Shown: positions 1 through 64,000 of the stretch, one piece after another
How positions within the stretch are numbered: position 1 is the stretch's first letter
Layout: every line of letters begins with the position of its first letter
NCBI GenBank assembly: GCA_032128115.1
Contig: JAQBHB010000036.1
Coordinates: 5,872-69,871, forward strand
Source of the DNA: Deltaproteobacteria bacterium
GTDB lineage: Bacteria; Myxococcota_A; UBA9160; SMWR01
Length of the DNA stretch: 64,000 bases
Reading direction: 5' to 3'
Translations under genes and position numbers: made by a program
Notes under the pieces: model-generated
The model's database searches: none
Seen by the model: only the letters and a program-made list of their open reading frames with translations
What the model was told of the DNA's origin: nothing

Positions 1-602
1 AGGGACGACAACGCCGCTCCCTTGCGCTGCTGCAGCAACGACGCGGGCACCACGACCGGACCAGCTTCGAGCGCCTGCTGCGCGACCACCTGCAGGGCGG
101 CTCCACCTGGCACGGCGAGGGCTGCCCGGACGACGAGTGCTTCTTCACGCTGTGTGCTCACAGCGAGCCGGTGCACTGGACCACGGCCAGCATGGTGGCG
201 CCACTGCCCAACGATCGCTCGGTCCCGTGGCCCGTCTGGGTGTCATTCGCAACGCCCTGCACCGGCATCTTCCTGCCGGTGTATCTGGACGGAACACTGC
301 CGCCGGCGCTGGCGCGGGAATCCGAAGAACCGGATCCCCAGTCGGCCTGGTGGACATTCAAGCGACTCCAGGACGCAGCCGCGGGCGACTGGAAACGCAA
401 CACGCCCCTGCTGCGAGAGGCCTGGGACGACTTCAGCGAGAAGCTCGAGGTCGAGAGAGAGAGCGTCGAGGCGGCGGCGCGAAGCGCTGCGATAGCCGGG
501 GATCGCGACACAGCGGCTGTGATCGTGAGCGACTTCATGGCGCGAACGGTGGAGAAGACCCTGGCCCAGGCCGAACAGCTGCGCGGCCGGATCGCGGCCT
601 AG
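1..602 (+). CDS. 3' part of a gene for a putative peptidase C69/secernin-like (Ntn-hydrolase) protein; 5' end lies upstream of the window
   Basis: Frame 3 is open from base 3 to TAG 600-602 and reads as ordinary protein (..FERLLRDHLQGGSTWHGEGCPDDECFFTLCAHSEPVHWTTASMVAPLPNDRSVPWPVWVSFATPCTGIFLPVYLDG..WWTFKRLQD..). Track ORF 171..602 is only its Met-initiated tail. The family call is from memory of C69-type C-terminal regions; no search was done. Confidence 0.5.
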   Translation, partial: GRQRRSLALLQQRRGHHDRTSFERLLRDHLQGGSTWHGEGCPDDECFFTLCAHSEPVHWTTASMVAPLPNDRSVPWPVWVSFATPCTGIFLPVYLDGTLPPALARESEEPDPQSAWWTFKRLQDAAAGDWKRNTPLLREAWDDFSEKLEVERESVEAAARSAAIAGDRDTAAVIVSDFMARTVEKTLAQAEQLRGRIAA

Positions 603-624
603 ATGCAGCGGGGTGCGCCCGCTC

Positions 625-864
625 TCAGGCGGTGCGGATCTCCGCTACGACCGGGATCGGCCGCACGCGGCGTGCGTGCGGGAAGTAATCTTCCCGCACA
701 CCCCACGGCACACCGAGAGCGATCAGGATCTTTCGCTTGGTTGCCTGGCGACAGGGACGGCCCTTTTCGACGGCGTGAATCGTGCGCGCGGAAATTCCCG
801 CCTTCTCAGCGAGCTCGGTCTGGGTCCAACCCATGGCTTGTCGAGCAGCTCGGATACGATTCAT
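625..864 (-). CDS. XRE-family helix-turn-helix transcriptional regulator (79 aa)
   Basis: N-terminal HTH_3 pattern MGWTQTELAEKAGISARTIHAVEKG. Small size is typical of Cro/CI-type regulators. Convergent with the upstream CDS. Confidence 0.8.
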   Translation of the reverse strand: MNRIRAARQAMGWTQTELAEKAGISARTIHAVEKGRPCRQATKRKILIALGVPWGVREDYFPHARRVRPIPVVAEIRTA

Positions 865-1096
865 GACTGGAGGCTCCAGGCCCGCGGTTCGCCACCCCGA
901 AACGTAGCGTCAAGCCGCAGCTGAGGCGAAGGTGTATCGTTTTCCTCACATGTGCATGAATCGGCAATTGCTTTTGATTCCGGGTAGTTGCCGAAAGAAT
1001 CCCGCGGGGTCCACGCCACTTGTTCCGATCTGAACACCCCTGGAACGAGGTGCGGCCGGTCTCCCCTGCACGGGACACCGGCCGCGTCGAAGTCCC

Positions 1097-1174
1097 TGGG
1101 GTGGGCGAGGGGGATCGAACCCCCGACCTCCAGAACCACAATCTGGCGCTCTAACCAACTGAGCTACGCCCACC
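1097..1174 (-). tRNA. tRNA-His(GTG): tRNA-His (anticodon GTG)
   Basis: The reverse complement folds as a cloverleaf: G(-1)+GTGGGCG acceptor, D arm GCTC/GAGC, anticodon stem CCAGA/TCTGG with loop TTGTGGT, T arm GGGGG-TTCGATC-CCCCT, 3' CGCCCAC-C-CCA. The extra 5' G pairing with discriminator C is the His identity element. CCA is encoded. Confidence 0.95.
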
Positions 1175-1245
1175 GCGAAAGACCGGCGAAGCTATCCACG
1201 GCCCACGGAGGTGTCAACGCGCCGGCTCTCGGCCCTGCGCAGAGG

Positions 1246-1321
1246 TGGTGCCCCGGGGAGGAGTCGAACCTCCGACCCGTCGCTTAGAAGGCGACTGCTC
1301 TATCCGCTGAGCTACCGGGGC
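1246..1321 (-). tRNA. tRNA-Arg(TCT): tRNA-Arg (anticodon TCT)
   Basis: Reverse complement GCCCCGG-TA-GCTC-AGCGGATA-GAGC-A-GTCGC-CTTCTAA-GCGAC-GGGTC-GGAGG-TTCGACT-CCTCC-CCGGGGC-A-CCA. Canonical 76-nt cloverleaf with anticodon TCT and an encoded CCA. Confidence 0.95.
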
Positions 1322-1466
1322 GTTGCCCCTGTTCCTAACCGATTGCGACCCCGAACGCGACTCGATCCCCGCGGCTCTTCGACGCGCATGGAAAGACCTG
1401 CCGGAAGACCTGGCCGAGCGCCTACGCGCCCTGGGCTACACGGACTGAGCGGGAAACCTGGAGGCG

Positions 1467-1742
1467 CTACGCAACCGGGCGCAGGCGGATCGGTTGCAGG
1501 TGCGCGCGGGCGTCGGCCATCTCGTTTTGCTCGCGCTCGATCTGGACGAAGCGCCGGCGGAACCACCACACGACACCGCCGATCATGACCAGCGGCAGTG
1601 CGGTGAGGAAAACCGTCGTGAACAGGAAGGCGGCGCGATTCTCTTCGCCGTTGCCGGAAAAGCACACCGCACAGGCCTGGGCGGCCGCCGGCAGCAGGAT
1701 CACCCCGGTTGCCGCCGCGAGCGCAAACCACCGCCTTCTCAT
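1467..1742 (-). CDS. small membrane-anchored protein with an exported CxxC motif (91 aa), last gene of the oxidase operon
   Basis: In-frame tail of track ORF 1467..2204 starting at ATG 1742: MRRRWFALAAATGVILLPAAAQACAVCFSG..FLFTTVFLTALPLVMIGGVVWWFRRRF. It has a signal-like segment, a CAVC motif, one TM helix and a basic cytoplasmic tail. It lies 35 nt downstream of the subunit-III-like gene. No family recognised. Confidence 0.55.
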   Translation of the reverse strand: MRRRWFALAAATGVILLPAAAQACAVCFSGNGEENRAAFLFTTVFLTALPLVMIGGVVWWFRRRFVQIEREQNEMADARAHLQPIRLRPVA

Positions 1743-1777
1743 CGGGTCCTTCACAGCGTTCTCCGTCGGGATTTTTC

Positions 1778-2371
1778 TCACAGGTAGACCCGCCAGTACA
1801 GGATCGGCCACAGCCCCACGACGAAATACCAGAAGATCTGGGCCCCGGCAAACGTGCCCGGCGCCAGCACCCCGCGGGTGAGCCGCAGCCACACCATCGT
1901 AAGCACCGCGAGTCCAGCGACGGCGTGCAGGCCGTGGATGCCCACGATCAGGTAGAAGAAGCCCCCCAGGGTGCTCGAGGTGAGGGTCAGGCCCTCGTGC
2001 ACGAGCGCCACCCACTCGACCCCCTGGAACACCACGAAGAAGGCGCCGAGGCCCATGGCGATCGCGAGCGGCGTGCTCGTGCTCTTGCGGTCGCGGCGAA
2101 AGGTGCGATTGGCATAGAAGAGCATCGCACCGCTCAGCAGCAGCGCACCGGTGTTGATCGCGGTCTGCTCGATGGGAAGACGCGGCTGGTTCGGGGGGGG
2201 CCATCCGCCAATGGCGGTGGTGCGAACGATGGTGAAAGCGCTGATCAGGCCCGCGAACAGCATCGATTCGCTGATCACGAAGATCAGGCTTCCCATGGCT
2301 GCGTTCGGGAGGATCGGTGCCGGCCTCGGATCGGCCATCACGCGCAGGTTGGCTCGTGATCGCTGGGCCAT
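1778..2371 (-). CDS. cytochrome c oxidase subunit III family protein (second copy, 197 aa)
   Basis: Track ORF 1778..2659 trimmed to ATG 2371 (MAQRSRANL..), because the upstream part overlaps the subunit IV gene. Subunit-III-type helices and motifs: FVISESMLFAGLISAF, FYLIVGIHGLHAVAG, FWYFVVGLWPILYWRVYL. Confidence 0.8.
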   Translation of the reverse strand: MAQRSRANLRVMADPRPAPILPNAAMGSLIFVISESMLFAGLISAFTIVRTTAIGGWPPPNQPRLPIEQTAINTGALLLSGAMLFYANRTFRRDRKSTSTPLAIAMGLGAFFVVFQGVEWVALVHEGLTLTSSTLGGFFYLIVGIHGLHAVAGLAVLTMVWLRLTRGVLAPGTFAGAQIFWYFVVGLWPILYWRVYL

Positions 2372-2403
2372 GATGGGGGGTCCCTCGAGATCGCGGCTGG
2401 GTG

Positions 2404-2754
2404 CTAGGAGTGGGGCTTCCCGGAGAGGGATTTCTCCGCGCCCTTCAGCTCTGCGGCCCAATCGGGCTTGTTCCAGTTCGCACCCCTGTGCTGCATCACG
2501 TCCGGCGCCGTGCCCGCGAAGAACAGGAACACGAAAACCAGCACCGTCGCCAACAGGTAGATCGCGAATTTTGGCTGGACGTTCAGGTGCATGAAGTGCT
2601 TGGCCACCAGGAACGCCTTCACGCAGGCGATGCCGAAGGCCGTGATCAGGGTGAGCCACCAGATCCCGATGAACGGGCCCAGGACGCTGACGCTCAGCAG
2701 GGCCAGCAGGATGAAGTAGATCTTGAAGTAGCTGGGATGGGCGTGTTCGGACAT
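2404..2754 (-). CDS. cytochrome c oxidase subunit IV (prokaryotic COX4/CyoD-type small subunit)
   Basis: 116 aa with three hydrophobic helices and the characteristic VKAFLVAKHFMHL segment. Sits between two subunit-III-type genes in the oxidase operon. Confidence 0.8.
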   Translation of the reverse strand: MSEHAHPSYFKIYFILLALLSVSVLGPFIGIWWLTLITAFGIACVKAFLVAKHFMHLNVQPKFAIYLLATVLVFVFLFFAGTAPDVMQHRGANWNKPDWAAELKGAEKSLSGKPHS

Positions 2755-2767
2755 GGATCCACGGGCC

Positions 2768-3337
2768 TCACTTGGCGATGTACAGAAGCGGGAAGAGGAA
2801 GATCCAGACGATGTCGACGAAGTGCCAATAGATACCGATCAGCTCCACCCGATGGAGTTCACGCCCCTTCCAGGCTTCGGCAGCGACGAAGCCCATGATG
2901 ACCACGCCGCCAATCACGTGCAGGGCGTGCAGGCCCGCGGCCGTGTAGTAGAACGACCAGAACGAGTTGGCCGTGATCGTGTATCCATGGCTGATCTCCA
3001 TGGTCCACTCGAAGCCCTTGACGGTGACGAAGATCGCGCCGCCCAGCATGGTGAGCATCAGCATCCTGGCGGCTTTCTTGCCGTCGCCCTCCTCAGCGGC
3101 CTTGTGGCCCAGCACCGCCGACAGGCTCGAGCTGAGCAGCACCAGCGTGTTGAAGGAGCCGATCCATATGTTGGTGTGGGCGGCGTAGCCGGCCCAGGCC
3201 GGGTGCGCCAGGCGGTGCATGATGTAGGCGGACAGCAGCCCGCCGAAGATCACGATTTCCGAGGCGACCACCCACCACACGGCAAGCCGACCGGTGGGGA
3301 TGCCCGAAGTGCTCCTGGTATTGGCAATCGGTCTCAT
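2768..3337 (-). CDS. ctaE: cytochrome c oxidase subunit III
   Basis: 189 aa. Motifs WWVVASEIVIFGGLLSAY, FYYTAAGLHALHVIGG, IYWHFVDIVWIFLFPLLY. Immediately downstream of subunit I. Confidence 0.9.
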   Translation of the reverse strand: MRPIANTRSTSGIPTGRLAVWWVVASEIVIFGGLLSAYIMHRLAHPAWAGYAAHTNIWIGSFNTLVLLSSSLSAVLGHKAAEEGDGKKAARMLMLTMLGGAIFVTVKGFEWTMEISHGYTITANSFWSFYYTAAGLHALHVIGGVVIMGFVAAEAWKGRELHRVELIGIYWHFVDIVWIFLFPLLYIAK

Positions 3338-3355
3338 GCGTTTCCCTGGTCCCGA

Positions 3356-5056
3356 TCAGCTGGGGACGTTCTGAGGCCAGTAATCTTCGTCACGGCCGGG
3401 AACACTGTACTCGTAGGGGCCGCGATAAACGGTCGGAAGCGTCGAGCCGAAATTTCCGTGGGGCGGCGGCGACGGCGCCACCCATTCGAGGGTGGTGGAC
3501 TTCCACGGGTTGTTGCCAGCGGCCTTGCCGCGGCGGATGCTGACGATGAAGTTGTAGAAGAACACCAGCTGGAACGCGAACATCACCAGCATCGCGATGG
3601 TCGCGAACTCGCGCACGGGTTGCATCGCCGCCAGCTCGGGAAAGTGGGTGAAGTCGTAGACCCGCCGGTGCTGCCCCGCCGCTCCCAGTACGAACAGCGG
3701 TATGAAGATCATGTTGAAGGGGATGATCGTGCCCCAGAAATGGATCTTCCCCAGCGTGTCGTTCATCATCTTGCCGAACATCTTCGGGAACCAGAACGTG
3801 ATGCCCGCGAAGGTGCCGATGATGGCGATGGGGAAGAACGTGTAGTGGAAGTGGGCCAGCACGAAGTAGGTGTCGTGGAAGTAGATGTCGGCGCCACTCG
3901 CCCCCAGGAAGATTCCCGTTACGCCCCCGATCAGGAACTCGGCCACGAAGGACAGTGCCCAGAGCATGGGCGTGGTGAGCGTGATCCGGCCCCGGTACAG
4001 GGTGGCGATATACACGAAGCACATCTCGGCGATGGGGATCGAGATGAGCAGTGTGGTGACCGTGAAGATGTGCGCCATGCGGGGATCGATGCCGGCGATG
4101 AACTGGTGATGCGCCCATACGGTGAAGCTCAGGACCCCGGTGCCGATCGCGGTGTACAGGATCGTGCGGTACGCGAAGAGCTTCTTGCGTGCGAACACGC
4201 ACATGATGTCTGCGGCGATGCCGATGGCCGGCAGCAGCACCACGTAGACCTCCGGATGTCCGAAGAACCAGAACAGGTGCTGCCAGAGCAGGGGATCACC
4301 GCCCCGGTCGGGATCGTAGAAGGCGGTGCCGACCTGCTGGTCCATGAAGAGCATCACGGCGCCGGCGATGAGCGGACCCACCGAGCACATGAACAGGATG
4401 CTGGCGATCACGATGAACCACACCACGATCGGGATGTCGGTGTACTTCATGCCCGGCGCCCGCGAGTTCATGGCGGTGGTCACGAAATTGATGCCGCCAA
4501 GCAGGAAGGCCACGAACTCCAGCGCCACGGCCACGAGCCACAGGGTCGAGCCCATGGGGGTCATGTTGTACTGGGCCTTCGCCGAGAGCGGGGGATAGGC
4601 CGTCCAGGCGCCTCCGAAGCCTCCCCCCTCCACCATGAACGATGCGATCAGAACCAGCGTGCTGATGAAGAACACCTGGTACGAGAGCCGATTGATCTTC
4701 GGAAACACCATGTCGTCGCAGCCGCACATGAGCGGAATCAGGAAGTTCCCGAAGGCGGCCACCAGCACCGGCATGGCCACCCAGAAGATCATGATGGTGC
4801 CGTGATTCGTGATGAGCGCGTTGTAGTCGCCGGGCCCCACCAGGCCGTAGAGGGGGACCTCCATGCCCGGGAACGCGAGTTGCATGCGAAAGACGTAGGC
4901 CATGAAGCCGCCCAGCAGCCCCATGAACATCCCCGTGAAGAGGTACTGCATGGCGATCATCTTGTGATCGGTGGGGAAGATGTACTTGCTGAGGAAGCCC
5001 AGCTCTTCGTGGTGGTGATCGTCGTGATGGATCGCCGATTCGACGCTCTCAGCCAT
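3356..5056 (-). CDS. ctaD: cytochrome c oxidase subunit I (heme-copper oxidase catalytic subunit)
   Basis: 566 aa. Signature segments LFWFFGHPEVYVVLLP and WAHHQFIAG, with HFHYTF near the C-terminal helices. About 12 hydrophobic helices. Confidence 0.97.
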   Translation of the reverse strand: MAESVESAIHHDDHHHEELGFLSKYIFPTDHKMIAMQYLFTGMFMGLLGGFMAYVFRMQLAFPGMEVPLYGLVGPGDYNALITNHGTIMIFWVAMPVLVAAFGNFLIPLMCGCDDMVFPKINRLSYQVFFISTLVLIASFMVEGGGFGGAWTAYPPLSAKAQYNMTPMGSTLWLVAVALEFVAFLLGGINFVTTAMNSRAPGMKYTDIPIVVWFIVIASILFMCSVGPLIAGAVMLFMDQQVGTAFYDPDRGGDPLLWQHLFWFFGHPEVYVVLLPAIGIAADIMCVFARKKLFAYRTILYTAIGTGVLSFTVWAHHQFIAGIDPRMAHIFTVTTLLISIPIAEMCFVYIATLYRGRITLTTPMLWALSFVAEFLIGGVTGIFLGASGADIYFHDTYFVLAHFHYTFFPIAIIGTFAGITFWFPKMFGKMMNDTLGKIHFWGTIIPFNMIFIPLFVLGAAGQHRRVYDFTHFPELAAMQPVREFATIAMLVMFAFQLVFFYNFIVSIRRGKAAGNNPWKSTTLEWVAPSPPPHGNFGSTLPTVYRGPYEYSVPGRDEDYWPQNVPS

Positions 5057-5065
5057 GATGGTTCC

Positions 5066-5776
5066 TTACCGGGTTCCGGCCCGGGGGTTCGCCGCCGCCA
5101 GCGACAGCGAATGTTGGGCGTTCCAGGCGGCGTGGTTTTCGGGTGATTCCACGAAGATCCTCGCGCCCATGAGCCCATGGCCGATGCCGCAGATCTCGGC
5201 GCACTGGATGTCGTACTCGCCCGTCTTGTCGGGCAGCGCCTCGAACCAGCCGCGGATGACGCGTCCGGGCACCGCGTCCTGCTTGAGGCGGAAGACGGGA
5301 ACGGAGAAGCTGTGGAGCACGTCCCGGGATTCGAGCTCGTAGATATACGACTTGCCGGCCTCGATGTGGAGCTCGTCCACCGTCGTGATGTCGTCAGCGG
5401 TGCCGAGCCTCAGGTCGGGCCCCGGGTGCACGAAGGTCCATGCCCACTGCTGACTGATTACGCGCACCGTCGCGTAGGGCTCTTCGGGAAGGTGTTGCTT
5501 GATGTCGTACCAGACCCGCACAGCGCCCACGATGATGAATACGTCGCAGACCAGCACCAGCAGGTGGGGCCAGGTGATCCAGCGCTTGAGTTCCTTTTCC
5601 TCGCCCGTGATGTAGTCGGCCGGCACGCCGTCGCGCTTGCGGTAGCGGACGATGAACCAGAAGAAGAGGCCCTCACACAAGATGAACCAGAAGCCCGTCA
5701 ACACGGCGATGAGCAGGATCAGGTTGTCCAGGCTCTCTGCGTAGGTGGAGACGGCTTCGACGTAGTATTCGATCAT
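5066..5776 (-). CDS. ctaC: cytochrome c oxidase subunit II (CuA subunit, no fused cytochrome c domain)
   Basis: 236 aa. Two N-terminal TM helices and CuA ligand motifs HSFSVP and CAEICGIGHGLM. 9 nt upstream of subunit I. Confidence 0.95.
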   Translation of the reverse strand: MIEYYVEAVSTYAESLDNLILLIAVLTGFWFILCEGLFFWFIVRYRKRDGVPADYITGEEKELKRWITWPHLLVLVCDVFIIVGAVRVWYDIKQHLPEEPYATVRVISQQWAWTFVHPGPDLRLGTADDITTVDELHIEAGKSYIYELESRDVLHSFSVPVFRLKQDAVPGRVIRGWFEALPDKTGEYDIQCAEICGIGHGLMGARIFVESPENHAAWNAQHSLSLAAANPRAGTR

Positions 5777-5788
5777 CTGGATCCAACC

Positions 5789-5893
5789 TCAGAGAACGAA
5801 GATGAAGACGGCTGCAATGAAGAGTCCGATCCCCACCATGCTGATGACGAACGCCCGGCCCGCCAGTTCGTTTGCGTCGTAATCCTTTGCCAT
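5789..5893 (-). CDS. 34-aa single-TM micro-protein between the cytochrome c and coxB genes (not in the ORF track)
   Basis: My own translation of the minus strand: ATG 5893 .. TGA 5789 = MAKDYDANELAGRAFVISMVGIGLFIAAVFIFVL. It is a polar head plus one hydrophobic helix. It fills the whole gap between cytochrome c (stop 5910) and coxB (start 5776). A GAGG lies 13 nt upstream. Confidence 0.5.
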   Translation of the reverse strand: MAKDYDANELAGRAFVISMVGIGLFIAAVFIFVL

Positions 5894-5909
5894 TGCGCTT
5901 CTAGAACCT

Positions 5910-6557
5910 CTACTGGGGGTCGAGCGTCGCGATGTAGGCGACGACGTCCAGCATGGCCTGCTCGTCGGGCAGAGTCATCGCAAAGTTGCGCATCATGCCG
6001 CCGAAGATGTCCTTGGGGTCCGTCCCGCGCATGCCGGAGCGAAACTTGTGGAGCTGCGCCAGCTGGTACCAGTCGTTCGAGTGGAGAGCCGGCCCCTGGG
6101 TCTGCTGATTTCCCTCCGCGTTCGCGCCGTGGCAGCTCGTGCAGACCTGCTTGTAGACCACGCCGCCGCGGGAGGCGTCGCCGCCTGTGAGCACGGGGGA
6201 CGGGTCGGTTGCCGGAAGCGCGCCCACGTACGCCGCGACGGCCTGGATGTCCTCTTCGGTCTTCAAGGTTCGCGCCATGGGGCGCATGCGCAGCCCCTGG
6301 GTGTCGCCCGGGTGTTTCCCCCGGGCGCCGGACTTGAACTTCCCGAGTTGGGCCTGCACGTACCACGTCTCGAGACCCGCGATGGCCGGGGCGTGGAACA
6401 GCTCGTTGCCCTGGCCCTGGGCGCCGTGACACTGGCCGCACAGATCGAAGAGGGCCTCGCCCCGCGCGAGATCCTCGGCGGTCGCGGGCGCCCCGCTGAG
6501 CAGGCAGGCGGCGGCGATGCACGCCGCGCGGGCCACGAGTTTTCGGCGCGCTGCCAT
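5910..6557 (-). CDS. diheme c-type cytochrome (215 aa), first gene of the oxidase operon
   Basis: Track ORF 5910..6746 trimmed to ATG 6557, which has GGGAGA 6 nt upstream. Signal peptide MAARRKLVARAACIAAACLLSGAPATA. Two heme-binding sites, CGQCH and CTSCH, each followed by a Met-containing segment. Confidence 0.88.
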   Translation of the reverse strand: MAARRKLVARAACIAAACLLSGAPATAEDLARGEALFDLCGQCHGAQGQGNELFHAPAIAGLETWYVQAQLGKFKSGARGKHPGDTQGLRMRPMARTLKTEEDIQAVAAYVGALPATDPSPVLTGGDASRGGVVYKQVCTSCHGANAEGNQQTQGPALHSNDWYQLAQLHKFRSGMRGTDPKDIFGGMMRNFAMTLPDEQAMLDVVAYIATLDPQ

Positions 6558-6776
6558 CAGGTCTCCCATCCAGAGCCGGACGAGTGTGATCCGCTCGATG
6601 CGTCGAAGCGGTGGTCGATGATTGCGTGCGCGATCGCCTGACCCGAGGGCCAAGGGGGGCTCGCGCGGCCCAATCGTTAGCCAAGGGCCCCCCATTTCGT
6701 CAAGACCGTCGCGGCCTTGGCTCGCGGCACGAGAGCCGGCGACCACTGCGGTCGTCGGGGGCGATGCCCCCCATTT

Positions 6777-6810
6777 CCCGATGGAGTCAAACCCCCGATG
6801 GAGTCAAACC
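6777..6810. repeat. perfect 17-bp tandem duplication (CCCGATGGAGTCAAACC x2) spanning the DUF420 stop codon
   Basis: Read directly and confirmed through the track translation (..PDGVKPPMESN..). Copy 1 is 6777-6793 and copy 2 is 6794-6810. Copy 2 contains the TGA (6804-6806, minus strand) and last two codons of the DUF420 gene. Confidence 0.9.
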
Positions 6811-7238
6811 GGGACCGGATTGAAATGATACAGGGCGAAATAGATCGCCACGCCCGTCACCGAGACGTAGATCCAGATGGGCCAGGCGATGCGGGCGAGC
6901 CGGCGGTGTCGGTCGATGCGCCCCCGAAGAGCGAGGCGAATCAGCACGATGGCGAACACCGGCACCGTCATGGCCAGAGTCACGTGTGTGAACAAGACCG
7001 CCAGATACGCGAGCTTCACGATGCCTTCGGCGTGGAATGTGGTGTTCTCGAAGCTCCGGGACGCCTTGTGGGCCACGTAGAGAACCAGGAACAGGGACGA
7101 GACCCCGAACGCCGAGAGCATCACCCGGCGGTGGGCATCGATCCGGCCGCGGCGGATCAGGGACCGGCCCCAGATCAGCAGCACCGCTGCCAGGGCGTTG
7201 AGCGAGGCGTTGAGCGTCGGAAGCGTCGAAGGATCCAT
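6804..7238 (-). CDS. DUF420 (CtaM-like) membrane protein associated with heme-copper oxidases
   Basis: 144 aa with four helices. Characteristic LNASLNALAAVLLIWGRSLIRRGRIDAHRRVMLSAF..LFLVLYV pattern. Located directly upstream of the oxidase operon on the same strand. Confidence 0.8.
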   Translation of the reverse strand: MDPSTLPTLNASLNALAAVLLIWGRSLIRRGRIDAHRRVMLSAFGVSSLFLVLYVAHKASRSFENTTFHAEGIVKLAYLAVLFTHVTLAMTVPVFAIVLIRLALRGRIDRHRRLARIAWPIWIYVSVTGVAIYFALYHFNPVPV

Positions 7239-7406
7239 GATTTCCCTTGCCGGGGGGAGCGATTCGTTGCTAAAAATGGGGTGAAAAGGACCCTTTTCGA
7301 GTTACAGGTGCCACGGGTATGGACCTGGGCCGGGTTCCGTGGGTATCATGGCCCGGCTCTTCGGAGCTCCCTGGGAACGCGCGGATATTGCGACGCGGTG
7401 TGGCGG

Positions 7407-9560
7407 ATGTTGCGCTGGTTCGTGACGATTTTCGCGTTCTCATTCGCTGTCTCGGCCCCATGGGCCGCGGGCGGCGCTCCGAACATCATCTTCATCATGC
7501 TCGATGACGTGGGCTACGGGGATCTGGGAAGCTACGGCAGCACATTCGTCGAGACACCGCACCTGGACGATCTGGCAAGCCAGGGCATGCGATTCACCCA
7601 GTATTACGCGAACTCCTCGGTGTGCTCGCCGACCCGCGCCGCCATCCTCACGGGTCGCTATCCCACGGCGGTCGGGATGCGTCGGGTCCTGCCGGAGTAT
7701 TCCCTGCGTGGCCTCGCGGGCGACGCGCCCACGATCCCGCAAATTCTCGGCCAGGCCGGCTACGTGACGGCGCACTTCGGGAAGTGGCATCTGGGCCGCG
7801 CCCGGCCCGAGATGCTTCCGATTCCGCGCGGGTTCGATCACTCGGTGATTCGCGCCTTCGGGGAGTTCGGCTCCTACCGGGATCAGGTCTTCCGGATCGA
7901 CGGTCAGCAGGACGTGGCGAGCAGTGGTCACGCCACCGAAGTCCTGACCGACCACGTGATCCAGTTCATCCAGGAGCATCGCGACCGGACGTTTTTCGTC
8001 AATCTCTGGTTCAACGCGGCCCACACCCCCTACGATCCTCCTCAGGATTGGGTGGACCGCTACGGAAACTCGCCCGAGGGACTCTACGCGGCACACGTGA
8101 GTCACGCCGACGAGCAGGTGGGCCGGATTCTCGAGAGCCTGCGCGAATTGGGAATCGAAGATCGCACCCTCGTGATCGCGACGAGCGACAACGGTCGCGT
8201 CGGAACTCTCGCCATCGACACCGGTGGCGTGTCCGGCTCCAAGGGAGAGCTTTACGAGGGGGGGATTCGCGTTCCCATGATCGCCCGCTGGCCGGATTCG
8301 ATTCCAGTGGGGACGGTCAACGATTCGGTCTTCGTCGGCTTCGACTGGCTTCCGACCCTGGCGACCCTCGCCGGGGTCGACACGTCGCACCTCAGCCTGG
8401 ACGGAAGCGACCTGTCGGGCGCTCTGATCGATCCGGCGCCCCGAGCTCGCGGCGAGACCCTCTTCTGGGAGAGGCCGGGTGGCTTCAATTCCTTTGCGTC
8501 GCCGTCGGGCATGTTCGACCGGTACGCGGTGCGCGATGGCGGCTTGAAGCTGCTCCGTGAGGTCAGGAAGGGTACGGGGAGGCTGGAGTTCTACGATCTG
8601 GAGATCGACCCCCAGGAGCTGGAAGACCTGGCGCCGAATTCGGAGGCCGAGGTAGCGGATCTGGAGCGGCAGTACCGCGCCTGGCGCCGGCGGGTCGGCC
8701 GTTTCGGGTTCGACGTCCAATCGCTACAGGGCGCCGCCACTGCGGGCAACGGAGCATTCGACTTCGACGGAGGCGCTGCAGTCCTGGCGTGGAACGATCG
8801 CTTCGCATTCCATGACGGCGATTTCAGCATGCAGGCGCGTGTCGCTCCTCGGTCGATCGGCCCGGACGAACAATCGATCGCCGAGCACCCCGGGAGCTGG
8901 AGACTCCGGATTCTCGCTGATGGCCGGGTCGAGGTCGCCGTGCGCGATACCAACCCGGGGATCGAGACGCGGCTCGTGAGTCAGGCGGCGCTGGAGCCGG
9001 AGATCGAGCACAACGTGGCTTTTACGATCTACGGCTGGAGAAATTCCGAAAGTACGGTGAGGCTCTACCTGGACGGACAGCTCCAGGCCGAGACAAACGA
9101 GATCGAGACGGTGAATCCGAGCCTGGAGTCGCCCCAGATTGGCAATGGGCCCGACGGCTTCACGCCGTACCGGGGGTCGTTACGAGATCTGGCCTTCTAC
9201 CAGGTGGCGCTGACCGCCGACGAGATCGCCGACGGCGACGCGGATGGAATTCCGGATCCTCGCGACAACTGCATTCGCGAGCCCAACCAGGATCAGACCG
9301 ACTCGGACCTGGACGGCTACGGCAACGCCTGTGATGCGGACTACGACAACAGCGGACGTGTCAGCTTCGGCGACTTCATGGCTCTCCGGCAGGCCTTCGG
9401 CTCGAAGCTGGGAGATCCGGCCTACCGATCCGAGCTGGACGAGGACGGCGATGGTTTGATCAACCTCAACGAATTCGCCTTCTTCCGCGCCCGGCTGGGC
9501 GAGACCCCCGGGCCGTCGGGGCTCGCCTGTGCGGGCGTTGTATCCTGCCGCGCGCCCTGA
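7407..9560 (+). CDS. secreted sulfatase with C-terminal LamG-like and Ca-binding TSP3/dockerin-like modules (717 aa)
   Basis: Track ORF 6717..9560 trimmed to ATG 7407 (MLRWFVTIFAFSFAVSAPWAAG signal peptide). Sulfatase signature SSVCSPTRAAILTGRYP. A later LamG-like segment (VRLYLDGQLQAE..GSLRDLAFYQVALTADEI). Asp-rich repeats DGDADGIPDPRDNC, DQTDSDLDGYGNACD, DYDNSGRVSFGDF, DEDGDGLINLNEF. Confidence 0.88.
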   Translation: MLRWFVTIFAFSFAVSAPWAAGGAPNIIFIMLDDVGYGDLGSYGSTFVETPHLDDLASQGMRFTQYYANSSVCSPTRAAILTGRYPTAVGMRRVLPEYSLRGLAGDAPTIPQILGQAGYVTAHFGKWHLGRARPEMLPIPRGFDHSVIRAFGEFGSYRDQVFRIDGQQDVASSGHATEVLTDHVIQFIQEHRDRTFFVNLWFNAAHTPYDPPQDWVDRYGNSPEGLYAAHVSHADEQVGRILESLRELGIEDRTLVIATSDNGRVGTLAIDTGGVSGSKGELYEGGIRVPMIARWPDSIPVGTVNDSVFVGFDWLPTLATLAGVDTSHLSLDGSDLSGALIDPAPRARGETLFWERPGGFNSFASPSGMFDRYAVRDGGLKLLREVRKGTGRLEFYDLEIDPQELEDLAPNSEAEVADLERQYRAWRRRVGRFGFDVQSLQGAATAGNGAFDFDGGAAVLAWNDRFAFHDGDFSMQARVAPRSIGPDEQSIAEHPGSWRLRILADGRVEVAVRDTNPGIETRLVSQAALEPEIEHNVAFTIYGWRNSESTVRLYLDGQLQAETNEIETVNPSLESPQIGNGPDGFTPYRGSLRDLAFYQVALTADEIADGDADGIPDPRDNCIREPNQDQTDSDLDGYGNACDADYDNSGRVSFGDFMALRQAFGSKLGDPAYRSELDEDGDGLINLNEFAFFRARLGETPGPSGLACAGVVSCRAP

Positions 9561-9662
9561 GCGTGCCGCTGGCGGCTGTGCTTTCCCGGGGGTTGGGATC
9601 GCAGGGGCTTGGGACTACCCTGTCGGAACCCAGGGGGGTGTACGCGGATCGGAGGATGGACC

Positions 9663-10199
9663 ATGGTCGTCGAGGACGAGGAATATTTCGAGCGCCCCCG
9701 GAAAACCAAGGGTTTGAGCTTCGACGCCGATCTGCTGCGCGAGCCGCTGCAGAGTCTTCCCGTGCGCCAGCCCGTGATCTTCTCGTCCAACGATACGGTC
9801 ACCGAGGCCGTGCGCGCCATGCAACAGGAGCACCGGGGTTGCGTGATCGTGACCGACGATGGCACGTCCCAGAGCAAGCTCGTTGGGATCTTCACCGAAC
9901 GCGACGTGCTTTTCCGGATCGTCGACCAGGGGCGCAATCCCGCGACGCTTCCCCTGGTCGATGTAATGACTTTCGATCCCGAGGTGCTTCCCATCACGTC
10001 GACCCTCGCGTACGTCCTCAACAAGATGTCACTCGGCGGTTTCCGCCACATCCCGGTGGTCGACGAGGACCATCACCCGGTCTTCGTTGTATCGGTGCGC
10101 GATGTGGTGGCATACCTGGTCGAGGCGTTTCCCCGCGAGATATTCAACCTGCCCGGCGAGCCTGGCACGCCCACCACCCGGTCCCGCGAGGGAGCCTGA
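9663..10199 (+). CDS. CBS-domain pair protein
   Basis: Trimmed to ATG 9663, with GGAGGA upstream. Two CBS repeats (..VTEAVRAMQQEHRGCVIVTDD..LVGIFTERDV.. and ..TLAYVLNKMSLGGFRHIPVVDED..VFVVSVRDVV..). Confidence 0.8.
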   Translation: MVVEDEEYFERPRKTKGLSFDADLLREPLQSLPVRQPVIFSSNDTVTEAVRAMQQEHRGCVIVTDDGTSQSKLVGIFTERDVLFRIVDQGRNPATLPLVDVMTFDPEVLPITSTLAYVLNKMSLGGFRHIPVVDEDHHPVFVVSVRDVVAYLVEAFPREIFNLPGEPGTPTTRSREGA

Positions 10200-10208
10200 C
10201 CGCTTCTC

Positions 10209-10646
10209 GTGTCGGAGCTGCGCCTTACCCACATCGGCATCTGTGTCGCCGATGCAGAACGCTCCCTGCGTTTCTACTGCGAGGGCCTGGGCTTCCAGCT
10301 CGCTACGGAGCTCCGGGTCCAGGGGGAGCCCAGTGAGACCCTGCTCCAGCTGAAGGACGTGGACTTGCGCGCCATCTACCTGGTGCGCGACGGCGTGACG
10401 ATCGAGCTGCTCTACTACCAGACGCCGGGCTGCCAGGCGAGCCCCGTGCCCCGGGCCATGAACGCCGTGGGACTGACGCACCTGTCGCTGCAGGTGGACG
10501 ACCTGGATGCGCTGCTTCCGCGCCTGGAAGAAGCCGGCGCCCAGATCCTGCGCCACACCCGCATTGAAGTCCCGGAAGCTCGGGCCCAGGCGATCTTCGT
10601 GACCGACCCGGATGGCACGAGGATCGAAATCGTCCAGCGACCGTAG
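10209..10646 (+). CDS. VOC/glyoxalase-family protein
   Basis: 145 aa, GTG start. Pattern LTHIGICVADAERSLRFYCEGLGF ... GLTHLSLQVDDLDA ... FVTDPDGTRIEIV is typical of paired beta-alpha-beta-beta-beta VOC modules. Confidence 0.8.
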   Translation: MSELRLTHIGICVADAERSLRFYCEGLGFQLATELRVQGEPSETLLQLKDVDLRAIYLVRDGVTIELLYYQTPGCQASPVPRAMNAVGLTHLSLQVDDLDALLPRLEEAGAQILRHTRIEVPEARAQAIFVTDPDGTRIEIVQRP

Positions 10647-10711
10647 GACTGAGCTGGTGCAGGGCCGATGCTGGCTTCAAAAGTCAATAGTCAACCCCGT
10701 CCCCGTCTAGT

Positions 10712-13669
10712 CTACAGGCAGTTGTTGACCCCGGAGCTGTCTACGCAGATGGGCAGCTCGTTGCTCTGCGGCCCGCCCGGGTTCTGCACCTGCAGCAGGT
10801 AGGTGCCCTCGGGTGACGGCAACGAATCGAGATTGATTCGGATCAGCTCGGTGCTGCAATAGGGGCCGAACGTGGCTCCGCCCACGTTGCAGCTGCCGTT
10901 GCCGGCGATCGAGCTGCAGCACTCGAGGCTGGCACCCTCGGGCTGCCCGTCGAGCAGGATCACGCTGTCCGAACGCACCCAGGTGCCGGTGATTCCCATG
11001 TCCGTCGTGCTGGTGCCGTTGTTGGGCAGGTGCGGCACGCCCGGATCGCCCGTGTCGCCGCTCCCAGACACCGAGAGCAGCGGCTGCGTATGGGTGGACT
11101 TGCCCCAGTTCTCGGGCAGCCGACCCGTGAGCGTGGCAGTGATGGTGCCCGCCTCGGCCGCCGCCTCCAGCTCCGCGCGGGTGATCTGGATCTGGCCCGC
11201 CTGGTAGAGGCCGGTGTCGGCGTCGTATGAAATGGTGACGGCCGCGCCGTCGACCACGGCCCTGCCCCGCAGGTTGATGGCGCCCCTTGCGTCGGCCGCC
11301 TCGAGATCGTCCAGCAGGTCGAGGGCCGCATCGGCGCGGGCCTGCACGATCCAGAGGCTCGAGTGCAGGGTCACCTGGCGGCCGGTGGCCCCAGAGGTGC
11401 CCGTGCTGGCCTCCTCGAACATCTGGAAGATGTCGCCGGGCCCCACGTTGTAGGTGGGGGTGAACACCAGGAAGGCCGCGGCGAAGGTGGTGATCTCCCG
11501 GAAGCCCACGCTGGGATTCCACTGCAGACTCGGGGGCACCAGACCCGTGCCGGCCGCAAACTCCTGCAACTCTTCCGCCGCGGTCACGCCCATCGAGAAC
11601 TGCAGGAAGCGATCGGTCATGCCGCGCATGGTGGGCGCGTCGAAACCGTTGAGGGTGGCCGAGTTGGTGCCCGCACCCAGGGGAAGCTCGTGGCAGCCCG
11701 CATTCGAGTCGGCGCAGGTGTCCGGGTTGTTGGTGATCCCGCCCTGGTTCATGAAGAAGTCGCGGAAGCCGAGATTCGCGCTGGCCGAGACGCTGTCGTC
11801 GACGCGGCGCGCACGCGCCGGCGGATATTGCACGGACGCCTGGAAGGTGGCCATGTTGTCGCGTTCGGTCGGCGTGAGCTGGTTGCCCCCCGGATTGCAC
11901 GTGCCCGTCTGGTCGCACATCACCCCGGAGAGGGCCCCGTCAACCAGGTCGAGGAAGCACAGGTGGTCGCTGTCCGGATCGCCGGACGTAATGGCGCAGT
12001 CGGTGCCTCCGTTGCCGCCGCCGCCCACGGCCCCGTTGCCGCCGCCGAAGGGGTCGCCGAGCACGCCGTCCCAGTGCAGGGGGATCGTGTTCTTGAGGCC
12101 GCGAATCGGCATGGTCGAGCGGGGCTCGTCGTCGCCGGTGCAGGCGCCGAAGAAGCAGGCGCCGCCGATCCGCCACAGCAGCTGGTCGGTGTTGCCGTCC
12201 GGGTGACAGCTGGCGCACGCGAACGTGCCCGTGTCTGAGGCGTTGGCGTCGTTGAAGGCGATGCGGCCCAGACGCACGGCGTCTGGGGTGGGGTCGTTGC
12301 CCACGGGGATGGTATCGGTGATCGCGAGGTTGTCGGGGTCCGAGACGTCCACCACGGACACGCTGTTGTCCAGGGTGTTCAGCACGTAGGCGGTCTCCGG
12401 TGCGTCGCCGGCGCCGGAGCGGAGTGCAACGCCGCGCGGAATCGCGCCCACGTCGAGAATGTCGCGTACCTCACCGGTGGTGGCATTCACGCTGAACACG
12501 CGGCTCGACGCCGCGGCGGTCACCACCAGGGTCGAGTCGTCGTCGCTGATGGCGATGCCGTAGGGCGTCGCCAGTTGATCGCCCGCCGCCGGGTGGGCCC
12601 CGCAACTGGTTCCGCATTCGGGCTCGGGGAGGGACTCGAGTTCGTGGATGGTGGGCGCGCCGCAGCTGCCGCCATTGCAGTCCACCTCCGCGATCTGGTT
12701 CAGGAAGATGCGGTTGTCGAGATCGATCAGGTTGTCGCCGTCGATTCCGTTCACGGCGTTGCGCGCGTGGGTCTGGGCCACGAAGACCCGGTCGTCGCTG
12801 CTGACGGCGATGCCGTACAGCAGGGTGCCCACGTGCTCCACCACGTCCACCAGGGCGAGCGTTGCGGCGTCGTAGACGTACAGGTCCCGATCCGGAACGT
12901 CGGTATCGATGATGATGTTCTTGGTTTCGCCGGGAAGGTTGGGGTTCGTGGCGAATGCGAAGAGATCGTTCTCGTCCAGCGTGCAGTTCTCGGGTGGCTC
13001 GCCGGCGCCGGTGCCCGTGGGGCACGTCGAGAGCTCCGATTGGTTGCCCGATTCAAAGGCGCTCACGTAGAGGCGGCCGTTGCGAACGGCGATGGCGCGC
13101 GGGTCCTGGGCCGTCAGCGCGATGGGGGCGAGGCCGATATTGTGGCCGCCGATGCCCTGAACCACCACCGCGATCCGGTTCCTGGAAGACAGCGCCACGA
13201 AGGCCCGCGTGTTCGACTCGAAGGCGATACCCACGGGCTCATCGAAATCGGTGGAGCCGTTGCCGTCGATGTCCTGCACCGTTTCGATCACTTCGTTCAA
13301 GAGAGCCGGCCCGAAGGCCGGGTCCGTATTGACGATGCTGATGGAGTCCGACAGGTGATTCGCCACCCAGACGCGATTGCCGTCGGGGCGAACGGCGACA
13401 CTCACCGGCTCGAGGCCGACCTTCAGCTCCTTGAGCACCTTTTTCGTGGCGGTGTCGATGATGCTGAGGCTGTCGCTGGTGGTGTTGACCACATACAGAC
13501 GCGAGCCATCGGGCGAAAGGGCAATGGGATTCGACTGGGGGCTGGTGAACAGGGCGTGCCCCGGAGGCTCATGGGGGCTCGGGACCGGTTGCTGGCCCGT
13601 GCATTTGGCGCCCAGCGCCGACACGGCCAGTGCAGTGATCAGCGTGAGCATCGCGAACGGGTTGCGCAT
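10712..13669 (-). CDS. large secreted protein: YVTN-type beta-propeller repeats + CxxCH-containing middle region + C-terminal Ig-like module (985 aa)
   Basis: Signal peptide MRNPFAMLTLITALAVSALGA. Repeats such as LSPDGSRLYVVNTTSDSLSIIDTATKKV and VRPDGNRVWVANHLSDSISIVN. Motif FACASCHPDGNTDQLLW, a later CADSNAGCHELP, and the tail GTYLLQVQNPGGPQSNELPICV. Confidence 0.75.
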   Translation of the reverse strand: MRNPFAMLTLITALAVSALGAKCTGQQPVPSPHEPPGHALFTSPQSNPIALSPDGSRLYVVNTTSDSLSIIDTATKKVLKELKVGLEPVSVAVRPDGNRVWVANHLSDSISIVNTDPAFGPALLNEVIETVQDIDGNGSTDFDEPVGIAFESNTRAFVALSSRNRIAVVVQGIGGHNIGLAPIALTAQDPRAIAVRNGRLYVSAFESGNQSELSTCPTGTGAGEPPENCTLDENDLFAFATNPNLPGETKNIIIDTDVPDRDLYVYDAATLALVDVVEHVGTLLYGIAVSSDDRVFVAQTHARNAVNGIDGDNLIDLDNRIFLNQIAEVDCNGGSCGAPTIHELESLPEPECGTSCGAHPAAGDQLATPYGIAISDDDSTLVVTAAASSRVFSVNATTGEVRDILDVGAIPRGVALRSGAGDAPETAYVLNTLDNSVSVVDVSDPDNLAITDTIPVGNDPTPDAVRLGRIAFNDANASDTGTFACASCHPDGNTDQLLWRIGGACFFGACTGDDEPRSTMPIRGLKNTIPLHWDGVLGDPFGGGNGAVGGGGNGGTDCAITSGDPDSDHLCFLDLVDGALSGVMCDQTGTCNPGGNQLTPTERDNMATFQASVQYPPARARRVDDSVSASANLGFRDFFMNQGGITNNPDTCADSNAGCHELPLGAGTNSATLNGFDAPTMRGMTDRFLQFSMGVTAAEELQEFAAGTGLVPPSLQWNPSVGFREITTFAAAFLVFTPTYNVGPGDIFQMFEEASTGTSGATGRQVTLHSSLWIVQARADAALDLLDDLEAADARGAINLRGRAVVDGAAVTISYDADTGLYQAGQIQITRAELEAAAEAGTITATLTGRLPENWGKSTHTQPLLSVSGSGDTGDPGVPHLPNNGTSTTDMGITGTWVRSDSVILLDGQPEGASLECCSSIAGNGSCNVGGATFGPYCSTELIRINLDSLPSPEGTYLLQVQNPGGPQSNELPICVDSSGVNNCL

Positions 13670-13834
13670 GAAAGGCCTCCCTCAGCACGGCGATCGGAAT
13701 CGCCACCGTCGAAGCCCCTGGGAGGCCGCATTCTAGCGTGCCCTTCGCAGAACTGGGGAAAAGGGACACGGATCCGTCGAAACGCTTCGCTCCGGCCCCG
13801 CGGGGGGCGGCCGTGACTGATACGCTTCGCGGCC

Positions 13835-14461
13835 ATGGCAAAGGCGTCCAATTCGCGCGCCTCGATCGAGCGGCTCTCGAGCGGTGAGGTGGAAATGGCC
13901 GCGGGAATGCTGGCCCGGGCATTTCGCGACAATCCCTTGAATCGGGCCGTGATCGATTCCGACGACCCGGCGCGCCGCGATCGCTGCAACCTGCACGGCA
14001 TGCGGGCCCTGCTCCCGGTAGCCAGGCAACATGCACAGGTTCTCACGGCCCATGTGGCCGGCCGACTGGCGGGCGCGCTGATCGCGGCGCCTCCCTACGG
14101 CTATCCGCTGCCGCCGCCCCCGTGGAGGTTGCGCCTGCGCTGTCTGCTGGGACAGGGGTGGCGGGTGGGTCATCGCTGGGGCGAGGTGTTCGAGGCCCTG
14201 GATTCCCTGCATCCCCTGGAGCCCGTGGCCTATCTGGGGACGCTGGGGATCGAGCCCGCACTTCAGGGTCGCGGCGCAGGCACGGCACTGCTTTCGGCCT
14301 GGGTCGCCGATCTCGATCGGGATGGGCACGGGGCCTACCTGGAGACGGACGCGGCAGTCACGGTGGCCTTCTACCAACGGGCCGGCTTCCGGGTGATGGG
14401 CGAGTGCCAGGTGTTCGGCACCCCGATCTGGCGCATGCACCGGGAGCCCGAGACGCACTAG
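13835..14461 (+). CDS. GNAT-family N-acetyltransferase
   Basis: 208 aa. Acetyl-CoA binding motif LGIEPALQGRGAGTALLSAWV and C-terminal YQRAGFRV. Confidence 0.8.
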   Translation: MAKASNSRASIERLSSGEVEMAAGMLARAFRDNPLNRAVIDSDDPARRDRCNLHGMRALLPVARQHAQVLTAHVAGRLAGALIAAPPYGYPLPPPPWRLRLRCLLGQGWRVGHRWGEVFEALDSLHPLEPVAYLGTLGIEPALQGRGAGTALLSAWVADLDRDGHGAYLETDAAVTVAFYQRAGFRVMGECQVFGTPIWRMHREPETH

Positions 14462-14501
14462 ACTTCTCGCTTGCCGGGTTGTGCCCGGGTCGGGGGAGTT
14501 C

Positions 14502-15368
14502 ATGTTCGGACGAAGACCGGATGCCACGCTGGTTCGCAAGCTCGGAACCATGCGCCGCTTCATGCCCTACATCTCGCCGCGACGGAACGACTCGGTTTTC
14601 CACCTGCCCCAGGACATCGACGTGGAAGCCGCTCTCGAGTTTCTCGAAAAGCGCAATCGCGAGCGGCCCACCGATCGTCCCCTCAGCCTGTTCCACCTGT
14701 TCCTTCGCTCGCTCTCCCAGGCCCACGTGCTCCGCCCGGGAGTGAATCGCTTCGTAAAGGGCGGAAAGCTCTGGCAGCGGGATGGGGTCTGGCTGTCCTT
14801 CAGCGCCAAGCGCGAACTCAAAGACGGCTCGCCCATGATCACGGTCAAGCGCCGCTTCGAGCCGGAAACCGAGAGCCTGGATGAGATGGCCGACGCCATC
14901 TACGACAAGCTGCGGCCGGCGCGTGCGGGGCGGCGATCCACCAGCGACAAGGAAATGGGGGTGCTGCTGCGCATGCCCGGCTTCGCCATCCGGGCCGCCC
15001 TCGGTGTTGCCCGGCTGGCGGACCGCTTTGGCGTGCTGCCGCTCGGCATGATCGAGAGCGATCCCCTGTTCGCTTCGACCTTCGTGGCCAACCTCGGTTC
15101 GGTGGGTCACCCCGCCGGCTTCCACCACCTCTGGGAGTACGGCACCTGCTCGATCTTCGGAGTGATGGGGCGCATCTGGCACAACGCCCAGGGCCGCCGG
15201 ACCATGACCGTCTGCTGGACATACGACGAGCGCATCGAAGATGGGCTCTACTCGGCCATCGGCCTGGCCGGGATCCAGGAGCGGCTCGAGAATCCCGAGC
15301 TGCTCGAACTCACCCCCGACAAACTCCCAGAGCATCACGGCGACCGGGTGGCGGTCGGGAAGGCCTGA
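14502..15368 (+). CDS. stand-alone 2-oxoacid-dehydrogenase E2-type acyltransferase catalytic-domain protein (no lipoyl domain)
   Basis: Trimmed to ATG 14502 (GGGGGAG upstream). C-terminal block MTVCWTYDERIEDGLYSAIGLAGIQERLENPELL aligns by eye with the E2/CAT-fold DHRxxDG..F...L..P..LL block, but with Glu in place of the catalytic His. Confidence 0.65.
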   Translation: MFGRRPDATLVRKLGTMRRFMPYISPRRNDSVFHLPQDIDVEAALEFLEKRNRERPTDRPLSLFHLFLRSLSQAHVLRPGVNRFVKGGKLWQRDGVWLSFSAKRELKDGSPMITVKRRFEPETESLDEMADAIYDKLRPARAGRRSTSDKEMGVLLRMPGFAIRAALGVARLADRFGVLPLGMIESDPLFASTFVANLGSVGHPAGFHHLWEYGTCSIFGVMGRIWHNAQGRRTMTVCWTYDERIEDGLYSAIGLAGIQERLENPELLELTPDKLPEHHGDRVAVGKA

Positions 15369-15377
15369 GAGGCGAAT

Positions 15378-15391
15378 GGAAAAATTTTTCC
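15378..15391. repeat. perfect 14-bp palindrome GGAAAAATTTTTCC
   Basis: Read directly. Lies 10 nt after the stop of the E2-like gene, at the start of a 327-bp lower-GC intergenic region. Confidence 0.85.
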
Positions 15392-15695
15392 TCGTTTGAG
15401 GAACGATGCTTCCCATGCCGCTTCGAGAATCCTGGCCAACACCCCGCAAATTCAAGTATTTACGAGATGGTTCCAATCGGCACGGAAGTTGCTGACCCTC
15501 CTCCACGACTAGGGTGCTTCCTGGATTCGGGCCGTAGAGTCCCGCCTGGGAGTACGACGCCGGGCCTTCCCTGGGAAGAGAATTGGCTTTGGTGTCCAGA
15601 GGCTCGGCGCGTGCGCCGGGCCTCTGTCGTGTCTGGCCTCGGCCCCCACCCCATGCGGGCGATTCTCGCGGCAATATGAGATCTTGTTCGCCTTG

Positions 15696-16319
15696 ATGGA
15701 ATCCACCCTGCGACCCGACGACGGCCGCCTGGAGCGGGGCCGCCGCAGCCGCAGCCGCATCCGCCAGGCCGCGCGAACCCTGTTCCAGGAGCGCGGCTTC
15801 GACGCCACGACCCTGCGGGCCATCGCGGCCGAAGCTGGCATGGGTGCGAGTTCGATCTATCGCCACGTTCGCAGCAAGGAGGAACTGCTGATTCAGGAGC
15901 TGGCGGACGTGCAGGAGGAGGCCTGGAAGCGCTTCCGCGAGCGCGACGATCGCACGGCCCCCACTCGCGACCGGATCGGCAGCTTCTTCCAGATCCAGCA
16001 CGATCTGCTCGCCCAGGTCCCGGACCTGACCGTGATCGCGCTTCGTGCGAGCACCTATCCCGAGGCCCGGGTGGCCCGCCGGGTCCTGGCGCTCAACGAC
16101 CGGGCGATCGGACTGCTGGCCGAGATCCTCCAGGGTGGGCAGGGCCGCCGCGATCTGGACCGCGAGCTGGACGTGCTGACCGCGGCGCGCACCCTGTTCC
16201 ACGTGGCCAGCGGTGCCCGGCTTTCCTGGGCAAACGGCCTGGTTTCCGAGGAGGGCTGCCGCGATTCCATCGACGCCTCGGTAACGCTGCTCTTCCGGGG
16301 GATCGCAGCCCCCGCTTGA
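15696..16319 (+). CDS. TetR/AcrR-family transcriptional regulator
   Basis: Trimmed to ATG 15696. HTH ARTLFQERGFDATTLRAIAAEAGMGASSIYRHVRSKEELL. Confidence 0.85.
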   Translation: MESTLRPDDGRLERGRRSRSRIRQAARTLFQERGFDATTLRAIAAEAGMGASSIYRHVRSKEELLIQELADVQEEAWKRFRERDDRTAPTRDRIGSFFQIQHDLLAQVPDLTVIALRASTYPEARVARRVLALNDRAIGLLAEILQGGQGRRDLDRELDVLTAARTLFHVASGARLSWANGLVSEEGCRDSIDASVTLLFRGIAAPA

Positions 16320-16347
16320 GGTCCGAACCTCGCCGACCGGAGGATCC

Positions 16348-17907
16348 GTGCCCGCGCCCGACATTCTCGCCCAGCATGCCGAGCGCATGCCCGACCGCAC
16401 GGCGCTCATCGACGACCGCGGCGACGGCCGGGTCACCTCGCTCACGTGGTCGGAGTTCAACGCGGATGTGAACCGCGTGGCCCACGCCCTGCTGGCACGG
16501 GGCATGCGCCGCGGTGACAAGCTGGTCTGGTGCGGCATGAACTCCATCGGCGTCGTGCGGGTGATCCACGCGGCGCGCAAGATCGGCGCCACCGCCGTGC
16601 CGCTCAACTACCGATTCTCGCCCGATGAGGCCGCCTACGTGGTGGACCACAGTGATACGAGCGTGGTGGTGGTGGATGCAGAGAGCGCCGAGTTGATCGG
16701 TGGCGTGCGCGACCGCACTCCGAAGGTTCGCGACGTGCTGGTCTTCGACGGGCCTCCGGGCGCCGATATGGTCGATCTGGAGGCTCTGCTCACAGATGCC
16801 CCCACGTCCGAGCCCGAGCGGGAAGAGAGCGACCAGGTCGCCGCCACCATGATCTACACGTCCGGCACCACGGGCAAACCCAAGGGCGCGATTCGCACCG
16901 GGCTCGGCGATCACAGCCAGGTGAAGGGGATGCTCGCTCTCATCGGCTATCGGCCCGACGACATCTTCCTGACCACGGGGCCCCTGTACCACTCGGGGCC
17001 GTGCGGCTTCATGCAGCTCTCCCAGAACATGGGACACTCGGTGGTGATCCAGCGCAGATTCGTTCCCGAGGATTGGCTGCGCCTGGTGCACACCCACCGG
17101 GTCACCACCACCTTCTCGGCGCCCACGCCGATCCGGATGGTCTGCAATCTTTCAGACGCGGTGAAGGCCCGCTACGACCGCTCCTGCATGAAGCGAATGA
17201 TCGCCAACGCGGCGCCCTGGTCGTTCGCGCTCAAGGAGGCCTACCTGGCCGACTTCCCCGAAGACTCGCTGTGGGAGGTGTACGGATCGACGGAGCTGGG
17301 CGTGAACACGATCCTCGAGCCCGCTGACCAACGCCGCAAGCCAGGCTCGTGCGGCAAGCCAGCGCCCACGGTGGATCTCGTGCTCATCGACGACGCCGGC
17401 GCGGAGATCGCGCAGCCCCATGTGCCCGGCGAACTGTTCGTTCGCAGCAAGACCGTGTTCGAAACCTACTACAAGGCCCACGATCGCTATGAGGAGGATC
17501 GCCGGGGCAGCCACCATACGGTGGGTGACGTGGCCTACTTCGACGAAGAGGGTTTCTACTACATCTGCGACCGCAAGAAGGACATGATCATCTCGGGTGG
17601 GATGAACATCTACCCCGCCGAGATCGAGGCAGCGCTGGAGCACCACACCTCGATCCGGGACGTGGCGGTCTTCGGGATCCCCAGCGAGGAGTGGGGCGAG
17701 AGTGTGCATGCGGTGGTGGTGGTGAGTCCGGGCGACGAATTGGCCGACGACCAGGTAATTGCTTTCGCGCGCGAGCGTCTGGCCGGCTACAAGATCCCGC
17801 GTTCGATCTCGTTCATCGACGAGATTCCCCGCACCGGCTCCGGCAAGATCCTCAAGCGCGTGTTGCGCGAGCCCTTCTGGAAGGGCCACCAGAGCGGCGT
17901 CATCTAG
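16348..17907 (+). CDS. AMP-dependent acyl-CoA synthetase/ligase
   Basis: 519 aa, GTG start. AMP-binding motif MIYTSGTTGKPKGA. Later GDVAYFDEEGFYYICDRKKDMIISGGMNIYPAEIE and the C-terminal GKILKR. Confidence 0.92.
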   Translation: MPAPDILAQHAERMPDRTALIDDRGDGRVTSLTWSEFNADVNRVAHALLARGMRRGDKLVWCGMNSIGVVRVIHAARKIGATAVPLNYRFSPDEAAYVVDHSDTSVVVVDAESAELIGGVRDRTPKVRDVLVFDGPPGADMVDLEALLTDAPTSEPEREESDQVAATMIYTSGTTGKPKGAIRTGLGDHSQVKGMLALIGYRPDDIFLTTGPLYHSGPCGFMQLSQNMGHSVVIQRRFVPEDWLRLVHTHRVTTTFSAPTPIRMVCNLSDAVKARYDRSCMKRMIANAAPWSFALKEAYLADFPEDSLWEVYGSTELGVNTILEPADQRRKPGSCGKPAPTVDLVLIDDAGAEIAQPHVPGELFVRSKTVFETYYKAHDRYEEDRRGSHHTVGDVAYFDEEGFYYICDRKKDMIISGGMNIYPAEIEAALEHHTSIRDVAVFGIPSEEWGESVHAVVVVSPGDELADDQVIAFARERLAGYKIPRSISFIDEIPRTGSGKILKRVLREPFWKGHQSGVI

Positions 17908-18470
17908 GGAATCAGGTCCTCGTCGGCCGCCACCAGCGCCTGCTGAGCCTCGCGCCAGGCCTCGAACCCGGGCCCGTCCCAGGCCCGGTGATCCCCATTG
18001 CGATACGCCTGGGCGTTGCGGTGATAGAGCCAGGCGTTCATGCGGTTGGCCCGGGAGTTCTCGCGTTCGCGGATGCGTCGGGCCGGCACGCCGGCGATGA
18101 TCGAATTCGCCGGGAACTCCGCCCCTTCGGGCACCACCGCCCCGCCGGCCACGATCGAGCCATCGCCGATCACCGCGCCATCCATGATCACGGCGCCGAT
18201 TCCCACCAGACACGCGGTGCCCAGGCTGCAGCCGTGGACCGTGGCGTGGTGGGTCACCGAGCAGAAGTCGCCGATCCGTGTGGGGTGGTCGTAGCCCACG
18301 TGGATCATCGCGAAGTCCTGGAGGTTGGTCATGCGCCCGATGCGGATCTCCTGGCACTCGGCCCGGGCCACCACGTTGTGCCACACGGACGCGCCCGCGG
18401 CGATCGAGATGTTTCCGTAGAGCTGGGCGCTCGGGGCGACCCAGACGCTCTCGTGCAGGTCGGGCTTCAC
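17904..18470 (-). CDS. gamma-carbonic-anhydrase-like / hexapeptide-repeat (LbH) family protein
   Basis: 188 aa. Left-handed beta-helix hexapeptide pattern (IGDFCSVTHHATVHGCSLGTACLVGIGAVIMDGAVIGDGSIVAGGAVV) and an N-terminus VWVAPSAQLYGNISI typical of PaaY/CaiE-like proteins. Its start overlaps the stop of the M20 gene by 4 nt. Confidence 0.8.
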   Translation of the reverse strand: MKPDLHESVWVAPSAQLYGNISIAAGASVWHNVVARAECQEIRIGRMTNLQDFAMIHVGYDHPTRIGDFCSVTHHATVHGCSLGTACLVGIGAVIMDGAVIGDGSIVAGGAVVPEGAEFPANSIIAGVPARRIRERENSRANRMNAWLYHRNAQAYRNGDHRAWDGPGFEAWREAQQALVAADEDLIP

Positions 18471-19645
18471 GCGGCCTCGAACACGGCGCGAGCGCGCTGG
18501 CGCAATTCATCGCTGCAGAGGATGTCGAGCGCCGTCATGGCCAGGGCCTTCGCCCCGTCGAGCGCCGCAGCCTGGCCCATCTCGGAGCCCGCCCACTTGG
18601 TGAACTCCGGGTTGTGGATGGTGCAATGCACCGGCGCGGCTGCCAGCATGGGATGGATGGAGGGCACCCGGTGGCTGATGTTGCCCATATCCGTGCTGCC
18701 CTGGGCGCTCGCCGGCAGCTTGTCGTAGGGGAAGAATTCGCGGCCCAGGGATTCGGCGTTGGAACGAAATGCCGAGGCCAGGGGCTCATTGAAGTGGATG
18801 TCCAGGTAGTCGGCGGCGCCCCACGAGATCGCAACGTCCGCGCCGGTGGCGGCGGAGCCCGCGCGGAAGCAGGCCTCGACCCGACGCTTCAGCGGCGCCA
18901 GGGCTTCGGCGTTGGCTGCGCGCACGTAGAACCGGCCAGACGCCCGCGCGGGTACGATGTTGGGCGCTTCGCCCCCCTCGGTGATGATGCCGTGGATGCG
19001 CTCGTCGCGGCCGATGTGCTGACGCAGTGCCGCTAGCGACTGGTACGCCAGCACCAGGGCGTCGAGCGCATTGATGCCCCGCTCGGGCATGGCGGACGCG
19101 TGGGCGGCGCGGCCATGGTAGGTGACGTCGAGTTCGGCCATGGCGATGCAGGGCATGCTCACCAGGTTGACGCTCGAAGGGTGCATCATGAGCGCGGCGT
19201 CCACCCCTTCGAAGGCGCCCTCGCGAGCCATCAGTTCCTTGCCGCAGCCGTGCTCCTCGGCAGGCGTGCCCAGCAGCCGCACCCGCCCGGGCAGCCGATC
19301 GGCGATCTGGGCGAGGGCCAGAGCGGCACCCACGCTGGCCGTTGCAATCAGGTTGTGGCCGCAAGCGTGACCGATCTCGGGCAGGGCGTCGTACTCGGCA
19401 AGAAGAGCGACGCAGGGTCTGCTGTCGGCACCGAACTCGCTCTGGAAGGCGGTCTCGAGTCCGAAGGCCCCGGCCTCCACCGGGAGTCCGGCATTGCGCA
19501 GGGTCGATACCAGCAGCGCGGCGGCCTTGTGCTCCTGGAACGAGAGCTCCGGATTCGCGTGAAGGCTGCGCGAGATCTCCACCAACCCGGATTGCATGGC
19601 GTCGATCGCCCGGCACAGTTCCCGTTTGGCTTTCGGCAGGTCCAT
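18467..19645 (-). CDS. M20-family amidohydrolase (AbgB / N-acyl-amino-acid deacylase-like)
   Basis: Trimmed to ATG 19645 (MDLPKAKRELCRAIDA..). Motifs HANPELSFQEHKAA and EIGHACGHNLIATASVGAA are typical of M20D amidohydrolases. Confidence 0.85.
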   Translation of the reverse strand: MDLPKAKRELCRAIDAMQSGLVEISRSLHANPELSFQEHKAAALLVSTLRNAGLPVEAGAFGLETAFQSEFGADSRPCVALLAEYDALPEIGHACGHNLIATASVGAALALAQIADRLPGRVRLLGTPAEEHGCGKELMAREGAFEGVDAALMMHPSSVNLVSMPCIAMAELDVTYHGRAAHASAMPERGINALDALVLAYQSLAALRQHIGRDERIHGIITEGGEAPNIVPARASGRFYVRAANAEALAPLKRRVEACFRAGSAATGADVAISWGAADYLDIHFNEPLASAFRSNAESLGREFFPYDKLPASAQGSTDMGNISHRVPSIHPMLAAAPVHCTIHNPEFTKWAGSEMGQAAALDGAKALAMTALDILCSDELRQRARAVFEAA

Positions 19646-19697
19646 GCCGCGTATTCTAGCCGCTCGCTTGCGGCTACGGCTGGGGCTGCGGCGCGGC

Positions 19698-21005
19698 TCA
19701 GGCGAGGACGGGAAGCGGCGCGAAGGGCCCACCGGGAAGCACGGCGGCGGGATCGCCTCCCAGCCAGTGCTGGATGATCGCGGCGTACAGGCGGCGGAAG
19801 TCCGTGGTCACCTTCAGGTTTCCGTCATCGTCCAGGTCGCGGAGGTCGGGCATTGCGCCGTAGATGCCGCCGGCAACCGGAGCGCCCATCAGCATCGAGA
19901 CCCCGGCCCGGCCGTGATCGGTTCCCGATCCCGCGCCCGTCCCGTTCTGGTAGGCGCGCCGGCCGAACTCGGAATAGACCAGCGTGATCACCCGGTCGGC
20001 CATGCCCAGGTATTCCAGATCGAGCTGGAAATCCGCAAGCGCGTCCGAGAGGTTCTGCATCAGACGCCCGTGGCCGAAGTCGATCTCGGTGGTGCCCTGG
20101 TCGGCGTGGGTGTCGAAGCCGCCGGCCACCACGTGGAAGAAGCTGATCTGGCCGGCGTCGCTCGGGGACAGGGCGTCGTGGCGCAGGACGGAGGCCACCT
20201 GGCGCAGGTCGCGCGCCACCCCCGAGTTGGACGAGACGCTTCGCGGTCCCCACCGGTCGTTCTGGATCTCGCCCAGGCGCTGAGACGAGGAGATCAGGAT
20301 GCTCCCGGAGCGGGCGATGTGGGCCACCAGGCCCGAGCGGTCGTGCGCATCGCCGAAAATCGTTGCCCACGCCGCCAATCGGGCCGCGTCCTCGCCGTCG
20401 CTGGCCGCCAGCTTCGACGGCAGATGGAAGTCTGCGAGGCGGCGCGTGCCGATAGTGTCGTTGCTCATTGACGCGAGACTGGCGTTGATGCTCCCGCCGA
20501 ACGAAATGGCGCGCGGCGTCGCCGAGGCGCCCTCGGCGTCCAGCTGTCGCCCCACCCATCCGGTGCTGGCGCGTCCCAGGTCGCCGCTATGCCAGACGTC
20601 TCGGGCGGTGAAATGGGAGAGCGAGCTGTTGGGGAATCCCACGCCGTTGATCAGCGCGAGCTTTCCCTGGTCGAACAGGGCCTTGAGTCGCCCGCAGTTC
20701 GGATTCAGGGCCAGGGCCGTGCCCCGCACCGGGTCACGCCCGATCTCGGTGGCGTCGAGCATTCGGGCGGGGATCGTCAGGTCCGGTCGCAGCTGCCGGT
20801 AGATGCTGTACTGGGAGGTGACATCGCTGTTCAGGGGGATCACCGTGCCCAACAGATCGTTGCCCCCGTCCAGATACACCAGCACCAGGATCGGGTCGTT
20901 CGCCGATGCGGCTGCCGCCGGGCGCACCCGGGAGAGCAGGTGGGTCTGGCTGAGAACGGCCGTGGCCGCGGCGCTTCGCAGAAGCTGTCGTCGCGTGATC
21001 CGCAT
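19698..21005 (-). CDS. DUF1501-family protein (sulfatase-fold) with twin-arginine signal
   Basis: Trimmed to ATG 21005. Tat signal MRITRRQLLRSAAATAVL. Internal GGFDTHADQ and C-terminal TDHGRAG motifs are typical of DUF1501. Confidence 0.8.
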   Translation of the reverse strand: MRITRRQLLRSAAATAVLSQTHLLSRVRPAAAASANDPILVLVYLDGGNDLLGTVIPLNSDVTSQYSIYRQLRPDLTIPARMLDATEIGRDPVRGTALALNPNCGRLKALFDQGKLALINGVGFPNSSLSHFTARDVWHSGDLGRASTGWVGRQLDAEGASATPRAISFGGSINASLASMSNDTIGTRRLADFHLPSKLAASDGEDAARLAAWATIFGDAHDRSGLVAHIARSGSILISSSQRLGEIQNDRWGPRSVSSNSGVARDLRQVASVLRHDALSPSDAGQISFFHVVAGGFDTHADQGTTEIDFGHGRLMQNLSDALADFQLDLEYLGMADRVITLVYSEFGRRAYQNGTGAGSGTDHGRAGVSMLMGAPVAGGIYGAMPDLRDLDDDGNLKVTTDFRRLYAAIIQHWLGGDPAAVLPGGPFAPLPVLA

Positions 21006-21016
21006 GGGGGGTCTCC

Positions 21017-22411
21017 TCAGTGCACCTGGAACTCGGGAAGCGTGAGAAAAAGCGCGACGAGCCTGCGAAAATCGCGCTCGTACCACGCGTTGCTCCCCAG
21101 GTCCTCCTCGTCCACCGAGTCGATCAGCACGCGCCGGGTGGTGTCGGGCAGGGTCAGTTCGAAACGCGCTGCAAGCGAGTCCACGACCTGCGCCGCCGTA
21201 GTGGCGGTCTCGCCGAAGTACCGGATCGGGTCAAAGCGGTAGGAAACGATCCCGTCGGTACCGACGGCCAGATCCTCGGCGAACTCCACCCGTGCCAGGT
21301 ACTGGCTGGTGGTGAGCCACGCTTCGCCCCCGGTCCAGCCCTGTACGCCCGGCGGGTTGAACAGCTCCATGCCCATGCGCCGCATCGCGCGCGGCAGGGT
21401 CTCCATGAGAGTGCCCACACCCAGGTCCCAGATCGCCTGCAGCACGAACTCGACCGGGTTCTTGGCGCTCGATCGGCGCGCGCGCTCGGAATAGAACTCG
21501 TCGTGGGTCAAGATCGCGAAGACCAGGTCGCGGATCATGTAGCCGCTGTCGACGAAGGCATCGGCCAGCTCGTCCACCAGACCGAGATCCGGATCGGGGT
21601 ACGCGAACCAGGCCCAGAGCTTGCGCGAGATGAAATGCGCCAGCGTGGGACGCCCGCTGGTGTCCCGGTGTGTGAACAGGAGATCGATGACGTTTCGATC
21701 CGGCGGAAACTGCTCGCCTTCGGGGGTCTCCACGCCCAATTGGCCAACCGTTTCGAACTGCCGGTCTGCGAACAGGCGCTTGATGCCGTTGTCCCAGTGG
21801 TTGTGCGCGACGATGCTCCGGCCCTCCTCCCGCAGGATGCGGAAGCCCGCGAGGGACCGCGCCATGGCGACCACGTCGTCCTGGGTGTAGTTCGGGAAAC
21901 CCCTCACGTCCGTCGGGCCCAGGGTGAACAGCTCCATCAACTCGCGCCCGTAGTTCTCGTTGGGCGCATCCTTCGAGCTGATCGCTCCGTCCAGGAAGCG
22001 GAGCATGGCCGGGTCCCGGGTCACCTGATGGAGCAGGTCGCGAAAGGGGCCGAGCCCGTACATCCGGAACGTCGCGTTCTGGCGGGCCAGGTCATCGATT
22101 CGGACTCCCACATCGTAGGAGGACGGGAAGTGATCGTGCCAGAAGAGCACCATCTTCTCGTGGAGGCGCCACTCGCGGCTCAGCATCCGCCGCAGCCACC
22201 AGCGCTGGAGCGTCTCCAGGTCGGACCTCCTGCGGCCGTCGCCAGAGGGGCCGACCGCCGGGCTGGGCTCGGCGTCCAGCAGATCTTCGACTGCCCGTCG
22301 TCGGGTCTGGCCCGGCAGCTGTTCGAGGTCCGTCTTGTCGGCGCAGAAAGCCGCGCGTCGCAATAGATGCAACACGTCGCGCTGGTTCAGCCGGCTTCCG
22401 GCGCCCCCCAT
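21017..22411 (-). CDS. DUF1800-family protein
   Basis: 464 aa. N-terminal VLHLLRRAAFCA and internal FWHDHF, ENYGRELMELFTLG motifs are typical of DUF1800. It sits 11 nt upstream of its usual DUF1501 partner. Confidence 0.8.
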   Translation of the reverse strand: MGGAGSRLNQRDVLHLLRRAAFCADKTDLEQLPGQTRRRAVEDLLDAEPSPAVGPSGDGRRRSDLETLQRWWLRRMLSREWRLHEKMVLFWHDHFPSSYDVGVRIDDLARQNATFRMYGLGPFRDLLHQVTRDPAMLRFLDGAISSKDAPNENYGRELMELFTLGPTDVRGFPNYTQDDVVAMARSLAGFRILREEGRSIVAHNHWDNGIKRLFADRQFETVGQLGVETPEGEQFPPDRNVIDLLFTHRDTSGRPTLAHFISRKLWAWFAYPDPDLGLVDELADAFVDSGYMIRDLVFAILTHDEFYSERARRSSAKNPVEFVLQAIWDLGVGTLMETLPRAMRRMGMELFNPPGVQGWTGGEAWLTTSQYLARVEFAEDLAVGTDGIVSYRFDPIRYFGETATTAAQVVDSLAARFELTLPDTTRRVLIDSVDEEDLGSNAWYERDFRRLVALFLTLPEFQVH

Positions 22412-22593
22412 CCACTCACCCCCCGCGCCGGGAACCTATCGATCGTAGGCAGGGCCACTCCGTGAGATAGGTCACATCTCCCCGTGAGATGGGTCGCATC
22501 TCCCTCTCGGTCGCTGGGCATCGCCCCCTCGACTGACGCCCCAGGGGATCCCGGGTACCCTTCGCCAGAACCTCCCGAGCCCCGGAGAGCCCA

Positions 22594-23571
22594 ATGCGCG
22601 CAATCGTGGTCGAGCGTCTGCTGGAGAGTCCGAGTGAGCTTGGGGTGAAGGAGATTCCCGAGCCCGAGCTCGCGCCGGGCACGCTGAAGCTCGACGTACG
22701 CGCCGCCGGCTGCAACTTCTTCGACATTCTGATGGTCCAGGGGCGCTACCAGGTGAAGCCGCCGCTTCCCTTCGTACCCGGCGCCGAGATCGCCGGCGTG
22801 GTGCGCGAAGCGGGGGAGGGCGCCGGAGACTTCGCAGTGGGTGACCGGGTGTTCGGAACCGCTGGCCTGGGCGGATTCGCCGAAACGGCGCTGCTGCCGG
22901 CTCGCGGGGCCTACAAGTTGCCCGAGGCCATGTCTTTCGAAGAAGGTGCCGCCCTGCCCATCATCTATCCCACGTCCTACGCGGGTCTGGTATACCGCGC
23001 CAACCTGCAGGCGGGCGAGAACCTGCTGGTGCATGCGGCGGCGGGCGGTGTGGGCATCGCTGCGGTGCAGATCGGAAAGGCCCTGGGCGCCCGCGTGATC
23101 GCCACCGCCGGCGGGGCCGACAAGCTCGAGGTGGCGCGCCGGGCCGGTGCCGACGAGCTGATCGACTATCGCGAAGAGGACTTCGTCGCCCGCGTGAAGG
23201 AGCTCACCGAGGGCCGGGGAGCGGACGTCATCTACGACCCGGTGGGCGGAGATGTCTTCGACAAGTCGCTGAAGTGCATTGCGTGGAATGGGCGCCTGCT
23301 GGTGATCGGATTCGCCAGCGGTCGCATTCCCGAGGTGAAGGTCAACCGAATCCTGCTCAAGAACATCGCCATCACCGGCCTGCACTGGGGGGCGCACGTC
23401 AGCCACGACCCGGGCAAGATCGAGCCCACCTTCAGGGCGCTGTTCGCGCTCTACGAGCAGGGCAAGATCGAGCCGGTGATCTTCAAGCGCTACTCACTGG
23501 ACGAGGTCCCCACGGCTCTCGAGGCCCTGGCCTCGCGCAAGACCTACGGGAAGCTCGTCATCACTCCCTGA
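22594..23571 (+). CDS. NADPH:quinone oxidoreductase / zeta-crystallin-type medium-chain dehydrogenase
   Basis: 325 aa. GGAGAG upstream. PFVPGAEIAGVV and the nucleotide-binding VHAAAGGVGIAAVQIGKALGARV. Confidence 0.88.
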   Translation: MRAIVVERLLESPSELGVKEIPEPELAPGTLKLDVRAAGCNFFDILMVQGRYQVKPPLPFVPGAEIAGVVREAGEGAGDFAVGDRVFGTAGLGGFAETALLPARGAYKLPEAMSFEEGAALPIIYPTSYAGLVYRANLQAGENLLVHAAAGGVGIAAVQIGKALGARVIATAGGADKLEVARRAGADELIDYREEDFVARVKELTEGRGADVIYDPVGGDVFDKSLKCIAWNGRLLVIGFASGRIPEVKVNRILLKNIAITGLHWGAHVSHDPGKIEPTFRALFALYEQGKIEPVIFKRYSLDEVPTALEALASRKTYGKLVITP

Positions 23572-23576
23572 AGCCC

Positions 23577-24437
23577 TTGTCGCCGCTCGCCTTCGCGAAG
23601 TATCACGCGCTGGGAAACGACTATCTGGTGGTGGAGGCCGCGTCGTGGTCGCCCTGGCTCACGGTGTCGGCATTGCGCCGCATCCAGGATCGCCACCTCG
23701 GGATTGGCGCGGATGGCGTACTGGTGCGCGACGCCGATCCGGCGCCCGGGCGCTTCGCCCTTCGCATCTTCAATCCCGACGGATCCGAGGCGGAAAAGAG
23801 CGGCAACGGCCTGCGGATCTTCGCCCGATACCTGTGGGACGCCGGCCGTGTGGGCGACGCCCCGTTCCCCGTGCACACGCCCGGAGGCGAAGTCTCCTGC
23901 CACGTGCGCCGTGGCGGGCGCTCGGTACAGGTGGAGATGGGGCGGGTTTCGTTCGACAGCCGCCAGATCCCGGTGGCCGGACCGCCGCGCGAGGTGCTGC
24001 GCGAGGCGCTTTCGGTGGCGGGCCGCGAACTGGAGTTCTCGGCCGCGAGCGTCGGCAATCCCCACTGCGTGCTGATCCGCGACTCGGTCTCCGAAGCCGA
24101 GACGCGCGAGTTGGGACCGCTCATCGAGAACGACGCGCGCTTTCCGAACCGCACCAATGTGCAGTTTGCCCGGGTGCGCAACCGCCAGAACCTGGAGATC
24201 CAGATCTGGGAGCGCGGCGCGGGCTACACCCTGGCCTCGGGCACCAGCGCCAGCGCTGCGGCGGCCGTGGCGCATCGCCTGGGCCTCTGCGACGCCCACA
24301 TGACCGTGCACATGCCCGGCGGCGCGCTGGCGATCGAGCTCACCGAAGCCGCAGGCGTGATCCTCACCGGGCCGGTCACCCGCGTCATGCAGGGAACTCT
24401 CGATCCCCGGACCCTTCAGGACCTGGCCTGGAGATGA
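23577..24437 (+). CDS. diaminopimelate-epimerase (DapF) family protein with both catalytic Cys positions occupied by Ser
   Basis: Frame of track ORF 23274..24437. It can only start after the upstream stop (23571), and I chose TTG 23577 (start uncertain). DapF blocks YHALGNDY, FNPDGSEAEKSGNGLRIFARY, VGNPHCV, WERGAGYTLASGTSASAAA. E. coli DapF has QCGNGARC and ACGSGACA at the two aligned sites. Confidence 0.8.
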   Translation: MSPLAFAKYHALGNDYLVVEAASWSPWLTVSALRRIQDRHLGIGADGVLVRDADPAPGRFALRIFNPDGSEAEKSGNGLRIFARYLWDAGRVGDAPFPVHTPGGEVSCHVRRGGRSVQVEMGRVSFDSRQIPVAGPPREVLREALSVAGRELEFSAASVGNPHCVLIRDSVSEAETRELGPLIENDARFPNRTNVQFARVRNRQNLEIQIWERGAGYTLASGTSASAAAAVAHRLGLCDAHMTVHMPGGALAIELTEAAGVILTGPVTRVMQGTLDPRTLQDLAWR

Positions 24438-25866
24438 ACTTCGCTCCGGGCCGGGGGCTATTGAACGAAACGAGCCGACCCGGGGCCCACGCCAGGGTCG
24501 CCGAAACCACCGCCGCGGCGACCAGCCACACCGAGTAGCGATAGTCGATCGCCGGAGCGAGCACCGCCAGAGGCACCACGGACAGCAAGCCGCTCGCAGC
24601 GATCGCCCGCGCGACGCGAGTCCTCTCGTCTCGTGCCCGCCAGGAGAATCCGAATACCAGCGTCGCGAGCAGCAGGTAGACCCACGGCAGACACGGGAGG
24701 CTGCCCTCGCAGGCGTCGAGCAGACTCTTGAGTGGTGCGTAGCCTGGGCGCGGCGAGAACTCGAGGGAGAACGTGTAGCCTTCGATCGGCTCGAACACGT
24801 GGACGAAGACCGGATCGGGTGCGAAGAGGACCGCTCGCATGATTCGGCCCCGATGGACCAGGTACTCCCGGGGGTGATCGACGATCGCTGCGAGCCAGGT
24901 TCCCAGGATCTCCCAGGACTCGCGAGTCGTGAGATGGGCGTGGTCGATGTCCTGGGTGAGCCGGCCGTCGACGCGCACGCGGCGGTAGTCGCAGCGGTAG
25001 GTCCTCGAGATCCAGCGCAGGCGCTTCAGGTCGAGGTCGGCTCGCGTGATCGCGGAACGTGGCACCAGGAGTTCGTTTCTCATGAGCGAGATCTGGGACA
25101 GGTCCCAGAGTGGGACGGCGGTGAAATAGGCCGTCCTCTTCACGCCCACGGTATTGACGACGGCCGCCCCTGAGATCATCGCCACCCCCAACGCGGCAAA
25201 GGCGCCGATCCGGCCCACCCGGCGCGACGCCAGCAGGGAATCCGCCAGCAGCCACAGCAGGGGCAGCACCGTCAAGAGGTTGTTGAAGCGAACCGCCAGG
25301 GCGTAGAACGCGAAGGGGAGCGCGGCCATGGCGGGCCCCTTCCTGCCACTTGCACGGGCCTGTAGCGTTAGCCCGCTCGTCGCCATCAGGGCGGACATGG
25401 AGCCCGAGTCTTTCGAGATGGTCGCCAGCACGCCGAATACCGGGGGGAAGAATCCGAGACCGAGCACGAGCAGTCCGCGCCCGACGGCGCCTTGCGCCAG
25501 GTTCGAGGCGATCAGCGCGAGGCCCGCCCAGTAGCCTCCGGCCTGCACGACGAGCATTCCGCTCGGCCCGAAGCTCACCTGATTCGTCAATTTCCACAGG
25601 TAGACCATGATCGGGGGGTGGGAGTTGTCGATTTCCCCGCTCGCGGCCTGTTGCAGCTGCCACGTGGCGTCCCACTCCATGAAGCCCGGAAAGAAGAGAT
25701 ACAGCGTGGCTGAAAACCCGATGACGCTCGCTAGCCAGGGCGCCCACGCCTTCTGGGACCGCCCCCTCGCTTGCTCCCCTCCGGCCGCGACTTCGATCTT
25801 CTGGTCCACGGGCCTTGCTACCTTGTGCCTGGCGCCTGGGAGAAGGTACCGCGCCGGGGCGCCCAC
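24385..25866 (-). CDS. polytopic membrane protein, GT-C-like glycosyltransferase candidate (493 aa)
   Basis: Ten or more hydrophobic helices. Acidic motif in the first predicted outer loop (FPGFMEWDATW), as in PMT/ArnT-type GT-C enzymes. Divergent from the methyltransferase-GT2-DUF2304 operon. GTG start; the 5' end is uncertain. Fold call not verified. Confidence 0.6.
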   Translation of the reverse strand: MGAPARYLLPGARHKVARPVDQKIEVAAGGEQARGRSQKAWAPWLASVIGFSATLYLFFPGFMEWDATWQLQQAASGEIDNSHPPIMVYLWKLTNQVSFGPSGMLVVQAGGYWAGLALIASNLAQGAVGRGLLVLGLGFFPPVFGVLATISKDSGSMSALMATSGLTLQARASGRKGPAMAALPFAFYALAVRFNNLLTVLPLLWLLADSLLASRRVGRIGAFAALGVAMISGAAVVNTVGVKRTAYFTAVPLWDLSQISLMRNELLVPRSAITRADLDLKRLRWISRTYRCDYRRVRVDGRLTQDIDHAHLTTRESWEILGTWLAAIVDHPREYLVHRGRIMRAVLFAPDPVFVHVFEPIEGYTFSLEFSPRPGYAPLKSLLDACEGSLPCLPWVYLLLATLVFGFSWRARDERTRVARAIAASGLLSVVPLAVLAPAIDYRYSVWLVAAAVVSATLAWAPGRLVSFNSPRPGAKFISRPGPEGSGDREFPA

Positions 25867-25886
25867 TTGATAGAATCGGTGATCCC

Positions 25887-26624
25887 ATGGAGATCGATTC
25901 CGACAGTCTCGAGCGCCTCGTACCCGATCGGGCCGCCCCGTGGGGGGTCACGGGGAGCAAGACACTCGCTCTGCACCTGCAGCGCTACGCGTTCGCGTTG
26001 GAGCACGCGAAACCCGGGCGCCTGCTGGACGCCGCCTGCGGGGTCGGGTATGGCACGCGGCTCCTGTCCGATCAGGCCCCGGGCGTCGAAGCCCACGGAA
26101 TCGACATCTCCGAGCAGACGATCGCCTACGCGCGTAAGCGTTATGGAAATGCGGCGACCCACTTCACCTGGGCCGATGCCCTGCGCTTCAACGACCCGGA
26201 GGGCTTCGACACGATCGTGTCCCTCGAGACAATCGAGCACGTGCCCGATCCCCCTGCGCTGGTGGCGCACCTGCTCACGCTTCTGCGGCCGGGCGGCGTC
26301 TTCGTGGCTTCGGTGCCGACCACGCCGACCACGGACGTCAACCCGCACCACCTCCACGATTTCACCCAGAAGTCGTTCCGACACATGGTAGAGGCCCACG
26401 GGCTGGAGGAGATCGCCAGTACCCAGCAGGTGCATTCGGTGAATCCGCTCACGATGCTCACGAGAAAGGAGGCGCGATTGAGCGACGTCCGACGGGGCCT
26501 CGTCCGCTACTACCTGTCGCATCCGGCGTCCCTGGCCCGTCGGGTGGGAGCGACGCTCCGCTACGGATTCTCCATCCACTACTTGACCGTCGCGTGGCAG
26601 AGCCCGTCCGATCCAGCCGCATGA
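25887..26624 (+). CDS. class I SAM-dependent methyltransferase
   Basis: Trimmed to ATG 25887. Motif I LLDAACGVGYGTRLL, later FDTIVSLETIEHV and LRPGGVFVAS. Confidence 0.85.
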   Translation: MEIDSDSLERLVPDRAAPWGVTGSKTLALHLQRYAFALEHAKPGRLLDAACGVGYGTRLLSDQAPGVEAHGIDISEQTIAYARKRYGNAATHFTWADALRFNDPEGFDTIVSLETIEHVPDPPALVAHLLTLLRPGGVFVASVPTTPTTDVNPHHLHDFTQKSFRHMVEAHGLEEIASTQQVHSVNPLTMLTRKEARLSDVRRGLVRYYLSHPASLARRVGATLRYGFSIHYLTVAWQSPSDPAA

Positions 26625-27334
26625 GTTCCGGAGATGCGATTACCCTGATTCCCGCCTTCAACGAGGAGCCGCGACTGCCCGCGATTCTGGAGGGTCTGCG
26701 CGACGTGTTCGGAGAATCCGAGGTCGTGGTGATCGACGACGGTTCCCGCGACGGGACGGGCGCGGTGGCCCGGCGTCACGGGGCTACGGTGCTGACCCAC
26801 CCCTTCAACCTGGGGTACGGAGCAGCGCTCCAGACCGGCTACAAGTACGCCCTCGGGCGGGGCGCGAAGCTGGTGGTCCAGATAGACGCGGACGGTCAGC
26901 ACGATCCGAGGCAGATCCCCGCACTGGTGCGACTTCTACTCGAGGGGGAGGCCGATCTGGTACTAGGCTCGCGCTTCCTGGAGCCAGGCATGTATCACAT
27001 GGGTCGTATGCGCACGATCGCTCGCCTGGGCTTCCAGCGCCTGGCGCGGGTGGCGGGTCTCCAGATCACCGACCCCACGTCCGGATTCCAGGCCATGAAT
27101 CGAGCCGTACTCGATCTCTACACGCTGGAATTCTTCCCATCCGACTATCCCGACGTCGACGTGTTGCTCGAGGCACACCGCAGCGGTCTGCGCATCCGCG
27201 AATGCCCGGTCGCCATGAACGAGAGTCAGCGACCGTCTACGCTCCATGGCGGTCTCAAGTCCCTCTACTACATCTACCGGCTGGCGCTGGCCCTGTTCGC
27301 GGGGCTGCGCCTGGGAAACCAACGCCAGGGCTGA
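26621..27334 (+). CDS. GT2-family glycosyltransferase (polyprenyl-phosphate sugar synthase type, DPM1/PpgS-like)
   Basis: ATG 26621 overlaps the methyltransferase stop (ATGA). Motifs ITLIPAFNEE, VVVIDDGSRDGT and QIDADGQHDP (DxD). Size and lack of TM helices fit Dpm1-like enzymes. Confidence 0.85.
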   Translation: MSSGDAITLIPAFNEEPRLPAILEGLRDVFGESEVVVIDDGSRDGTGAVARRHGATVLTHPFNLGYGAALQTGYKYALGRGAKLVVQIDADGQHDPRQIPALVRLLLEGEADLVLGSRFLEPGMYHMGRMRTIARLGFQRLARVAGLQITDPTSGFQAMNRAVLDLYTLEFFPSDYPDVDVLLEAHRSGLRIRECPVAMNESQRPSTLHGGLKSLYYIYRLALALFAGLRLGNQRQG

Positions 27335-27348
27335 GGAGGAGGAGAACC

Positions 27349-27798
27349 GTGGATCAGACCATCGACCTGGGCCAGCTGCGCGAGGCCTTCCTTCAGGCCT
27401 CCGAGTCTGACACGCCGCGCGTCATCGCGGTGGTGTTCAGTGTGCTGCTGCTGCTCGCGGTGCTCCTGCTGGTGAGGCGGCGCCGGCTTCGCGAGGAGTA
27501 CACCCCGATCTGGGTTGCCGTCTCCGTGGTGATCACCCTGGTGGCCCTGCGGCTCGACCTGCTCGTCGGCCTGACGCGCGCCGTCGGAGGTTGGACGGTG
27601 AGCTCGACCCTCTTCTTCCTGGGGGAGGTCTTCCTCCTGCTCATCTGTTTGCAATACGCCGTGCGGCTCTCGCGCCACGGAGACCGGATCAAGGACCTGG
27701 CCCAGGAGGCGGCGCTGATGCGCGCCCGGGTCGATCGGCTTTCTGGGCTCGCGGCCCGGGAGCGGGATCGACCGCTGGCCCCGGGGGCGCCCCGGTAA
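27349..27798 (+). CDS. DUF2304-like small membrane protein (149 aa)
   Basis: GTG 27349 preceded by GAGGAGGAGGAG. Helices separated by RRRRLREEYTPIW, then a C-terminal coiled segment (IKDLAQEAALMRARVDRL). Its position directly after a GT2 is the usual DUF2304 context. Confidence 0.7.
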   Translation: MDQTIDLGQLREAFLQASESDTPRVIAVVFSVLLLLAVLLLVRRRRLREEYTPIWVAVSVVITLVALRLDLLVGLTRAVGGWTVSSTLFFLGEVFLLLICLQYAVRLSRHGDRIKDLAQEAALMRARVDRLSGLAARERDRPLAPGAPR

Positions 27799-27815
27799 GC
27801 GGTGCGCTGAGCCGT

Positions 27816-29972
27816 TTACGAGCCGGGGGTCGCCGTCAACTCGAAGCTGCCGTGCTGCGGATCCTCGGAGACCACTCGAATGAATCCGGACTTCAGCAAG
27901 GTGGCCAGAACCGCGTCTCCGGTGAGCCGGATGGAGAATCCGGAGAGGACGAGATCGGGGTCGTCCGGGAACGGGGCCGGGACGTCGCCCAGCGCCGGAA
28001 AAGCGGTGGCGCTTCGGACGGGCAGGTCGGTCTGGACGCGCAGTCGCGCCGCGGGGTTGCCGCTGTCGATCGCCGCCCATCCGCGAAGGATCACGTCGGC
28101 GCTGTCTCCGATCCGGATGACCTGCTCGCGACGCACGAAGCCGCGCACGTCGAAACTGCCCGCGCGTGTGGCTTCGATCTGTACGCTGATCCGGGCGGGG
28201 TCGAAGGCGTCGATCGGCAACCACACCACGTCGTTGTCCGTCAGGTACGGCTGGCGTCTCGGCGTCAGATTGATGAACAAGGTCCGATTGAACAGGTGTT
28301 CGAGGCGATCGGCTGGAAGATCCGGCAGCAGGGAGCGGAAGAACTCCAGCCGCGCTGCCAGCAGCGCGTGGGTCGCCGACTCGTATCCCCAACCGTTCAG
28401 CCAGGCGCCATAGGCGCCGTCGACTACCAACCAGCCCCTGGGGTGATTCCGGGCCACGCGATCGAGTGTGGCGGTGATCGGGGTGGCGGGGCGATCGAAG
28501 ATCGGCTTCGCCGACTGGATCGGATTGAAGCTGCCGAATCCAAGCAGGTTGGCGAGGGCCGCGCAGGCGAGCAGTGCCGCCGGCAGATGCTCGCGCAGTT
28601 TCACGCGGAGCGAGTAGACCACCCCCAGCGGCACGAGGATCAGCATTTCGTCGATCTGTGGCCGAAGCCGTGCGGGGGCCAGCAGATGCTCCGAGGCGAA
28701 CCAGGCCGCGACCACGGCCAGCCCGGCGCCGAGCATGCGGCGGCCCGTGATCCGCAGCGGAGCCGCGACGAGGGCACGGAGAGTCCACAGGAACACCAGG
28801 AATCCGCAGGCAAACCACATCCGCGTGGCGGGAACGCGATGCCAGAGGAACGGGACGCCGAAGCTGCTGGGAAGGGGCACCAGGATCCAGACGGACGTGA
28901 GGAGGACTCCGATCCCGAGAACGCCCAGTTGCCAGCGCAGCCGGTCGTCGGCGTCCGCTGGTGCCGATAGGCGCCGTTTCAGTGTGCGACCGTCCAGGAA
29001 GAAGATCGACAGGAGGGGAAGATAGGTTCCGACCGTGGACGCCTCGCAGATGTTCCATCCCGTCAGGGATCGGAAGCCGGAGGTGACGAGAAACGGGAAG
29101 ATCTGCGCCAGCCATTGAACTGCGACCACCTCCTCCGCGCCCCCGCTGACCCGCATGCCGGGAAAGACCGTTCCGGCGACGCTGGGGATCACGTCGCGCA
29201 GGTAGAAGCCCACCAGCAGCGCCCCCAGGGCGGCCCCCAGTAGTGGCGGAATCAGGTGCGCCGGCCGCAACGCCTGGGGCCGAAACGCAGCAACGGTCAC
29301 CAGCCCGGCGAAAGCGAGCGAGATCAGGGTTGGCGGGTAGAGGTGTGCGAACAGCCAGCCCGCGCTGACGTACAGGGCGAGCGCTGATTTCACCCAGGGC
29401 CGCTGTAACGACGTGAAGACCAGCAGCAGCCATGGAAAGCCCGCCAGCACGGGTCCGAGCGTGGTCCACCAGGTCTGTACGAAGCTGGTGAAGAAGAGCA
29501 CCAGCGCGGCCAGGGCCGCCTGGTTCCGGTTCAGGGGAACGATCTGCAGCAGACGGTAGTAGCCCAGCAGGAAGAGCACGATGAAGAACGCGTGATAGAA
29601 CGAGAACGCGTGGGCCGCCGGCGCCAGGTAGAACGGCCAGAAGAAGGGCTTGAAGACGAGGGACCAGTCGGCGAGTGGGAGCCCGTTCAGGTTGCGTAGA
29701 TCCTCGGCGTAGATCGACGTCCGGTTGAAGCGCTCGAAGCCGTTGTTGACGGTCGCCTGGATCAGGGGCGTCCAGAGACTCCACTCGTCGCTGCGGATGT
29801 CGCGAGGCTGCCCGAGCACGAGTCCGGTTCCGGAAGCGCCGACGCGCTCGAAGACCTGTCCGTAGGAGGAGGGGGTCCAGGCCAGCGCGACGTACACCAG
29901 GGCGGCCATCAACACGACGAGCGTGAACGGATCCCGAGTCGATGCGGTGCGGAGGCTCCCCATCTTCGTCAT
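27816..29972 (-). CDS. 718-aa polytopic membrane protein with C-terminal soluble domain; second GT-C-like candidate, family not recognised
   Basis: About 12 hydrophobic segments in the first ~480 aa. First loop RDIRSDEWSLWTPLIQ (acidic DE-W motif). C-terminal ~230 aa hydrophilic. Convergent with the GT2/DUF2304 operon, 17 nt apart. Confidence 0.6.
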   Translation of the reverse strand: MTKMGSLRTASTRDPFTLVVLMAALVYVALAWTPSSYGQVFERVGASGTGLVLGQPRDIRSDEWSLWTPLIQATVNNGFERFNRTSIYAEDLRNLNGLPLADWSLVFKPFFWPFYLAPAAHAFSFYHAFFIVLFLLGYYRLLQIVPLNRNQAALAALVLFFTSFVQTWWTTLGPVLAGFPWLLLVFTSLQRPWVKSALALYVSAGWLFAHLYPPTLISLAFAGLVTVAAFRPQALRPAHLIPPLLGAALGALLVGFYLRDVIPSVAGTVFPGMRVSGGAEEVVAVQWLAQIFPFLVTSGFRSLTGWNICEASTVGTYLPLLSIFFLDGRTLKRRLSAPADADDRLRWQLGVLGIGVLLTSVWILVPLPSSFGVPFLWHRVPATRMWFACGFLVFLWTLRALVAAPLRITGRRMLGAGLAVVAAWFASEHLLAPARLRPQIDEMLILVPLGVVYSLRVKLREHLPAALLACAALANLLGFGSFNPIQSAKPIFDRPATPITATLDRVARNHPRGWLVVDGAYGAWLNGWGYESATHALLAARLEFFRSLLPDLPADRLEHLFNRTLFINLTPRRQPYLTDNDVVWLPIDAFDPARISVQIEATRAGSFDVRGFVRREQVIRIGDSADVILRGWAAIDSGNPAARLRVQTDLPVRSATAFPALGDVPAPFPDDPDLVLSGFSIRLTGDAVLATLLKSGFIRVVSEDPQHGSFELTATPGS

Positions 29973-30005
29973 CGGAGTGCATTCTACCCGGAAGGGAAGA
30001 GCCGA

Positions 30006-31193
30006 TCAGCGATCCGCGCCCAGGATCAGGCCGCTGGTGGGAACCCCGGTGCCGGCGGTGACCACCGTATGTTCCACGTCCTTCACCTGGTTCACGGCAG
30101 TACCCCGGACCTGGCGCACGGCTTCGCTGATGCCGTTCATGCCGTGGATGTAGGCTTCGCCCAGCTGGCCGCCGTGGGTGTTGATGGGAAGCCGACCGCC
30201 CATCTCGATGTTGCCGTCCTTCACGAAGTCCTTGGCCTCGCCCTTCTTGCAGAAGCCGAACTCTTCCAGCTGGGACAGCACGAACGGCGTGAAGTGGTCG
30301 TAGATCGTGGCGGTCTGGATGTCGTCGGGGCCAAGGCCCGCCGTGGCATAGAGCTGCCGGGCCACGAGCCCCACCTCGGGCAGTCCGGTGATGTCGGCGC
30401 TGTAGAATCCCGTCATCATCTGCTGCTCGTTGCTTGCGCCCTGGGCAGCGGCCCGGATCACGGCGGGCGGCTGGCGCAGATCCCGCGCGCGCGAAAGGCT
30501 CGTCACCACCACTGCGACGGCACCGTCGCTCTCCTGGCAGCAGTCCAGCAGACGCAGGGGCGCCACGATCCAGCGCGAATTCTGGTGATCTTCCAGGCTG
30601 ATCGGCTGCTGGTAGAACCACGCTTCCGGGTTGCTGGCCGCGTGCTTGCGCGCCGCCACCGACACGCGCCCGAAGTCCGCGGTGGTGGCCCCCGTCTCGT
30701 ACAGGTAGCGCTGCCCCACCATCGCGACCCAGGAGGCCGGGGTGAGCAGCCCGTAGGGGGCGTACCAGCCGAAGTGGGCACTCTCGGTGGTGGGCATGGG
30801 GCGCCGACCCTGCACCCCCGTGCCGAAGCGCTGCATGGAGCGCTCGTTCATGGCGCGGTAGCACACCACCGTATTCGCAACCCCCGTGGCCACGGCCATG
30901 GCGGCCTGCAACACCGTGGCGCAGGCGGCGCCGCCGCCGTAGTGCACGCGGCTGAAGAACGTGAGATCCCCCCCGCCCAGGTAGCGATTGATCTCGATGG
31001 CGGGGTTGTTGTCCATGCTGAATGTGGCGTAGCCGTCCACATCCTTCGGCTCGAGTCCCGCGTCGGCAAGGGCGGTGCTCACCGCCTCGACAGCCAGGCG
31101 CAGCTCGCTGCGGCCCGAGTTCTTGGAGAACTCGGTGGCGCCAATTCCGACGATGGCGGTGCGGTCGCGGAGGTCGCTGGCGTGCGCGCTCAT
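30006..31193 (-). CDS. SCP-x/Ltp-type thiolase-fold protein (lipid-transfer-protein-like)
   Basis: 395 aa. TAIVGIGATEFSKNSGRSE, YGGGAACATVLQAAMAVATG, INTHGGQLGEAYIHGMNG and the C-terminal VVTAGTG are typical of nonspecific-lipid-transfer/thiolase family members found with DUF35 proteins. Confidence 0.85.
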   Translation of the reverse strand: MSAHASDLRDRTAIVGIGATEFSKNSGRSELRLAVEAVSTALADAGLEPKDVDGYATFSMDNNPAIEINRYLGGGDLTFFSRVHYGGGAACATVLQAAMAVATGVANTVVCYRAMNERSMQRFGTGVQGRRPMPTTESAHFGWYAPYGLLTPASWVAMVGQRYLYETGATTADFGRVSVAARKHAASNPEAWFYQQPISLEDHQNSRWIVAPLRLLDCCQESDGAVAVVVTSLSRARDLRQPPAVIRAAAQGASNEQQMMTGFYSADITGLPEVGLVARQLYATAGLGPDDIQTATIYDHFTPFVLSQLEEFGFCKKGEAKDFVKDGNIEMGGRLPINTHGGQLGEAYIHGMNGISEAVRQVRGTAVNQVKDVEHTVVTAGTGVPTSGLILGADR

Positions 31194-31203
31194 CGCAGAA
31201 GGC

Positions 31204-31620
31204 TCATGCGGGCAGCGTCAGATCCACGGAGCCGGTCACGTGGTTGCCGAGTTGGTTGCGGCCCGCGATCTCCACGCTGACCCGTCCGTCCGCCTTCCCG
31301 ACCACGCGGCCGCGCAGGGTCATGGTGTCGCCCGGGTAGTTGGGCGCGCCCAGGCGGATGTCCACCTTCTCGAGCCGCGCCTCGGGCCCGGCCCAGTCGG
31401 TCACGAACCGGCCCACGTAGCCGTTGGTCGTGAGGATGTTCATGAAGATGTCTTTCGAGCCGCGCTCGATGGCAAGGTCCCGGTCGTGGTGCACGTCCTG
31501 GTAGTCGCGCGATGCGATGGCCCCCGACACGATCACCGTGGCCGTGAGCGGGAGCACCAACTCGGGCAGGGCGTCTCCCACCTGGATCTGGTCGTAGTGC
31601 AGGGTGGTGGGAGAGGTCAT
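31204..31620 (-). CDS. MaoC-like (R)-hydratase hotdog-fold subunit (138 aa)
   Basis: Tail of track ORF 31204..33600 from ATG 31620, which overlaps the upstream ACAD stop (ATGA). Motif ASRDYQDVHHDRDLAIERGSKDIFMNILTTNGYVGRF. Confidence 0.85.
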   Translation of the reverse strand: MTSPTTLHYDQIQVGDALPELVLPLTATVIVSGAIASRDYQDVHHDRDLAIERGSKDIFMNILTTNGYVGRFVTDWAGPEARLEKVDIRLGAPNYPGDTMTLRGRVVGKADGRVSVEIAGRNQLGNHVTGSVDLTLPA

Positions 31621-32747
31621 CTCGGATCTCCAGGTGCCGCCAGGATCCGTCCCAGCACCTCGAGCTGCTCGCTGGCGCCGCCCAGGGTCATCGCCACCTG
31701 CTTGGCCCATAGGAAGTAGCGGTGGATGGGGTAGTCCACGTCGGCGCCGATACCCCCGTGCAGGTGCTGGGCGGCGTGCGCGACGCGTTCTCCGCCGCGA
31801 CAGGCCCACCACCGGGCAGCCGCGATCTCGGCTGCGGCGGTGCGGCCCTCGGAAACGAGCCAGGCCGCCTGGTACAGGGTGGCGCGCATGGCTTCGACGT
31901 CGATGAAGGCGTCGGCCGCGCGAAGCAAGACGCCCTGGAAGGTGGCGATGGGTCGGCCAAACTGCTTCCGCTGGGTCACGTACTCGGCGGTTCGCCGCAG
32001 GGCCTCTTCCGCGATCCCGAGCTGCACGGCCGAGAGCGCCAGCTGCGCTCGCTGCACGATCCATTCGACGATTTCGGCGCCGTTTGCCGCGTCGCCAAGT
32101 ACCGCGTCGGCCTCCACACGCGCCTGGTTCATCTCGAGGCGACCGTGGGGCTCGCGGTTGGTGGTCTGCTGGCGCTCGAGCTTCACACCGGGGTTGCGCG
32201 GGTCGAGCAGGAACACGCCGCAGGTGTGCTCGCCGGTGCGGGCCGGCACCAGGATCAGGTCGGCGCGCGGGGCGGCCGGCACGCACTCCTTGATGCCGTC
32301 CAGGCGCCAGCCGTCGCCGTCGCGGGCGGCAATCACGCGCGGGAGCGCCGCCACGGATCCCGCCGCTTCGTGCAGGGCGGCGGTGGCGATGCGCTCGCCC
32401 CGGGCCAGCGCCGGGAGCCACGCCTCGCGCTGGGCCTGGCTGCCGAACTCGGCCAGGGGCAGCCCCCCGAGCACCAGGGTCGGGAGCAGCGGCACCGGGG
32501 CCAGGTGACGCCCCAGTTCTTCGAGCACCAGGCAGATCTCCACGATTCCGCAGCCGATGCCGCCGTCGGCTTCGGGCAGCGCCAGGCCCGGAAGGTTTGC
32601 CCGGGACAGCTCCTGCCAGACGTCGTCGTCGAACCACTCGCCGCTGCGTTCCAGCTCCCGCAGGCGTTCGTGGCTGACGCGGTCGGCGAAGATCTGCCGG
32701 GCCAGATCGCGAATGGCTTCCTGCTCTTCGCTGAAGGAGAAGTCCAT
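31617..32747 (-). CDS. acyl-CoA dehydrogenase family protein
   Basis: 376 aa. ACAD N-terminal, middle and C-terminal pattern (MDFSFSEEQEAIRD.., ..QRKQFGRPIATFQGV.., ..LHGGIGADVDYPIHRYFLWAK..). Confidence 0.9.
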   Translation of the reverse strand: MDFSFSEEQEAIRDLARQIFADRVSHERLRELERSGEWFDDDVWQELSRANLPGLALPEADGGIGCGIVEICLVLEELGRHLAPVPLLPTLVLGGLPLAEFGSQAQREAWLPALARGERIATAALHEAAGSVAALPRVIAARDGDGWRLDGIKECVPAAPRADLILVPARTGEHTCGVFLLDPRNPGVKLERQQTTNREPHGRLEMNQARVEADAVLGDAANGAEIVEWIVQRAQLALSAVQLGIAEEALRRTAEYVTQRKQFGRPIATFQGVLLRAADAFIDVEAMRATLYQAAWLVSEGRTAAAEIAAARWWACRGGERVAHAAQHLHGGIGADVDYPIHRYFLWAKQVAMTLGGASEQLEVLGRILAAPGDPR

Positions 32748-32753
32748 GACGAC

Positions 32754-33701
32754 CTACGCCTCCGCCAGCTCGAACTGGAGCAGGGTGCGACCCTCCGCCA
32801 CCGGATCGAAGCGGGCGCGCACGCACATGCCGATCTCGATCGTCTCCGGGTCGATGCCCACCAGGTTCGACACGATCCGCGTTCCCTCCTCGAGCTCCAC
32901 CAGCACGATCGGGTTGGGGTCGGCGAAGGGCGGGATCTTCGGGTGGTGGGCAAGCACGAAGCTGTAGACCACACCGCGGCCACTCGACTCCAGTGCGTCC
33001 CACTCGAGCGATTGGCACTTCGGGCACATGGGACCGGGCGGATGCCGGAGCGCGCCGCAGATGCAGCGCTGAATCAGGAGCACGCCCTTTTCGACGCCCT
33101 CCCAGAAGAAGGCGTTGTCGTGGGTGATGGAGGGCAGCGGGCGCGGTCTCGTGGTTGCGGCCTTTTCCACCGCGTCCAGCTTCTTCGCAGGCGGCCGGAA
33201 CTTGAGGATCCGGAAGCGCATGGTCGCCACTTCGTCCCCGTTCTGATCCCGATAGGTCATCAGCGTGGTGACGAAATGGCCCACGCCCAGAGCCGTCTTC
33301 TTCTCGTCGGAGATCGACTCGACCTCCTGGGTCACGCTGAGCGCGTCGCCGGGTCGCAGGTAGCGCAGGTACTCCTGGGTGCAGTTGGTCGCTACGACGG
33401 ACGTGAAGCCCGCGTCGTCGAGCAGATGCATCACGCCTGGGCGTCTGGAGCTGGGAGCCTCGAGCGGTTGCCTGGGACGCAGCCCGGGCATGTTCCAGGC
33501 CTGCAGCATGGTGGGCGGTGCCACGATGCCAGCGTGCACGGACCGGGCGGCGAAGGCGGGATCCGTGTAGACGGGATTGCGGTCGCCCATGGCGTCGCAC
33601 CAGTGGCGGATCATGGGCAGGTTCACCGGGTCGCGCGCCGTCGAGGGCTCGCCGGTGCGCTTGCCCTCGAACTTCCGGAGCTGTTGGAGCAACTCGCTCA
33701 T
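32754..33701 (-). CDS. fusion of MaoC_dehydrat_N-type hotdog domain and DUF35 (Zn-ribbon + OB-fold) domain (315 aa), ChsH2-like architecture
   Basis: Tail of track ORF 32754..34934 from ATG 33701 (ATGA overlap with the upstream ACAD). N-terminal NLPMIRHWCDAMGDRNPVYTDPAFA..PPTMLQAW. C-terminal Zn ribbon RCICGALRHPPGPMCPKC followed by GVVYSFVLAHHP. Confidence 0.82.
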   Translation of the reverse strand: MSELLQQLRKFEGKRTGEPSTARDPVNLPMIRHWCDAMGDRNPVYTDPAFAARSVHAGIVAPPTMLQAWNMPGLRPRQPLEAPSSRRPGVMHLLDDAGFTSVVATNCTQEYLRYLRPGDALSVTQEVESISDEKKTALGVGHFVTTLMTYRDQNGDEVATMRFRILKFRPPAKKLDAVEKAATTRPRPLPSITHDNAFFWEGVEKGVLLIQRCICGALRHPPGPMCPKCQSLEWDALESSGRGVVYSFVLAHHPKIPPFADPNPIVLVELEEGTRIVSNLVGIDPETIEIGMCVRARFDPVAEGRTLLQFELAEA

Positions 33702-34882
33702 TTGCGTCGCTCGCGGGGCAGCTTCAGACCCAGGGTGGAGACGATTTCGCGCTGGATTTCGTTTACGCCGCCGCCGAAGGTGTTGATCTGGCAGCCGCGC
33801 CACTCGGCCTCCAGGCGTCCGCGCAGTACCGCACCGGGCGAGCCGTCCACCACCGTGCCCACGATGCCCACTACATCGAGGAGCAGGCGGTAGACCTCGA
33901 TCACGGTCTCGCTGCCGTAGATCTTGGCCGACGAGGCGTGGGCGGGATCGAGTCTTCCGTTGTCGAGTTCCCAGGCGAGCTTCCAGTTCATCACCTTGAG
34001 CGCCTCGAGCCGGGCGTAGCACTCGGCCAGGGCTGCCTGCACCCACGGCTTCTCGATCACCGGTGCTCCCGTATCGGACTCGACCTCTCGTGCCCAGGCC
34101 GCCACCTCTTCGAGGTTCTGCGAGGCCCCGCTGCCCATGGCCGCGAGTCCCATGCGCTCGTGGTTGAGCTGCAGGGTGATGAGCTCCCAACCGCCGTTCT
34201 CTTGTCCCACGAGCATGTCCACCGGGACCACCACGTTGTCGTAGTACGACATGGACGTGGTGCCGCCGCCCACGGTGTGGATGGGCGAGCAGGAGAAGCC
34301 GGGCGATTTCGTGTCCACGATCAGGATCGAAATGCCCCGGTGCTTGGACGCATCCGGGTCGGTGCGACAGGCCAGCCAGATGTAGTCGGCGCTGCTGGCG
34401 CCGCTGGTGAAGATCTTGGTGCCGTTGACCAGATAGTGGTCGCCTGCGAGGCGCGCCTCGGTCTTGAGCGATGCCAGGTCGGTGCCCGACTCGGGCTCCG
34501 TGTATCCAATGGCGAAGTGGATGGCGCCGGCCAGGATGCCTTTCAGGAAGCGCTGCTTCTGGGCCTCGGTCCCCCGCGCCATGAGCGCGGGCCCGACGGT
34601 GTTCAGCGTGACGAAGGGCAGGGGCGCCCCGGCGCGCCGCGTCTCTTCGAACCAGATCTGCTGTTCGATTCCCGTGCGGCCCTGGCCGCCGTACTCGACG
34701 GGCCAGCCCACGCCGAGCCAGCCGTCGCTGCCCATCTGTTTGACGATCTCGCGGGACGCGGGACTTCCTTCGCGGCCGCCGGCCGCGAGCCTCGACTGCA
34801 CCTCGGGGGTGATGAGCTTCGCGTAGTAGTCGCGAAGCTCCTGGCGCAGGGCCTTCTGTCCGGGGGTGTGGTCGATGTACAT
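33698..34882 (-). CDS. acyl-CoA dehydrogenase family protein
   Basis: 394 aa. GWLGVGWPVEYGGQG, HFAIGYTEPESGTDLAS, FTSGASSADYIWLACRTD and the C-terminal GGGVNEIQREIV. Confidence 0.9.
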   Translation of the reverse strand: MYIDHTPGQKALRQELRDYYAKLITPEVQSRLAAGGREGSPASREIVKQMGSDGWLGVGWPVEYGGQGRTGIEQQIWFEETRRAGAPLPFVTLNTVGPALMARGTEAQKQRFLKGILAGAIHFAIGYTEPESGTDLASLKTEARLAGDHYLVNGTKIFTSGASSADYIWLACRTDPDASKHRGISILIVDTKSPGFSCSPIHTVGGGTTSMSYYDNVVVPVDMLVGQENGGWELITLQLNHERMGLAAMGSGASQNLEEVAAWAREVESDTGAPVIEKPWVQAALAECYARLEALKVMNWKLAWELDNGRLDPAHASSAKIYGSETVIEVYRLLLDVVGIVGTVVDGSPGAVLRGRLEAEWRGCQINTFGGGVNEIQREIVSTLGLKLPRERRK

Positions 34883-35032
34883 GGATTCGCGGCCGATATC
34901 TTACCCGAAAGAGACCCATTTTTGCGAAGGTCACGCACCGCGCTCGGGATCACCCTGGGCGGCTTCGCAGTGGGGTCTGCCCGGCCGCTTCTCGACACTC
35001 TGGCTGCGCCTGGCCCCTGCTAGAGTTCGAAG

Positions 35033-35761
35033 GTGAGCGGCAATCTGGTCTTCATCACGGGCGCCTCCAGCGGAATCGGCCTCGCCCTGGCGCGCGCCGT
35101 GCCATTCGACGAGGCCCACATCTACGACATCAGCCGCCGCGGATCGGACGATTTCGACCACGTGGCCGCCGACCTCTCGAACCCGGAGTCCTGGGACGTC
35201 CTGGGTGACTTCTTCGCGAAGCAGCTGCAGGACTACGACGGCGATCGCGTGGTGTTCATCCAGTGCGCTGGCACCCTGGACCCCATGGGTTTCTCCGGCG
35301 AGGTGAACGGCGAGGCCTACAAGAAGGCCGTGTTGCTCAACAGCGCCGCGCCCCAGGTGCTTGGCGATGCGTTCCTGGACGCCACCCAACGCACCCGCGC
35401 CCGCTGCACCCTGATCATGATCACCTCGGGCGCGGCCCAGTCGGTGTACGAGGGATGGTCGGCCTACGCCGCTGGCAAGGCAGCCATGGACCAGTGGGTG
35501 CGCACGGCGGGCGCCGAGCAGGCGATCCGCGGCGACCACTGCCGGATCTTCGCGGTGGCACCGGGCGTGGTGGAGACGGCCATGCAGGCCGAGATCCGCA
35601 GGATGACGCCCGATCGCTTTCCCCAGGTGGCCCACTTCAAGGACCTCTTCGAGCACGGGGAGTTGCGTGACCCGGACACGGTGGCCCAGGAGATCTGGGC
35701 GTTGCTGGATCGCAAGCTACCGAACGGGGCCGTCGTAGATCTTCGCGAGATCCGTGCCTGA
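35033..35761 (+). CDS. short-chain dehydrogenase/reductase (SDR)
   Basis: 242 aa, GTG start. Cofactor motif FITGASSGIGLALA and catalytic YAAGK. Confidence 0.88.
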   Translation: MSGNLVFITGASSGIGLALARAVPFDEAHIYDISRRGSDDFDHVAADLSNPESWDVLGDFFAKQLQDYDGDRVVFIQCAGTLDPMGFSGEVNGEAYKKAVLLNSAAPQVLGDAFLDATQRTRARCTLIMITSGAAQSVYEGWSAYAAGKAAMDQWVRTAGAEQAIRGDHCRIFAVAPGVVETAMQAEIRRMTPDRFPQVAHFKDLFEHGELRDPDTVAQEIWALLDRKLPNGAVVDLREIRA

Positions 35762-35807
35762 TCCGGTGTCCGACTCGCATCTCTCGACCCTCGCGCGCGA
35801 GTCGACG

Positions 35808-37382
35808 ATGGATCGCCTGGACCGGGAGCGCTTCGACTGCGTCGTGATCGGCGGCGGCATCTCGGGCGCGGGCATCGCGCGCGAGGCTTCGCTGCGCGGC
35901 CTTTCGGTGGCCGTGCTCGAGGCCGAAGACTTCGCGTCGGGCACCTCGAGCCGCTCCTCCAAGCTGATACACGGGGGCCTGCGCTATCTGGCCATGGGCG
36001 ACGTGGCGCTGGTGCGAAAGACCGCCCTCGAGCGCAAGCAGATCTTCCGCCTGGCTCCGCACCTGGCCGTGCGCCGCTGGATGGTGATCCCCACGCGTTC
36101 GGTCGCCGGCATGCTGAAGATGCGCGTCGCCATCACCACCTACGAGAAGCTCGGCGCCGTCGAATCCGAAGACCTGCACCGGAACTGGTCGCGGGCGGAT
36201 CTCGAGCGCGAAGAGCCCCTGATCTCCCGTTCCGAATTCAAGCAGGCCTCGGTCTACCGCGAGTACCTGACCGACGATGCCCACCTGGTGCTGGCCAACC
36301 TGCGTTCGGCCGCGAGCCTGGGCGCCGCGGCCCTGAACCACGCGCGGGTGGACACCCTCATCCGCGAGGGGGAGCGGGCCGCCGGGGTCGAGGCCGTGTG
36401 TCGCTTCACGGGCCGGCGCGTGCGCGTGCGCGCCCGCGCGGTGGTGAACGCCGCGGGGCCGTGGGTCGAAGCCGTGCGGCGTCTGGAAGACGCAGCGGCC
36501 CCGCCGCTGCTGCATCTGTCGAAGGGCGTGCACGTGGTGGTGCCCGCGGAACGCCTGCCCGTGCGCGAGATGCTGATCCTGAACGCAGCCGGCGGGCGCA
36601 CGATCTTCGTGATCCGCCAGGGCGCGGTGACGTACCTGGGCACCACCGACACCACCTACGAACCGGGGCACGAGGTGTGGCCCCAGATCACCGGCGAAGA
36701 CGTGGACTATCTGCTGGAGCCCACGCGCCGGTACCTGACGGTTGCGCCCCTGCAGCGCCACGACATCGTGGCCGCCTGGGCGGGGCTGCGGCCGCTCATC
36801 GCCCAGCCGGGGAAGTCTCCCCAGGAGATCTCGCGACGCGACGAGGTGCTGGTGGGACCCGCGCGGGTGGTGACGATCGCCGGCGGCAAGCTCACGGGCT
36901 ACCGGCCCATGGCCAGCGAGACCGTGGACAAGGCCGTGAAGGTCTGTGAGCTCAACGCGGCGCCGCGGCCCGCCGAGGAGCCGCCGCTTCCGGGCGGCGA
37001 TTTCGACGGGGCGCTGCCCCCGTTGGAGTCGAGTCTCACGAAGCTTGGCGTGCCCCCCGCGTGCGCGGCGCGCATGGTGCGCCTCTACGGCACCGAGGCC
37101 CTGGAGATCGCCAAGCGCGACACCACACCGCTCGTGGCTGGCGCCGCGGTTCTTTCCTCCGAGGTCGACTGGGCGGTGCAGGCCGAAGCCGCCGCAACCC
37201 TGGAAGACGTGATCTACCGGCGACTGCGCGTCGCCTACTACGTGCCCGACGCCCGGGAAGCGGCCCTCGAGCCTGTGGCGGAGCGGATGGCCCGATTGCT
37301 CGGCTGGAGCGACGTGCGCAAGCGCCACGAGATCGCCCACACCCACGCCCGCCTGGCCGCCGATCTGGACTTTCGCGACTGA
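35808..37382 (+). CDS. glpD: FAD-dependent glycerol-3-phosphate dehydrogenase/oxidase
   Basis: FDCVVIGGGISGAGIAREASLRGLSVAVLEAEDFASGTSSRSSKLIHGGLRYL is the GlpD N-terminal signature. I prefer ATG 35808 because its short leader matches other GlpD proteins. The track start, GTG 35754, remains possible. Confidence 0.88.
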   Translation: MDRLDRERFDCVVIGGGISGAGIAREASLRGLSVAVLEAEDFASGTSSRSSKLIHGGLRYLAMGDVALVRKTALERKQIFRLAPHLAVRRWMVIPTRSVAGMLKMRVAITTYEKLGAVESEDLHRNWSRADLEREEPLISRSEFKQASVYREYLTDDAHLVLANLRSAASLGAAALNHARVDTLIREGERAAGVEAVCRFTGRRVRVRARAVVNAAGPWVEAVRRLEDAAAPPLLHLSKGVHVVVPAERLPVREMLILNAAGGRTIFVIRQGAVTYLGTTDTTYEPGHEVWPQITGEDVDYLLEPTRRYLTVAPLQRHDIVAAWAGLRPLIAQPGKSPQEISRRDEVLVGPARVVTIAGGKLTGYRPMASETVDKAVKVCELNAAPRPAEEPPLPGGDFDGALPPLESSLTKLGVPPACAARMVRLYGTEALEIAKRDTTPLVAGAAVLSSEVDWAVQAEAAATLEDVIYRRLRVAYYVPDAREAALEPVAERMARLLGWSDVRKRHEIAHTHARLAADLDFRD

Positions 37383-37566
37383 ATCGAAGTCTCGAACGAA
37401 ATGATGCGTTTTTCACTCAGTGTGGATCGAGCCCCACCGTTGAATTGGGCAACGGAAAAAGAATTCCCCTTTCTGGACAAACCGATTCCCTCAGAAGCTG
37501 CACCCGAGCTCGTCGCTCTCTTCTCAAGCTGTTGAAAACAAAGGATTTGTTGAATCCACCGGAGTG

Positions 37567-37582
37567 CGGCACGAGATTTGCT
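37567..37582 (+). promoter_or_regulatory. sigma-54 (RpoN) -24/-12 promoter candidate
   Basis: CGGCACGAGATTTGCT matches the consensus TGGCACG-N4-TTGCW at 15 of 16 positions, with correct GG/GC spacing. It lies 72 nt upstream of the PEP-CTERM gene start in a lower-GC 271-bp intergenic region. Palindrome AACAAAggaTTTGTT at 37537-37551. Confidence 0.65.
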
Positions 37583-37653
37583 TGACGAAGAAGTGCGATT
37601 TCTTGCGGGTGGCGCTGTTTCGCGCCCCGCGGGTCGTACTGGGAGGGGACCTC

Positions 37654-38319
37654 GTGTTCCGTATCGTTGCTGTTCTTGCGCTCTTCCTTCTGATTCCCGC
37701 TGCGGGATCGGCCGTCCTCATCGATTCGTTCGACGATGCGGAAAACACGACCGCAAACTCTGGCACCCCCGCGGACAACGCGGCCACGGCATCTGGCTCG
37801 TTCCTGGGGACCAACCGCCAGCTCGACACGACCTGGACGTCGGGCACCAACGACGTCGATGGCGAGATCGACTCGGGCGGCAGCAGCCTGCTCAGCGTGG
37901 CCCTGGGGTCCAGCACCCTGGGCACCGTTTCGGTCCTCTGGCAGAACATCGGGGGCGCCGACCTCACTGCGGGCAGCACCCTGAATGCCATCGGCCTCTT
38001 GATCGACTTCGACGATTTGCCGGCCGACATCACGATCACCGTGACCGACGGCAGCAGCAACTCGGGTTCGTCGGGCACGACCACTGCGGGTGGGATCTTC
38101 GTTCCCACCACGGAGGCCCTGCTCTTCTCGTCATTCAGCGGCAGCGTCGACTTCAGCGACGTGGAGACGATCTTGTTGTTCATCGATCCGCTGTTCGCGG
38201 CGACGGACCTGCAGATCGACTTCATCGAGTCGACCTTTGTTCCCGAGCCGGGCACCGCCCTGCTGCTGGGGCTGGGACTCGTGGGCCTGGGCGTGCGAGG
38301 GCGGAACCGCCGCGCCTAG
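37654..38319 (+). CDS. PEP-CTERM sorting-signal protein (secreted, 221 aa)
   Basis: GTG 37654 preceded by GGAGGGG. Signal peptide VFRIVAVLALFLLIPAAGSA. Ser/Thr/Gly-rich body. C-terminal FVPEPGTALLLGLGLVGLGVRGRNRRA (PEP motif + TM + Arg cluster). Confidence 0.85.
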   Translation: MFRIVAVLALFLLIPAAGSAVLIDSFDDAENTTANSGTPADNAATASGSFLGTNRQLDTTWTSGTNDVDGEIDSGGSSLLSVALGSSTLGTVSVLWQNIGGADLTAGSTLNAIGLLIDFDDLPADITITVTDGSSNSGSSGTTTAGGIFVPTTEALLFSSFSGSVDFSDVETILLFIDPLFAATDLQIDFIESTFVPEPGTALLLGLGLVGLGVRGRNRRA

Positions 38320-38346
38320 CGCGAACTCCAGGAGCGCCGGATTTCG

Positions 38347-38380
38347 AGGCGCAGCCCCACCGGGCTGCGCCTCTTTCTTT
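38347..38380 (+). terminator. rho-independent terminator
   Basis: 11-bp GC-rich stem AGGCGCAGCCC / GGGCTGCGCCT with loop CACC, followed by CTTTCTTT. Begins 28 nt after the PEP-CTERM stop. Confidence 0.8.
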
Positions 38381-38422
38381 GTGGGACCGGGCCGCAGATG
38401 CCTCCGGTAGACTGCAGCCGGT

Positions 38423-39847
38423 ATGGACGAGCTGGTCGAGCGTCTTCGCAGTGACCTGGGAGATCGGGTTCACACGGATCCCGAGACGCTGAATGCCCAC
38501 TGGCGCGACGCCTGGGTGCTTTCGGAGCTTGACGATCTGGAGGATCGTGCACCGGCGCGGCCCCGAGCGGTGGTCGTCGCGCAGAGCACCGCGGACGTCT
38601 CGCGCACCCTGGTCTTGTGCCGCGCGGCACGCGTCCCCGTCGTTCCGTTCGGAGGCGGCTCAGGAGTGTGCGGCGCCATCGTGGTTCCCGACGGGGCGGT
38701 GGTGCTGTCCACGGCCGGTCTCTCCGGTCTGCGCGAGATCGACGACCGCAATCTCACCGCCAGCTTCGGCGCCGGCACCAACGGCATGCAGGCCGAGCGG
38801 GCGGTCGAAGCCCACGGCCTCACCATCGGTCACTGGCCCCAGTCGATCGAAATCTCCACAGTAGGGGGTTGGGTGGCGACCCGTGCCTCGGGTCAGTTCT
38901 CCACCGGCTACGGCAACATCGAAGACATCCTGCTCGATCTCGAGGCCGTGCTCCCGGACGGAAGCGTGCTGCGCACGCGCCGCACGCCGCGGGCTTCTGC
39001 GGGCCCCGACCTGCGTCAGATCTTTCTGGGAAGCGAGGGCACGCTGGGGGTGGTGACCGAGGTGACCTTCTCGCTGCGCGCCCAGCCAGAGGCGCGCCAC
39101 GGTCAGGCCTTCCACTTCGCCGATCTCGAGAGTGGACTCGAGTCGATACGCCTGCTGATGCGCGTGGGCTGGCGGCCGCCGGTGGTGCGCCTCTACGACG
39201 CCGCCGAGTCCGGGCGTCACTTTGGCGATGATTGTCCTTCGGGCCGCGCCATGTTGATCCTGTTGCACGAAGGCCCCGCCGCCGGAGTGGAGGCCGAGCG
39301 CGAGGCGGTGGCGAAGCTCTGCAGCGAACGCGGTGGCGTCGGCGCGGACGCAGGCGTCGTGGATCACTGGATGCGCGAGCGCAATCACGTGCCGGGGTTC
39401 CGGGATTTCCTCGAGAAAGGCGTCGTTCTCGACACCATCGAAGTGGCCTGCACCTGGGATCGGGTGAGCGAGCTCTACCAGCGCGCCACGGATTCGCTGC
39501 GGCAGGTGCCGGGCATGCTGCTGGCCAGCGCCCACTCGAGCCACAGCTACCGGTCGGGGACCAACCTCTACATCACCTTCGTGGCCCGGCCGGAAAGCCC
39601 CGCCGGAATGCGCGACACCTATCGCCAGTGCTGGCGTCGCACCATGGAGGCCGTGCTGGCGGTGGGGGGTGGCATCGCCCACCACCACGGGATCGGCAGG
39701 GTGCGCAAGGACGTGTTGTCCGGCGAGATCGGGGCGGGAGGCGTGGCCCTGTTGCGCGCCCTGAAGGCAGCGCTCGACCCGGAGGGTCTGCTCAACCCCG
39801 GGGCCCTGCTGCCCGACGCGGGGACGAGCGAATCCGCGGTGCGCTAG
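38423..39847 (+). CDS. FAD-linked oxidase, alkyl-dihydroxyacetone-phosphate synthase (AGPS)-like
   Basis: 474 aa. FAD_binding_4 segment VVPFGGGSGVCGA. The block GHWPQSIEISTVGGWVATRASGQFSTGYGNIEDILL resembles the AGPS block (..STxGGWxSTRASGxxxxxYGNIEDL..) more than GlcD-type oxidases. This is by recollection, with no alignment run. Confidence 0.7.
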   Translation: MDELVERLRSDLGDRVHTDPETLNAHWRDAWVLSELDDLEDRAPARPRAVVVAQSTADVSRTLVLCRAARVPVVPFGGGSGVCGAIVVPDGAVVLSTAGLSGLREIDDRNLTASFGAGTNGMQAERAVEAHGLTIGHWPQSIEISTVGGWVATRASGQFSTGYGNIEDILLDLEAVLPDGSVLRTRRTPRASAGPDLRQIFLGSEGTLGVVTEVTFSLRAQPEARHGQAFHFADLESGLESIRLLMRVGWRPPVVRLYDAAESGRHFGDDCPSGRAMLILLHEGPAAGVEAEREAVAKLCSERGGVGADAGVVDHWMRERNHVPGFRDFLEKGVVLDTIEVACTWDRVSELYQRATDSLRQVPGMLLASAHSSHSYRSGTNLYITFVARPESPAGMRDTYRQCWRRTMEAVLAVGGGIAHHHGIGRVRKDVLSGEIGAGGVALLRALKAALDPEGLLNPGALLPDAGTSESAVR

Positions 39848-39901
39848 CATGGCCGGCCCTCCGGCCGCGTGGGCCGGAGAACCACCAGGCGAACGAGAGG
39901 C

Positions 39902-40987
39902 ATGGTCGATCCGAAGCGCGCGGGCGTGTCGGCGAAGGATTGGGAAGAGGCGACGGCCTCCTGCCACGAGCTTCGCGTGGCGAAGATCGTGGAGGAGACC
40001 CACGACGCCCGCTCCATCGTGCTCGCGGTGCCCGAGTCCCTGCGCGGGCGCTTCGCCTACAAGGCGGGGCAGTTCCTCAGCTTCAAGATCCCGTATCGGG
40101 GCGTGGTGCTGACGCGCAGCTATTCCCTGTGCAGTTCGCCCGAGTGCGATCCGGAGCACAAGATCGCCGTCAAGCGGGTCGACGACGGCAGGGTCTCCAA
40201 CTGGATGAACGACGAGCTTCGCGAGGACGACACCTTGATGGTGGTGCCGCCGGCGGGCTTCTTCGTGCTCGACGACGCGACCAACAAGCTGGTGCTCTTC
40301 AGCGGCGGCAGCGGCATCACGCCGTGCATCGCGTTGATCAAGACGGCACTCGTCACCACGCGTCGAGATCTCAAGCTGGTGTACGCCAACCGCGACGCCC
40401 GCTCGATCATCTTCCAGCAGGAGCTCGAGGCGTTGCGCGAAAAGCACGGAGATCGCTTCGAGATCGTGCACTCGCTCGACGACGTGGACGGGTTCCTGGA
40501 TCTGCACGCGGTCAAGCGCCACGTGGGCGATGACGTGGGTGCCGACTTCTACCTGTGCGGCCCGGGCCCCTTCATGGCGACGGTGGAGGCATCTCTCGAA
40601 GAGATGGGCGTGCACATGGACCGTATCCATGTGGAGCACTTCGCATCGCCCGCGGATCCCGGAGAGGCGGCAGAGGAAGCGGCGGCACCTGCCGCCGAGG
40701 GCGAGGTGGTGCCCGACTCGATCACGGTGGTGCTCGATGGGGTGACCCACCAGGTTCCCTACGAAGCGGGGGAGAAGGTGCTGCACGCGGTGCGGCGTGC
40801 GGGCCTCGAGCCCCCCTTCTCGTGCGAGGAGGGCTACTGCTCGTGCTGCATGGCGAAGCTCGTCGGCGGCCAGGTGCAGATGGCCACCAACGACTGCCTG
40901 ACCCCCGAGCTCCTGGAAGAGGGCTGGGTGCTCACCTGCCAGTCGCGCTGCGTGAGCGCCAGGATCCGGGTCGAATACCCGGACTGA
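39902..40987 (+). CDS. ferredoxin-NAD(P)+ reductase-type oxidoreductase with C-terminal plant-type 2Fe-2S domain (PaaE-like)
   Basis: Trimmed to ATG 39902. FAD-binding RSYSLCSSP, NAD-binding LVLFSGGSGITPCIAL, and a C-terminal cluster CEEGYCSCCMAKL..LTCQSRC. Confidence 0.85.
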   Translation: MVDPKRAGVSAKDWEEATASCHELRVAKIVEETHDARSIVLAVPESLRGRFAYKAGQFLSFKIPYRGVVLTRSYSLCSSPECDPEHKIAVKRVDDGRVSNWMNDELREDDTLMVVPPAGFFVLDDATNKLVLFSGGSGITPCIALIKTALVTTRRDLKLVYANRDARSIIFQQELEALREKHGDRFEIVHSLDDVDGFLDLHAVKRHVGDDVGADFYLCGPGPFMATVEASLEEMGVHMDRIHVEHFASPADPGEAAEEAAAPAAEGEVVPDSITVVLDGVTHQVPYEAGEKVLHAVRRAGLEPPFSCEEGYCSCCMAKLVGGQVQMATNDCLTPELLEEGWVLTCQSRCVSARIRVEYPD

Positions 40988-43388
40988 ACGCCGTCTGTGT
41001 GCCCCGCACCCGCGGCGCTGCGCCGAAGCGAACCAGCAGGGCCGGTGCCACCAGCACGTCGGCCAGGAACGCCGACACGATTGCGAAGCCCGTGAAGATC
41101 CCCATCTGCACCAGGTTCTGCATGGTGGCGAACGTGTACACGAGGAAGCCCGACGCCAGCACGATGGAAGTGAACAGCATGGCGCGCCCGGTGGTCTCCA
41201 GGCTGCGTTGCACGGCCAGGTGCGGGTCGCCGGTCATGGCGGAATAGCGCTGGAACTGGTGGGCGAAATGGATGGTGTCGTCGACGGCGATGGAGAGCAC
41301 CACGGCGCCGCTCATCATCGTGGAGAAGTCGATGGGGAACCCGAGCCATCCCATCAGACCCAGGGTCAGTGCAATCGGCGCCAGGTTCGGGATCATGCTG
41401 AGCAGGCCGCCTCGCAGGCTGCCCAGCACCAGGATCATGAGCGGTGTCACTACCAGGAGCGCGATGGCGTAGGAACTCGCCATGCTCCGGATCATCCCGG
41501 TGAACGTTCCCGCGTGGAGCGCCAGGGAGCCGGTCACGGTGATCCCCACATCGTCGCCGAGCAGCTGGCGGAACTTCTCCTCGATCTCGGCGATCACAGG
41601 CATGTGGTCGAAAGCGTCGGCATCGGTGACCCGCAGCGAGAAGCTCGCCAGCTGGAAGCGCGAGTCCACCACGTCTTCCAGGTCGTCGCTGCCCGTGTTC
41701 TCGAACAGCAGGAACTCCTGGGCCACCAGGCGGCGATCGTCGGGAATCGCGTAGAACGCCGGGCGGTTCTCGTTCAGGGCCTGGTGGATTTCCTGGAGCA
41801 CGTCGGCGGCCGACACGGTCTTGCCCACCGTGACGTGGTTGCGATCGATGGTTTCGCTCCACACCCGAAGCTCTTCGAGCCGGGCCAGCAGCGTAGGATC
41901 GTGAAGACCGTTATCCACCCGCGTGTCCAGCACGATCTCCAGGGGCGCGCTGCCGCCGAATCGCTCGTCGAGGATCTCGGCGGCGATGCGCACCGGCTCG
42001 TCTTCCGGCATCCAGGTGACCGGGTTGTGGGAGAACCGCAGCTGCCCGATGCCCGTGGCGCTCAGCACCATCAGGAGCGCCAGGCCCGCCAGGACGGCGC
42101 TGGGGCGGCGGGTGGCCAGGTTTCCCAGGGCCGCCAGCACGCCGTCGACCCGCGAGCGCGGCGCATGGATGGGCCGCCTGGAAAGCGGCGCCAGCGCCAG
42201 CCCCGCCGGCAGCAACACCACGGTGAACGCGAACGCGAAGATCACGCCCACGGGCCCGAAGATTCCGAAGTGCGCCACGGGCGCGAGACCTGCGTTGGCA
42301 AACGAGGCCAGGCCGCCGGCGGTGGTGAGGCTCGTCATGGCGATGGGCAGCCCCGAGTGACCCAGGGCGCCAGCGATGGCGTCGACCTTGTCTTCTCCTC
42401 GGGACAGGGCCCGGTAGAAGATCGTCAGCACGTGGATCGAATCGCCCACCCCCACCGCCAGCAGGAACGAAGGCAGCACCTGGATCGGCAGCGTGATGGG
42501 CACACCCGCCGCCGCCATGCTGGCGATGGTGCAGAGCAACGCGAGCAGCACCACGGCCAGGGGCAACAGCACTCCCGACAGCCGCCGGAAGAGTACGTAC
42601 AGAAGCAGCGTCATGATGCACACGGCGAGCGTCACGAACAGCGCGATGTCGCGCTGCATGGCCTTCATGAGCCGGGTCTCGATCATCGGGCCGCCTGTGG
42701 CGTGCAGACGGAAGTCCGGTCCATCGAAGCGTTCCATCACGCCCAGCGTGGCGTCGGCGATGGCGTAGGCCTCCTGCTCCGTGAGGAACGGGTGGCCCAC
42801 CTGCGCGCTCTCGTCGTCGAATCCGGACAGTTCCTCGACTCGCGCGCCGAGAGACGAATACGTGTCCGGTTCGACGAGCACGCTGGTGAGCCGCCCGTCC
42901 TCCGAGATCCAGAGATTCCGATAGAGCGGGTGCGCGAGCACGATCTCGCGGATGCGCGCCAGATCGGCGTCGTTGCGGGGCCAGTCCTCCAGCAGGTCGT
43001 CGACGATGAGCTCGTCTGCGACGCCGCGGGTGTAGCGGACGTTGATCAGGCTCGTGACCTCGTGCACCTGGGGGACGTCGCGCTCGAGCGCCCGGTGGAA
43101 CGCGCGCAGCTTCTCGAGGAACGCCAGGTTGAAGACATCCGGCGGCTCGACGGCGATGAAGATCGAGCCCTCGCGCTGGAACTGTGCGCGGAAGGCGTCG
43201 TAGTGGACGCGCGCCGGGTCGTCCGGGTGCAGAAAGGCCTGGTCGGAGCCGTCGATCGCGAGTTTCGGCAGCTGGCTTGCGAGGGCGACTACCGCCAGTC
43301 CCGTGACCGCCAGCGCTCGCAGGGGGTGCTGGGCCACGGCGCGTCCCCAACGCTCGAAGCCGTTCTCGATCTGCTGGCGGATCTCCAT
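40932..43388 (-). CDS. RND-superfamily permease of the COG1033 / MMPL / HpnN-like type (818 aa), paralog 1
   Basis: Two 6-TM bundles, each preceded by a large periplasmic loop. Paralogous to 48831..51236 along the full length (e.g. VTSLINVRYTRG vs VTSLVNARLTRG, LLFENTGSDDLEDVVDSRFQ vs LLFENSGSDDLEDLVDSRFQ). Confidence 0.85.
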   Translation of the reverse strand: MEIRQQIENGFERWGRAVAQHPLRALAVTGLAVVALASQLPKLAIDGSDQAFLHPDDPARVHYDAFRAQFQREGSIFIAVEPPDVFNLAFLEKLRAFHRALERDVPQVHEVTSLINVRYTRGVADELIVDDLLEDWPRNDADLARIREIVLAHPLYRNLWISEDGRLTSVLVEPDTYSSLGARVEELSGFDDESAQVGHPFLTEQEAYAIADATLGVMERFDGPDFRLHATGGPMIETRLMKAMQRDIALFVTLAVCIMTLLLYVLFRRLSGVLLPLAVVLLALLCTIASMAAAGVPITLPIQVLPSFLLAVGVGDSIHVLTIFYRALSRGEDKVDAIAGALGHSGLPIAMTSLTTAGGLASFANAGLAPVAHFGIFGPVGVIFAFAFTVVLLPAGLALAPLSRRPIHAPRSRVDGVLAALGNLATRRPSAVLAGLALLMVLSATGIGQLRFSHNPVTWMPEDEPVRIAAEILDERFGGSAPLEIVLDTRVDNGLHDPTLLARLEELRVWSETIDRNHVTVGKTVSAADVLQEIHQALNENRPAFYAIPDDRRLVAQEFLLFENTGSDDLEDVVDSRFQLASFSLRVTDADAFDHMPVIAEIEEKFRQLLGDDVGITVTGSLALHAGTFTGMIRSMASSYAIALLVVTPLMILVLGSLRGGLLSMIPNLAPIALTLGLMGWLGFPIDFSTMMSGAVVLSIAVDDTIHFAHQFQRYSAMTGDPHLAVQRSLETTGRAMLFTSIVLASGFLVYTFATMQNLVQMGIFTGFAIVSAFLADVLVAPALLVRFGAAPRVRGTQTAFSPGIRPGSWRSRSATGR

Positions 43389-43476
43389 GGCCGCAGCGTG
43401 GCGTTCGCAACGGAAGATGTCCTGATGAGAACCTGGGGGTTTCCTGGGGGTGTTGCTGTGTTCGAAGCTATTGAAA

Positions 43477-46400
43477 TTACTGGAGTTTTTCTGCCATCCG
43501 GGATGCGAGTTCGGGATATCGGCGGCCCGAGCGGGGCGCGTTCCGGATGCCGCATCGGCGCCAACCGGCGATCGCCTCGTCCATCAGCAGCCGGGCCCGC
43601 CTCGCATCGCCGGTGGCCCCGCGCCGGAGCAACATGTGGGCGTAGCTGGCCCGGGTCGAATGCGGAGCCAGGACCAGTCCCATGCCGGTCTCGCGCGCCA
43701 GGGCGCGCTCGAATTGTACTGCGGCCGCGTCGAAGCGTCCGAGTACCGTGTCGAGTCCCGCCAGCATCGTGCCCACGCTGGCCATGGGCACACGAAGAAG
43801 GTCGTGCACCATCACCAGGTCTGCGTAGGGCGCCAGCAGCTCGCGCAGCTGCTCCGCCCGGGCGCGGTCTTCCAGCACCATGGCCAGCCCGCCGAACGAT
43901 CCGATGGTCGGTAGCCAGTGCTCGTCGCGAGGAATGCTTGCAAATTCGTCCACCGCCAACTCGTCCAGTTCGCGCTGGGCTCGCGGGGTCTCGCCCTGTT
44001 CGGCCCACACCTGCGCCAGCGTCGCCCGGATTGCCGGTGCCCAGCTGTACGGCGATTCGATCATCTCGCCGAAGAAGATCGGGCTCTCTTCCACATCGTC
44101 GCGATCGCCCCGGGCCAGACGCACGAAGTACATCTGCCCGGCGTACACGAAGTTCGCGTAGTCCACGGTGCCGCGCCCGCGCTCGCGAGCCTCGCGGATC
44201 AGCGTCTCCGCCTCGTCGAAGTCTCCCATCGCCGCCGCGCGGCTGCCGCGCCACACACTTGCCTGCCACTCGAAGAGCGGCTGCCGCAGTTCACTGGCGA
44301 TCTGTGTGTAGGTGTCGAGCGCGTCGTAGGCGGCGGAGATCTCGCCCTGCAGCATGTGGGCACCCATCAAGACGTCGTGGCCGGCGGCGGCCAGGCTCTT
44401 GTCGTCGATCTCCTGCGCCAGATCGAACATCTCCGCCGCCAGGGTGCGCCGCTCCCCGATCCGGTCGGGCCCGAGACAGGCCCAGCGCGATGCCAACAGC
44501 ACATCGCGCAGGGCCTCGCGATCGCCGGTGTCGCGAGCCATGGCGCGTGCCTCGCGGCTGAGTTCCGCGCGGGTCGCCATGGAAAGCGAGTGGGGCGGTG
44601 TGCCGATGCGCCGGCCCAGGAGGCGGGCCCGCAGGGCCGGATGGTCGTCGCCGATGGCCAGGAGGGCCTCTTCCACCAGCGCCAGGATGTCGTCGGCCAC
44701 CGGGGCGCCCATCTCGCCGCCCCGGTAACCGAGTGCAGCTCGGGCGAGCAGGTCGGGTCGCGAGAGTGCGCGCGCGATCTCGGCGGCGGCGCGGTAGGCG
44801 TCGCGCGCCACCGGCGGGCCCGCAGCGGTGGCGTGGGCATCGCCGCATTCCAGTAGCAGCTCGCAGCGCCGGGTTTCGTCCCGGGGCACGCACAATTCGA
44901 GCGCGTGCACGGCTCGCCCGTACTGGCGCGCCGCCTCTTCGTACGCCAGCAGACGTTGGGCGCGTTCGGCCGCGCGGGTGCAATAGTGCACCGCCCGCTT
45001 CGGGTCGCCGCCCGCAGAGGCCAGGAAGAAGTGATGTGCCAGCTCCGCCAGGTGGGGCTCCGGATGGGCGCCACAGGCTTCCTCCAGCGCCTCGGCGGTT
45101 CGCAGGTGCAGGCGCACGCGCTCCGCGTTGTCGAGTTCGTCGTACAGGGTCTGTCGGATCAGGGCATGCCCGAAGACGTACACGCCCGGATTCTCGGGAG
45201 ACTCGGCCAGGACATGGGCCGAAACCGCCTCCCCCAGCGCGTCGAGCAGCCGATCGCGTTCCACCCCGGACACCCGGGAGAGCTGCCCGCTGGCGAAGTC
45301 CCGGCCCAGCACCGAAGCCACACGCAGGACGCGATTGCACTCGGACGAAAGCGAATCCAGCCGCCGGCCGATGGCGTCGCGCACGCTCTGGGGAAGAGCC
45401 AGGGGAGAAGAGCCCGCCTCGTCCCAGTTCTCAGCGGGGCCATCCGCCAGCAGCCGCACCACCTCCTGCACGAAGAACGGGTTGCCCTCGGTCATCTCAC
45501 ACACACTCGACAGCATGCGCGCCGATGGGGGCCGTCCGCCCACGCCTTCCACGAGCAGGGCAACGTCCCGGGCCGGGAGCCCGCGGAGTGCGATACGTTC
45601 GCACACGGGCTCGCGAGCCAGGGCCCCGAGCACGGTCGCCAGCGGGTTGCCCCGGTGCACCTCCACGTCGCGGTAGGCTCCGATCAACAGCACGGGCGCG
45701 TGGGCGATCTCACCGGTCGCGAACCGAAGCAGCTGCAGGGATGCATCGTCTGCCCAGTGCAGATCGTCCAGCATCAGGACAAGCGGCTTGCGTCGCGCCA
45801 GTGCCAGCAGGAAGCGCGTCACGCTCTCGAAGAGACGGAAGCGCGCCTGCTCGTTTCCCAGCGGGGGTGCTTCGGGTACGTCGCCCAGGCGTTCCCGGAG
45901 CTCGGGAGCCAGGTTTGCGATCTCGGCGACGCCGGGGCCCAGGTCGTGGGGCAACGTGGCCGCGTCGGCATCCTCGATGCAAGCGCGCAGCAACCGCACC
46001 CAGGGCCAGAAGGCGGGCGCGCCGCCGCCTTCGTGGCACCGGGCCGAATACACCAGGGCGCCGCGCCGGCGGGCCTGGGCGCCAAATTCCTGGGCGGTGC
46101 GCGTCTTGCCGATCCCGGGTTCACCCACCAGCAGCAGCAGGCGCCCGTGCCCCGAGAGGGCCGAGGCCAGGCCCGCCCGCAGGCTCTGGATGGCCGGGTC
46201 GCGCCCGACGAACGGAGTGTCGGCGGCGGGCGCGGGCAGGGGGACCAGGTCGCCGTCTGCCCGGGGGCCGCCGGGAGACCGCGCCACGGCAGCGGCGAAG
46301 CGGTAGCCGCGACCGTGCACCGTGGCGATCACCGCGCCCCGGCGATCGTCGCCCACGGCGCGTCGCACCGCGGCCACGCAGCTGGGGAGCACCGACTCGG

Positions 46401-46581
46401 ACACGGCGGCGCCCTGCCAGACGCCGTCCAGCAGCTCGGTCTTGGATACCACCCGTTCCCGGTGGTGCAGCAGGTGCAGCAGCACGTCGAAGGCTCGGGG
46501 TTCGAGCTTCACGACCTTCCCGCGTCGTCGAAGCTGGAACAGCTCCTCGTCGAGTTCGCAGTCGCGAAAGGCGTAGATCAC
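43477..46581 (-). CDS. large transcriptional regulator: N-terminal OmpR/PhoB-type winged-helix DNA-binding domain + P-loop NTPase + TPR-like repeats (1034 aa)
   Basis: wHTH VKLEPRAFDVLLHLLHHRERVVSKTELLDGVW..VHGRGYRF. Walker A LLLLVGEPGIGKTRTA and Walker B LVLMLDDLHWAD. Long helical-repeat C-terminus. No receiver domain. Confidence 0.85.
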   Translation of the reverse strand: MIYAFRDCELDEELFQLRRRGKVVKLEPRAFDVLLHLLHHRERVVSKTELLDGVWQGAAVSESVLPSCVAAVRRAVGDDRRGAVIATVHGRGYRFAAAVARSPGGPRADGDLVPLPAPAADTPFVGRDPAIQSLRAGLASALSGHGRLLLLVGEPGIGKTRTAQEFGAQARRRGALVYSARCHEGGGAPAFWPWVRLLRACIEDADAATLPHDLGPGVAEIANLAPELRERLGDVPEAPPLGNEQARFRLFESVTRFLLALARRKPLVLMLDDLHWADDASLQLLRFATGEIAHAPVLLIGAYRDVEVHRGNPLATVLGALAREPVCERIALRGLPARDVALLVEGVGGRPPSARMLSSVCEMTEGNPFFVQEVVRLLADGPAENWDEAGSSPLALPQSVRDAIGRRLDSLSSECNRVLRVASVLGRDFASGQLSRVSGVERDRLLDALGEAVSAHVLAESPENPGVYVFGHALIRQTLYDELDNAERVRLHLRTAEALEEACGAHPEPHLAELAHHFFLASAGGDPKRAVHYCTRAAERAQRLLAYEEAARQYGRAVHALELCVPRDETRRCELLLECGDAHATAAGPPVARDAYRAAAEIARALSRPDLLARAALGYRGGEMGAPVADDILALVEEALLAIGDDHPALRARLLGRRIGTPPHSLSMATRAELSREARAMARDTGDREALRDVLLASRWACLGPDRIGERRTLAAEMFDLAQEIDDKSLAAAGHDVLMGAHMLQGEISAAYDALDTYTQIASELRQPLFEWQASVWRGSRAAAMGDFDEAETLIREARERGRGTVDYANFVYAGQMYFVRLARGDRDDVEESPIFFGEMIESPYSWAPAIRATLAQVWAEQGETPRAQRELDELAVDEFASIPRDEHWLPTIGSFGGLAMVLEDRARAEQLRELLAPYADLVMVHDLLRVPMASVGTMLAGLDTVLGRFDAAAVQFERALARETGMGLVLAPHSTRASYAHMLLRRGATGDARRARLLMDEAIAGWRRCGIRNAPRSGRRYPELASRMAEKLQ

Positions 46582-46611
46582 CCGCGCAGGGTATCACGCG
46601 CGAGCCGCGCC

Positions 46612-48015
46612 CTAGAAGCTGTAGCGGATCTCGAAGAAGATGCGGTCGTTGCGGGCGATGTTCTGGAACGTGGCCAGGCTTCCCTTCTGGTAGAAGACGA
46701 TGCCGCCCGCCAGCTCGAGTGCATCGCGAAGATCGTAGCTGGCGTCGAGCCGGACGACGCTGCCGTCATTGGCGGTGGGCCCCAGGATCAGCCCCAACAG
46801 GGTCATCTGCAGACGATCGTTCAGGAAATTTGCGGTGATCCGCGCCGCCGTCTCCATCGAATTCTTCTGCTGCCCGTCGGGGAACGCCTTCAACGCGCTG
46901 TCGAAATCGTTGATGTGTCGGTTTGCGATCTCCAGGGAAAAGTTCCAGTCGTTGATGCCGTAGTACTCGACGCCCGCCATGAAGTCGGTGCGCGACTTTT
47001 CGTCGCTGACGTTGAAATAGTCGTAACCGTCGATCCAGGCCAGCTCGCTCTTGAACAGCCAGCTTCCCAGGGTGTAGTTGCCGCCGCCGCCCACCAGAAG
47101 CAGGCGGTCGTGGTTGAGCTGGGTTCCTGACGGATCCAGGAACGCGATGTCCTCGTAGTACGACGCCAGGTTGAGCGAGACGTCCCAGCCCTGGAAGACG
47201 CCGTTCGCGGCGAGGCCGTACTCCGGGCTGCTGGGTTTTCGCTGGGCGGGACTCGAAGCGGGGGCCGGAAAGAAGTCGTTTCCGAAAACCGGCTGGATGC
47301 TGAAGCGGATTTCCGGGATCACCAGGCCGGTGATGCTCCAGGGGCCGATGTAATAATCGCCCCGGATCATCGCCACCCCGAGCTTCAGATCCTCGATGTC
47401 GGCCAGGCCCGGCTCCCGGTTGTCCAGCGGGTTGATCACGTCGAGTACGCGCAGGGAGTCGGAGCGGCCCCAGTTCACGATCTGGCGCCCGATCTTGATG
47501 TCGAAGTCTTTGTGGAGGCTTCCGGCCAGGTAGGCCTCCTGCAGTTGGACATCCCACTCGTAGTTGTTCAAGACCTGCCGGGTGTAGTTCCGGTCGTTGA
47601 TGATGTACATGAAGTCGTAGAACGCGTAGCCATCGACGCGAATGCGCCAGTCGGCCGGTAGATTGCCGTCCAGTTCGAGGCCGAGCTTCGTGCGCAGCTT
47701 GGAGAGCCCGCCGTAAGGAGCCCCGTTGGGGGCGGGACCGGTGGACCGGTGGCTCAGATAGTTGACGGAAGTGCTGAGCAGGAGATCCCCGCCCATGTCC
47801 CACCAGCTCCAGAACGAGCCGTCCTCGATCTCCTCCAGAAGAGATTCGTTGGGCTCGCCGGACTCCTCGTCCCCGTCTTCGAAGCCGCCGAGCAGATCAT
47901 CCAGGTCGCCTCCGACCTCATCGGCGCGCACCGGGGCCGCCGTGACTGCACACGCGGCCGCCAGGGCCGCTGCGAGCAGTCGGACGGGGGCGCGCATCCT
48001 CGAACCGCGCACCAC
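46612..48015 (-). CDS. outer-membrane beta-barrel protein (DUF1302-like / porin-like), 467 aa
   Basis: Signal peptide ..RLLAAALAAACAVTAAPVRA, an acidic linker, then alternating amphipathic strand pattern. The C-terminal ..FFEIRYSF has a terminal Phe typical of BAM substrates. The family name is tentative, and the start could be Met 47997. Confidence 0.65.
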   Translation of the reverse strand: MVRGSRMRAPVRLLAAALAAACAVTAAPVRADEVGGDLDDLLGGFEDGDEESGEPNESLLEEIEDGSFWSWWDMGGDLLLSTSVNYLSHRSTGPAPNGAPYGGLSKLRTKLGLELDGNLPADWRIRVDGYAFYDFMYIINDRNYTRQVLNNYEWDVQLQEAYLAGSLHKDFDIKIGRQIVNWGRSDSLRVLDVINPLDNREPGLADIEDLKLGVAMIRGDYYIGPWSITGLVIPEIRFSIQPVFGNDFFPAPASSPAQRKPSSPEYGLAANGVFQGWDVSLNLASYYEDIAFLDPSGTQLNHDRLLLVGGGGNYTLGSWLFKSELAWIDGYDYFNVSDEKSRTDFMAGVEYYGINDWNFSLEIANRHINDFDSALKAFPDGQQKNSMETAARITANFLNDRLQMTLLGLILGPTANDGSVVRLDASYDLRDALELAGGIVFYQKGSLATFQNIARNDRIFFEIRYSF

Positions 48016-48030
48016 TGTTCGTCTCCCGGG

Positions 48031-48834
48031 TCAAAGCCCTTTTTCGAGTTGTCGAATCGTGAACTGGCTCTCCGCCAGGTCCTGGTTGAAGCGAACATTA
48101 TCGGCCTTGATCACGGTCTTGTGCAGGGTGGCCTTGCCCTTCTTGGTGGTCATCTCCATCTCGGTGGGGACCCAGATACCGTCGATCTTCTCCAGCTTCT
48201 TCACATCCAGATACTTCTCGCGATTGCCCTTCTTCACCCAGTTCTTGGATCGGACGACCACGTCGTTGTCCTGGCGCACGAAGAAGATCGACTTGGTGTA
48301 GCCGGTTTCGTCGATCTCCTTCTCCGTATTGGGGATCGCTTCCACGATCCAGATCTTGTGGCCATCCAGCTCGGTCTCTTTGATCAGGCGGTAATCGTAG
48401 CGGTCGAGCTCACGGGAGGTCATGTCGGCGTAGGTGAAGTCCGAGCCCATGAAGCTGCCGCTCTTGTCGCTACTGGCGATTCGTTTGGTCTTCTTCAGGG
48501 CGGGCAGATACAGCCACTGGTCGTCGTCCGCGTCCGCGTCGTCGTAATCGAATGTGAGGAATCCGGTGTCCTTCACGTCAGCGGGCGACTGGAAGAACAT
48601 GATCGTCTCGGTGTCTTCTCCCTTGTCGCGGCGATAGGAGCGGATTTCGCGTTCGCGGCGACTGCCGTTCTTGTCGATCAGCGTCATCGCCATGTCCTGG
48701 ATGGCGTTGTCGCCGTCATCGCGGGCGTCCACGCGCTCCATGATCTCACGTCCCGTGGGTTCCGCGGCGGCGGGAGCCGAAAGCAGCAGGGCCAGGGCGC
48801 TCGACAGGATCGCAACGAGGGTGTGCCGTCTCAT
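48031..48834 (-). CDS. LolA-like 'outer membrane lipoprotein-sorting' fold protein (periplasmic, 267 aa)
   Basis: Tail of track ORF 48031..49869 from ATG 48834 (ATGA overlap with the RND stop). Signal peptide MRRHTLVAILSSALALLLSAPAAA. Blocks IMERVDARDDGDN, MFFQSPADVKDTGFL, QWLYLPALKKTKRIASSDKSGSFMGSDFTYADM are typical of the LolA_like family that accompanies COG1033 RND genes. Confidence 0.82.
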   Translation of the reverse strand: MRRHTLVAILSSALALLLSAPAAAEPTGREIMERVDARDDGDNAIQDMAMTLIDKNGSRREREIRSYRRDKGEDTETIMFFQSPADVKDTGFLTFDYDDADADDDQWLYLPALKKTKRIASSDKSGSFMGSDFTYADMTSRELDRYDYRLIKETELDGHKIWIVEAIPNTEKEIDETGYTKSIFFVRQDNDVVVRSKNWVKKGNREKYLDVKKLEKIDGIWVPTEMEMTTKKGKATLHKTVIKADNVRFNQDLAESQFTIRQLEKGL

Positions 48835-51236
48835 CCGGTGGTCTCCGTACTCATGTGGGAAAGGGGTCGCGGGCGCGCAACCAGGGTGATCAGCGCCGGC
48901 GACAGCAGCACGTCGGCGAGGAAGGCGATGACGATGGTGAAGGCCGTCAGCAGGCCGAACTGCAGCAGGATTCTCATGGAGGCGAAGGCGTAGACCAGGA
49001 AGCCCGTGGAGAGCACCAGGCTCGTGAAGAGCAGGGCCTGACCGGTGGACGAGAGGGTTTCTCGCACTGCGCTTCGAATATCTCCGCTGCGCTCGTAGTA
49101 GCGCCTGAAATTGTGCATGAAGTGGATCGTGTCGTCCACGGCGAGGCCGATGGCGATGCTCCCGATCAGGAGCGTGAAGGCGTCCAGGGGCAGTCCGAAC
49201 CAACCCATCAGCCCGATCGTCACCAGGATGGGCGCCAGGTTCGGAACCATGCTCAACAACCCGATCCGCAGGTTTCCGATCAGGAGGATCATGAGCGGCG
49301 TGATGATCAGGAAGGCCAGGACGTAGGTCTTGGCCATGCTGTACATCACGGCCTTGATGGTGCGACCCAGGATGCTCATGATTCCGGTGGCGGTGACCTG
49401 GTAGCTGTCGGGCAGGATCTGGCTGTACCCCGCCTGGAGCAGATCGATGAAGTCGCCGTAGTCGATGGCGTCGACGAAGGGCAATTTGATGGTGAACCGG
49501 GCCACCTGGAAGCGCGAGTCCACCAGGTCTTCCAGATCGTCGGACCCGCTGTTTTCGAAGAGCAGCAGCTCCTGGGCCACCAGCAGGCGATCGTCGGGAA
49601 TGGCGTAGAAGTCGCTCCGGTTCTCGTTCAGGGCCTGGTGGATCTCCTTGACCACGTCGGCCACGGAGACGGTCTTGCCCACGTGCACCTTGTTCAGCCG
49701 CGCGTCTTCGGAGAAGCGACGCATCTCGTCCAGGCGATTCAGGGCCGCGGGCTCGTGCAGTCCGTTCTCGACGCCCGTATCCACCAGGATCTCCAGGAAC
49801 ATGGATCCCGCAAGGCGGTCGTTGATGACGTCGCTGGAGACCCGGAAGTAGTCGTCCCGCGGAAACCACTCGAGCGGTGCGTGGGAGAAACGCAACTGGG
49901 CCGCGCCCACGGCACAGAAGGCCAGGATGCAGGCGCTTACCAGCACCACGGCTCCCGGGTGTTGCGTGGCGAAGTCGCCCGCGCGCACCAGCCAGCGCTG
50001 GGTCACCTGGGGCGCCGGGTCGGCCGTCCGGGCCGCCCCCATGGGCACCACCGAGATCAGGGCGGGCAGCAGCACCACCGTCATCAGGAGCGACATCATC
50101 ACGCCCACCGGGGCGAAGATCCCGAACTCGGCGATGGGACCCAGCTCGGCGCTCGCGAAGGAGATCAGGCCCCCGGCCGTGGTGAGACTCGTCATCACGA
50201 TGGGGAGCCCCGAGTGGCCCAGGGCCCCGGCGATGGCCTCCTTCTTGGCGTGTCCGGCGCGCCGGCGCTGATAGAAGATCACCAGTACGTGCACGGCGTT
50301 TCCGACACCCACGGCCAGCAGGAACGAGGGCAGGATCTGGGTCGGGAGCGCCAGTTCCACACCGGCGGCCGCCATGATCGAGAGGGTCGAGAGCAGAGAC
50401 AAGATCACGATCAAGAGCGGCAGGGCGACGGCCGCTGGGCGGCGGAACAACAGGAAGAGCAGGGCGCCGATGGCGACGATGGCCAGCAACGTGAAACGGG
50501 ACATGTCGCGCCGCATGGAGTTCTGAAGGGCGTCGGTGAGAACCGGGGCCCCGGCCATGTGGATGCGGAAATCCGGCGCGTCGTAGCGCTTCACCACCGC
50601 GTTGATGGCGGTGACGATTTCGTGGTTCTCCGCGCCGGTGATGAACGGGAGGGGTGCGGCGTCTGCATCGTCGTCGAACCCGGCCAGGTCGTCATCCACG
50701 CCGATCGAGGTGTAGGCGTCGGTCTCGATGGTGAAGGTCGTGATGCGGCCATCTTTCGAGAGGAGCAGGTTCGTGTACAGGGGATTCGAGAGGGCGCGCA
50801 GTTTCGCCGTGGCCAGCTGCTCGGGGGTCTCGGGCCACTCCTCGAGGAGATCGCCCACGATCAGCTCGTTCTCCTCGCCGCGGGTGAGCCGCGCGTTGAC
50901 GAGGCTGGTCACCTCCACGAGCTTGGGAACCTGGTTCTCGATGTCGCTGTGCATCGCGCGCAGCTTCTCGAGGAACACCAGGTCGAAGATCTCCGGCGTC
51001 TCTACCGACAGCAGGATGGCGTCGTCGCGACCGAACTGCTGGCGGAAGGCGTCGTAGGTGAGGCGCACCGGGTCGTCTTCCTTCAGGAAGCCCTCCGTCG
51101 AGGTATCGATCGCGATCTTCGGAAGCTGGGTGAGCAAGCCGGCCACGACGATCAGAACGATTCCGATGGTCTGCCAGGCGTGTTCGTACGCGAAACGCCC
51201 CCAGCGCGAGAGTTCGCTCTCGAAACGTTCCCTCAC
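48831..51236 (-). CDS. RND-superfamily permease of the COG1033 / MMPL / HpnN-like type (801 aa), paralog 2
   Basis: Same architecture as 40932..43388. Its start overlaps the TetR stop by 4 nt. Confidence 0.85.
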   Translation of the reverse strand: MRERFESELSRWGRFAYEHAWQTIGIVLIVVAGLLTQLPKIAIDTSTEGFLKEDDPVRLTYDAFRQQFGRDDAILLSVETPEIFDLVFLEKLRAMHSDIENQVPKLVEVTSLVNARLTRGEENELIVGDLLEEWPETPEQLATAKLRALSNPLYTNLLLSKDGRITTFTIETDAYTSIGVDDDLAGFDDDADAAPLPFITGAENHEIVTAINAVVKRYDAPDFRIHMAGAPVLTDALQNSMRRDMSRFTLLAIVAIGALLFLLFRRPAAVALPLLIVILSLLSTLSIMAAAGVELALPTQILPSFLLAVGVGNAVHVLVIFYQRRRAGHAKKEAIAGALGHSGLPIVMTSLTTAGGLISFASAELGPIAEFGIFAPVGVMMSLLMTVVLLPALISVVPMGAARTADPAPQVTQRWLVRAGDFATQHPGAVVLVSACILAFCAVGAAQLRFSHAPLEWFPRDDYFRVSSDVINDRLAGSMFLEILVDTGVENGLHEPAALNRLDEMRRFSEDARLNKVHVGKTVSVADVVKEIHQALNENRSDFYAIPDDRLLVAQELLLFENSGSDDLEDLVDSRFQVARFTIKLPFVDAIDYGDFIDLLQAGYSQILPDSYQVTATGIMSILGRTIKAVMYSMAKTYVLAFLIITPLMILLIGNLRIGLLSMVPNLAPILVTIGLMGWFGLPLDAFTLLIGSIAIGLAVDDTIHFMHNFRRYYERSGDIRSAVRETLSSTGQALLFTSLVLSTGFLVYAFASMRILLQFGLLTAFTIVIAFLADVLLSPALITLVARPRPLSHMSTETTG

Positions 51237-51919
51237 GCTTCCGCTCCCCTGCGAGCGCGCGGTTCAGTGATCCCGTGCAGCACGAGCTCGGAAACAGCAC
51301 GGGTGAATTCTTCGATGTGCTCGGGCGTGATCTCGCGCAGGTCGAACATGCGGCGAACCACCGGGGCTGCCAGGAAGAACCACAGGCACATCCCGGCCAG
51401 TGCGGGCACGAAGTACATGGGGTCGACGCGCCGGAACTCGCCCGCCTCGAAGCCGTCATGCAGTACGGCCTGGATGGCCGCCAGATTCGGGCGTCCGAAC
51501 TGCTCGACGAATCCCTCGATCACGTCGTCCTCGGCGAACAGGATCTGCTCGGCCGCCAGGCGTGGGAAGTAGGGGTCATCCTTGAAGCCGGCGATCCAGC
51601 TCTCGATCAGGCCCTGCACGCGTTCTCCGGCACTTCCGCCGCCGCGGCTGGCCTGCTGGATGCGTTCGATCCCCTCGCTGGCGACCTCCAGTATCACGGC
51701 GCGCAGCAGCCCCTGCTTGCCGCCGAAGTAGTAGTTCACCAGTGCGGGCATCACCCCGGCCCGCTCGGCCACCTCGCGCGCGGTGACGAGCGGGTAGCCC
51801 TTTTCCGCCATCAAGAACCGGGCCGCCTGCAGCAGGGCGCGGCGCCCCTCACCCGTTCGGGAACCGGCGGGCCGCCCGGGTCCGCGACGTTCGGGAGATT
51901 CGGTGCCAGAGCGAGGCAT
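51233..51919 (-). CDS. TetR/AcrR-family transcriptional regulator
   Basis: 228 aa. HTH AARFLMAEKGYPLVTAREVAERAGVMPALVNYYFGGKQGLL. First gene of the RND operon. Confidence 0.88.
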   Translation of the reverse strand: MPRSGTESPERRGPGRPAGSRTGEGRRALLQAARFLMAEKGYPLVTAREVAERAGVMPALVNYYFGGKQGLLRAVILEVASEGIERIQQASRGGGSAGERVQGLIESWIAGFKDDPYFPRLAAEQILFAEDDVIEGFVEQFGRPNLAAIQAVLHDGFEAGEFRRVDPMYFVPALAGMCLWFFLAAPVVRRMFDLREITPEHIEEFTRAVSELVLHGITEPRARRGAEA

Positions 51920-51960
51920 TAAATTTATTGTATGTTCATTTATTAATTACAACAAGAGAA
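51920..51960. promoter_or_regulatory. AT-rich divergent promoter/operator region
   Basis: TAAATTTATTGTATGTTCATTTATTAATTACAACAAGAGAA is almost devoid of G/C in an otherwise high-GC window. Direct repeat ATTTATT (51923-51929, 51938-51944). Inverted repeat TTGTA (51928-32) / TACAA (51948-52). Abuts the TetR start codon. Confidence 0.55.
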
Positions 51961-51999
51961 CTCTGGGGAAATCGGGTGCTCTCACCTAACGTGCCGGAG

Positions 52000-52446
52000 A
52001 TGCGGGGCTTTTCTTGCCTGGGCGCCGCCCTGGCCAGCGGTCTGGTGGGGCTCGCCTGTGCCACCCAGCCGGAGATTGGCGTGGAGATCGGCCTGGCCTC
52101 GGTGCGGTCGGTCGAGGCGGTGGTCATGGATTCGATCCCCAAGAATGTTCTCGTGATCGTGCGGGGCCGCCTGCCCAACGCCTGCACCCGCCTGGGGAGG
52201 CCTCGTCGCGAGCGTTTCGCCGGCCGTTTCGAGTACACCCTGCCGATTCGACGCGACCCTACCGAGCCGTGTGCCCAGGCGATCCAGGAATTTGAAACCA
52301 GTTTCCGGATCGCGGCCCACGATCTGGAGGAGCGCCTCTACCGGGTGTCGGTGAACGGGGTGAAGGACGACTTTTCGATCCTGATCGAGCCGGGCACTGA
52401 GGATTTCTACCGGGATGAGGGCCTCGGAGAGTTCGATCCGCCTTGA
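52000..52446 (+). CDS. hypothetical lipoprotein (148 aa)
   Basis: Trimmed to ATG 52000. MRGFSCLGAALASGLVGLAC has a lipobox (LVGLAC). No family recognised. The start is uncertain, since GTG 51991 is also possible. Confidence 0.55.
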   Translation: MRGFSCLGAALASGLVGLACATQPEIGVEIGLASVRSVEAVVMDSIPKNVLVIVRGRLPNACTRLGRPRRERFAGRFEYTLPIRRDPTEPCAQAIQEFETSFRIAAHDLEERLYRVSVNGVKDDFSILIEPGTEDFYRDEGLGEFDPP

Positions 52447-52506
52447 CCGCCTGCCGATCGCGGCGCACCATCGGTCGTGCCCCCCGACAACCTCGAGGGA
52501 CTCGCC

Positions 52507-52839
52507 ATGAACCGTCACTCGCTCCGACGTCAGGCGCTCGTGCTCGTAGCCGTGTGCGTCCTGCTCCCCCTTCCCGTTCACGCCGGGCACGACGACGCTC
52601 CGAGCCTCCTGAGTGAGGGCGGGTCCGGAACCGGCGCTGCGCTCGCGAGCCTGGTGTACGCGCCTCTCAAGCTGGCCTATGCGGCCGGTGGGCTCGTAAT
52701 CGCGGGGATCACCTGGGCATGGACGGCGGGTGACACCAACGTGTCTGGACCGATCTATCGAAGCTCGGTGGGCGGCGACTACGTCATCACTCCCGATCAG
52801 TTGTTGCGCGAAGAACCTCTCAGCTTCGCCGGCCAATGA
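52507..52839 (+). CDS. hypothetical secreted/membrane protein (110 aa)
   Basis: Trimmed to ATG 52507. Signal peptide MNRHSLRRQALVLVAVCVLLPLPVHA and an internal hydrophobic segment AAGGLVIAGITWAW. No family recognised. Confidence 0.5.
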   Translation: MNRHSLRRQALVLVAVCVLLPLPVHAGHDDAPSLLSEGGSGTGAALASLVYAPLKLAYAAGGLVIAGITWAWTAGDTNVSGPIYRSSVGGDYVITPDQLLREEPLSFAGQ

Positions 52840-52860
52840 CCCGCGATCGCGGCGCAGGCG

Positions 52861-53460
52861 CTACACCGGGGCGCCGCCGTGTGTTTCTTCCAGGTGTGCC
52901 GTGCACGCCAGCAACTGCACACGCCAGGGTGGAGACGCCTCCACGATCGTGAGCGCCGTGTTCGGGAAGCCCGTCACCTCCGGATCCAGCACGCCTGCCC
53001 CCAAGTGTCGCGACACGAGGGAATGGCATACGAGGCCGTGGGTCACCACCGCCAGGTTCCCGCGCGTTCCGGACGCGATTTCACGGATCCGATCCCAGGC
53101 CGTATCCACGCGTCGATGAAAGACCTCCCAGCTCTCGCCGCCAGGTGGCACGAACTGCGGCCCGAAGGGATCCTGGGCCAGTTCCGCGTACGGCCTGCCC
53201 CGCAGGTCTCCGAAGTTGCGCTCCTGCAGAAGCGGCTCGAACTCGAGTTGAACACCCGTCGATGCACGCAGCGCCTCCGACGTCATGACGGCGCGGGAGA
53301 GGTCGCTGGAGAGAATGTGCGCCACGCCCTCGTCCCGCAATCGCCGGGCCAGGCGTTGCGCTTGCTCGCGGCCCCGGTCACTCAGAGGCGTGCCGGGGGT
53401 CTGAAGCACCCGCGCCGCGTTGGACGGCGTTTCAGCGTGGCGGATCAGGAGGATCGCCAC
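52861..53460 (-). CDS. histidine phosphatase (phosphoglycerate-mutase-like) family protein
   Basis: 199 aa. N-terminal catalytic motif ILLIRHAETPSN, later LSDRGREQA and VVTHGLV. Confidence 0.85.
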   Translation of the reverse strand: MAILLIRHAETPSNAARVLQTPGTPLSDRGREQAQRLARRLRDEGVAHILSSDLSRAVMTSEALRASTGVQLEFEPLLQERNFGDLRGRPYAELAQDPFGPQFVPPGGESWEVFHRRVDTAWDRIREIASGTRGNLAVVTHGLVCHSLVSRHLGAGVLDPEVTGFPNTALTIVEASPPWRVQLLACTAHLEETHGGAPV

Positions 53461-53468
53461 GCTCGCGT

Positions 53469-53837
53469 CTAGCTCGCCTGCTTCGTGAACATCGCCATGT
53501 CGAAGTAATCACGCCAGGCGGTGATCTGGCCCTCGGAGTTCACCTCGAAGGCGCCCATCACCGGAAGCTCTACCGGCTTGCCGTTCAGCACGAAGCGATC
53601 CAATCGCTCCGTGTAGACGGTGTTTCCGCTGCTGGCGATTCCGCGCAGTTCGAACTCCGCCTCGCTCGCTGGCGACAGGAACTGACCCAGAATGGCCCGA
53701 ATCGCGTCGTGGCCCACGACCGGGGCAATCGGAATGTTGTGGTAGACCGCGTCGCTGCTGAAGAAGCCCAGCAACTCCTCCAGGTCACGCCGCGGAATGG
53801 CCGTGCAGAAATCTCGAACGACTTTTTCGGGTTCCAT
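53469..53837 (-). CDS. SnoaL/NTF2-fold protein, limonene-1,2-epoxide-hydrolase-like
   Basis: 122 aa. Pattern VRDFCTAI..DLEELLGFFSSDAVYHNIP..G.DAIRA..F and the C-terminal ITAWRDYFD. Confidence 0.72.
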   Translation of the reverse strand: MEPEKVVRDFCTAIPRRDLEELLGFFSSDAVYHNIPIAPVVGHDAIRAILGQFLSPASEAEFELRGIASSGNTVYTERLDRFVLNGKPVELPVMGAFEVNSEGQITAWRDYFDMAMFTKQAS

Positions 53838-53848
53838 GCGGCCAGTCT

Positions 53849-53888
53849 ATCAGGAAGCGGCGCGGACCATCAGGAAGCGGCGCGGACG
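53849..53888. repeat. 20-bp tandem duplication (ATCAGGAAGCGGCGCGGAC C/G) spanning the stop codon of the DUF330 lipoprotein gene
   Basis: Read directly and confirmed through the track translation (..SLSGSGADHQEAARTR..). Copy 1 is 53849-53868 and copy 2 is 53869-53888, with 19 of 20 bases identical. Copy 2 holds the last five codons (VRAAS) plus TGA of the gene ending at 53870. Confidence 0.9.
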
Positions 53889-54481
53889 AGGAAGGCGGCG
53901 TAGATTCGCGTGAGGGCCCGGTTCATGGCGCGCACCGAGGCTTCGACGCTCTCGTCGCTGGCCCGCTCCTCCTCGTAGAAGGTCTCCAACACCGCCAGGT
54001 CGCGCTGCGGCATGCGCACCACCACCAGCTCCAGCTCCACGCGCACCCGGGGTGGATTCTCTCCGAGAATCCGCTCGAGACGCAGGATCCGGCCGCCCAG
54101 GAGGTAGTCGGCGTCGATCCGCATTTCGGGGGTCACCACCTGGGGAGCGGCGCCCGCGGCGCGCAGGTAGCGCGCCAGTTCGAGCTGGGCCATCCGCGTC
54201 GGCGGCTCGACCCAGCGGTGATACGAATGCCGCAGCAGTTCCGGCGAATCTTCGCCGTCCCGGTAGACCAGCGGACGCTCTCCCGCCAGGGCATCCGCCT
54301 GGAACAGGTCCACCTCCAGCGTACCCGGGAACACGGGAGCCGCCCGCGGGCTCGCCGGGGGGCTGATCTGGAGCCGGTAGAAGTGATCGCGGGGGGCGGG
54401 GGGCGCTACACAGCCCAGCGCGACCAGGGCCGTGGCCCCCGCCCGACGCAAGGCCCCGGCGGCACGACCCCGGCTCATCAC
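53870..54481 (-). CDS. ABC-transport auxiliary lipoprotein (DUF330, PqiC/YmbA-like)
   Basis: 203 aa. Lipobox ALVALGC. Motifs RDHFYRL and DYLLGGRILRLE are typical of DUF330. ATGA overlap with the MlaD-like gene. Confidence 0.78.
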   Translation of the reverse strand: MMSRGRAAGALRRAGATALVALGCVAPPAPRDHFYRLQISPPASPRAAPVFPGTLEVDLFQADALAGERPLVYRDGEDSPELLRHSYHRWVEPPTRMAQLELARYLRAAGAAPQVVTPEMRIDADYLLGGRILRLERILGENPPRVRVELELVVVRMPQRDLAVLETFYEEERASDESVEASVRAMNRALTRIYAAFLVRAAS

Positions 54482-55272
54482 TCACCCGTCCCGGCGTCGG
54501 GATCGGTGGACCGCCCTCGCAGCAGCAGACTCGGATCGCGGCGGATCTGGTTGCTGAACTCCGCCAGGTTGCGGGCGGTGGCGTCCAGATTGCGGCTCAC
54601 CGCATCGATGTGTCGCGCCACGGCCTCGAGGGAATGGTGCAGGTCATCGACGGAGTGGTCCAGGCTGCCCTGGTTGCGTGCCAGGAGTCCATTGGCCTGG
54701 GTGAGCAGCTGGTCGAGCTGTCCGCGTGTGGTATCCAGGTCGCCGGTAGCGGCGGCCAGGTTGTTCACGATCTCCGGCACACCTTCGGCCAGGCTATCCA
54801 CCAGAGGCCGGATGCTTTCCTGCAGCAACGTCTCGATGTCGTCCGCGATCTTCGAAACGGCTGCCAACAGGTTCGGCGCCTCGCCGCCAGGGATCTCGCC
54901 GCCGGGTTGGATCGCCGATGCCGAGGATCCCGCCCGGATGTCGATTCCCACGGCGGAGAGCAATCCCCCGGCACTGATGCGGGCCTCGCTGTCCGACGGA
55001 ATCCGCCACCCGCGGCGCACGCCCACTTCCACGCGGAAGCGCTGTTCTCCCCCGGGTGCTGCGGGTGCGATGCTCTCGATCAAGCCCACGGGATAGCCCT
55101 CGAAGAGCACCTCGCTGCCCGCGGCCAGCCCCATCACGTTGCCGTAGTGGATGTAATAGTGGTCGGTCGCGCCGGTGCGCCCGGTGAGCACCGCCAGCCA
55201 CACCACCAGGGCGATGACCATGGCCAGCACGAAGCTTCCGACCATCACGTAGTTTCGCCGGTCGTCAGTCAC
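54478..55272 (-). CDS. mlaD: MlaD/MCE-domain substrate-binding protein of an Mla/Mce-type ABC transporter
   Basis: 264 aa. N-terminal TM anchor VMVGSFVLAMVIALVVWLAVL. MCE domain YYIHYGNVMGLAAGSEVLFEGYPVGLIESI. Helical C-terminus. Confidence 0.85.
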   Translation of the reverse strand: MTDDRRNYVMVGSFVLAMVIALVVWLAVLTGRTGATDHYYIHYGNVMGLAAGSEVLFEGYPVGLIESIAPAAPGGEQRFRVEVGVRRGWRIPSDSEARISAGGLLSAVGIDIRAGSSASAIQPGGEIPGGEAPNLLAAVSKIADDIETLLQESIRPLVDSLAEGVPEIVNNLAAATGDLDTTRGQLDQLLTQANGLLARNQGSLDHSVDDLHHSLEAVARHIDAVSRNLDATARNLAEFSNQIRRDPSLLLRGRSTDPDAGTGE

Positions 55273-56092
55273 GGTTGCGGCTCCCGCCGGTCAGACGCGC
55301 GAGATATTCATCCGGGTCCAGGGTCTCTTCCACGAAGTGACGACTCAGCAGGTTGTGGATCCTCGGGTTGTCGCTGTTCCGAACCGCCTCGGCGCTGTCC
55401 AGGGCGAGGAGTTCTCCCTTGTCGAGCACGGCGATGCGGTCGGCGATTCGGAAGGCGCTGTCGAGATCGTGGGTCACCACCACGATGGTCATGCCCAGGG
55501 CATCGCGCAGGCGCAGGATCAGTTCGTCCAGCCCGGCGGCCACCACCGGATCGAGGCCTGCCGAGGGCTCGTCGCAGAACAGCAGCGTCGGATCCATGAT
55601 GATCGCCCGCGCGAATGCCGCGCGCTTGATCATTCCGCCGGAGAGTTCCGAGGGCATCAGGTCTTCGAAGCCCGCGAGACTCACGATCTCCAGCTTGAGC
55701 CGCAGCATGATCTCCATGGTGTCGGCGTCCAGGTTGGTGTGTTCCCGGAGGGGCAGCTTGATGTTGTCGCCCAGATTCATGGAGCTGAAGAGCGCGCCGC
55801 CCTGGAAGGCCACGCCGATCTTCTTGTAGATCTCGTACTGGCCCAGATCGTCCAGCTCGCCCAGCAGCTTGCCCAGCAACCGGATCGAGCCCGAGCTGGC
55901 ACGCTCCAGGCCCAGCAGATGCCGGAGCAGCGTGCTCTTGCCCGAGCCGCTGCCGCCCATGATCACCATGATCTCGCCCGGCAGAACCGTCAGGCTCACA
56001 TCGTGGAGGATCTCGCGCTCGCCGTAATGGGCGACCAGGTTGTCCACCTGGATCACCGGGGTGCTGGCATTCTGGGGGGACGCTGCGCGCAT
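55265..56092 (-). CDS. mlaF: ABC transporter ATP-binding protein (MlaF-like)
   Basis: 275 aa. Walker A GGSGSGKST, signature LSGGMIKRAAFARA, Walker B LLFCDEPSAGLD, H-loop VVVTHD. Confidence 0.92.
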   Translation of the reverse strand: MRAASPQNASTPVIQVDNLVAHYGEREILHDVSLTVLPGEIMVIMGGSGSGKSTLLRHLLGLERASSGSIRLLGKLLGELDDLGQYEIYKKIGVAFQGGALFSSMNLGDNIKLPLREHTNLDADTMEIMLRLKLEIVSLAGFEDLMPSELSGGMIKRAAFARAIIMDPTLLFCDEPSAGLDPVVAAGLDELILRLRDALGMTIVVVTHDLDSAFRIADRIAVLDKGELLALDSAEAVRNSDNPRIHNLLSRHFVEETLDPDEYLARLTGGSRNRD

Positions 56093-56093
56093 G

Positions 56094-56912
56094 TCAGCGG
56101 GTGGTGATGAACACGAATATCATGTCCGTGAGAACGATGGCGGTGATCGCTTGCACCACGGATCGGGTCGTGGCGGCGCCCACCCCCTCGGCGCCCCCTC
56201 GAACCCGCGCGCCGTTGGCGACGCCGATGATCGTGATGAGGATCGCGAACAGGACGCTCTTGGTGAGGCCCCGCATCACGTCCTCGGCGTGCAGGTACCG
56301 GAGAGCCTGGTCCACGTACGCAGTGAAAGTCGATCCCAGGTCCGCCGACACGTAGAGCCCCGCTCCAAAGAGCGCCACCAGGTCGGCCCACAGCGTGAGC
56401 GCCGGGAGCATCACGACCATGGCGATCAGGCTGGGCACTACCAGGAAGCGCACCGGGTTGATGCCCATCACCCGCAGTGCGTCGACTTCGTTGCTGATGG
56501 TCATGGTTCCCAGGCGCGCAGCCAGGGCCGATCCCGAGCGCCCGGCCACCAGGATCCCGGTGATCAGAGGTGCGAACTCGCGGGTCACCGAAAGGGCAAC
56601 CCCCAATACCACCTGGTGCTGGGCGCCGAACGGCTCCAGGGCGTCGATGCCCTGGATCGCCAACATGAGTCCGATGGTGAACGAGAGCAGGGTGGCGATG
56701 GGCAGCGCATGGATTCCCACCTGCATCATCTCGGCGAAAGCGGGGGCCGCGCGCACCGGCTGGTGCCGCCGCCGGCCGAGCACCAGCCAGTACAGCGATT
56801 GCCCCAGGAGGCTGGCGCCGAAGCCCAGGGTCTCGAGACCGCGGGCGGTGCTCCGGCCGATGCTCTCCAGCAGCCCCGGCGGGGAAGAGGCGGTGTCACT
56901 CGCCTCCGGCAT
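56094..56912 (-). CDS. mlaE: MlaE-family ABC transporter permease
   Basis: 272 aa. MlaE blocks REFAPLITGILVAGRSGSALAARLGTM, EVDALRVMGINPVRFLVVP, LTKSVLFAILITIIG. Confidence 0.9.
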   Translation of the reverse strand: MPEASDTASSPPGLLESIGRSTARGLETLGFGASLLGQSLYWLVLGRRRHQPVRAAPAFAEMMQVGIHALPIATLLSFTIGLMLAIQGIDALEPFGAQHQVVLGVALSVTREFAPLITGILVAGRSGSALAARLGTMTISNEVDALRVMGINPVRFLVVPSLIAMVVMLPALTLWADLVALFGAGLYVSADLGSTFTAYVDQALRYLHAEDVMRGLTKSVLFAILITIIGVANGARVRGGAEGVGAATTRSVVQAITAIVLTDMIFVFITTR

Positions 56913-57231
56913 CGAGCCCTTCGGGCAGCCTGTCGTGAATCGTGAACAGCTCGTCGAGCCGCGCCAGTTCGAGCACCCGCATGGCCGCGCTGCCCACCGA
57001 TACCAGCGCGAATTTGGTGCCGTTGCGCCGGGCCGCCTGGAACGCCTCGATGAGGCTGGCCACTCCCGAGCTGTCGATGTAGTTCACGTCCGAGAGGTCG
57101 ACCCAGACGTCTTGCTTGCGTCCCACGGACTCCAGCAGGATCTGCCGCGCTCGCGGGGATTGCTCGAGATCCACGTCCCCCTGTAGGCAAACCACGATCC
57201 CGATCGAGACATCCCTTACCGAGTGCCGCAC
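56896..57231 (-). CDS. STAS-domain protein (anti-sigma-factor-antagonist / MlaB-like) with canonical phospho-serine motif
   Basis: 111 aa. VDLSDVNYIDSSGVASLIEAFQAARRNG carries the SpoIIAA/RsbV-type DSSG motif. Its 3' end overlaps the mlaE-like start by 17 nt. Confidence 0.88.
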   Translation of the reverse strand: MRHSVRDVSIGIVVCLQGDVDLEQSPRARQILLESVGRKQDVWVDLSDVNYIDSSGVASLIEAFQAARRNGTKFALVSVGSAAMRVLELARLDELFTIHDRLPEGLDAGGE

Positions 57232-57256
57232 TGTGTCCTCCCGCTCCGGGCCTGGG

Positions 57257-57685
57257 TCATTCGATCCGCTTCACCATTCTAAACAAGTTGCCGGGCTCGG
57301 CGTCGGTATTCACGAATTCGGCCCGGTCCATCACCGACCGGATCAGATGGGTTCCCAACCCGCCCGGGCGCAGGTCGTCCAGGTCGCGCGGCTTCACCTG
57401 CGCCGGATCCACCTTGGGAGCGAAATCGCGCAGGGAGAAGATGAGCTCGTCGCCCCGACGATCCACGTGGAGCTGGATCTCCCCGCCGGGAAGCCCGCCG
57501 TAGGCGTGGCGGATCACGTTCTGGCAGGCCTCGTCCACGGCCATCACCACATCGGTGACGCACCCGTCGCCGGCGCCGCTCCCGACGATGCAGGCGCGGA
57601 CCGCGTCGCGAACCTCGCACAGCTGGTCGGCCTGGGCCGGGAATCGCAGGTCCAGCAGACGCTCCGGCGCCGCAGCTTCGGTCAC
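57257..57685 (-). CDS. RsbW/SpoIIAB-type anti-sigma serine kinase (HATPase_c, 142 aa)
   Basis: Tail of track ORF 57257..58750 from GTG 57685, which overlaps the phosphatase stop (GTGA). N-box VDEACQNVIRHAY and G-box RPGGLGTHLIRSVMD. Confidence 0.85.
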   Translation of the reverse strand: MTEAAAPERLLDLRFPAQADQLCEVRDAVRACIVGSGAGDGCVTDVVMAVDEACQNVIRHAYGGLPGGEIQLHVDRRGDELIFSLRDFAPKVDPAQVKPRDLDDLRPGGLGTHLIRSVMDRAEFVNTDAEPGNLFRMVKRIE

Positions 57686-58989
57686 AGGTCGTCCGCCGCG
57701 GGCTCGACCGCCAGCATGGTGAGGTCGTCGCGGATCTGGTGCGTCGCCACGTCGGTCACGATGGCGTCGACCCGGCCGCCGATCGGCTCGTCCGCGAAAC
57801 GGTCGATGATGCGTTTGACGCCCTCGGCACCCAGGGGGGCGGAGCCCGCGCAGGCCTCGGTCAGCCCGTCGGAAAAGACGTAGAGCGAGCACCCGTTCAG
57901 CGACAGGGCAACCTCGGGGAAGCTTCCGGAGGCCAGGCCGATGCCCAGGGGTGGGGCCTGGGCGCGGATCTCCTCGAAGCGGCCCGGTCCCGAGCGCAGC
58001 AGGGCCGGCTCGTGACCGGCGTTGGCAATCACCGCCACGCGCGACTTGCGGTCGTAGACGCCGGCCAGCATCGTGACGAACTTGCCGTGGGAGGCGGTCT
58101 CGGAGAGCTCGCGATCGAGCTCGGCTAGCAGGTCGTTGGGATTCTCGATCGACCGGGCCAGATAGCGATACAAGCTCGACGTCTTCACCATCATCAAGGC
58201 GGCGTCCATTCCCTTGCCGGACACGTCGCCCAGGCAGAAGCCCACCCGCCCGTTCTGGAGAGGCAGGATGTCGTAGAAGTCCCCTGAAACCGTTCGCGCC
58301 GGAACGTTCACGCCGAAGATCGGGAAGGGCTCCGGCCGCGGAGCGGGCAGCAGGCTCCGCTGGATCTCCGCGGCGGTGCCCAGGTCGCGCTTCACGCGTT
58401 CGTGGTCGACCAGATCGGCGGTCATGCGCGCGTTGGCCATGGCCAGGGCCGCGGAAGACGCCAGCACCCGCAACAGCCGGGCATCGTTCTCGCTGAAGCG
58501 CCCGTCGCCCGCGGCTTTGTTCACCATCTGGATGGCGCCCATGGGGCGATCCATGAAGCTGATGGGTGAGCACAGGACGGAGCGCGTTTCGAAGCCCGTG
58601 CGCTCGTCCATCTCGCGGGCAAAATCCGGGTCGCGGGACACGTCGAAGATGCGCTGGCACATGTTCTCGCGCACCGTGCGACCTACGATGCCCTGGTTCT
58701 CCGAGAGGCGAGCGCCATCGATCCTTCCGGGACCCACCGAGGCGTGGCACACGATCTCGCGACTCTCCGGGGCCACCAGCCAGATGGAACCGGAGCGGGC
58801 GCCCACGGATTCGACGATGGACGGGAGCGCCCGTTTCAGGGCGGTCTCCACGTCCAGGGATTCGGCGAAGTCCTGGTTCATGCGGGCCAGCAGGGCGAGC
58901 GCCGGGGAGAAGTCTTCGCCCCCGGTGTTCGTGGCAACTCCTCCCGGCACGGCAGTCGGGCCCTTGGGTCGCGGTGTTTCGAGGCTCAC
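57682..58989 (-). CDS. GAF-domain PP2C/SpoIIE-type serine phosphatase (RsbU-like)
   Basis: Tail of track ORF 57682..60126. Start chosen at GTG 58989 (GGAG 9 nt upstream); ATG 58881 is the alternative. GAF: SGSIWLVAPESREIVCHASVG..GIVGRTV. PP2C: VSGDFYDIL, CLGDVSGKGMDAALMM, ANAGHEP, VFSDGLTEA, DDLTMLAV. Confidence 0.85.
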   Translation of the reverse strand: MSLETPRPKGPTAVPGGVATNTGGEDFSPALALLARMNQDFAESLDVETALKRALPSIVESVGARSGSIWLVAPESREIVCHASVGPGRIDGARLSENQGIVGRTVRENMCQRIFDVSRDPDFAREMDERTGFETRSVLCSPISFMDRPMGAIQMVNKAAGDGRFSENDARLLRVLASSAALAMANARMTADLVDHERVKRDLGTAAEIQRSLLPAPRPEPFPIFGVNVPARTVSGDFYDILPLQNGRVGFCLGDVSGKGMDAALMMVKTSSLYRYLARSIENPNDLLAELDRELSETASHGKFVTMLAGVYDRKSRVAVIANAGHEPALLRSGPGRFEEIRAQAPPLGIGLASGSFPEVALSLNGCSLYVFSDGLTEACAGSAPLGAEGVKRIIDRFADEPIGGRVDAIVTDVATHQIRDDLTMLAVEPAADDL

Positions 58990-59090
58990 GGATGGGCGCT
59001 CCCGTCGGGGCAGCGGCCCCAGGGTATCCGATTCCGGCGCTCGGGACGGGGTTACCTGCCCCGGGGCCGCCAGCGTGCGCAGCGCGCGAA

Positions 59091-59786
59091 TCAGCCCGAC
59101 GCGAGCCCGCGCAGGATGATCTCCATCAGGGCGTCGGCGGTCTTCTTGGGCGAGGCCGCGATCTGGCCCATCACGTCCGGCTGCGAGAACTCGCGGCCGA
59201 GTCCGCCCAGCAGGTGCGCCATGGCCACGCTGTCCACCGGGCGGATCTGCCCATCGGCCACGGCGCGGTCCAGCAGGCTCCGGGTCACCGCCATCACGTA
59301 GCCCTCGTGGGCGTCCAGCAGCGGCTTGGCCCCGGGCAGATCGGCGAAGTCGCGACTGAACGCGGCCGTGGAGGGCTGCACGGCTTCGTTCACCGCCTCC
59401 AGGTAGGCGCGCAGGGCCTGAAGCGCCGGCAGGGTCGGGTCGAGCGATTCGATCGCGGCGCGCCCGATCCGGTGCAGACGGCGATCGACCACGGTGAGCA
59501 CCAGCTGGTCCTTGCCGGGCGAGATCTCGTACAGGGTGCGCAGCGAGCAACCCACCTGGCCCGCGATCTCGGCCATGGTGAGGTCCGCCAGACCGCTGCG
59601 CACCACCAGCTCCTCGAGCGCGTCGAGCACCTGACGCTGGCGCTCGGTGAGCCGCTGCTCGGCGTCCGGGGGCAGCAAGGGCTTCGGCGCGCGCACACCG
59701 GGCAAACGCGCGTGGGTGTGGCGGGCCGCGGGCGCGGTCAAGGGAGCAGCGCCTCGGGGATTTCCACGACCCGGGCCCGCAGCCAC
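59091..59786 (-). CDS. TetR-family transcriptional regulator
   Basis: HTH LADLTMAEIAGQVGCSLRTLYEISPGKDQL. ATG 59786 would overlap the upstream gene by 49 nt. GTG 59696 is a non-overlapping alternative start. Confidence 0.8.
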   Translation of the reverse strand: MAAGPGRGNPRGAAPLTAPAARHTHARLPGVRAPKPLLPPDAEQRLTERQRQVLDALEELVVRSGLADLTMAEIAGQVGCSLRTLYEISPGKDQLVLTVVDRRLHRIGRAAIESLDPTLPALQALRAYLEAVNEAVQPSTAAFSRDFADLPGAKPLLDAHEGYVMAVTRSLLDRAVADGQIRPVDSVAMAHLLGGLGREFSQPDVMGQIAASPKKTADALMEIILRGLASG

Positions 59787-61495
59787 TCGCCCAGGCTCTT
59801 GGCCTGGGGGTCCTGGCGCGTCGAGGCGGCGACGCCTTCGTCCAACAGGCCGTGGACCACGAAGTTGAGCGAGCGCAGGGCGGGCAGCCGGTAGCGGTCC
59901 AGCTGGAGGTCGGCGATCTCCCCGAGCAGTTCGCGCAGCCGGTCGCTGGTGAGGAAGCCGTCGAGCCAGGCCCAGGCCTCGTCGCTGCGTGCGAACACTC
60001 CCAGGTTGGCGTTGCCGCCCTTGTCGCCCGAGCGCGCTCCCACCACCACGCCGAGCGGCGCAAGCCGGGTGGGGCCGCCGGGTGCCTCCGCCGACGGGCC
60101 CGGCGGCAGCTGCAGCGAGACCTCACCCGGCGGGATCACCGACTCCACCTGCGACGTCTCCCCGCCCACGAGCACGACTTCCTGGGGTACCGCCTCGGCG
60201 GGCACACGCGCCGGCTCGTAGACGCCGAAGGGCCGTCCCGCGGAAGGGCCTCCCCCCACGCCGAAGAACCCGGGGATCGTGGCGAGCCCCAACTCGATCA
60301 CCGCGTTCGAGAAGGCGCGCCCCACCTTGTTCTCGTCCGGATCCTTGACGCTGATCTTGAGAATCGCCACCGCCTGTTCGTTGCTGGCCGGGTCGGGTTG
60401 ATCCGTGCGGATGAGACGCGTGGTGACCTGCGCGAAGTCGCTGGGCGCGAACGGGCACGCCACCCAGAAGGCATCCTCGATGAGCTTCGCCTTGGCCTCG
60501 ATGTCGAGACCGGTGAGGCAGACGTTCATGTCGTTGCGGAAGCCTCCAGAGCGGTTCAGGCAGACCTTGAGGGTCGCCGGCGGCGGCTCGCCCTGGATGC
60601 CGTGCATGCGCACCCGGTCGGGCGCGATCTCTTCCAGCTGGATGCTGTCGAAGCGGGTGGTGACGTCGGGCCCGAAATACTCGGGGCCGGCGATTTCATA
60701 CAGCAGCTGCGATGTGACGGTTCCGATCGAGACCTGGCCGCCGGTGGCCTCGTGCTTGCCGATCACGCTCGTGCCGTCCGCTGCGACTTCCGCCCACGGG
60801 AAACCCACGCGGGCCATGCCCGGCACCTCGGTGAAGAAGGAGTAATTGCCGCCGGTGGCCTGGGTGCCGCACTCGATCACATGGCCCGCGGCCACGGCGC
60901 CGGCCAGGGCGTTCCAGTCGCTTCGCTGCCAGCCGTGGTGCCAGGCGGCGGGACCGCATACCACCGCGGCGTCGGTAACGCGACCCGTGATCACGATGTC
61001 GGCGCCGCGATCCAGGGCATCGACGATGCCCCAGCACCCCAGGTAGGCATTTGCGGTCAGGAACCTGGAGGTGTCCTTGATGGGCTCGCCCGTCTCGAAG
61101 TGGGTGAGTTGGTTGCCGGCCACCAGGTCCGGGAGCCGGGACATGAGATCGTCTCCGCGCACGTAGGCGATCTTCGGATGCAGGCCGAGCTCTTCCGCCA
61201 GCTTCGCCACTGCGTTGGCGCAGCCGTCCGGGTCGAGGCCGCCCGCGTTCGAGACCACCTTGATGCCGCGGTCCAGGCACGTCCCCATGACCTGCTCCAT
61301 CTGGGTGACGAAGGTGTGGGCGTAGCCGCCTCCGGGTCGCTTCATGCGGGTGCGGGCCAGGATCAGCATGGTGAGTTCGGCCAGCCAGTCGCCGGTCAGG
61401 ACGTGAATGGGGCCGCCCTCCACCATCTCTCTTGCGGCCGAGAGCCGGTCTCCGAAGAAGCCCGAGCAGTTCGCGATCCGAATGGGCTCTGCCAT
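59738..61495 (-). CDS. DUF1446 (AtuA-like, acyclic-terpene-utilisation family) protein, 585 aa
   Basis: Tail of track ORF 59738..63373 from ATG 61495, which shares one base with the carboxylase TGA. N-terminus MAEPIRIANCSGFFGDRLSAAREMVEGGPIHVLTGDWLAELTM and GHVIECGTQATGGNY are typical of AtuA/DUF1446. Confidence 0.8.
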   Translation of the reverse strand: MAEPIRIANCSGFFGDRLSAAREMVEGGPIHVLTGDWLAELTMLILARTRMKRPGGGYAHTFVTQMEQVMGTCLDRGIKVVSNAGGLDPDGCANAVAKLAEELGLHPKIAYVRGDDLMSRLPDLVAGNQLTHFETGEPIKDTSRFLTANAYLGCWGIVDALDRGADIVITGRVTDAAVVCGPAAWHHGWQRSDWNALAGAVAAGHVIECGTQATGGNYSFFTEVPGMARVGFPWAEVAADGTSVIGKHEATGGQVSIGTVTSQLLYEIAGPEYFGPDVTTRFDSIQLEEIAPDRVRMHGIQGEPPPATLKVCLNRSGGFRNDMNVCLTGLDIEAKAKLIEDAFWVACPFAPSDFAQVTTRLIRTDQPDPASNEQAVAILKISVKDPDENKVGRAFSNAVIELGLATIPGFFGVGGGPSAGRPFGVYEPARVPAEAVPQEVVLVGGETSQVESVIPPGEVSLQLPPGPSAEAPGGPTRLAPLGVVVGARSGDKGGNANLGVFARSDEAWAWLDGFLTSDRLRELLGEIADLQLDRYRLPALRSLNFVVHGLLDEGVAASTRQDPQAKSLGEWLRARVVEIPEALLP

Positions 61496-63456
61496 CACGC
61501 GTCTCCTTCCGCTGTCTCGTCCCTGACGGGATCCACCACCAGCAGCAGGGCGCCGTTGTCCACCTGTTCGCCCACGGCCACGTGCACCTCGGCAACGACG
61601 CCGTCTTCCGGCGCCGTGATGGGATGCTCCATCTTCATGGCCTCGAGGACGACCAGCGTTTGACCCGCGCGGACCGCGGCGCCCACCGACACGCGCACGT
61701 CGATCACCTTGCCCGGCATGGGGGCGACGAGTCCGCCCGAAGTCTTCTCGGCACCGGGTACCTGGAAGCGCGGCCGCACTCTCAGCTCCACGTCGCCGTG
61801 GGAGCCCTGGATCACCAGCCGATCGCCAGCGCGGCTCACTCGCGAGCCGAGTCTTCGCCCCTCGATCTCGAGATCGATGGACGCGGGACTCCAGGCGTGG
61901 ATCCGGGCGTGGGAGCCATTGCCCAGGCGGAAGCGGCCGTCGCGGAGCGCCCGGTAGCGAACGACGATCTCGCGCTTCCCGACCTGGAACTCGAGCTTCT
62001 GGTCCGGGAGCCGCGCGTTGCGCCAGCCCGAGGGCGCGTCGCCGAGCACAGCTGCCTCGGCGCGGTTCGCCCCCTGGATCCACAGGGCCGCCACGTGCGC
62101 CACACGCTCGAGCGCCTCTTCCGAAAGCTCGAGAGATCGCGGCAGCGCCACCCGCTCGATGAAGTCGGTGGTGGTGTCGCCGGCCAGGAACTCCGGCGTG
62201 CGCAGGACCGCCACCAGGAAGTCGCGATTGGTGGTGACACCGCCCAGGTGGGTGCGCGAAAGTGCCAGGGCCAGTCGGCCGGCCGCCTCGGCGCGGGTGG
62301 GTGCAAAGGCGATCACCTTGGCCAGCATGGGGTCGAAGTCCACGCCGATGACCGAGCCCGCTGCGACTCCCGAGTCCCAGCGCACCTGGGGAGAGGGGGC
62401 CGGCTCGAAGGCGATCAGGGTTCCAGTCGCCGGAAGGAACCCCGCCGCCGGATCTTCCGCGTAGAGGCGCGCTTCGATGGCGGCGCCGCTCCAGGCGACG
62501 TCGTCCTGCCCGTAACCCAGCGGCTCCCCGGCGGCGATGCGCAGTTGTTCCCGCACCAGATCGATACCCGTCACCGCCTCGGTGACGGGGTGCTCCACCT
62601 GGAGTCGGGTATTCACCTCGAGGAAGAAGAACGCGCCCGAGTCGTCGTCTACCAGGAACTCGACGGTGCCCGCCGATTGGTAGCCCAACCCCTGCGCGAG
62701 CTTCAGCGCCGCATCGCCCATGGCGCTGCGCAGTGCCGGATCGAGGCGAGGCGACGGCGACTCCTCCAGGATCTTCTGGTGGCGACGCTGGATCGAGCAC
62801 TCGCGCTCGCCAAGGTGCACGATCTTGCCGTGCTGATCGCCCAGGATCTGGATCTCCACGTGACGCGCGCGGGTCACGTAGTGCTCGAAAAAGACCCGAT
62901 CGTCGCCGAAGGAACTCGCGGCCTCGCGTTTCGCCGCGGCCACGGCCTCCTGGAGGTCCGCTGGTACCTTCACGATCCGCATGCCCTTGCCGCCGCCGCC
63001 CGCGGCCGCCTTCACCAGCAGCGGATAACCCAGGTCCTTGGCACCGCTGATGTCGTCGCAGGAGGGAAGGGTGGGTACGCCCGATTCGATCGCCAGCGCC
63101 TTGGCGGCCAGCTTGTCGCCCATGCGTTCGATGGCCTCGGGGGTGGGGCCCACCCAGACCAGGCCCGCCGCCGCCACGTCGCTCGCGAAGCTGGCGTTCT
63201 CGGCGAGGAATCCGTAGCCGGGGTGGATGGCCTCCGCCCCGGTGGCGCGCGCCGCGTCGAGAATGGCTTTGCCGTCGAGATAACCGGCGGATCCGGCCGG
63301 CAGGCGCACCGCCTCGTCGGCGTCCGCCACGTGCGGCGCATCGGCGTCCGCGTCCACGTAGACCGCGATACATCGGATGCCCATGTCGTGGGCGCTTCGG
63401 ATCACCCGACGCGCAATCTCGCCCCGATTCGCCACCAGGAGGCTGGTGAAACTCAC
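61495..63456 (-). CDS. biotin-dependent acyl-CoA carboxylase alpha subunit (biotin carboxylase + BCCP; methylcrotonyl-/geranyl-CoA carboxylase type)
   Basis: 653 aa, GTG start. LLVANRGEIARRVIR, ATP-grasp GYPLLVKAAAGGGGKGMR, EMNTR-like LEVNTRLQVEHPVTE, and C-terminal biotinyl motif LVVLEAMKMEHPI. Confidence 0.92.
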   Translation of the reverse strand: MSFTSLLVANRGEIARRVIRSAHDMGIRCIAVYVDADADAPHVADADEAVRLPAGSAGYLDGKAILDAARATGAEAIHPGYGFLAENASFASDVAAAGLVWVGPTPEAIERMGDKLAAKALAIESGVPTLPSCDDISGAKDLGYPLLVKAAAGGGGKGMRIVKVPADLQEAVAAAKREAASSFGDDRVFFEHYVTRARHVEIQILGDQHGKIVHLGERECSIQRRHQKILEESPSPRLDPALRSAMGDAALKLAQGLGYQSAGTVEFLVDDDSGAFFFLEVNTRLQVEHPVTEAVTGIDLVREQLRIAAGEPLGYGQDDVAWSGAAIEARLYAEDPAAGFLPATGTLIAFEPAPSPQVRWDSGVAAGSVIGVDFDPMLAKVIAFAPTRAEAAGRLALALSRTHLGGVTTNRDFLVAVLRTPEFLAGDTTTDFIERVALPRSLELSEEALERVAHVAALWIQGANRAEAAVLGDAPSGWRNARLPDQKLEFQVGKREIVVRYRALRDGRFRLGNGSHARIHAWSPASIDLEIEGRRLGSRVSRAGDRLVIQGSHGDVELRVRPRFQVPGAEKTSGGLVAPMPGKVIDVRVSVGAAVRAGQTLVVLEAMKMEHPITAPEDGVVAEVHVAVGEQVDNGALLLVVDPVRDETAEGDA

Positions 63457-64000
63457 AGCCTGAACACCCCGTATCCGTCGGTGCCTTTGACTGCCTGGTT
63501 GCGCACGATGGACAGGCAGATTCCCAGCACCGTGCGCGTATCGCGGGGATCGATGATGCCGTCGTCGCTGATGGCGCCCGTGGCTGCCAGCGCCAGCGAT
63601 CCCTTTTCCTGGATCGCCTCCACCATCTCTACCATCCGGGCGTCGGCCTCCTCGTCAAAGGGTTCGCCCTTCCGGGCCGCTCGGGCGCGGCGTACGATCG
63701 ACATCACCCCTGCGATCTGCTTGGGTCCCATCACGGCGATCTTGGCCGTGGGCCAAAGGAACGTGAAGCGATTGTCGTAGGCACGGCCAGACATGGCGTA
63801 GGTGCCCGCTCCGTAGGACGCGCCGAAGATCACGGTCAGGTGTGGCACGTTCGAGTTCGCGACCGCGTTGATCATTTGCGAGCCCTTTTTGATGATGCCC
63901 GCCTGCTCGAAGTCGCGACCCACCACGAACCCGGTCAGGTTCTGGAGGAAGAGCAGCGGCGTGTCGATCTGGTTGCAGAGCTGAACGAAGTGGGCGGCCT
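63453..64000 (-). CDS. acyl-CoA carboxylase carboxyltransferase (beta) subunit, 3' part; 5' end beyond the window
   Basis: The reading frame stays open to base 64000 (..AAHFVQLCNQIDTPLLFLQNLTGFVVGRDFEQAGIIKKGSQMINAV..PHLTVIFGASYGAGTYAM..FLWPTAKIAVMG..). Its stop overlaps the alpha-subunit start by 4 nt. Confidence 0.9.
   Translation of the reverse strand, partial: AAHFVQLCNQIDTPLLFLQNLTGFVVGRDFEQAGIIKKGSQMINAVANSNVPHLTVIFGASYGAGTYAMSGRAYDNRFTFLWPTAKIAVMGPKQIAGVMSIVRRARAARKGEPFDEEADARMVEMVEAIQEKGSLALAATGAISDDGIIDPRDTRTVLGICLSIVRNQAVKGTDGYGVFRL

Follow-up and report, generated by a model that had tools for sequence, protein, structure and literature searches.

What might a short operon, probably for making a lipid-linked sugar, be doing between two large membrane proteins encoded on the opposite strand? 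The question is raised by a cluster of five genes within a 64-kb stretch of DNA from a Deltaproteobacteria bacterium (64,000 nucleotides, hereafter “the window”). In the periplasm, the addition of single sugars from lipid carriers alters O-antigens, capsules, teichoic acids, and arabinogalactan, and it governs phage adsorption, serotype, and resistance to antimicrobial peptides. Many of the transferases involved stay unannotated because they are very divergent. The cluster described here is probably a periplasmic glycosylation system of this kind, which would draw on a lipid-linked sugar donor in the manner of GacI/GacJ/GacL or of the Gtr systems, with transferases that are uncharacterised. 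The type of pathway is a well known one, whereas both candidate transferases come from uncharacterised families.

Layout of the five-gene cluster

A preliminary description of the window had proposed a plus-strand operon (methyltransferase, family 2 glycosyltransferase or GT2, and a small DUF2304-like membrane protein) lying between two polytopic proteins encoded on the minus strand. All five genes are found at the positions it gave (Table 1), as confirmed by separate gene calling on two identical contigs from public records. The sizes that it assigned to the polytopic proteins, 493 and 718 aa, hold for the open reading frames, whereas the gene calls give 474 and 715 aa.

Table 1. Coordinates of the cluster's features within the window.
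Feature	Position	Strand	Basis
Candidate GT-C, polytopic, 474 aa	24385..25809	-	ORF; called as 474 aa
Long-form ORF of the 474-aa protein, 493 aa	24385..25866	-	If the start is the GTG at 25866
77-bp divergent spacer separating the 474-aa gene from the methyltransferase operon	25810..25886	.	Sequence read
Soluble methyltransferase (class I, SAM-dependent), 245 aa, opening the operon	25887..26624	+	Methyltransf_23
GT2, 237 aa, without transmembrane helix	26621..27334	+	PF00535
DUF2304 small membrane protein, 149 aa	27349..27798	+	PF10066
DUF7657 polytopic candidate GT-C, 718 aa (715 aa as called)	27816..29972	-	PF24677

The shorter call of the 474-aa gene starts from a GTG at 25809 and leaves a divergent spacer of 77 bp in front of the methyltransferase operon. 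Both promoters presumably lie there; because a promoter scan finds no match to the sigma-70 consensus in this spacer, its promoter function is deduced from geometry alone. Scans for consensus promoters and terminators across the whole cluster yield nothing useful. Within the operon, the methyltransferase and GT2 genes share 4 nt at their junction, in the reported ATGA arrangement of stop and start, which points to translational coupling, and the motif VVQIDADGQHDP reported for the GT2 is present. The DUF2304 gene comes next, 14 nt downstream of the GT2 gene and with a strong ribosome-binding site: its real start is a GTG preceded 5 nt upstream by GGAGGAGGAG, and not the start of a 198-aa ORF. 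The diderm context inferred earlier is borne out for its Mla part, since an MlaE/F/D operon and an auxiliary lipoprotein are encoded at 53870-56912; a DUF1302 protein, encoded at 46612-48015, belongs to the same context.

The candidate synthase, its small partner, and the methyltransferase

The GT2 matches Glycos_transf_2 (PF00535) at 4.8e-29. Its top NCBIfam match is PpgS (3.3e-32, 111.7 bits; then AglJ, haloarchaeal dolichyl-phosphate hexose transferase), while its top PDB match is the Pyrococcus DPMS 5mlz (1.2e-11), followed by ArnC and by GtrB sll0501. The DADGQH of the GT2 aligns with the DADLQH of 5mlz, that is, with the catalytic DAD-Q-H motif. In both NCBIfam and the PDB, every well-scoring match of known function uses a polyprenyl or dolichyl phosphate acceptor, in agreement with the polyprenyl-phosphate sugar synthase first proposed. 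The score of 111.7 bits lies below the 370-bit curated cutoff of the PpgS equivalog model (NF058614, covered over positions 2-171 of 226), so that the GT2 is not a PpgS ortholog. It likewise falls far below every other NCBIfam equivalog cutoff. No hydrophobic segment is found in it by hydropathy scan. Judged from these similarities, the protein is a candidate polyprenyl-phosphate sugar synthase of the short PpgS/GacI type. Its nearest relatives among the loci examined are those of L005 (2e-32) and L008 (2e-33), both accompanied by DUF2304, the comparison giving about 1e-24 to 1e-6 in the remaining loci.

The DUF2304 protein matches PF10066 above the gathering score (1.3e-19). It has three hydrophobic segments by hydropathy scan, with RRRR after the first one, as well as a basic C-terminal tail. 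This agrees with the helper protein expected beside the GT2, and by homology it would be a GacJ/Rv3632-type partner of that enzyme. A single-sequence phmmer search for DUF2304 missed the known DUF2304 genes of L005 and L008. A three-seed profile recovered only these two among the related loci, and DUF2304 counts in such loci may therefore be too low.

The methyltransferase matches Methyltransf_23 (8.8e-20) and also Methyltransf_11, 12, 25, and 31. Its PDB matches are restricted to the SAM-binding core, for which reason they do not allow a substrate to be assigned, and the PADLOC defence library returns only a generic methyltransferase match. Coupled as it is to the GT2, the enzyme would probably modify the sugar or a sugar precursor before export.

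Two candidate GT-C transferases and their neighbourhoods

The 718-aa protein had been considered impossible to place in any family. It belongs in fact to Pfam DUF7657 (PF24677), which it matches over residues 17-399 with 192.5 bits (1.4e-56; gathering threshold 26 bits), as do 31/31 of its aligned relatives. Its AF2 model (pLDDT 91, pTM 0.91) finds ArnT 5f15 first among PDB structures searched with Foldseek (E 7e-4, probability 1.0, target-normalised TM-score 0.49), followed by AglB, AftD, AftA, PimE, PglB, DPY19, ALG3/12, and Pmt1-2. The C-terminal domain, of about 235 residues, combines an alpha/beta part with a beta-sandwich and matches Ig-like sandwiches. In the model, helix 15-29 is followed by the RSDEW loop, in which E63 is invariant in the family and R60 and D62 are shared by 90% or more of its members; R274 is conserved as well. 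The protein thus has an acidic residue in the loop after helix 1 together with a GT-C membrane core, the outward orientation of this loop being predicted from the basic N-terminus and the helix count only. DUF7654, considered as a sister family, turned out to be a domain that some DUF7657 proteins have at their C-terminus. Searching the literature for DUF7657 gave no result, and the tblastn matches of the 718-aa protein were confined to two plasmids of Azospirillum and three phage records, all of them absent from PMC11127046.

For the 474-aa protein, neither Pfam (at E<=1) nor NCBIfam gives a match, and its family, which comprises 4,410 clusters at 50% identity (E<=1e-3), has no Pfam model. 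The AF2 model (pLDDT 82, pTM 0.83) matches STT3, EmbB, PglB, ALG3, and AftA in the PDB (best E 2e-2, probability 1.0). Among 100-120 diverse members, D47, directly after helix 23-39, is invariant, and R424 is invariant in the family too. A conserved acid after helix 1 and a GT-C core are therefore present here also, with weaker support than for the 718-aa protein. Both acidic motifs noted at the outset exist: the E63 of RSDEW is conserved, whereas in FMEWDATW it is the D47 of “WD” that is conserved and not the E of “MEW”. The only recurrent Pfam match is PMT_2, found in 6/100 relatives (best 1.6e-5), and on sequence grounds the relationship to this GT39/GT83-like family is a distant one, not membership. 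Members of the family also occur in tandem paralog arrays and as fused multi-copy proteins; the long ones (837-1386 aa), tried as GT2 plus DUF2304 fusions, are devoid of Pfam domains and consist of tandem copies of the 474-aa family. Family scans found 11 metagenome loci and no viral ones.

Are these two proteins really GT-C enzymes? Both models are confident and their meaningful PDB matches are all GT-C enzymes, as had been suggested, with Foldseek probabilities of 0.6-1.0, compared with at most 0.15 for transporters or receptors. The O-antigen polymerase Wzy and the ligase WaaL are absent from the top 50 matches of either model. The Foldseek support is itself modest (E 7e-4 for the 718-aa and 2e-2 for the 474-aa protein, TM-scores 0.3-0.5). 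At the Pfam gathering threshold, neither protein falls into a named GT-C family. Sequence profiles of the two families retrieve nothing meaningful from the PDB sequences, and a profile-profile comparison between them finds no relationship (probability 0.6%). Foldseek against viral structures is uninformative, and the crude hydropathy scan does not fix the number of helices or the topology. Together with the low equivalog scores of the GT2, the missing Pfam matches and weak E-values would suit an incidental adjacency, in which a GT2 with a non-lipid cytoplasmic acceptor happens to lie beside a transporter, polymerase, or ligase. This reading is nevertheless very unlikely, given the uniformly lipid-phosphate acceptors of the GT2's known matches, its pairing with DUF2304, which is known to accompany such enzymes, the poor transporter scores, and the tight clustering of GT2 genes around DUF7657 genes across many phyla.

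This clustering was followed over 59 DUF7657 loci. In 16 of them a GT2 is no farther than 0.5 kb away, in 36 no farther than 3 kb, and in two it is at 3-5 kb; none is found beyond 5 kb, with flanks reaching up to 8 kb, and 21/59 loci have no nearby GT2. GtrA accompanies DUF7657 in 18/59 loci, and in Nisaea acidiphila a GtrA-DUF7657 fusion stands immediately downstream of a GT2. The family is spread over Proteobacteria, Cyanobacteria, Acidobacteria, Saccharimonadales, and phages, with Azospirillum and Comamonas among its carriers. A prophage-like viral contig carries a GT2, a methyltransferase, and DUF7657 on one strand, and in a temperate Paraburkholderia phage (IPK) the DUF7657 gene stands by itself close to the integrase, where seroconversion genes are classically found. 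At L005, GT2-DUF2304, a small EamA protein, and a methyltransferase accompany a DUF7657 gene that adjoins UbiA, DprE1-like, and DprE2-like genes, while the Polysacc_deac_1 gene and the epimerase of L059 recall ArnD and ArnA.

In the window, a thiolase-like gene of the same strand precedes the DUF7657 gene with a gap of only 33-42 bp, and because this gap is so short the DUF7657 gene may be co-transcribed with lipid-metabolism genes instead of with the GT2 operon. Does it then belong to this upstream fatty-acid/thiolase operon, for example in lipid modification, the closeness of the GT2 being a convergent coincidence? A scan finds no terminator-like site in the gap, and in L059, too, genes for a thiolase and a 3-hydroxyacyl-CoA dehydrogenase are present 5-7 kb upstream; but what recurs beside DUF7657 over the 59 loci is a GT2, accompanied or not by GtrA, and not lipid-catabolism genes. 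As co-transcription with a neighbouring operon is also compatible with use of the GT2 product, such an allegiance is very unlikely.

The proposal of two transferases in one cassette stands for DUF7657, with a GT2 nearby in 36/59 loci, whereas the link of the 474-aa protein is much weaker. In its family a GT2 lies within 1.5 kb in 3/14 loci; in the other 11/14 the members occur singly or as arrays of paralogs, and no GT2 is close by. In a less likely reading, the DUF7657 protein alone works with the GT2/DUF2304 operon, and the 474-aa protein is an unrelated GT-C-like neighbour with another lipid-linked donor. Close homologs (44-58% identity) are indeed solitary beside unrelated genes in L006, L007, and L061, and the tandem arrays and multi-copy fusions suggest a general multi-acceptor role. 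This possibility is countered by the window itself, where the 474-aa gene diverges from the operon across only 77 bp, and by L008, where GT2, DUF2304, and directly afterwards two members of the 474-aa family all lie on the plus strand with two 4-nt overlaps.

Proposed pathway and known systems

A periplasmic glycosylation system fed by a lipid-linked donor remains the preferred reading, and its steps can be sketched from homology and from the published work on GacI/GacJ. On the cytoplasmic face, the three-helix DUF2304 protein would hold the soluble GT2 at the membrane, where the latter would move one sugar from a nucleotide sugar onto polyprenyl phosphate. The five-gene cluster contains no flippase gene (GtrA, SMR/EamA, Wzx, or MATE), and an iterated GtrA profile has no match in the 64-kb window; the lipid-linked sugar would be flipped across the membrane by a component outside the cluster's identified genes. 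On the periplasmic face, the DUF7657 protein, for which fold and gene linkage are established, would pass the sugar to an envelope acceptor. Its catalytic site would be the conserved R60/D62/E63 loop after helix 1, and its beta-rich C-terminal domain may bind the acceptor. The 474-aa protein, whose link is weaker, would be a second GT-C-like enzyme, and may draw on this donor as well, to modify a second acceptor or position. A bolder version makes DUF7657 and the 474-aa family two new CAZy-level GT-C families, both fed by one GT2/DUF2304 synthase, with the sugar methylated while lipid-linked and DUF2304 in the role of GtrA, including helping the donor across the membrane. This version is unlikely; if it were true, a methylated lipid-phosphate sugar donor and a flippase role for DUF2304 would both be new for bacteria.

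As the overall logic of the pathway is textbook, what is gained is annotation and enzyme discovery, and no new principle. The locus gives concrete, testable assignments for DUF7657 and for a Pfam-less family of more than 4,400 clusters. It also reveals that DUF2304 and GtrA alternate beside the same transferase family, which bears on the role of the DUF2304 proteins GacJ and Rv3632.

By analogy, the logic of the cluster appears common to GtrA/B/C, ArnC/ArnT, GacI/GacJ/GacL, and PpgS/Rv3632/Rv3779. The mycobacterial system was the model initially put forward, and the shared logic holds. It is not specifically mycobacterial, because the closest analogues are the diderm Gtr three-component systems and GacI/GacJ/GacL; finding it in a diderm is not surprising. 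In Mycobacterium tuberculosis, the DUF2304 protein Rv3632 stimulates PpgS (Rv3631), with Rv3779 as the GT-C partner. PpgS is the top NCBIfam match of the window GT2, which is yet no ortholog of it.

Two proteins of the Arn system, which adds aminoarabinose to lipid A, come up in the PDB comparisons: ArnT heads the structural matches of the DUF7657 model, and the GT2 matches ArnC. Unlike this system, the window has no Arn-type sugar-nucleotide genes, and the DUF7657 protein has no sequence-level similarity to ArnT. Another likeness is to GT136, the ORF12 of a pentofuranose three-component system in Citrobacter youngae. That protein has about 11 helices, the first of which is followed by a helical periplasmic domain, and it ends in a beta-rich domain that binds carbohydrate; its closest solved structure is ArnT (PMC11127046). 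This architecture, as described there, resembles that of the DUF7657 protein. However, the essential GT136 residues D31, E34, H106, and R349, taken at their reported positions (PMC11127046), do not correspond in position to the conserved R60, D62, E63, and R274 of DUF7657, and the GT136 donor synthase is a phosphoribosyltransferase whereas that of the window is a GT2.

The Gtr systems, often phage-borne, glucosylate O-antigens, and their GT2 plus GtrA pair is the commonest context of DUF7657 (18/59 loci). In one protein DUF7657 is even fused to GtrA, and DUF7657 is likewise present in a temperate phage and a viral contig. Their function, the periplasmic modification of a finished glycan, is like the role proposed for the cluster. 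They differ in that the window has DUF2304 with no GtrA detected, and a GT2 without the membrane helices that GtrB has at its C-terminus; so far as the comparison reached, DUF7657 lies outside the described Gtr transferase families.

The GacI/GacJ/GacK/GacL system of Streptococcus pyogenes adds the GlcNAc side chain of the Group A carbohydrate. There, a short GT2 (GacI) makes the polyprenyl-phosphate sugar, the three-helix DUF2304 protein encoded by the next gene (GacJ) binds and stimulates it, and a GT-C enzyme (GacL) transfers the sugar outside the membrane. The Wzx-type flippase GacK has no counterpart in the cluster, while the order of GT2 followed by DUF2304 is identical. Compared with Gac, the window has transferases of other families, a diderm host, a methyltransferase coupled to the GT2, and two candidate GT-C enzymes.

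Cassette layout and the GT2-DUF2304 operon

The cassette most likely encodes a lipid-linked periplasmic glycosylation pathway. In two identical public contigs, the gene calls agree with all five of its genes. A 4-nt overlap joins the end of the methyltransferase gene to the start of GT2, and GGAGGAGGAG precedes the GTG start of the DUF2304 gene. The 474-aa gene is divergent from this operon at a distance of 77 bp, and the 718-aa gene converges on its end with a stop-to-stop gap of 17 bp. A thiolase-like gene begins the unrelated downstream neighbours (MaoC and acyl-CoA dehydrogenase genes are the others), lying on the same strand 33-42 bp upstream of the 718-aa gene start. The upstream neighbours, DapF and a quinone oxidoreductase, are also unrelated. 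The convergent DapF and 474-aa genes overlap at their 3′ ends by about 53 bp (window 24385-24437), an arrangement repeated in the public-contig gene calls (5704-7128 versus 7076-7936).

Features of the cassette and of the rest of the window
Feature	Position	Strand	Description
Polytopic protein (left)	24385-25809	-	474 aa; ORF reaches a GTG at 25866 (493 aa)
Methyltransferase	25887-26624	+	245 aa
GT2	26621-27334	+	237 aa
DUF2304 protein	27349-27798	+	149 aa
Polytopic protein (right)	27816-29972	-	718 aa; 715 aa as called
947-aa protein	6717-9560	+	Sulfatase and concanavalin/LamG-like domains; C-terminal EF-hand/thrombospondin type 3 calcium-binding repeats; probably secreted
985-aa protein	10712-13669	-	Beta-propeller (lactonase/YncE-like) and di-haem cytochrome c peroxidase (MauG-like) segments
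DUF1800 and DUF1501 genes	19698-22411	-	Adjacent, just upstream of the cassette's neighbours; twin-arginine-like signal at the DUF1501 protein's N-terminus
Transporter region	40932-51919	-	Two MMPL/sterol-sensing-domain RND transporters either side of a DUF1302 protein and a 1034-aa regulator (AAA and winged-helix Trans_reg_C domains), TetR regulator alongside
Mla operon	53870-56912		

The transporter region and the Mla operon form a concentration of lipid-trafficking genes. The Mla operon, the DUF1302 protein, the two MMPL-type RND transporters and a cytochrome oxidase operon, all elsewhere in the window, fit a diderm host, in which such pathway logic is expected and unsurprising.

The GT2 (PF00535, 4.8e-29) has PpgS (3.3e-32), AglJ and the haloarchaeal dolichyl-phosphate hexose transferase as its top NCBIfam matches. 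Its closest solved structure is Pyrococcus dolichol-phosphate mannose synthase (1.2e-11), whose DADLQH aligns with its DADGQH, and further solved relatives are three ArnC structures and GtrB sll0501. Common to these best NCBIfam and solved relatives is the transfer of one sugar onto lipid phosphate. A hydropathy scan of the GT2 found no hydrophobic segment. The parallel with PpgS drawn in the preliminary description holds as far as the top NCBIfam match, but does not extend to orthology: at 111.7 bits the GT2 falls far below the PpgS equivalog cutoff of 370 bits, so that by sequence comparison it is not a PpgS ortholog, and this match does not fix its sugar.

The 149-aa protein matches DUF2304 (1.3e-19) and has three hydrophobic helices. 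The DUF2304 protein GacJ and the GT2 GacI bind each other in a complex that withstands detergent, and GacJ stimulates the synthesis of GlcNAc-P-undecaprenol by GacI; PpgS is likewise stimulated by Rv3632, and GacI-GacJ fusion proteins are on record (bioRxiv 10.1101/180810). The methyltransferase belongs to the class I SAM enzymes in only a generic way: its matches span the cofactor-binding core only, which gives no lead on its substrate.

The DUF7657 protein and its neighbourhoods

The 718-aa protein, left unplaced in the preliminary description, belongs to Pfam DUF7657 (1.4e-56), a name of which a literature search found no mention. In an alignment of 31 homologs, E63 is invariant and R60, D62, R81, E90, R93, D102, K108 and R274 are kept in at least 90%. 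The confident AlphaFold model (pLDDT 91, pTM 0.91) places these residues in a loop of about 90 residues behind helix 15-29, followed by about ten further membrane helices and, from about residue 485, a C-terminal domain made of an alpha/beta part and a beta-sandwich. With Foldseek, the top PDB match is ArnT (E 7e-4, probability 1.0, target TM-score 0.49), followed by AglB, AftD, AftA, PimE, PglB, DPY19, ALG3, ALG12 and Pmt1-Pmt2; no transporter or receptor exceeds a probability of 0.15. For the C-terminal domain, the PDB matches are Ig-like sandwiches.

The strongest evidence for the role of DUF7657 is genome context. Among 59 loci, fifty of them drawn from one-per-species genomes (Azospirillum, Comamonas, Rhodanobacter, Leptolyngbya, Acidobacteria, Saccharimonadales and others), a GT2 is 0.5 kb or less from DUF7657 in 16, no more than 3 kb away in 36, 3-5 kb away in two and beyond 5 kb in none, with flanks of up to 8 kb. 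GtrA occurs in 18 of the 59, DUF2304 in two, and a detectable relative of the window methyltransferase in eight. In Nisaea acidiphila, a GtrA-DUF7657 fusion immediately follows a GT2. The methyltransferase recurs with GT2 and DUF7657 outside the window, since a prophage-like viral contig (L075, IMGVR_UViG_2791355126_000001, 3913-7761) carries GT2, class I methyltransferase and DUF7657 on the plus strand, in reading frames that, taken stop-to-stop, abut or overlap.

Other loci vary in their surroundings. Locus L005 (GCA_001939945.1, MOEB01000029.1, 5150-13823) holds GT2-DUF2304, a 118-aa EamA protein, a methyltransferase and DUF7657; its adjoining genes resemble DprE2 (adh_short), DprE1 (FAD_binding_4/ALO) and UbiA, which make decaprenyl-phospho-arabinose in mycobacteria. 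A pentofuranose donor is possible for some DUF7657 enzymes. In L059 (JGI Ga0643529_0000578, 3337-9821), a 46% identical DUF7657 gene is flanked by two GT2 genes and by genes for three further enzymes (NAD-dependent epimerase, Polysacc_deac_1 deacetylase, hexapeptide acyltransferase), a set suggesting an amino-sugar pathway reminiscent of ArnC/ArnD/ArnT. In Azospirillum-type loci (L060, and L063 on Azospirillum oryzae plasmid NZ_CP054615.1), DUF7657 comes after two type I secretion genes, for a peptidase-domain ABC transporter and an adaptor of the HlyD family, plus ManC; the acceptor there may be a secreted protein.

The temperate Paraburkholderia phage IPK (L062, PV588664.1) carries a lone 588-aa DUF7657 gene (4911-6677) between the structural genes and the HicB/integrase end (integrase 8617-9711), with a HicB-like antitoxin close by and neither GT2 nor GtrA beside it. 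O-antigen conversion genes of temperate phages occupy a similar position, and the gene resembles a surface-glycan conversion module made up of one gene and relying on a host lipid-linked sugar.

The 474-aa protein family

The 474-aa protein has no match in Pfam or NCBIfam. A word-indexed search returned only 14 homologs, but an exhaustive profile search found 4,410 50%-identity clusters at E<=1e-3 (1,020 at E<=1e-30). Among 100-120 diverse members, D47 and R424 never vary, and the motifs YPGxMxxD, HPP, KD and RxN are conserved. In the model (pLDDT 82), D47 lies directly behind helix 23-39. Foldseek ranks STT3 from several OST structures first (best E 2e-2, probability 1.0), with EmbB, PglB, PIG-U, ALG3 and AftA later. 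PMT_2 is hit by 6 of 100 relatives (best 1.6e-5); every other Pfam family is hit by two of them at most. Given these fold matches, conserved residues and recurrent PMT_2 hits, the description that suits the protein best is a GT-C with a distant likeness to PMT_2.

Some members are tandem-copy polypeptides of two or three copies, up to 1386 aa (P0055, P0059, P0060, P0062), with no other Pfam domains. Tandem paralog arrays are frequent (L067, L008, and L069 at 3693-7901 with three in a row). In L008, GT2, DUF2304 and two family members share the plus strand, and at two points the genes overlap by 4 nt. Of the two candidate transferases put forward in the preliminary description, both have GT-C fold matches, but the 474-aa protein is tied to the operon less strongly than DUF7657: in 11 of 14 loci of its family no GT2 is nearby, the genes being solitary or in paralog arrays.

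Proposed pathway and known systems

Family, Foldseek and neighbourhood results support the initial proposal of a GT2, a DUF2304 protein and an outer-face GT-C acting together. In the pathway that we infer, with its every chemical step, its membrane topology and its one shared donor, from the directly observed gene order and coupling, family and fold matches, conserved residues and conserved neighbourhoods, GT2 with DUF2304 would charge polyprenyl phosphate with a sugar, which the methyltransferase would possibly modify; a flippase would export the donor, and DUF7657, perhaps also the 474-aa enzyme, would transfer the sugar to an envelope acceptor. DUF2304 and GtrA alternate next to GT2 and DUF7657, which hints at related roles. 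It would be premature, however, to take DUF2304 for the flippase, since L005 holds both DUF2304 and the small EamA protein, and in the Gac system GacJ operates beside a separate flippase, GacK.

The cassette offers testable functions for two uncharacterised membrane protein families. GT136, whose essential residues are D31, E34, H106 and R349, is similar in architecture to DUF7657, but these positions, compared by published residue numbers, do not align with the conserved DUF7657 positions (PMC11127046). As a whole, the cassette would work like GacI/GacJ/GacL, PpgS/Rv3632/Rv3779 and GtrABC.

Follow-up and report, generated by a model that had tools for sequence, protein, structure and literature searches.

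A widespread, candidate thiol-free subtype of diaminopimelate epimerase with serine at both catalytic cysteine positions

Cofactor-independent amino-acid racemases are textbook two-cysteine enzymes, and at neutral pH a thiol shuttles protons far better than the hydroxyl of serine does. To our knowledge, all characterised enzymes of the diaminopimelate (DAP) epimerase (DapF) fold and of the glutamate-racemase fold are thought to need cysteines. The O-ureidoserine racemase DcsC keeps the cysteine pair, acts on a different substrate and sits in a D-cycloserine cluster. How a thiolate with a pKa of 8.5 removes a proton with a pKa of 29 is still a debated puzzle (PMC12039745). A His/Glu pair is essential for epimerase activity (PMC5885031). 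In the C. glutamicum enzyme (CgDapF), the two catalytic cysteines can be linked reversibly as a disulfide, and the enzyme is inactivated by H2O2 (PMC5296763). DapF-fold racemases with an engineered single Cys-to-Ser change are reported to be hindered in catalysis and serve in crystallography for this reason (PMC11602996, PMC12039745). Full-text literature searches, whose coverage is incomplete, returned no report of natural Ser/Ser DapFs, of LysA-DapF fusions or of thiol-free racemases.

The window analysed here, a stretch of 64,000 nucleotides from a Deltaproteobacteria bacterium (contig JAQBHB010000036.1), contains a gene of the DapF family in which serine occupies both catalytic positions. 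Its protein was matched twice by the Pfam domain DAP_epimerase (PF01678, E 5.7e-54) and scored 237.4 bits on the NCBIfam equivalog model for DapF (TIGR00652, cut-off 114.65), with residues 5-275 covered. The open reading frame is intact, and its GC3 of 0.86 is typical of coding frames in the window. The features of the locus are as follows, with conservation counted over 118 aligned members of the Ser/Ser clade described below.

22594..23571, + strand: PIG3-type NAD(P)H quinone oxidoreductase-like gene (ADH_zinc_N and ADH_N domains), upstream neighbour
23577..24437, + strand: Ser/Ser DapF-family gene, TTG start, TGA stop, 286 aa plus stop
23577..23579, + strand: TTG start codon, 5 nt past the stop of the upstream gene
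23616..23618, + strand: Asn14 (Asn11 in E. coli), alpha-amine contact at the reacting centre, 118/118
23787..23828, + strand: motif EAEKSGNGLRIFAR, with Ser75 (AGC, 23799-23801) at the position of catalytic Cys73 of E. coli and H. influenzae
24057..24068, + strand: GNPHC block, with Asn161 (N157 in E. coli, 117/118) and His163 (H159 in E. coli, 118/118)
24156..24164, + strand: Asn194 (N190 in E. coli, distal carboxylate contact, 118/118) and Gln196
24207..24266, + strand: motif WERGAGYTLASGTSASAAAA, with Ser221 (TCG, 24237-24239) at the position of catalytic Cys217

A first-pass annotation of this DNA had settled on TTG 23577 as the start, and this choice stands. No other ATG, GTG or TTG codon lies in the interval from the upstream stop (23569-23571) to KYHALGNDY, the first conserved block, and the N-termini of homologues likewise lie 2-5 residues ahead of that block. 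The further in-frame starts, GTG 23283 and GTG 23274, would overlap the upstream gene by ~300 nt and append ~100 residues that are absent from all homologues. No clear Shine-Dalgarno sequence precedes TTG 23577, and translation of the gene may be coupled to that of the upstream gene, with which it is probably co-transcribed. The upstream gene scored 274.7 bits on TIGR02824, just under the cut-off of 296.8, and a PIG3-type neighbour is not kept at other Ser/Ser loci. The adjoining genes are unrelated, and no DAP-pathway neighbours of the gene were found in the window. An M20 amidohydrolase and hexapeptide-repeat pair (17904-19732) was considered as DapE/DapD and rejected, as its scores were only generic amidohydrolase and gamma-carbonic-anhydrase-like.

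The replacement of both catalytic cysteines, which the first-pass annotation had read from an alignment made by eye, was recovered by two alignment methods. In HMMER comparisons, the protein aligned over its full length with the solved DapFs of Anabaena, Acinetobacter and Pseudomonas (9mro, 5ha4 and 8qzy; E 3e-53 to 9e-50), with EKSGNG opposite EMCGNG or EQCGNG and TLASGTSA opposite TLACGTGA. When aligned by MAFFT with the E. coli DapF of NC_000913, the protein had Ser75 at Cys73 and Ser221 at Cys217, and the E. coli strings quoted earlier (QCGNGARCF and TQACGSGACA) are correct against that protein. No shifted alignment giving Cys at either catalytic site was found. Serine thus stands in every alignment in place of the thiol/thiolate pair of DapF (Cys73 and Cys217 in E. 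coli and H. influenzae), and the mechanism of DapF cannot run as described, as had been concluded before. The accompanying codon argument also holds: Ser75 is AGC and Ser221 is TCG, which is two changes from TGY. Lys74 and Ile81 in the first motif and Tyr217 and Ser224 in the second are typical of the clade, and Glu212 and Arg213 in the second motif are DAP binders. No Cys is universally conserved in the Ser/Ser clade, so no alternative thiol is available to the enzyme; Cys37 is found in 96% of the clade and is missing from the window protein.

Both ends of the DAP pocket are retained. The residues that contact DAP (Asn14, Asn66, Asn77, Asn161, Asn194, Glu212, Arg213 and Ser/Thr223, equivalent to N11, N64, N75, N157, N190, E208, R209 and S/T219 of E. 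coli) are invariant or nearly so in the 118 aligned members, as are the backbone positions Gly76 and Gly222 and His163, the equivalent of E. coli His159. The equivalent positions of Anabaena DapF bind the alpha-carboxylate and alpha-amine of the reacting centre, and its Asn13 is the model for the role of Asn14 (PMC12039745). In CgDapF, Ala substitutions at equivalent pocket positions abolish activity, and the N15A mutant is dead (PMC5296763). In an AF2 model of the window protein (pLDDT 95, pTM 0.92), Ser75 and Ser221 directly precede helices 76-88 and 222-234, as in DapF. The best fold match in the PDB was ligand-bound Anabaena DapF (9mro, TM 0.90, Foldseek), and the top 26 matches were DapFs plus DcsC. 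The two tandem DAP_epimerase domains of the window protein make up the pseudo-symmetric two-domain fold of DapF.

Compared with the canonical DapFs of E. coli, H. influenzae, Anabaena, A. thaliana and C. glutamicum, the Ser/Ser protein has the same length and fold (TM 0.82-0.90) at 33-38% identity. It shares with them the DAP-binding residues, the His/Glu pair, the catalytic positions at helix N-termini and, across the clade, a pathway context with dapL, lysA and murE. It differs in having Ser for both Cys, Ile for the Cys of GNGxRC and, three residues past the second catalytic position, Ser for Gly. Directly ahead of the first catalytic position, the Ser/Ser clade usually carries Lys; in Anabaena DapF, by contrast, there is no basic side chain close to the thiols. 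Ser/Ser and Cys/Cys representatives can be told apart at the alignment columns of S75, I81, Q196, I210, S221, S224, M246 and V267. Gln196 was present in 96% of the Ser/Ser representatives and in none of the Cys/Cys ones, the position of Ser224 is Gly in all Cys/Cys representatives, and that of Ile81 is Cys in E. coli. Conservation of Lys74 and Tyr217 drops to ~80% in distant Ser/Ser representatives, and these two therefore cannot be obligatory catalytic residues.

Engineered DapFs (C73S or C217S; 2q9h, 2q9j) and the C67S or C209S forms of HisR likewise have a catalytic Cys of this fold changed to serine, and such Cys-to-Ser structures rank among the best fold matches of the window protein. However, these are single laboratory substitutions that hinder catalysis, whereas the Ser/Ser clade has both serines naturally, across phyla and with a co-varying second shell. 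DcsC (7vdy) is a close structural relative (TM 0.87-0.90, phmmer E 2.7e-37), but it scores under all true DapFs by sequence, whereas the window protein passes the DapF equivalog model.

How widespread the Ser/Ser form is, a question raised in the first-pass annotation, was surveyed in several collections. All 238 close homologues that were read are Ser/Ser. Of the best 120 database matches (58-72% identical), all had serine at the second site and 119 had it at the first; in the remaining protein the automatic motif read failed at the first site. The motifs EKSGNGLRIF and ERGAGYTLASG[ST]S were present in nearly all of these 120, and in the aligned clade members Ser75, Ser221 and Ile81 were conserved in 118/118 and Lys74 in 117/118. 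A search seeded with a Lacunisphaera protein returned 120 Opitutaceae homologues, all Ser/Ser with the same motifs; the Lacunisphaera, Opitutus and Prosthecobacter homologues found here were all Ser/Ser, and that of Opitutus sp. GAS368 (WP_091059749.1) is encoded on a complete chromosome (LT629735.1). CP070652.1 and OY782666.1 are further complete genomes with a Ser/Ser gene. Ser/Ser was also read at 85 of 87 genomic loci. When 1.84 billion cluster representatives were searched, 127 of the best 150 representatives at 50% identity were Ser/Ser, with identities down to ~40% and the first Cys/Cys protein near rank 119.

In GTDB species representatives, the clade-specific motif gave at least 600 matches in about ten phyla. 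The best 80 of these loci belong to Verrucomicrobiota, Planctomycetota, Chloroflexota, Myxococcota, Desulfobacterota, Burkholderiales, Bdellovibrionota, SAR324, Acidobacteriota, Armatimonadota, Thermoleophilia and one Nostoc isolate. A tblastn search of a plasmid collection found no Ser/Ser members, and NCBIfam holds no model specific to the clade. In a neighbour-joining tree of the cluster representatives, built with the catalytic columns masked and without support values, the Ser/Ser sequences formed one clade of 118 leaves with no Cys/Cys sequence inside; the exceptions within it were one S/C protein, one T/C protein and one with Thr at the second site. As judged from these sequences, the Ser/Ser proteins are a large, previously unrecognised and monophyletic subtype of DapF in which both catalytic cysteines are serine. 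The serine codons were AGY in 77 and TCN in 8 cases at site 1, and TCN in 74 and AGY in 12 at site 2. Since both codon families occur at both sites, the serines must be old and must have persisted through codon turnover.

We consider it probable that the gene encodes the LL-DAP/meso-DAP epimerase that operates in this organism, a thiol-free subtype predicted from sequence and context. Its product would interconvert LL-DAP and meso-DAP and so feed LysA and MurE. DAP would take the pose that it has in canonical DapF, and Ser75 and Ser221, each at the N-terminus of a central helix, would flank the C-alpha that reacts. The 1,1-proton transfer would be of the two-base kind, with the O-gamma of one serine as the base and that of the other as the acid, assisted perhaps by the helix dipoles, the retained His163/Glu212 pair and a co-varying second shell of Ser224, Gln196, Ile81 and usually Lys74 and Tyr217. 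We give about even chances to the proposal that this is a natural, widespread, thiol-free and cofactor-independent epimerase in which two serines, in a pocket that otherwise equals that of DapF, perform C-alpha proton abstraction and return.

The intact DAP pocket, the conserved serine pair and the DAP, lysine and peptidoglycan gene contexts favour the epimerase reading. It is weakened by the hindered catalysis of Cys-to-Ser mutants, the poor proton shuttling of serine, the lack of a DAP neighbour in the window and the canonical copy that Nostoc sp. CCY 9925 presumably has as well. As single Cys-to-Ser mutants are hindered, a natural Ser/Ser enzyme would need extra substitutions to compensate. 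A likely benefit would be an enzyme that is not switched off by a Cys-Cys disulfide or by thiol oxidation. CgDapF forms a regulatory or inactivating disulfide of a kind that the Ser/Ser enzyme cannot form (PMC5296763), and the clade also lacks the nearby Cys of GNGxRC. The disulfide and the H2O2 inactivation of CgDapF make oxidation resistance a plausible selective reason for the change. The oxidation-proof form would then have displaced the canonical enzyme in many phyla, and in situ in some Betaproteobacteria.

The loss of both thiols and the intact ligand pocket would also suit a DAP-binding, non-catalytic pseudoenzyme, acting as a sensor, chaperone or channelling partner for LysA or MurE while a Cys/Cys DapF encoded elsewhere epimerises. 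The hindrance of catalysis in Cys-to-Ser mutants points the same way (PMC11602996, PMC12039745), and E. coli DapF has a non-catalytic role as a partner of RppH (structures 6d13 and 6vck; PMC6061791). We regard this alternative as unlikely. In four Polyangiaceae-type loci (L041, L046, L054 and L069), the Ser/Ser gene forms dapF-dapL-lysA operons with no other epimerase. The gap between dapF and dapL is 3-15 nt, DapL scored 545 bits on TIGR03542 (cut-off 364.7), and the lysA-like gene had its best match to TIGR01048 at ~255 bits, under the cut-off of 297.9. LysA-DapF(Ser/Ser) fusions, of which ~90 distinct sequences are known from this analysis, are fixed in one lineage. A search seeded with one fusion gave 91 distinct proteins of at least 600 aa, mostly from Chloroflexota. 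Both sites were readable in 81 of them, all Ser/Ser, and the other 10 had Ser at the single readable site, so that no Cys was found at any readable catalytic site of the 91. The LysA part of the fusion exceeds the TIGR01048 cut-off, and in one case the fusion was called as a single gene within a contig of 1.34 Mb. A fusion of DapF(Ser/Ser) to MurE of the meso-DAP type and two fusions to Alr were also found, with partners that exceed curated cut-offs.

In all four betaproteobacterial loci (L012, L015, L029 and L082), a DUF484 gene comes next after the Ser/Ser gene. A XerC homologue follows DUF484 in L015, L029 and L082, whereas the contig of L012 ends after DUF484. This order matches dapF-yigA-xerC of E. 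coli (NC_000913), on which the synteny comparison rests, yet these proteins share 56-61% identity with the window protein and only 34-38% with E. coli DapF. The order implies that in these Betaproteobacteria the resident dapF slot is filled by the Ser/Ser gene, which is thus not an extra locus; this is the strongest sign that it does the job of DapF. In addition, the invariance of both serines would be needless in a mere binding protein. Within 10 kb on either side at the 87 loci, no second DapF-like gene was found, a result that speaks for these flanks only. A single DapF has been reported for Lacunisphaera limnophila, together with the DapL pathway and DAP in the cell wall (PMC5303756); its protein, WP_069963382.1, was absent from the clusters that were looked up. 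Verrucomicrobium spinosum also has a single DapF in its published gene list. An inactive protein, a possibility raised in the first-pass annotation, or one outside the pathway is unlikely in view of the operons, the LysA, MurE and Alr fusions and the dapF-DUF484-xerC slot. Among chromosome-sized Burkholderia and Neisseria records of the plasmid collection, that of Burkholderia stagnalis gave a divergent paralogue, and dapF of Neisseria gonorrhoeae is without DUF484 and xerC downstream.

It is also unlikely, to us marginally more so, that the protein has altered chemistry or substrate, for instance as an isomerase, a dehydratase or a Ser-nucleophile hydrolase whose substrate resembles DAP (N-acyl-DAP, a peptide containing DAP or a derivative of 2-aminoadipate, for example). 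The serine pair with its frequent neighbouring Lys (EKS) may resemble the Ser-Lys dyads of hydrolases, and the proline-racemase superfamily provides a precedent in the 3-hydroxyproline dehydratases, in which a catalytic Cys is replaced. GNAT, GGACT, glyoxalase and methyltransferase fusions or neighbours also occur occasionally. However, neither end of the DAP pocket has changed, and the residues that touch the alpha-carboxylate and alpha-amine where the reaction takes place are kept, so that the other substrate proposed in the first-pass annotation is unlikely. All-versus-all clustering of the flanking open reading frames at the 87 loci revealed no universal partner gene, the top cluster reaching 13 loci. 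The recurrent partners are DapL, LysA, MurE and Alr, and the other recurring neighbours (dihydroorotate dehydrogenase, squalene-hopene cyclase and exosortase) represent lineage-specific synteny. The association with DAP, lysine and peptidoglycan genes thus holds for the clade, through the operons, the fusions and the xerC slot, but not for the window itself. A GNAT or N-acetyl link was rejected as a general clue after an iterated GNAT profile found a GNAT within 3 kb at only 12 of the 87 loci; two GNAT fusions and some adjacent GNATs were seen among the Ser/Ser members.

The comparison with Cys-to-Thr dehydratases made in the first-pass annotation is not supported either. The trans-3-hydroxy-L-proline dehydratase likewise has a natural hydroxyl residue, Thr, for a catalytic Cys in a DapF-like superfold. 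However, it belongs to another family (TM 0.73-0.74 and 13-17% identity to the window protein), and it keeps one Cys and dehydrates, whereas the Ser/Ser clade loses both and keeps the pocket and context of DapF. Proline-racemase-type structures as a whole gave TM 0.66-0.74 at 13-17% identity, compared with 0.82-0.90 at 33-38% for DapFs (Foldseek), and the protein had no Pfam or NCBIfam match to proline racemase, hydroxyproline epimerase or 3-hydroxyproline dehydratase. For PhzF there was no Pfam match, and Foldseek gave TM 0.62-0.70 at 14-15% identity. Apart from the common superfold, nothing in its sequence or structure thus ties the protein to the PhzF, PrpF or proline-racemase families. The different chemistry that had been suggested would survive as a non-thiol acid/base pair carrying out the same reaction, but not in any broader sense. 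Errors of sequencing or assembly and decay into a pseudogene, in whose favour only the prior that loss of a catalytic Cys often marks decay can be cited, are excluded by the intact reading frame with its GC3 of 0.86, the same serines in hundreds of independent sequences (NCBI, JGI, ENA and Logan) and both Ser codon families at both sites.

If the Ser/Ser protein is an active epimerase, as we favour, the definition of the DapF active site would need revision, and a natural Ser/Ser DapF would provide a new test case for the puzzle of thiolate proton abstraction. Such an enzyme would escape both Cys-targeted DapF inhibitors, for example aziridino-DAP, and redox control through a disulfide. If it is inactive, there would be a hole in lysine and peptidoglycan reconstructions for Verrucomicrobiota, Planctomycetota, Chloroflexota, Myxococcota and others. 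Annotation pipelines label Ser/Ser proteins as diaminopimelate epimerase through TIGR00652 and PF01678, and the missing catalytic residues go unnoticed. The Nostoc isolate among the GTDB loci, Nostoc sp. CCY 9925 (L071), presumably has a canonical DapF in addition to its Ser/Ser protein, as cyanobacteria do.

Both AGY and TCN codons were used at each catalytic Ser site across 87 loci (the window plus loci numbered within L001-L089) of the Ser/Ser clade, that is, the DapF-family proteins with Ser at both catalytic Cys positions (Ser75 and Ser221 in the window protein). A change between AGY and TCN takes two substitutions, via Cys or Thr, and the catalytic codons of the clade follow the 'two serines' pattern that is classic for catalytic Ser residues. 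Mixed catalytic pairs were rare: proteins P0228 and P0276 have S/C at the first and second positions, P0181 has T/C, and P0162 has Thr at the second position. In the neighbour-joining tree, three of the mixed forms clustered together within the Ser/Ser clade; P0276 fell outside it. These mixed forms could be evolutionary intermediates or reversions.

The Burkholderia stagnalis replicon NZ_CP156686.1, which is 3.17 Mb long and catalogued as a plasmid, carries a divergent DapF-like paralogue (~31% identity; L092, 3405-4313). The paralogue's first catalytic site is Cys (DACGSATRG) and its second is apparently Ser (ERGGGVPLGSGSCSC), and DUF484 and xerC were absent downstream of the gene.

The window protein has Gln37 (23685-23687), whereas 96-97% of the Ser/Ser clade have Cys at this position (motif RRICDRH), which shows that this Cys, although well conserved elsewhere in the clade, is dispensable.

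Apparent fusions, either true bifunctional proteins or merged gene calls, joined Ser/Ser DapF to GNAT (P0013, P0016, P0145), GGACT (P0135), glyoxalase (P0123), and methyltransferase (P0213) domains, none of which is related to lysine synthesis. At two Planctomycetota MAG loci (L002 and L007), the Ser/Ser gene lies inside long same-strand runs of small-enzyme genes, including several GNATs, methyltransferases, beta-lactamase-family proteins, isochorismatase, and nitrilase.

Around the dapF-like ORF (23577-24437, + strand), the window contains the following features:
17904-19732, - strand, overlapping hexapeptide-repeat and M20 amidohydrolase genes
19698-22411, - strand, DUF1501/DUF1800 gene pair, immediately upstream of a quinone-oxidoreductase-like gene
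24385-25866, - strand, ORF for a predicted membrane protein of 493 aa
25815-26624, class I methyltransferase, next after the membrane-protein gene
26594-27334, GT2 glycosyltransferase, after the methyltransferase
37564-38319, + strand, protein with a PEP-CTERM sorting motif at its C-terminus

DAP-pathway enzymes occur in both the hexapeptide-repeat and M20 families. Neither protein of the overlapping pair scores as DapD/DapH or DapE: the former has gamma-carbonic anhydrase as its top match, below the cut-off, and the latter scores above the cut-off for TIGR01891. DUF1501/DUF1800 pairs are frequent in Planctomycetota and relatives.

The 493-aa membrane protein had no match in Pfam or NCBIfam, and its gene is convergent with the dapF-like ORF, the two overlapping by 53 nt at their 3' ends. 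Together with the methyltransferase and glycosyltransferase, it may form a glycan-modification cluster. Exosortase genes lie close to Ser/Ser dapF at several Verrucomicrobiota loci (e.g., L091 and L067); this is probably coincidental synteny.

Follow-up and report, generated by a model that had tools for sequence, protein, structure and literature searches.

The core of the six-gene array described here, an RND permease, a LolA-like carrier and an outer-membrane beta-barrel, probably forms a three-component transporter that moves a hydrophobic or amphiphilic molecule across the envelope, most likely outwards. The array lies in a 64 kb stretch of deltaproteobacterial DNA, the whole of which was analysed and is referred to as the window. 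A first-pass annotation had read it as a shuttle rather than a tripartite pump, and this reading holds up, with a conserved module, gene fusions, co-evolution of the components, and no membrane fusion protein (MFP) or TolC encoded in the 64 kb.

Components of the six-gene array

All six minus-strand ORFs of the proposed array are present where the first-pass annotation had placed them, in the order TetR, RND1, LolA-like, barrel, regulator and RND2 (Table 1). The core genes are tightly spaced, and both overlaps previously claimed are seen in the sequence: the TetR stop and RND1 start overlap by 4 nt, and the RND1/LolA-like junction is a 4-nt ATGA overlap that can be read directly. The LolA-like and barrel genes are separated by 15 nt containing a GGGAGA ribosome-binding site, and the 3' end of RND2 overlaps a convergent reductase gene by 56 nt.

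Table 1. Features of the array, with positions counted from the first letter of the window.
Feature	Coordinates	Strand	Remarks
TetR	51233..51919	-	First gene of the array; TetR_N E 2e-13, TetR_C_9 E 4e-11
Candidate promoter/operator, AT-rich block	51920..51955	.	Abuts TetR ATG on 5' side
RND1, 801 aa, MmpL/HAE3-type permease	48831..51236	-	MMPL E 3e-38
LolA-like carrier, 267 aa	48031..48834	-	PF17131 E 4e-58
DUF1302-family outer-membrane beta-barrel, 467 aa	46612..48015	-	DUF1302 E 7e-24
wHTH + AAA_16 regulator, 1034 aa	43477..46581	-	Trans_reg_C E 2e-15, AAA_16 E 9e-30
RND2, 818 aa, RND1 paralogue	40932..43388	-	51% identity to RND1

RND1 belongs to the RND superfamily, in its MmpL/HAE3-like branch. 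Pfam reports two MMPL stretches, with matches in both halves of the protein (131.9 bits against a cut-off of 20.5), together with a sterol-sensing/Patched match (E 2e-18). The AF2 model (pLDDT 85.8, pTM 0.80) has 12 transmembrane (TM) helices in two 6-TM halves, with a periplasmic domain ahead of each (loops of ~195 and ~170 aa), and its best Foldseek matches are MmpL4/5/3, NPC1L1, NPC1 and HpnN (TMq 0.66-0.76); the best 50 include neither an AcrB nor a MexB chain. RND1 (E 9e-59, 199 bits) and RND2 (206 bits) both match the HAE3 model TIGR00921 below its curated cut-off of 351.9, and RND1 scores 115 bits against the HpnN equivalog TIGR03480, far below its cut-off of 752; we therefore describe the permeases as HAE3-like and not as HpnN orthologues. 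The closest solved folds, MmpL3/4/5 and HpnN, are only ~14-17% identical to RND1; these are PMF-driven exporters of lipids or siderophores with small periplasmic domains and no TolC. The partners of MmpL4/5 are MmpS4/5, which are not LolA-fold proteins, and we know of no dedicated outer-membrane barrel for MmpL3/4/5 or HpnN.

The LolA-like protein is a full-length member of PF17131 (LolA_like/TP_0789-like; 196.7 bits against a cut-off of 30, profile positions 2-184 of 184), as the first-pass annotation had supposed; this family has 5101 cluster representatives at E <= 1e-3. Structural homologues include PDB 9TP6 (Porphyromonas gingivalis LolA3; E 5e-56), 4Z48 and 3BK5, from which a LolA-type open beta-barrel fold is predicted. 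The N-terminus has a Sec signal without a lipobox cysteine, and the protein is thus predicted to be soluble in the periplasm. It also matches DUF1329 (PF07044) with 44 bits against a cut-off of 23.1, but only over profile positions 126-226 of 368, so that this 267-aa protein is DUF1329-related rather than a full-length member. Canonical LolA has LolCDE and LolB as partners and a conserved arginine on its beta2-beta3 loop; no LolCDE or LolB genes adjoin the LolA-like gene here.

The barrel, whose family had been left for profile assignment, belongs to DUF1302 (PF06980; 85.2 bits against a cut-off of 23.2). It has a signal peptide, an AF2 model with 18 long strands (pLDDT 83.5, pTM 0.77), and, as previously described, a C-terminus reading FEIRYSF that ends in an aromatic residue. 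Foldseek matches are OccAB3, MOMP, AlgE and OpdK (TM ~0.5), and this Occ/AlgE-like fold agrees with that published for DUF1302 (PMC13499233). A disordered acidic extension at the N-terminus carries a conserved LDDxLGGFED motif (A1 consensus).

Conservation, fusions and co-evolution of the core

The arrangement is not due to chance: other assemblies contain the full six-gene array, and the three-gene core is found across phyla. Among 22 genome loci, from Myxococcota and from MAGs labelled Spirochaetales, Thermodesulfobacteriota, Reinekea, Saccharospirillum and Steroidobacteraceae, at least 18 have the barrel gene next after the LolA-like gene, and 19 have an adjacent RND gene. Cultured strains with the operon are Reinekea sp. 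G2M2-21, Saccharospirillum salsuginis KCTC 22169 and T. oleivorans MIL-1. The flanking genes are otherwise unrelated, with no Pfam family in more than three of 110 neighbouring ORFs (18 loci, top 25 families listed). Fusions joining the LolA-like domain to the RND C-terminus are represented by seven full-length and three truncated MMPL+LolA_like proteins at 50% clustering (at least ten independent), and P0277 is one more RND-LolA-like fusion.

Mirror-tree correlation is highest between the LolA-like protein and the barrel (r = 0.95), and ~0.63 for the RND with each of them (Mantel p ~5e-4). Against the three-part reading, the LolA-like and barrel pair is found without a neighbouring RND gene at three loci (L001, L030 and L031), and one locus (L034) has an RND gene without the other two. 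Two RND clades share only ~28% identity and are partnered by carriers that are nearly equally similar, suggesting that specificity is looser between RND and carrier than between carrier and barrel. Conserved order, recurrent fusions and co-evolution link the three genes functionally.

Proposed transport route, related systems and alternatives

In the route that we favour, a PMF-driven MmpL/HAE3-type permease in the inner membrane would load the soluble LolA-fold carrier, whose closest solved homologue, P. gingivalis LolA3, has a hydrophobic groove (PMC13103446); the carrier would traverse the periplasm and dock on the dedicated DUF1302 barrel of ~18 strands, which would release the cargo into the outer membrane or through it. 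We infer the physical hand-off, its direction, the cargo, the energy coupling and the targets of both regulators. Two further observations weigh against the route: deletion of lolA3 in Flavobacterium johnsoniae has no phenotype under the assays used (PMC11885536), and RND1 falls below the curated HAE3 cut-off. This outward cycle parallels LolCDE to LolA to LolB transfer and the MmpL pumps with their periplasmic accessory proteins. LolCDE-LolA-LolB and MlaFEDB-MlaC-MlaA/OmpC follow the same logic, in which an engine in the inner membrane works with a soluble periplasmic carrier that has a hydrophobic pocket and with an acceptor in the outer membrane, which in Mla sits on a porin. The Lol and Mla engines, however, are ABC transporters rather than RNDs, and their cargos are lipoproteins or phospholipids.

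The shuttle concept is not new. A barrel, a LolA-superfamily carrier and an HAE3 RND acting without MFP or TolC have been proposed for AmeABCD (PMC6394551), by Price et al. (10.1101/072470) and by Foldy (PMC10866462), and the cluster here is a shorter, three-gene and widespread variant of this AmeABCD, or DUF1302-DUF1329-COG4447-COG1033, class. AmeABCD of Castellaniella defragrans likewise combines a DUF1302 barrel and a LolA-superfamily periplasmic protein with an HAE3-type RND and lacks MFP and TolC, and the class, which is tied to hydrophobic substrates (monoterpenes, fatty esters), also includes Shewanella amazonensis Sama_1588-1591 and Pseudomonas putida PP_0765/0766 with PP_2018/2019. 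The differences are that the carrier is a 267-aa PF17131 type rather than a ~450-aa DUF1329 type (AmeB/PP_0766), the barrel has 467 rather than ~600 aa, the order is RND-carrier-barrel, this lineage also has RND2 and the wHTH-AAA_16 regulator, and there is no gene for the COG4447/Ycf48-like beta-propeller. Because COG4447/BNR was not found in the window or in the Pfam-annotated or surveyed neighbourhoods of related loci, and the carrier is of the PF17131 type, we regard the cluster as a variant of the four-gene cassette and not as a member. In a sister system, AlphaFold co-folding predicts contacts of the carrier with both the barrel and the RND (PMC10866462; PMC13499233, ipTM 0.84). Thalassolituus oleivorans TOL_3187/TOL_3188, likened to the same set by its published description, has the same RND, LolA-like and adjoining barrel content, but with RND and carrier in one polypeptide; its source paper reads it as a porin-export chaperone (PMC6304351).

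An inward route for water-insoluble growth substrates, with the barrel admitting them, the LolA-like protein ferrying them and the RND inserting them into the inner membrane, is a possibility that we consider unlikely, though it has several observations on its side. RND1 has NPC1 and NPC1L1 among its best structural matches (TMq 0.73-0.76), and the route would parallel NPC2 passing cholesterol to NPC1. In NPC2-NPC1 and Dispatched-Scube, an RND with a sterol-sensing domain, a signature that RND1 shares, trades lipid with a soluble carrier, but these systems are eukaryotic, with extra luminal domains, unrelated carrier folds and no barrel. Many lipid-catabolic genes also lie in the window, for PimC/D-like acyl-CoA dehydrogenases, an SCP-x-type thiolase, an acyl-CoA ligase, a Liu/Atu-like carboxylase, an LEH-family protein and a Mla/Mce-type ABC system. 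Against it, every characterised bacterial RND to our knowledge works outwards, and a local TetR/MarR repressor is a typical, though not an exclusive, feature of efflux operons. TOL_3187 is induced 42-fold on n-C28, which is non-toxic, together with the adjacent porin gene TOL_3188 (PMC6304351), and mutants show that P. putida needs its DUF1302/DUF1329/BNR/RND genes to grow on Tween 20 and butyl stearate, though not on free fatty acids (10.1101/2020.07.04.188060); the n-C28 induction and the fatty-ester requirement suit uptake no less well than export. Deletion of AmeABCD, in contrast, reduces monoterpene tolerance and increases Nile Red accumulation, an efflux phenotype (PMC6394551). More tentatively still, the module could be a bacterial counterpart of NPC2-NPC1 powering import of long alkanes, terpenoids and fatty esters through its RND; if so, it would be the first inward-working bacterial RND that we are aware of. 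In this reading the two paralogous permeases, one without the TM4 Asp, might form a heteromer or serve as alternative entry and exit gates on one carrier and barrel.

Lipoprotein sorting, with the LolA-like protein carrying lipoproteins while the RND replaces LolCDE and the barrel replaces LolB, is suggested by the LolA fold, by the legacy name of the homologues ('outer membrane lipoprotein-sorting protein'), and by a putative lipoprotein gene (ORF11_beta) that lies divergently upstream in the window and in L025-L028 and L033. We judge it very improbable. The RNDs nearest in fold transport lipids, siderophores or sterols. In P. gingivalis LolA3 the LolA arginine and the LolB leucine are missing; this protein binds LolB weakly at most, and LolA3-type proteins, unlike those of the Lol system, are not paired with LolB (PMC13103446). 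In F. johnsoniae, a quintuple lolA/lolB mutant is viable with a surface lipoprotein reporter still localised (PMC11885536).

A tripartite RND efflux pump with its MFP and TolC-type channel encoded elsewhere, and the LolA-like and barrel genes as mere neighbours, can be set aside as most improbable: the weak ACR_tran match of RND1 covers the C-terminal TM bundle alone (E 3e-11) and some sources call the homologues 'efflux RND transporter permease subunit', but fusions and co-evolution bind the neighbouring genes to the RND, its periplasmic loops fall well short of the ~300 aa each and AcrB-like fold of HAE1 pumps, and the reported lack of MFP and TolC genes is borne out, with no HlyD/MFP, OEP/TolC or BNR/COG4447 in a Pfam scan of every sizeable ORF of the 64 kb, no recurrent MFP or outer-membrane factor (OMF) among the top 25 families listed for the 110 neighbours at 18 loci, and none in L023-L034 according to precomputed Pfam annotation. 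The lack of MFP/OMF and the MmpL/NPC1/HpnN-like RND model together argue that this is not an AcrAB-TolC-type pump.

The second permease and the regulatory genes

RND2 is 51% identical to RND1 across 792 aa, which bears out a similarity previously noted by eye. Of the putative proton-relay sites, the TM10 motif AVDDTIH, present in RND1, is kept in nearly all of 21 RNDs compared, whereas TM4 has Asp in the RND2 lineage and Asn or Ala in the RND1 lineage; RND2 retains Asp in both TM4 (GVGDSIH) and TM10. RND2 branches apart from RND1, and orthologues of it occur in L025 (73%) and L032. The splitting of two permeases by a regulator gene is real, but calling it unusual overstates the case, as the permease is also duplicated, independently, in L005.

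The regulator is STAND-like, with an N-terminal OmpR/PhoB-type wHTH, an AAA_16 P-loop NTPase with Walker A and B motifs (GEPGIGKT and LMLDDLHWAD), and a long C-terminal region. The wHTH and P-loop are as first described, but the putative TPR part has no Pfam match at E <= 0.01, and the NCBIfam match is to the AAA_16/helical region alone of a TOMM kinase/cyclase fusion model. Orthologues occupy the equivalent slot in L025-L028 (65% identity) and L032. The regulator and RND2 co-occur only in close relatives of the window (L023-L028, L032); tblastn detected neither in the 22 genome loci, and both are absent from L033 and L034; the pair is an add-on confined to one lineage. Together they may supply a second permease for the shared carrier and barrel. 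The earlier proposal that the system is controlled at two levels is based on adjacency; the regulator and RND2 are limited to these relatives.

The co-transcribed TetR, with both its N-terminal HTH and C-terminal TetR_C_9 domains, probably acts on the AT-rich block upstream of its gene, as a local repressor that a ligand releases. This block (TTAATAAwTGAACATACAATAAAT) has a -10-like TACAAT 7 nt ahead of the TetR ATG, and ~30 nt of it are near-invariant between the window and L025/L026, with diverged intergenic flanks; it went unflagged in a scan for consensus promoters, and we consider it a candidate promoter/operator. The TetR-RND order is also present in L025-L028, L034 and the Reinekea loci L013 and L014, and in L011 a MarR gene takes the position of TetR.

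Gene content of the permease cluster

ORF coordinates and domain matches confirm the six minus-strand ORFs that the first-pass annotation had placed in this region, and the genes are listed below with other features of the window. TetR and RND1 overlap by 4 nt as judged from ORF coordinates; the sequence itself shows an ATGA overlap between RND1 and the LolA-like carrier gene, and a gap of 15 nt containing a GGGAGA ribosome-binding site ahead of the barrel gene. Within the cluster, GC content is lowest in the carrier gene (0.59, with the other five genes at 0.63-0.71), which is attributable to a K/D/E-rich composition and not to foreign origin, because its GC3 (0.84) is within the range of the other genes (0.83-0.90).

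Features of the window, with coordinates and domain content
Feature	Coordinates	Strand	Content
TetR	51233-51919	minus	TetR_N + TetR_C_9 domains
RND1, 801 aa	48831-51236	minus	two MMPL stretches + sterol-sensing/Patched matches
LolA-like carrier, 267 aa	48031-48834	minus	full-length PF17131 LolA_like (E 4e-58); partial DUF1329 match
Barrel, 467 aa	46612-48015	minus	DUF1302 (E 7e-24)
Regulator, 1034 aa		minus	Trans_reg_C + AAA_16
RND2, 818 aa	40932-43388	minus	two MMPL stretches + sterol-sensing/Patched matches
Putative lipoprotein, 156 aa	51976-52446	plus	signal ending ...LVGLAC; PF27154 ORF11_beta in precomputed tables
Signal-peptide protein, 110 aa	52507-52839	plus	
Mla/Mce-type lipid ABC transport operon	53850-56912	minus	
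MlaE permease (same operon)	56094-56912	minus	
ABC ATPase (same operon)	55265-56092	minus	
MlaD-domain protein (same operon)	54478-55272	minus	
211-aa ORF (same operon)		minus	no Pfam match
Enzyme and PEP-CTERM genes	35033-40987	plus	SDR, GlpD-like FAD dehydrogenase, PEP-CTERM protein, GlcD-like FAD oxidase, PaaE-like FAD/NAD/2Fe-2S reductase
Lipid or terpenoid catabolism genes	61495-63926, 53469-53837, 30006-34882	minus	
Lipid or terpenoid catabolism genes	16348-17907	plus	
Sulfatase ORF, 947 aa	6717-9560	plus	sulfatase + LamG (concanavalin-like) + EF-hand/TSP3 calcium-binding motifs
Cytochrome c oxidase operon	2404-7238	minus	

HMM searches assign the barrel to DUF1302 and the carrier to PF17131 LolA_like. 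The two permeases, which had been judged by eye to be alike over their whole lengths, are 51% identical over 792 residues; in NCBIfam both are nearest to the HAE3 subfamily model yet fall below its cut-off, and the HpnN models are far out of reach. The wHTH and P-loop assignments of the large regulator hold, but the TPR label given to its C-terminus is not confirmed. Essentially every sizeable ORF of the 64 kb was scanned with Pfam and no HlyD-type membrane-fusion protein (MFP), OEP/TolC or BNR/COG4447 propeller was identified, in agreement with the earlier reading that MFP and TolC are missing. The only Rfam matches in the window are two tRNAs, both distant from the cluster.

A conserved module of permease, carrier and barrel

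A genome scan using one genome per species yielded 22 loci, in Myxococcota and in MAGs labelled Spirochaetales, Thermodesulfobacteriota, Reinekea, Saccharospirillum, Steroidobacteraceae and others. A barrel homologue directly follows the LolA-like gene in at least 18 of these and an RND gene is adjacent in 19, with the module genes mostly separated by 0-15 nt or overlapping; the LolA-like/barrel pair can also stand without an RND beside it, for example in L001, L030 and L031. A small-molecule repressor recurs immediately upstream, TetR in the window and in Reinekea, and MarR in one other locus (L011). Among 110 flanking ORFs at 18 loci no Pfam family is common to more than three loci, and MFP and OMF families are absent from the recurrent ones listed. 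Environmental bacteria and metagenomes very commonly contain the three-gene PF17131 variant, and a carrier search of 1.84 billion cluster representatives (50% identity) returned 5101 relatives at E <= 1e-3.

Several lines of evidence indicate that the three proteins act together. Ten longer proteins among the best 150 of the 5101 carrier relatives were tested, and all are MMPL + LolA_like fusions, seven of them full-length (1033-1078 aa) and three truncated. One of these (P0365) shares 43% identity with RND1 over 802 aa. In P0277, a 60%-identical fusion, the signal peptide of the carrier continues from the RND C-terminus, an arrangement that is topologically sound because this C-terminus is cytoplasmic. 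Pairwise-identity matrices from 13 loci correlate for carrier and barrel (r = 0.95), and at r ~0.63 each for RND against carrier and RND against barrel (Mantel p ~5e-4). The RND partners form at least two clades with mutual identity of only ~28%, and the carriers beside both clades are 62-69% identical to that of the window, and the barrels 44-51%; carrier and barrel thus form the more tightly linked unit, and the RND partners have been exchanged. The carrier is much better conserved than its partners, at 62-69% identity where the barrel has 44-51% and the RND 28-48%.

At two related loci (L016, 5281-10747, and L017) the order is RND, LolA-like, barrel and second LolA-like, with one barrel between two carrier paralogues.

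Predicted folds and direction of transport

The RND1 model is confident (pLDDT 85.8, pTM 0.80) and matches MmpL4, MmpL5, MmpL3, NPC1L1, NPC1, HpnN, Patched and Dispatched (TMq 0.59-0.76), with no AcrB-type chain among its best 50 matches. Both permeases retain the TM10 AVDDTIH motif. In TM4, an Asp is retained in RND2 and its orthologues (residues ~309-319; GVGDSIH or GVCDAIH), and Asn or Ala takes its place in RND1 and the RND1 orthologues (residues ~306-316; GVGNAVH or GVGASVH); proton coupling may be different in the two permeases, or they may act jointly. The reading of RND1 as a partner inactivated by the Asp-to-Asn change was abandoned, the TM4 position being variable across the whole family.

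The barrel model is likewise confident (pLDDT 83.5, pTM 0.77), with 18 long strands. A sequence search of the PDB gave no match and fold comparison alone gave relatives, the best being 18-strand Occ/OprD channels, MOMP and AlgE at TM ~0.5; a 2026 description of DUF1302 is in accord, and gives neither a solved structure nor a biochemical function for the family (PMC13499233). Residues ~19-60 form a periplasmic N-terminal extension that is disordered and strongly acidic. An alignment of 44 homologues shows a conserved LDDxLGGFED motif in this extension, with G38 and F39 nearly invariant, and the extension is a candidate peptide for docking of the carrier or the RND. The closest solved relative of the carrier is Porphyromonas gingivalis LolA3 (9TP6, E 5e-56). 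In LolA3 a hydrophobic groove is present, the signature residues of LolA and of LolB are missing, and LolB binding is only weak (PMC13103446). A Flavobacterium johnsoniae mutant deleted for lolA3 was without phenotype in the assays applied (PMC11885536).

The trans-envelope shuttle first proposed for this cluster has support from synteny, gene fusions, co-evolution and fold class, and the model with the best support is an envelope transporter in which a carrier mediates the passage of a hydrophobic molecule. An MmpL-like RND driven by the PMF, with its conserved TM10 motif, would exchange the molecule with the soluble LolA-fold carrier, which would shuttle it to or from the dedicated DUF1302 barrel.

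Outward transport is favoured, because the characterised bacterial RNDs all work outward, to our knowledge, and because AmeABCD, a four-gene sister system of Castellaniella defragrans (DUF1302, DUF1329, COG4447 propeller and HAE3 RND), behaves as an exporter. Its mutant has decreased monoterpene tolerance and increased Nile Red accumulation (PMC6394551). A serious rival is inward transport in the manner of NPC2-NPC1, which is supported by three observations: Pseudomonas putida homologues are required on Tween 20 and butyl stearate and not on free fatty acids (10.1101/2020.07.04.188060), a Thalassolituus oleivorans MMPL + LolA-like fusion and its porin (TOL_3187 and TOL_3188) are induced on n-C28 (PMC6304351), and lipid-catabolic genes are abundant in the window.

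The system is less novel than first implied, as a barrel combined with a LolA-superfamily periplasmic protein and an HAE3 RND, in the absence of MFP and TolC, is a concept already published. AmeABCD has this composition (PMC6394551), DUF1302/DUF1329/BNR/COG1033 clusters cofit (10.1101/072470), and an AlphaFold-based two-complex shuttle model has been described for P. putida PP_0765/0766 with PP_2018/2019 (PMC10866462). The four-gene cassette shares the barrel, that of the window being a true DUF1302 member, but the system described here has no COG4447 propeller, and has a short PF17131 carrier in place of a full-length DUF1329 protein; it therefore lies outside the cassette, as a variant of the published class. 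In the literature searched, the three-gene PF17131 variant appears only as a T. oleivorans proteomics observation and as 'LolA3' outside its genomic context. Little is understood of the way in which a hydrophobic molecule passes through the aqueous periplasm when no MFP/TolC duct is present, a question that bears on the breakdown of hydrocarbons and terpenes, on tolerance to solvents and on lipid traffic in the envelope. The mechanism of the class is unsolved, and its compact variant makes a good point of entry, though no surprise to a specialist; natural RND-carrier fusions and cultured hosts, with Reinekea, Saccharospirillum and Thalassolituus as candidates, give structural and genetic handles on direction and cargo.

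Lineage-specific genes and genomic neighborhood

The LolA-like protein is also encoded on NCBI MAG GCA_032128315.1 (contig JAQBGX010000051; L023), where the neighboring genes of the window are retained, and named relatives are Myxococcota or 'Deltaproteobacteria' MAGs. The whole TetR-RND-LolA-like-DUF1302-regulator-RND array is found again in four JGI metagenome contigs (L025-L028), with proteins 65-86% identical, and without TetR in a further close relative (L032). The more distant L033 has only RND-LolA-like-DUF1302, and L034 only TetR-RND; since the regulator and second RND are confined to close relatives, they are an add-on of one lineage, outside the general system. Control at two levels, as first suggested, is not established, the role of the wHTH-AAA_16 regulator being drawn from adjacency alone. 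Nor is the duplicated permease established as unusual: another locus (L005, 707-12222) has two full-length RNDs, 52% mutually identical, around one carrier-barrel pair, with a third, partial RND at the contig edge. These are separated by HupE/UreJ and DUF3604 genes and not by a regulator, and the duplication is independent of that in the window.

An AT-rich block of ~30 nt abuts the TetR ATG and is conserved in two of the close relatives (L025 and L026), where the surrounding DNA has diverged; TetR probably autoregulates through it. Conservation was more informative here than a search of the upstream region for inverted and direct repeats, which gave only a 9-nt palindrome, and a scan for consensus promoters and terminators across 40.5-53 kb gave nothing above shuffled background. 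Two genes coding for exported proteins, the ORF11_beta lipoprotein and the 110-aa protein, diverge from the TetR promoter region. An ORF11_beta homologue is in the same position in L025-L028 and L033, and the protein may belong to the system as an accessory component or may just use the same operator.

Just upstream of the cluster is the Mla/Mce-type operon; in its place, L025-L028 have AtuA, an ORF without annotation and a gene with a STAS domain, which lie between the genes for the carboxylase and the limonene-epoxide-hydrolase-family (LEH) protein. The wider context is one of lipid or terpenoid catabolism, and includes a Liu/Atu-like pair of a biotin carboxylase with a BT_MCC_alpha domain and a carboxyltransferase (with AtuA next in L025-L028), an LEH protein, a PimC/PimD-like acyl-CoA dehydrogenase pair, an SCP-x-type 'lipid-transfer protein' thiolase and an acyl-CoA ligase. 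On the other side, the PaaE-like reductase gene is convergent with RND2, overlapping its 3' end by 56 nt. The enzyme genes of this group, and not the PEP-CTERM gene, accompany the LolA-like/DUF1302 module in L025-L028 and L030, and the reductase gene recurs in L032 and L033 too; the enzymes could be cargo-related. Reading the GlpD-like, GlcD-like and SDR genes as an ether-lipid (AGPS) pathway that names the cargo is unsupported, the NCBIfam GlcD and GlpD matches being sub-threshold. The 947-aa sulfatase ORF adjoins the cytochrome c oxidase operon, and sulfatases are also present beside the LolA-like/DUF1302 pair at two related loci (L029 and L031).
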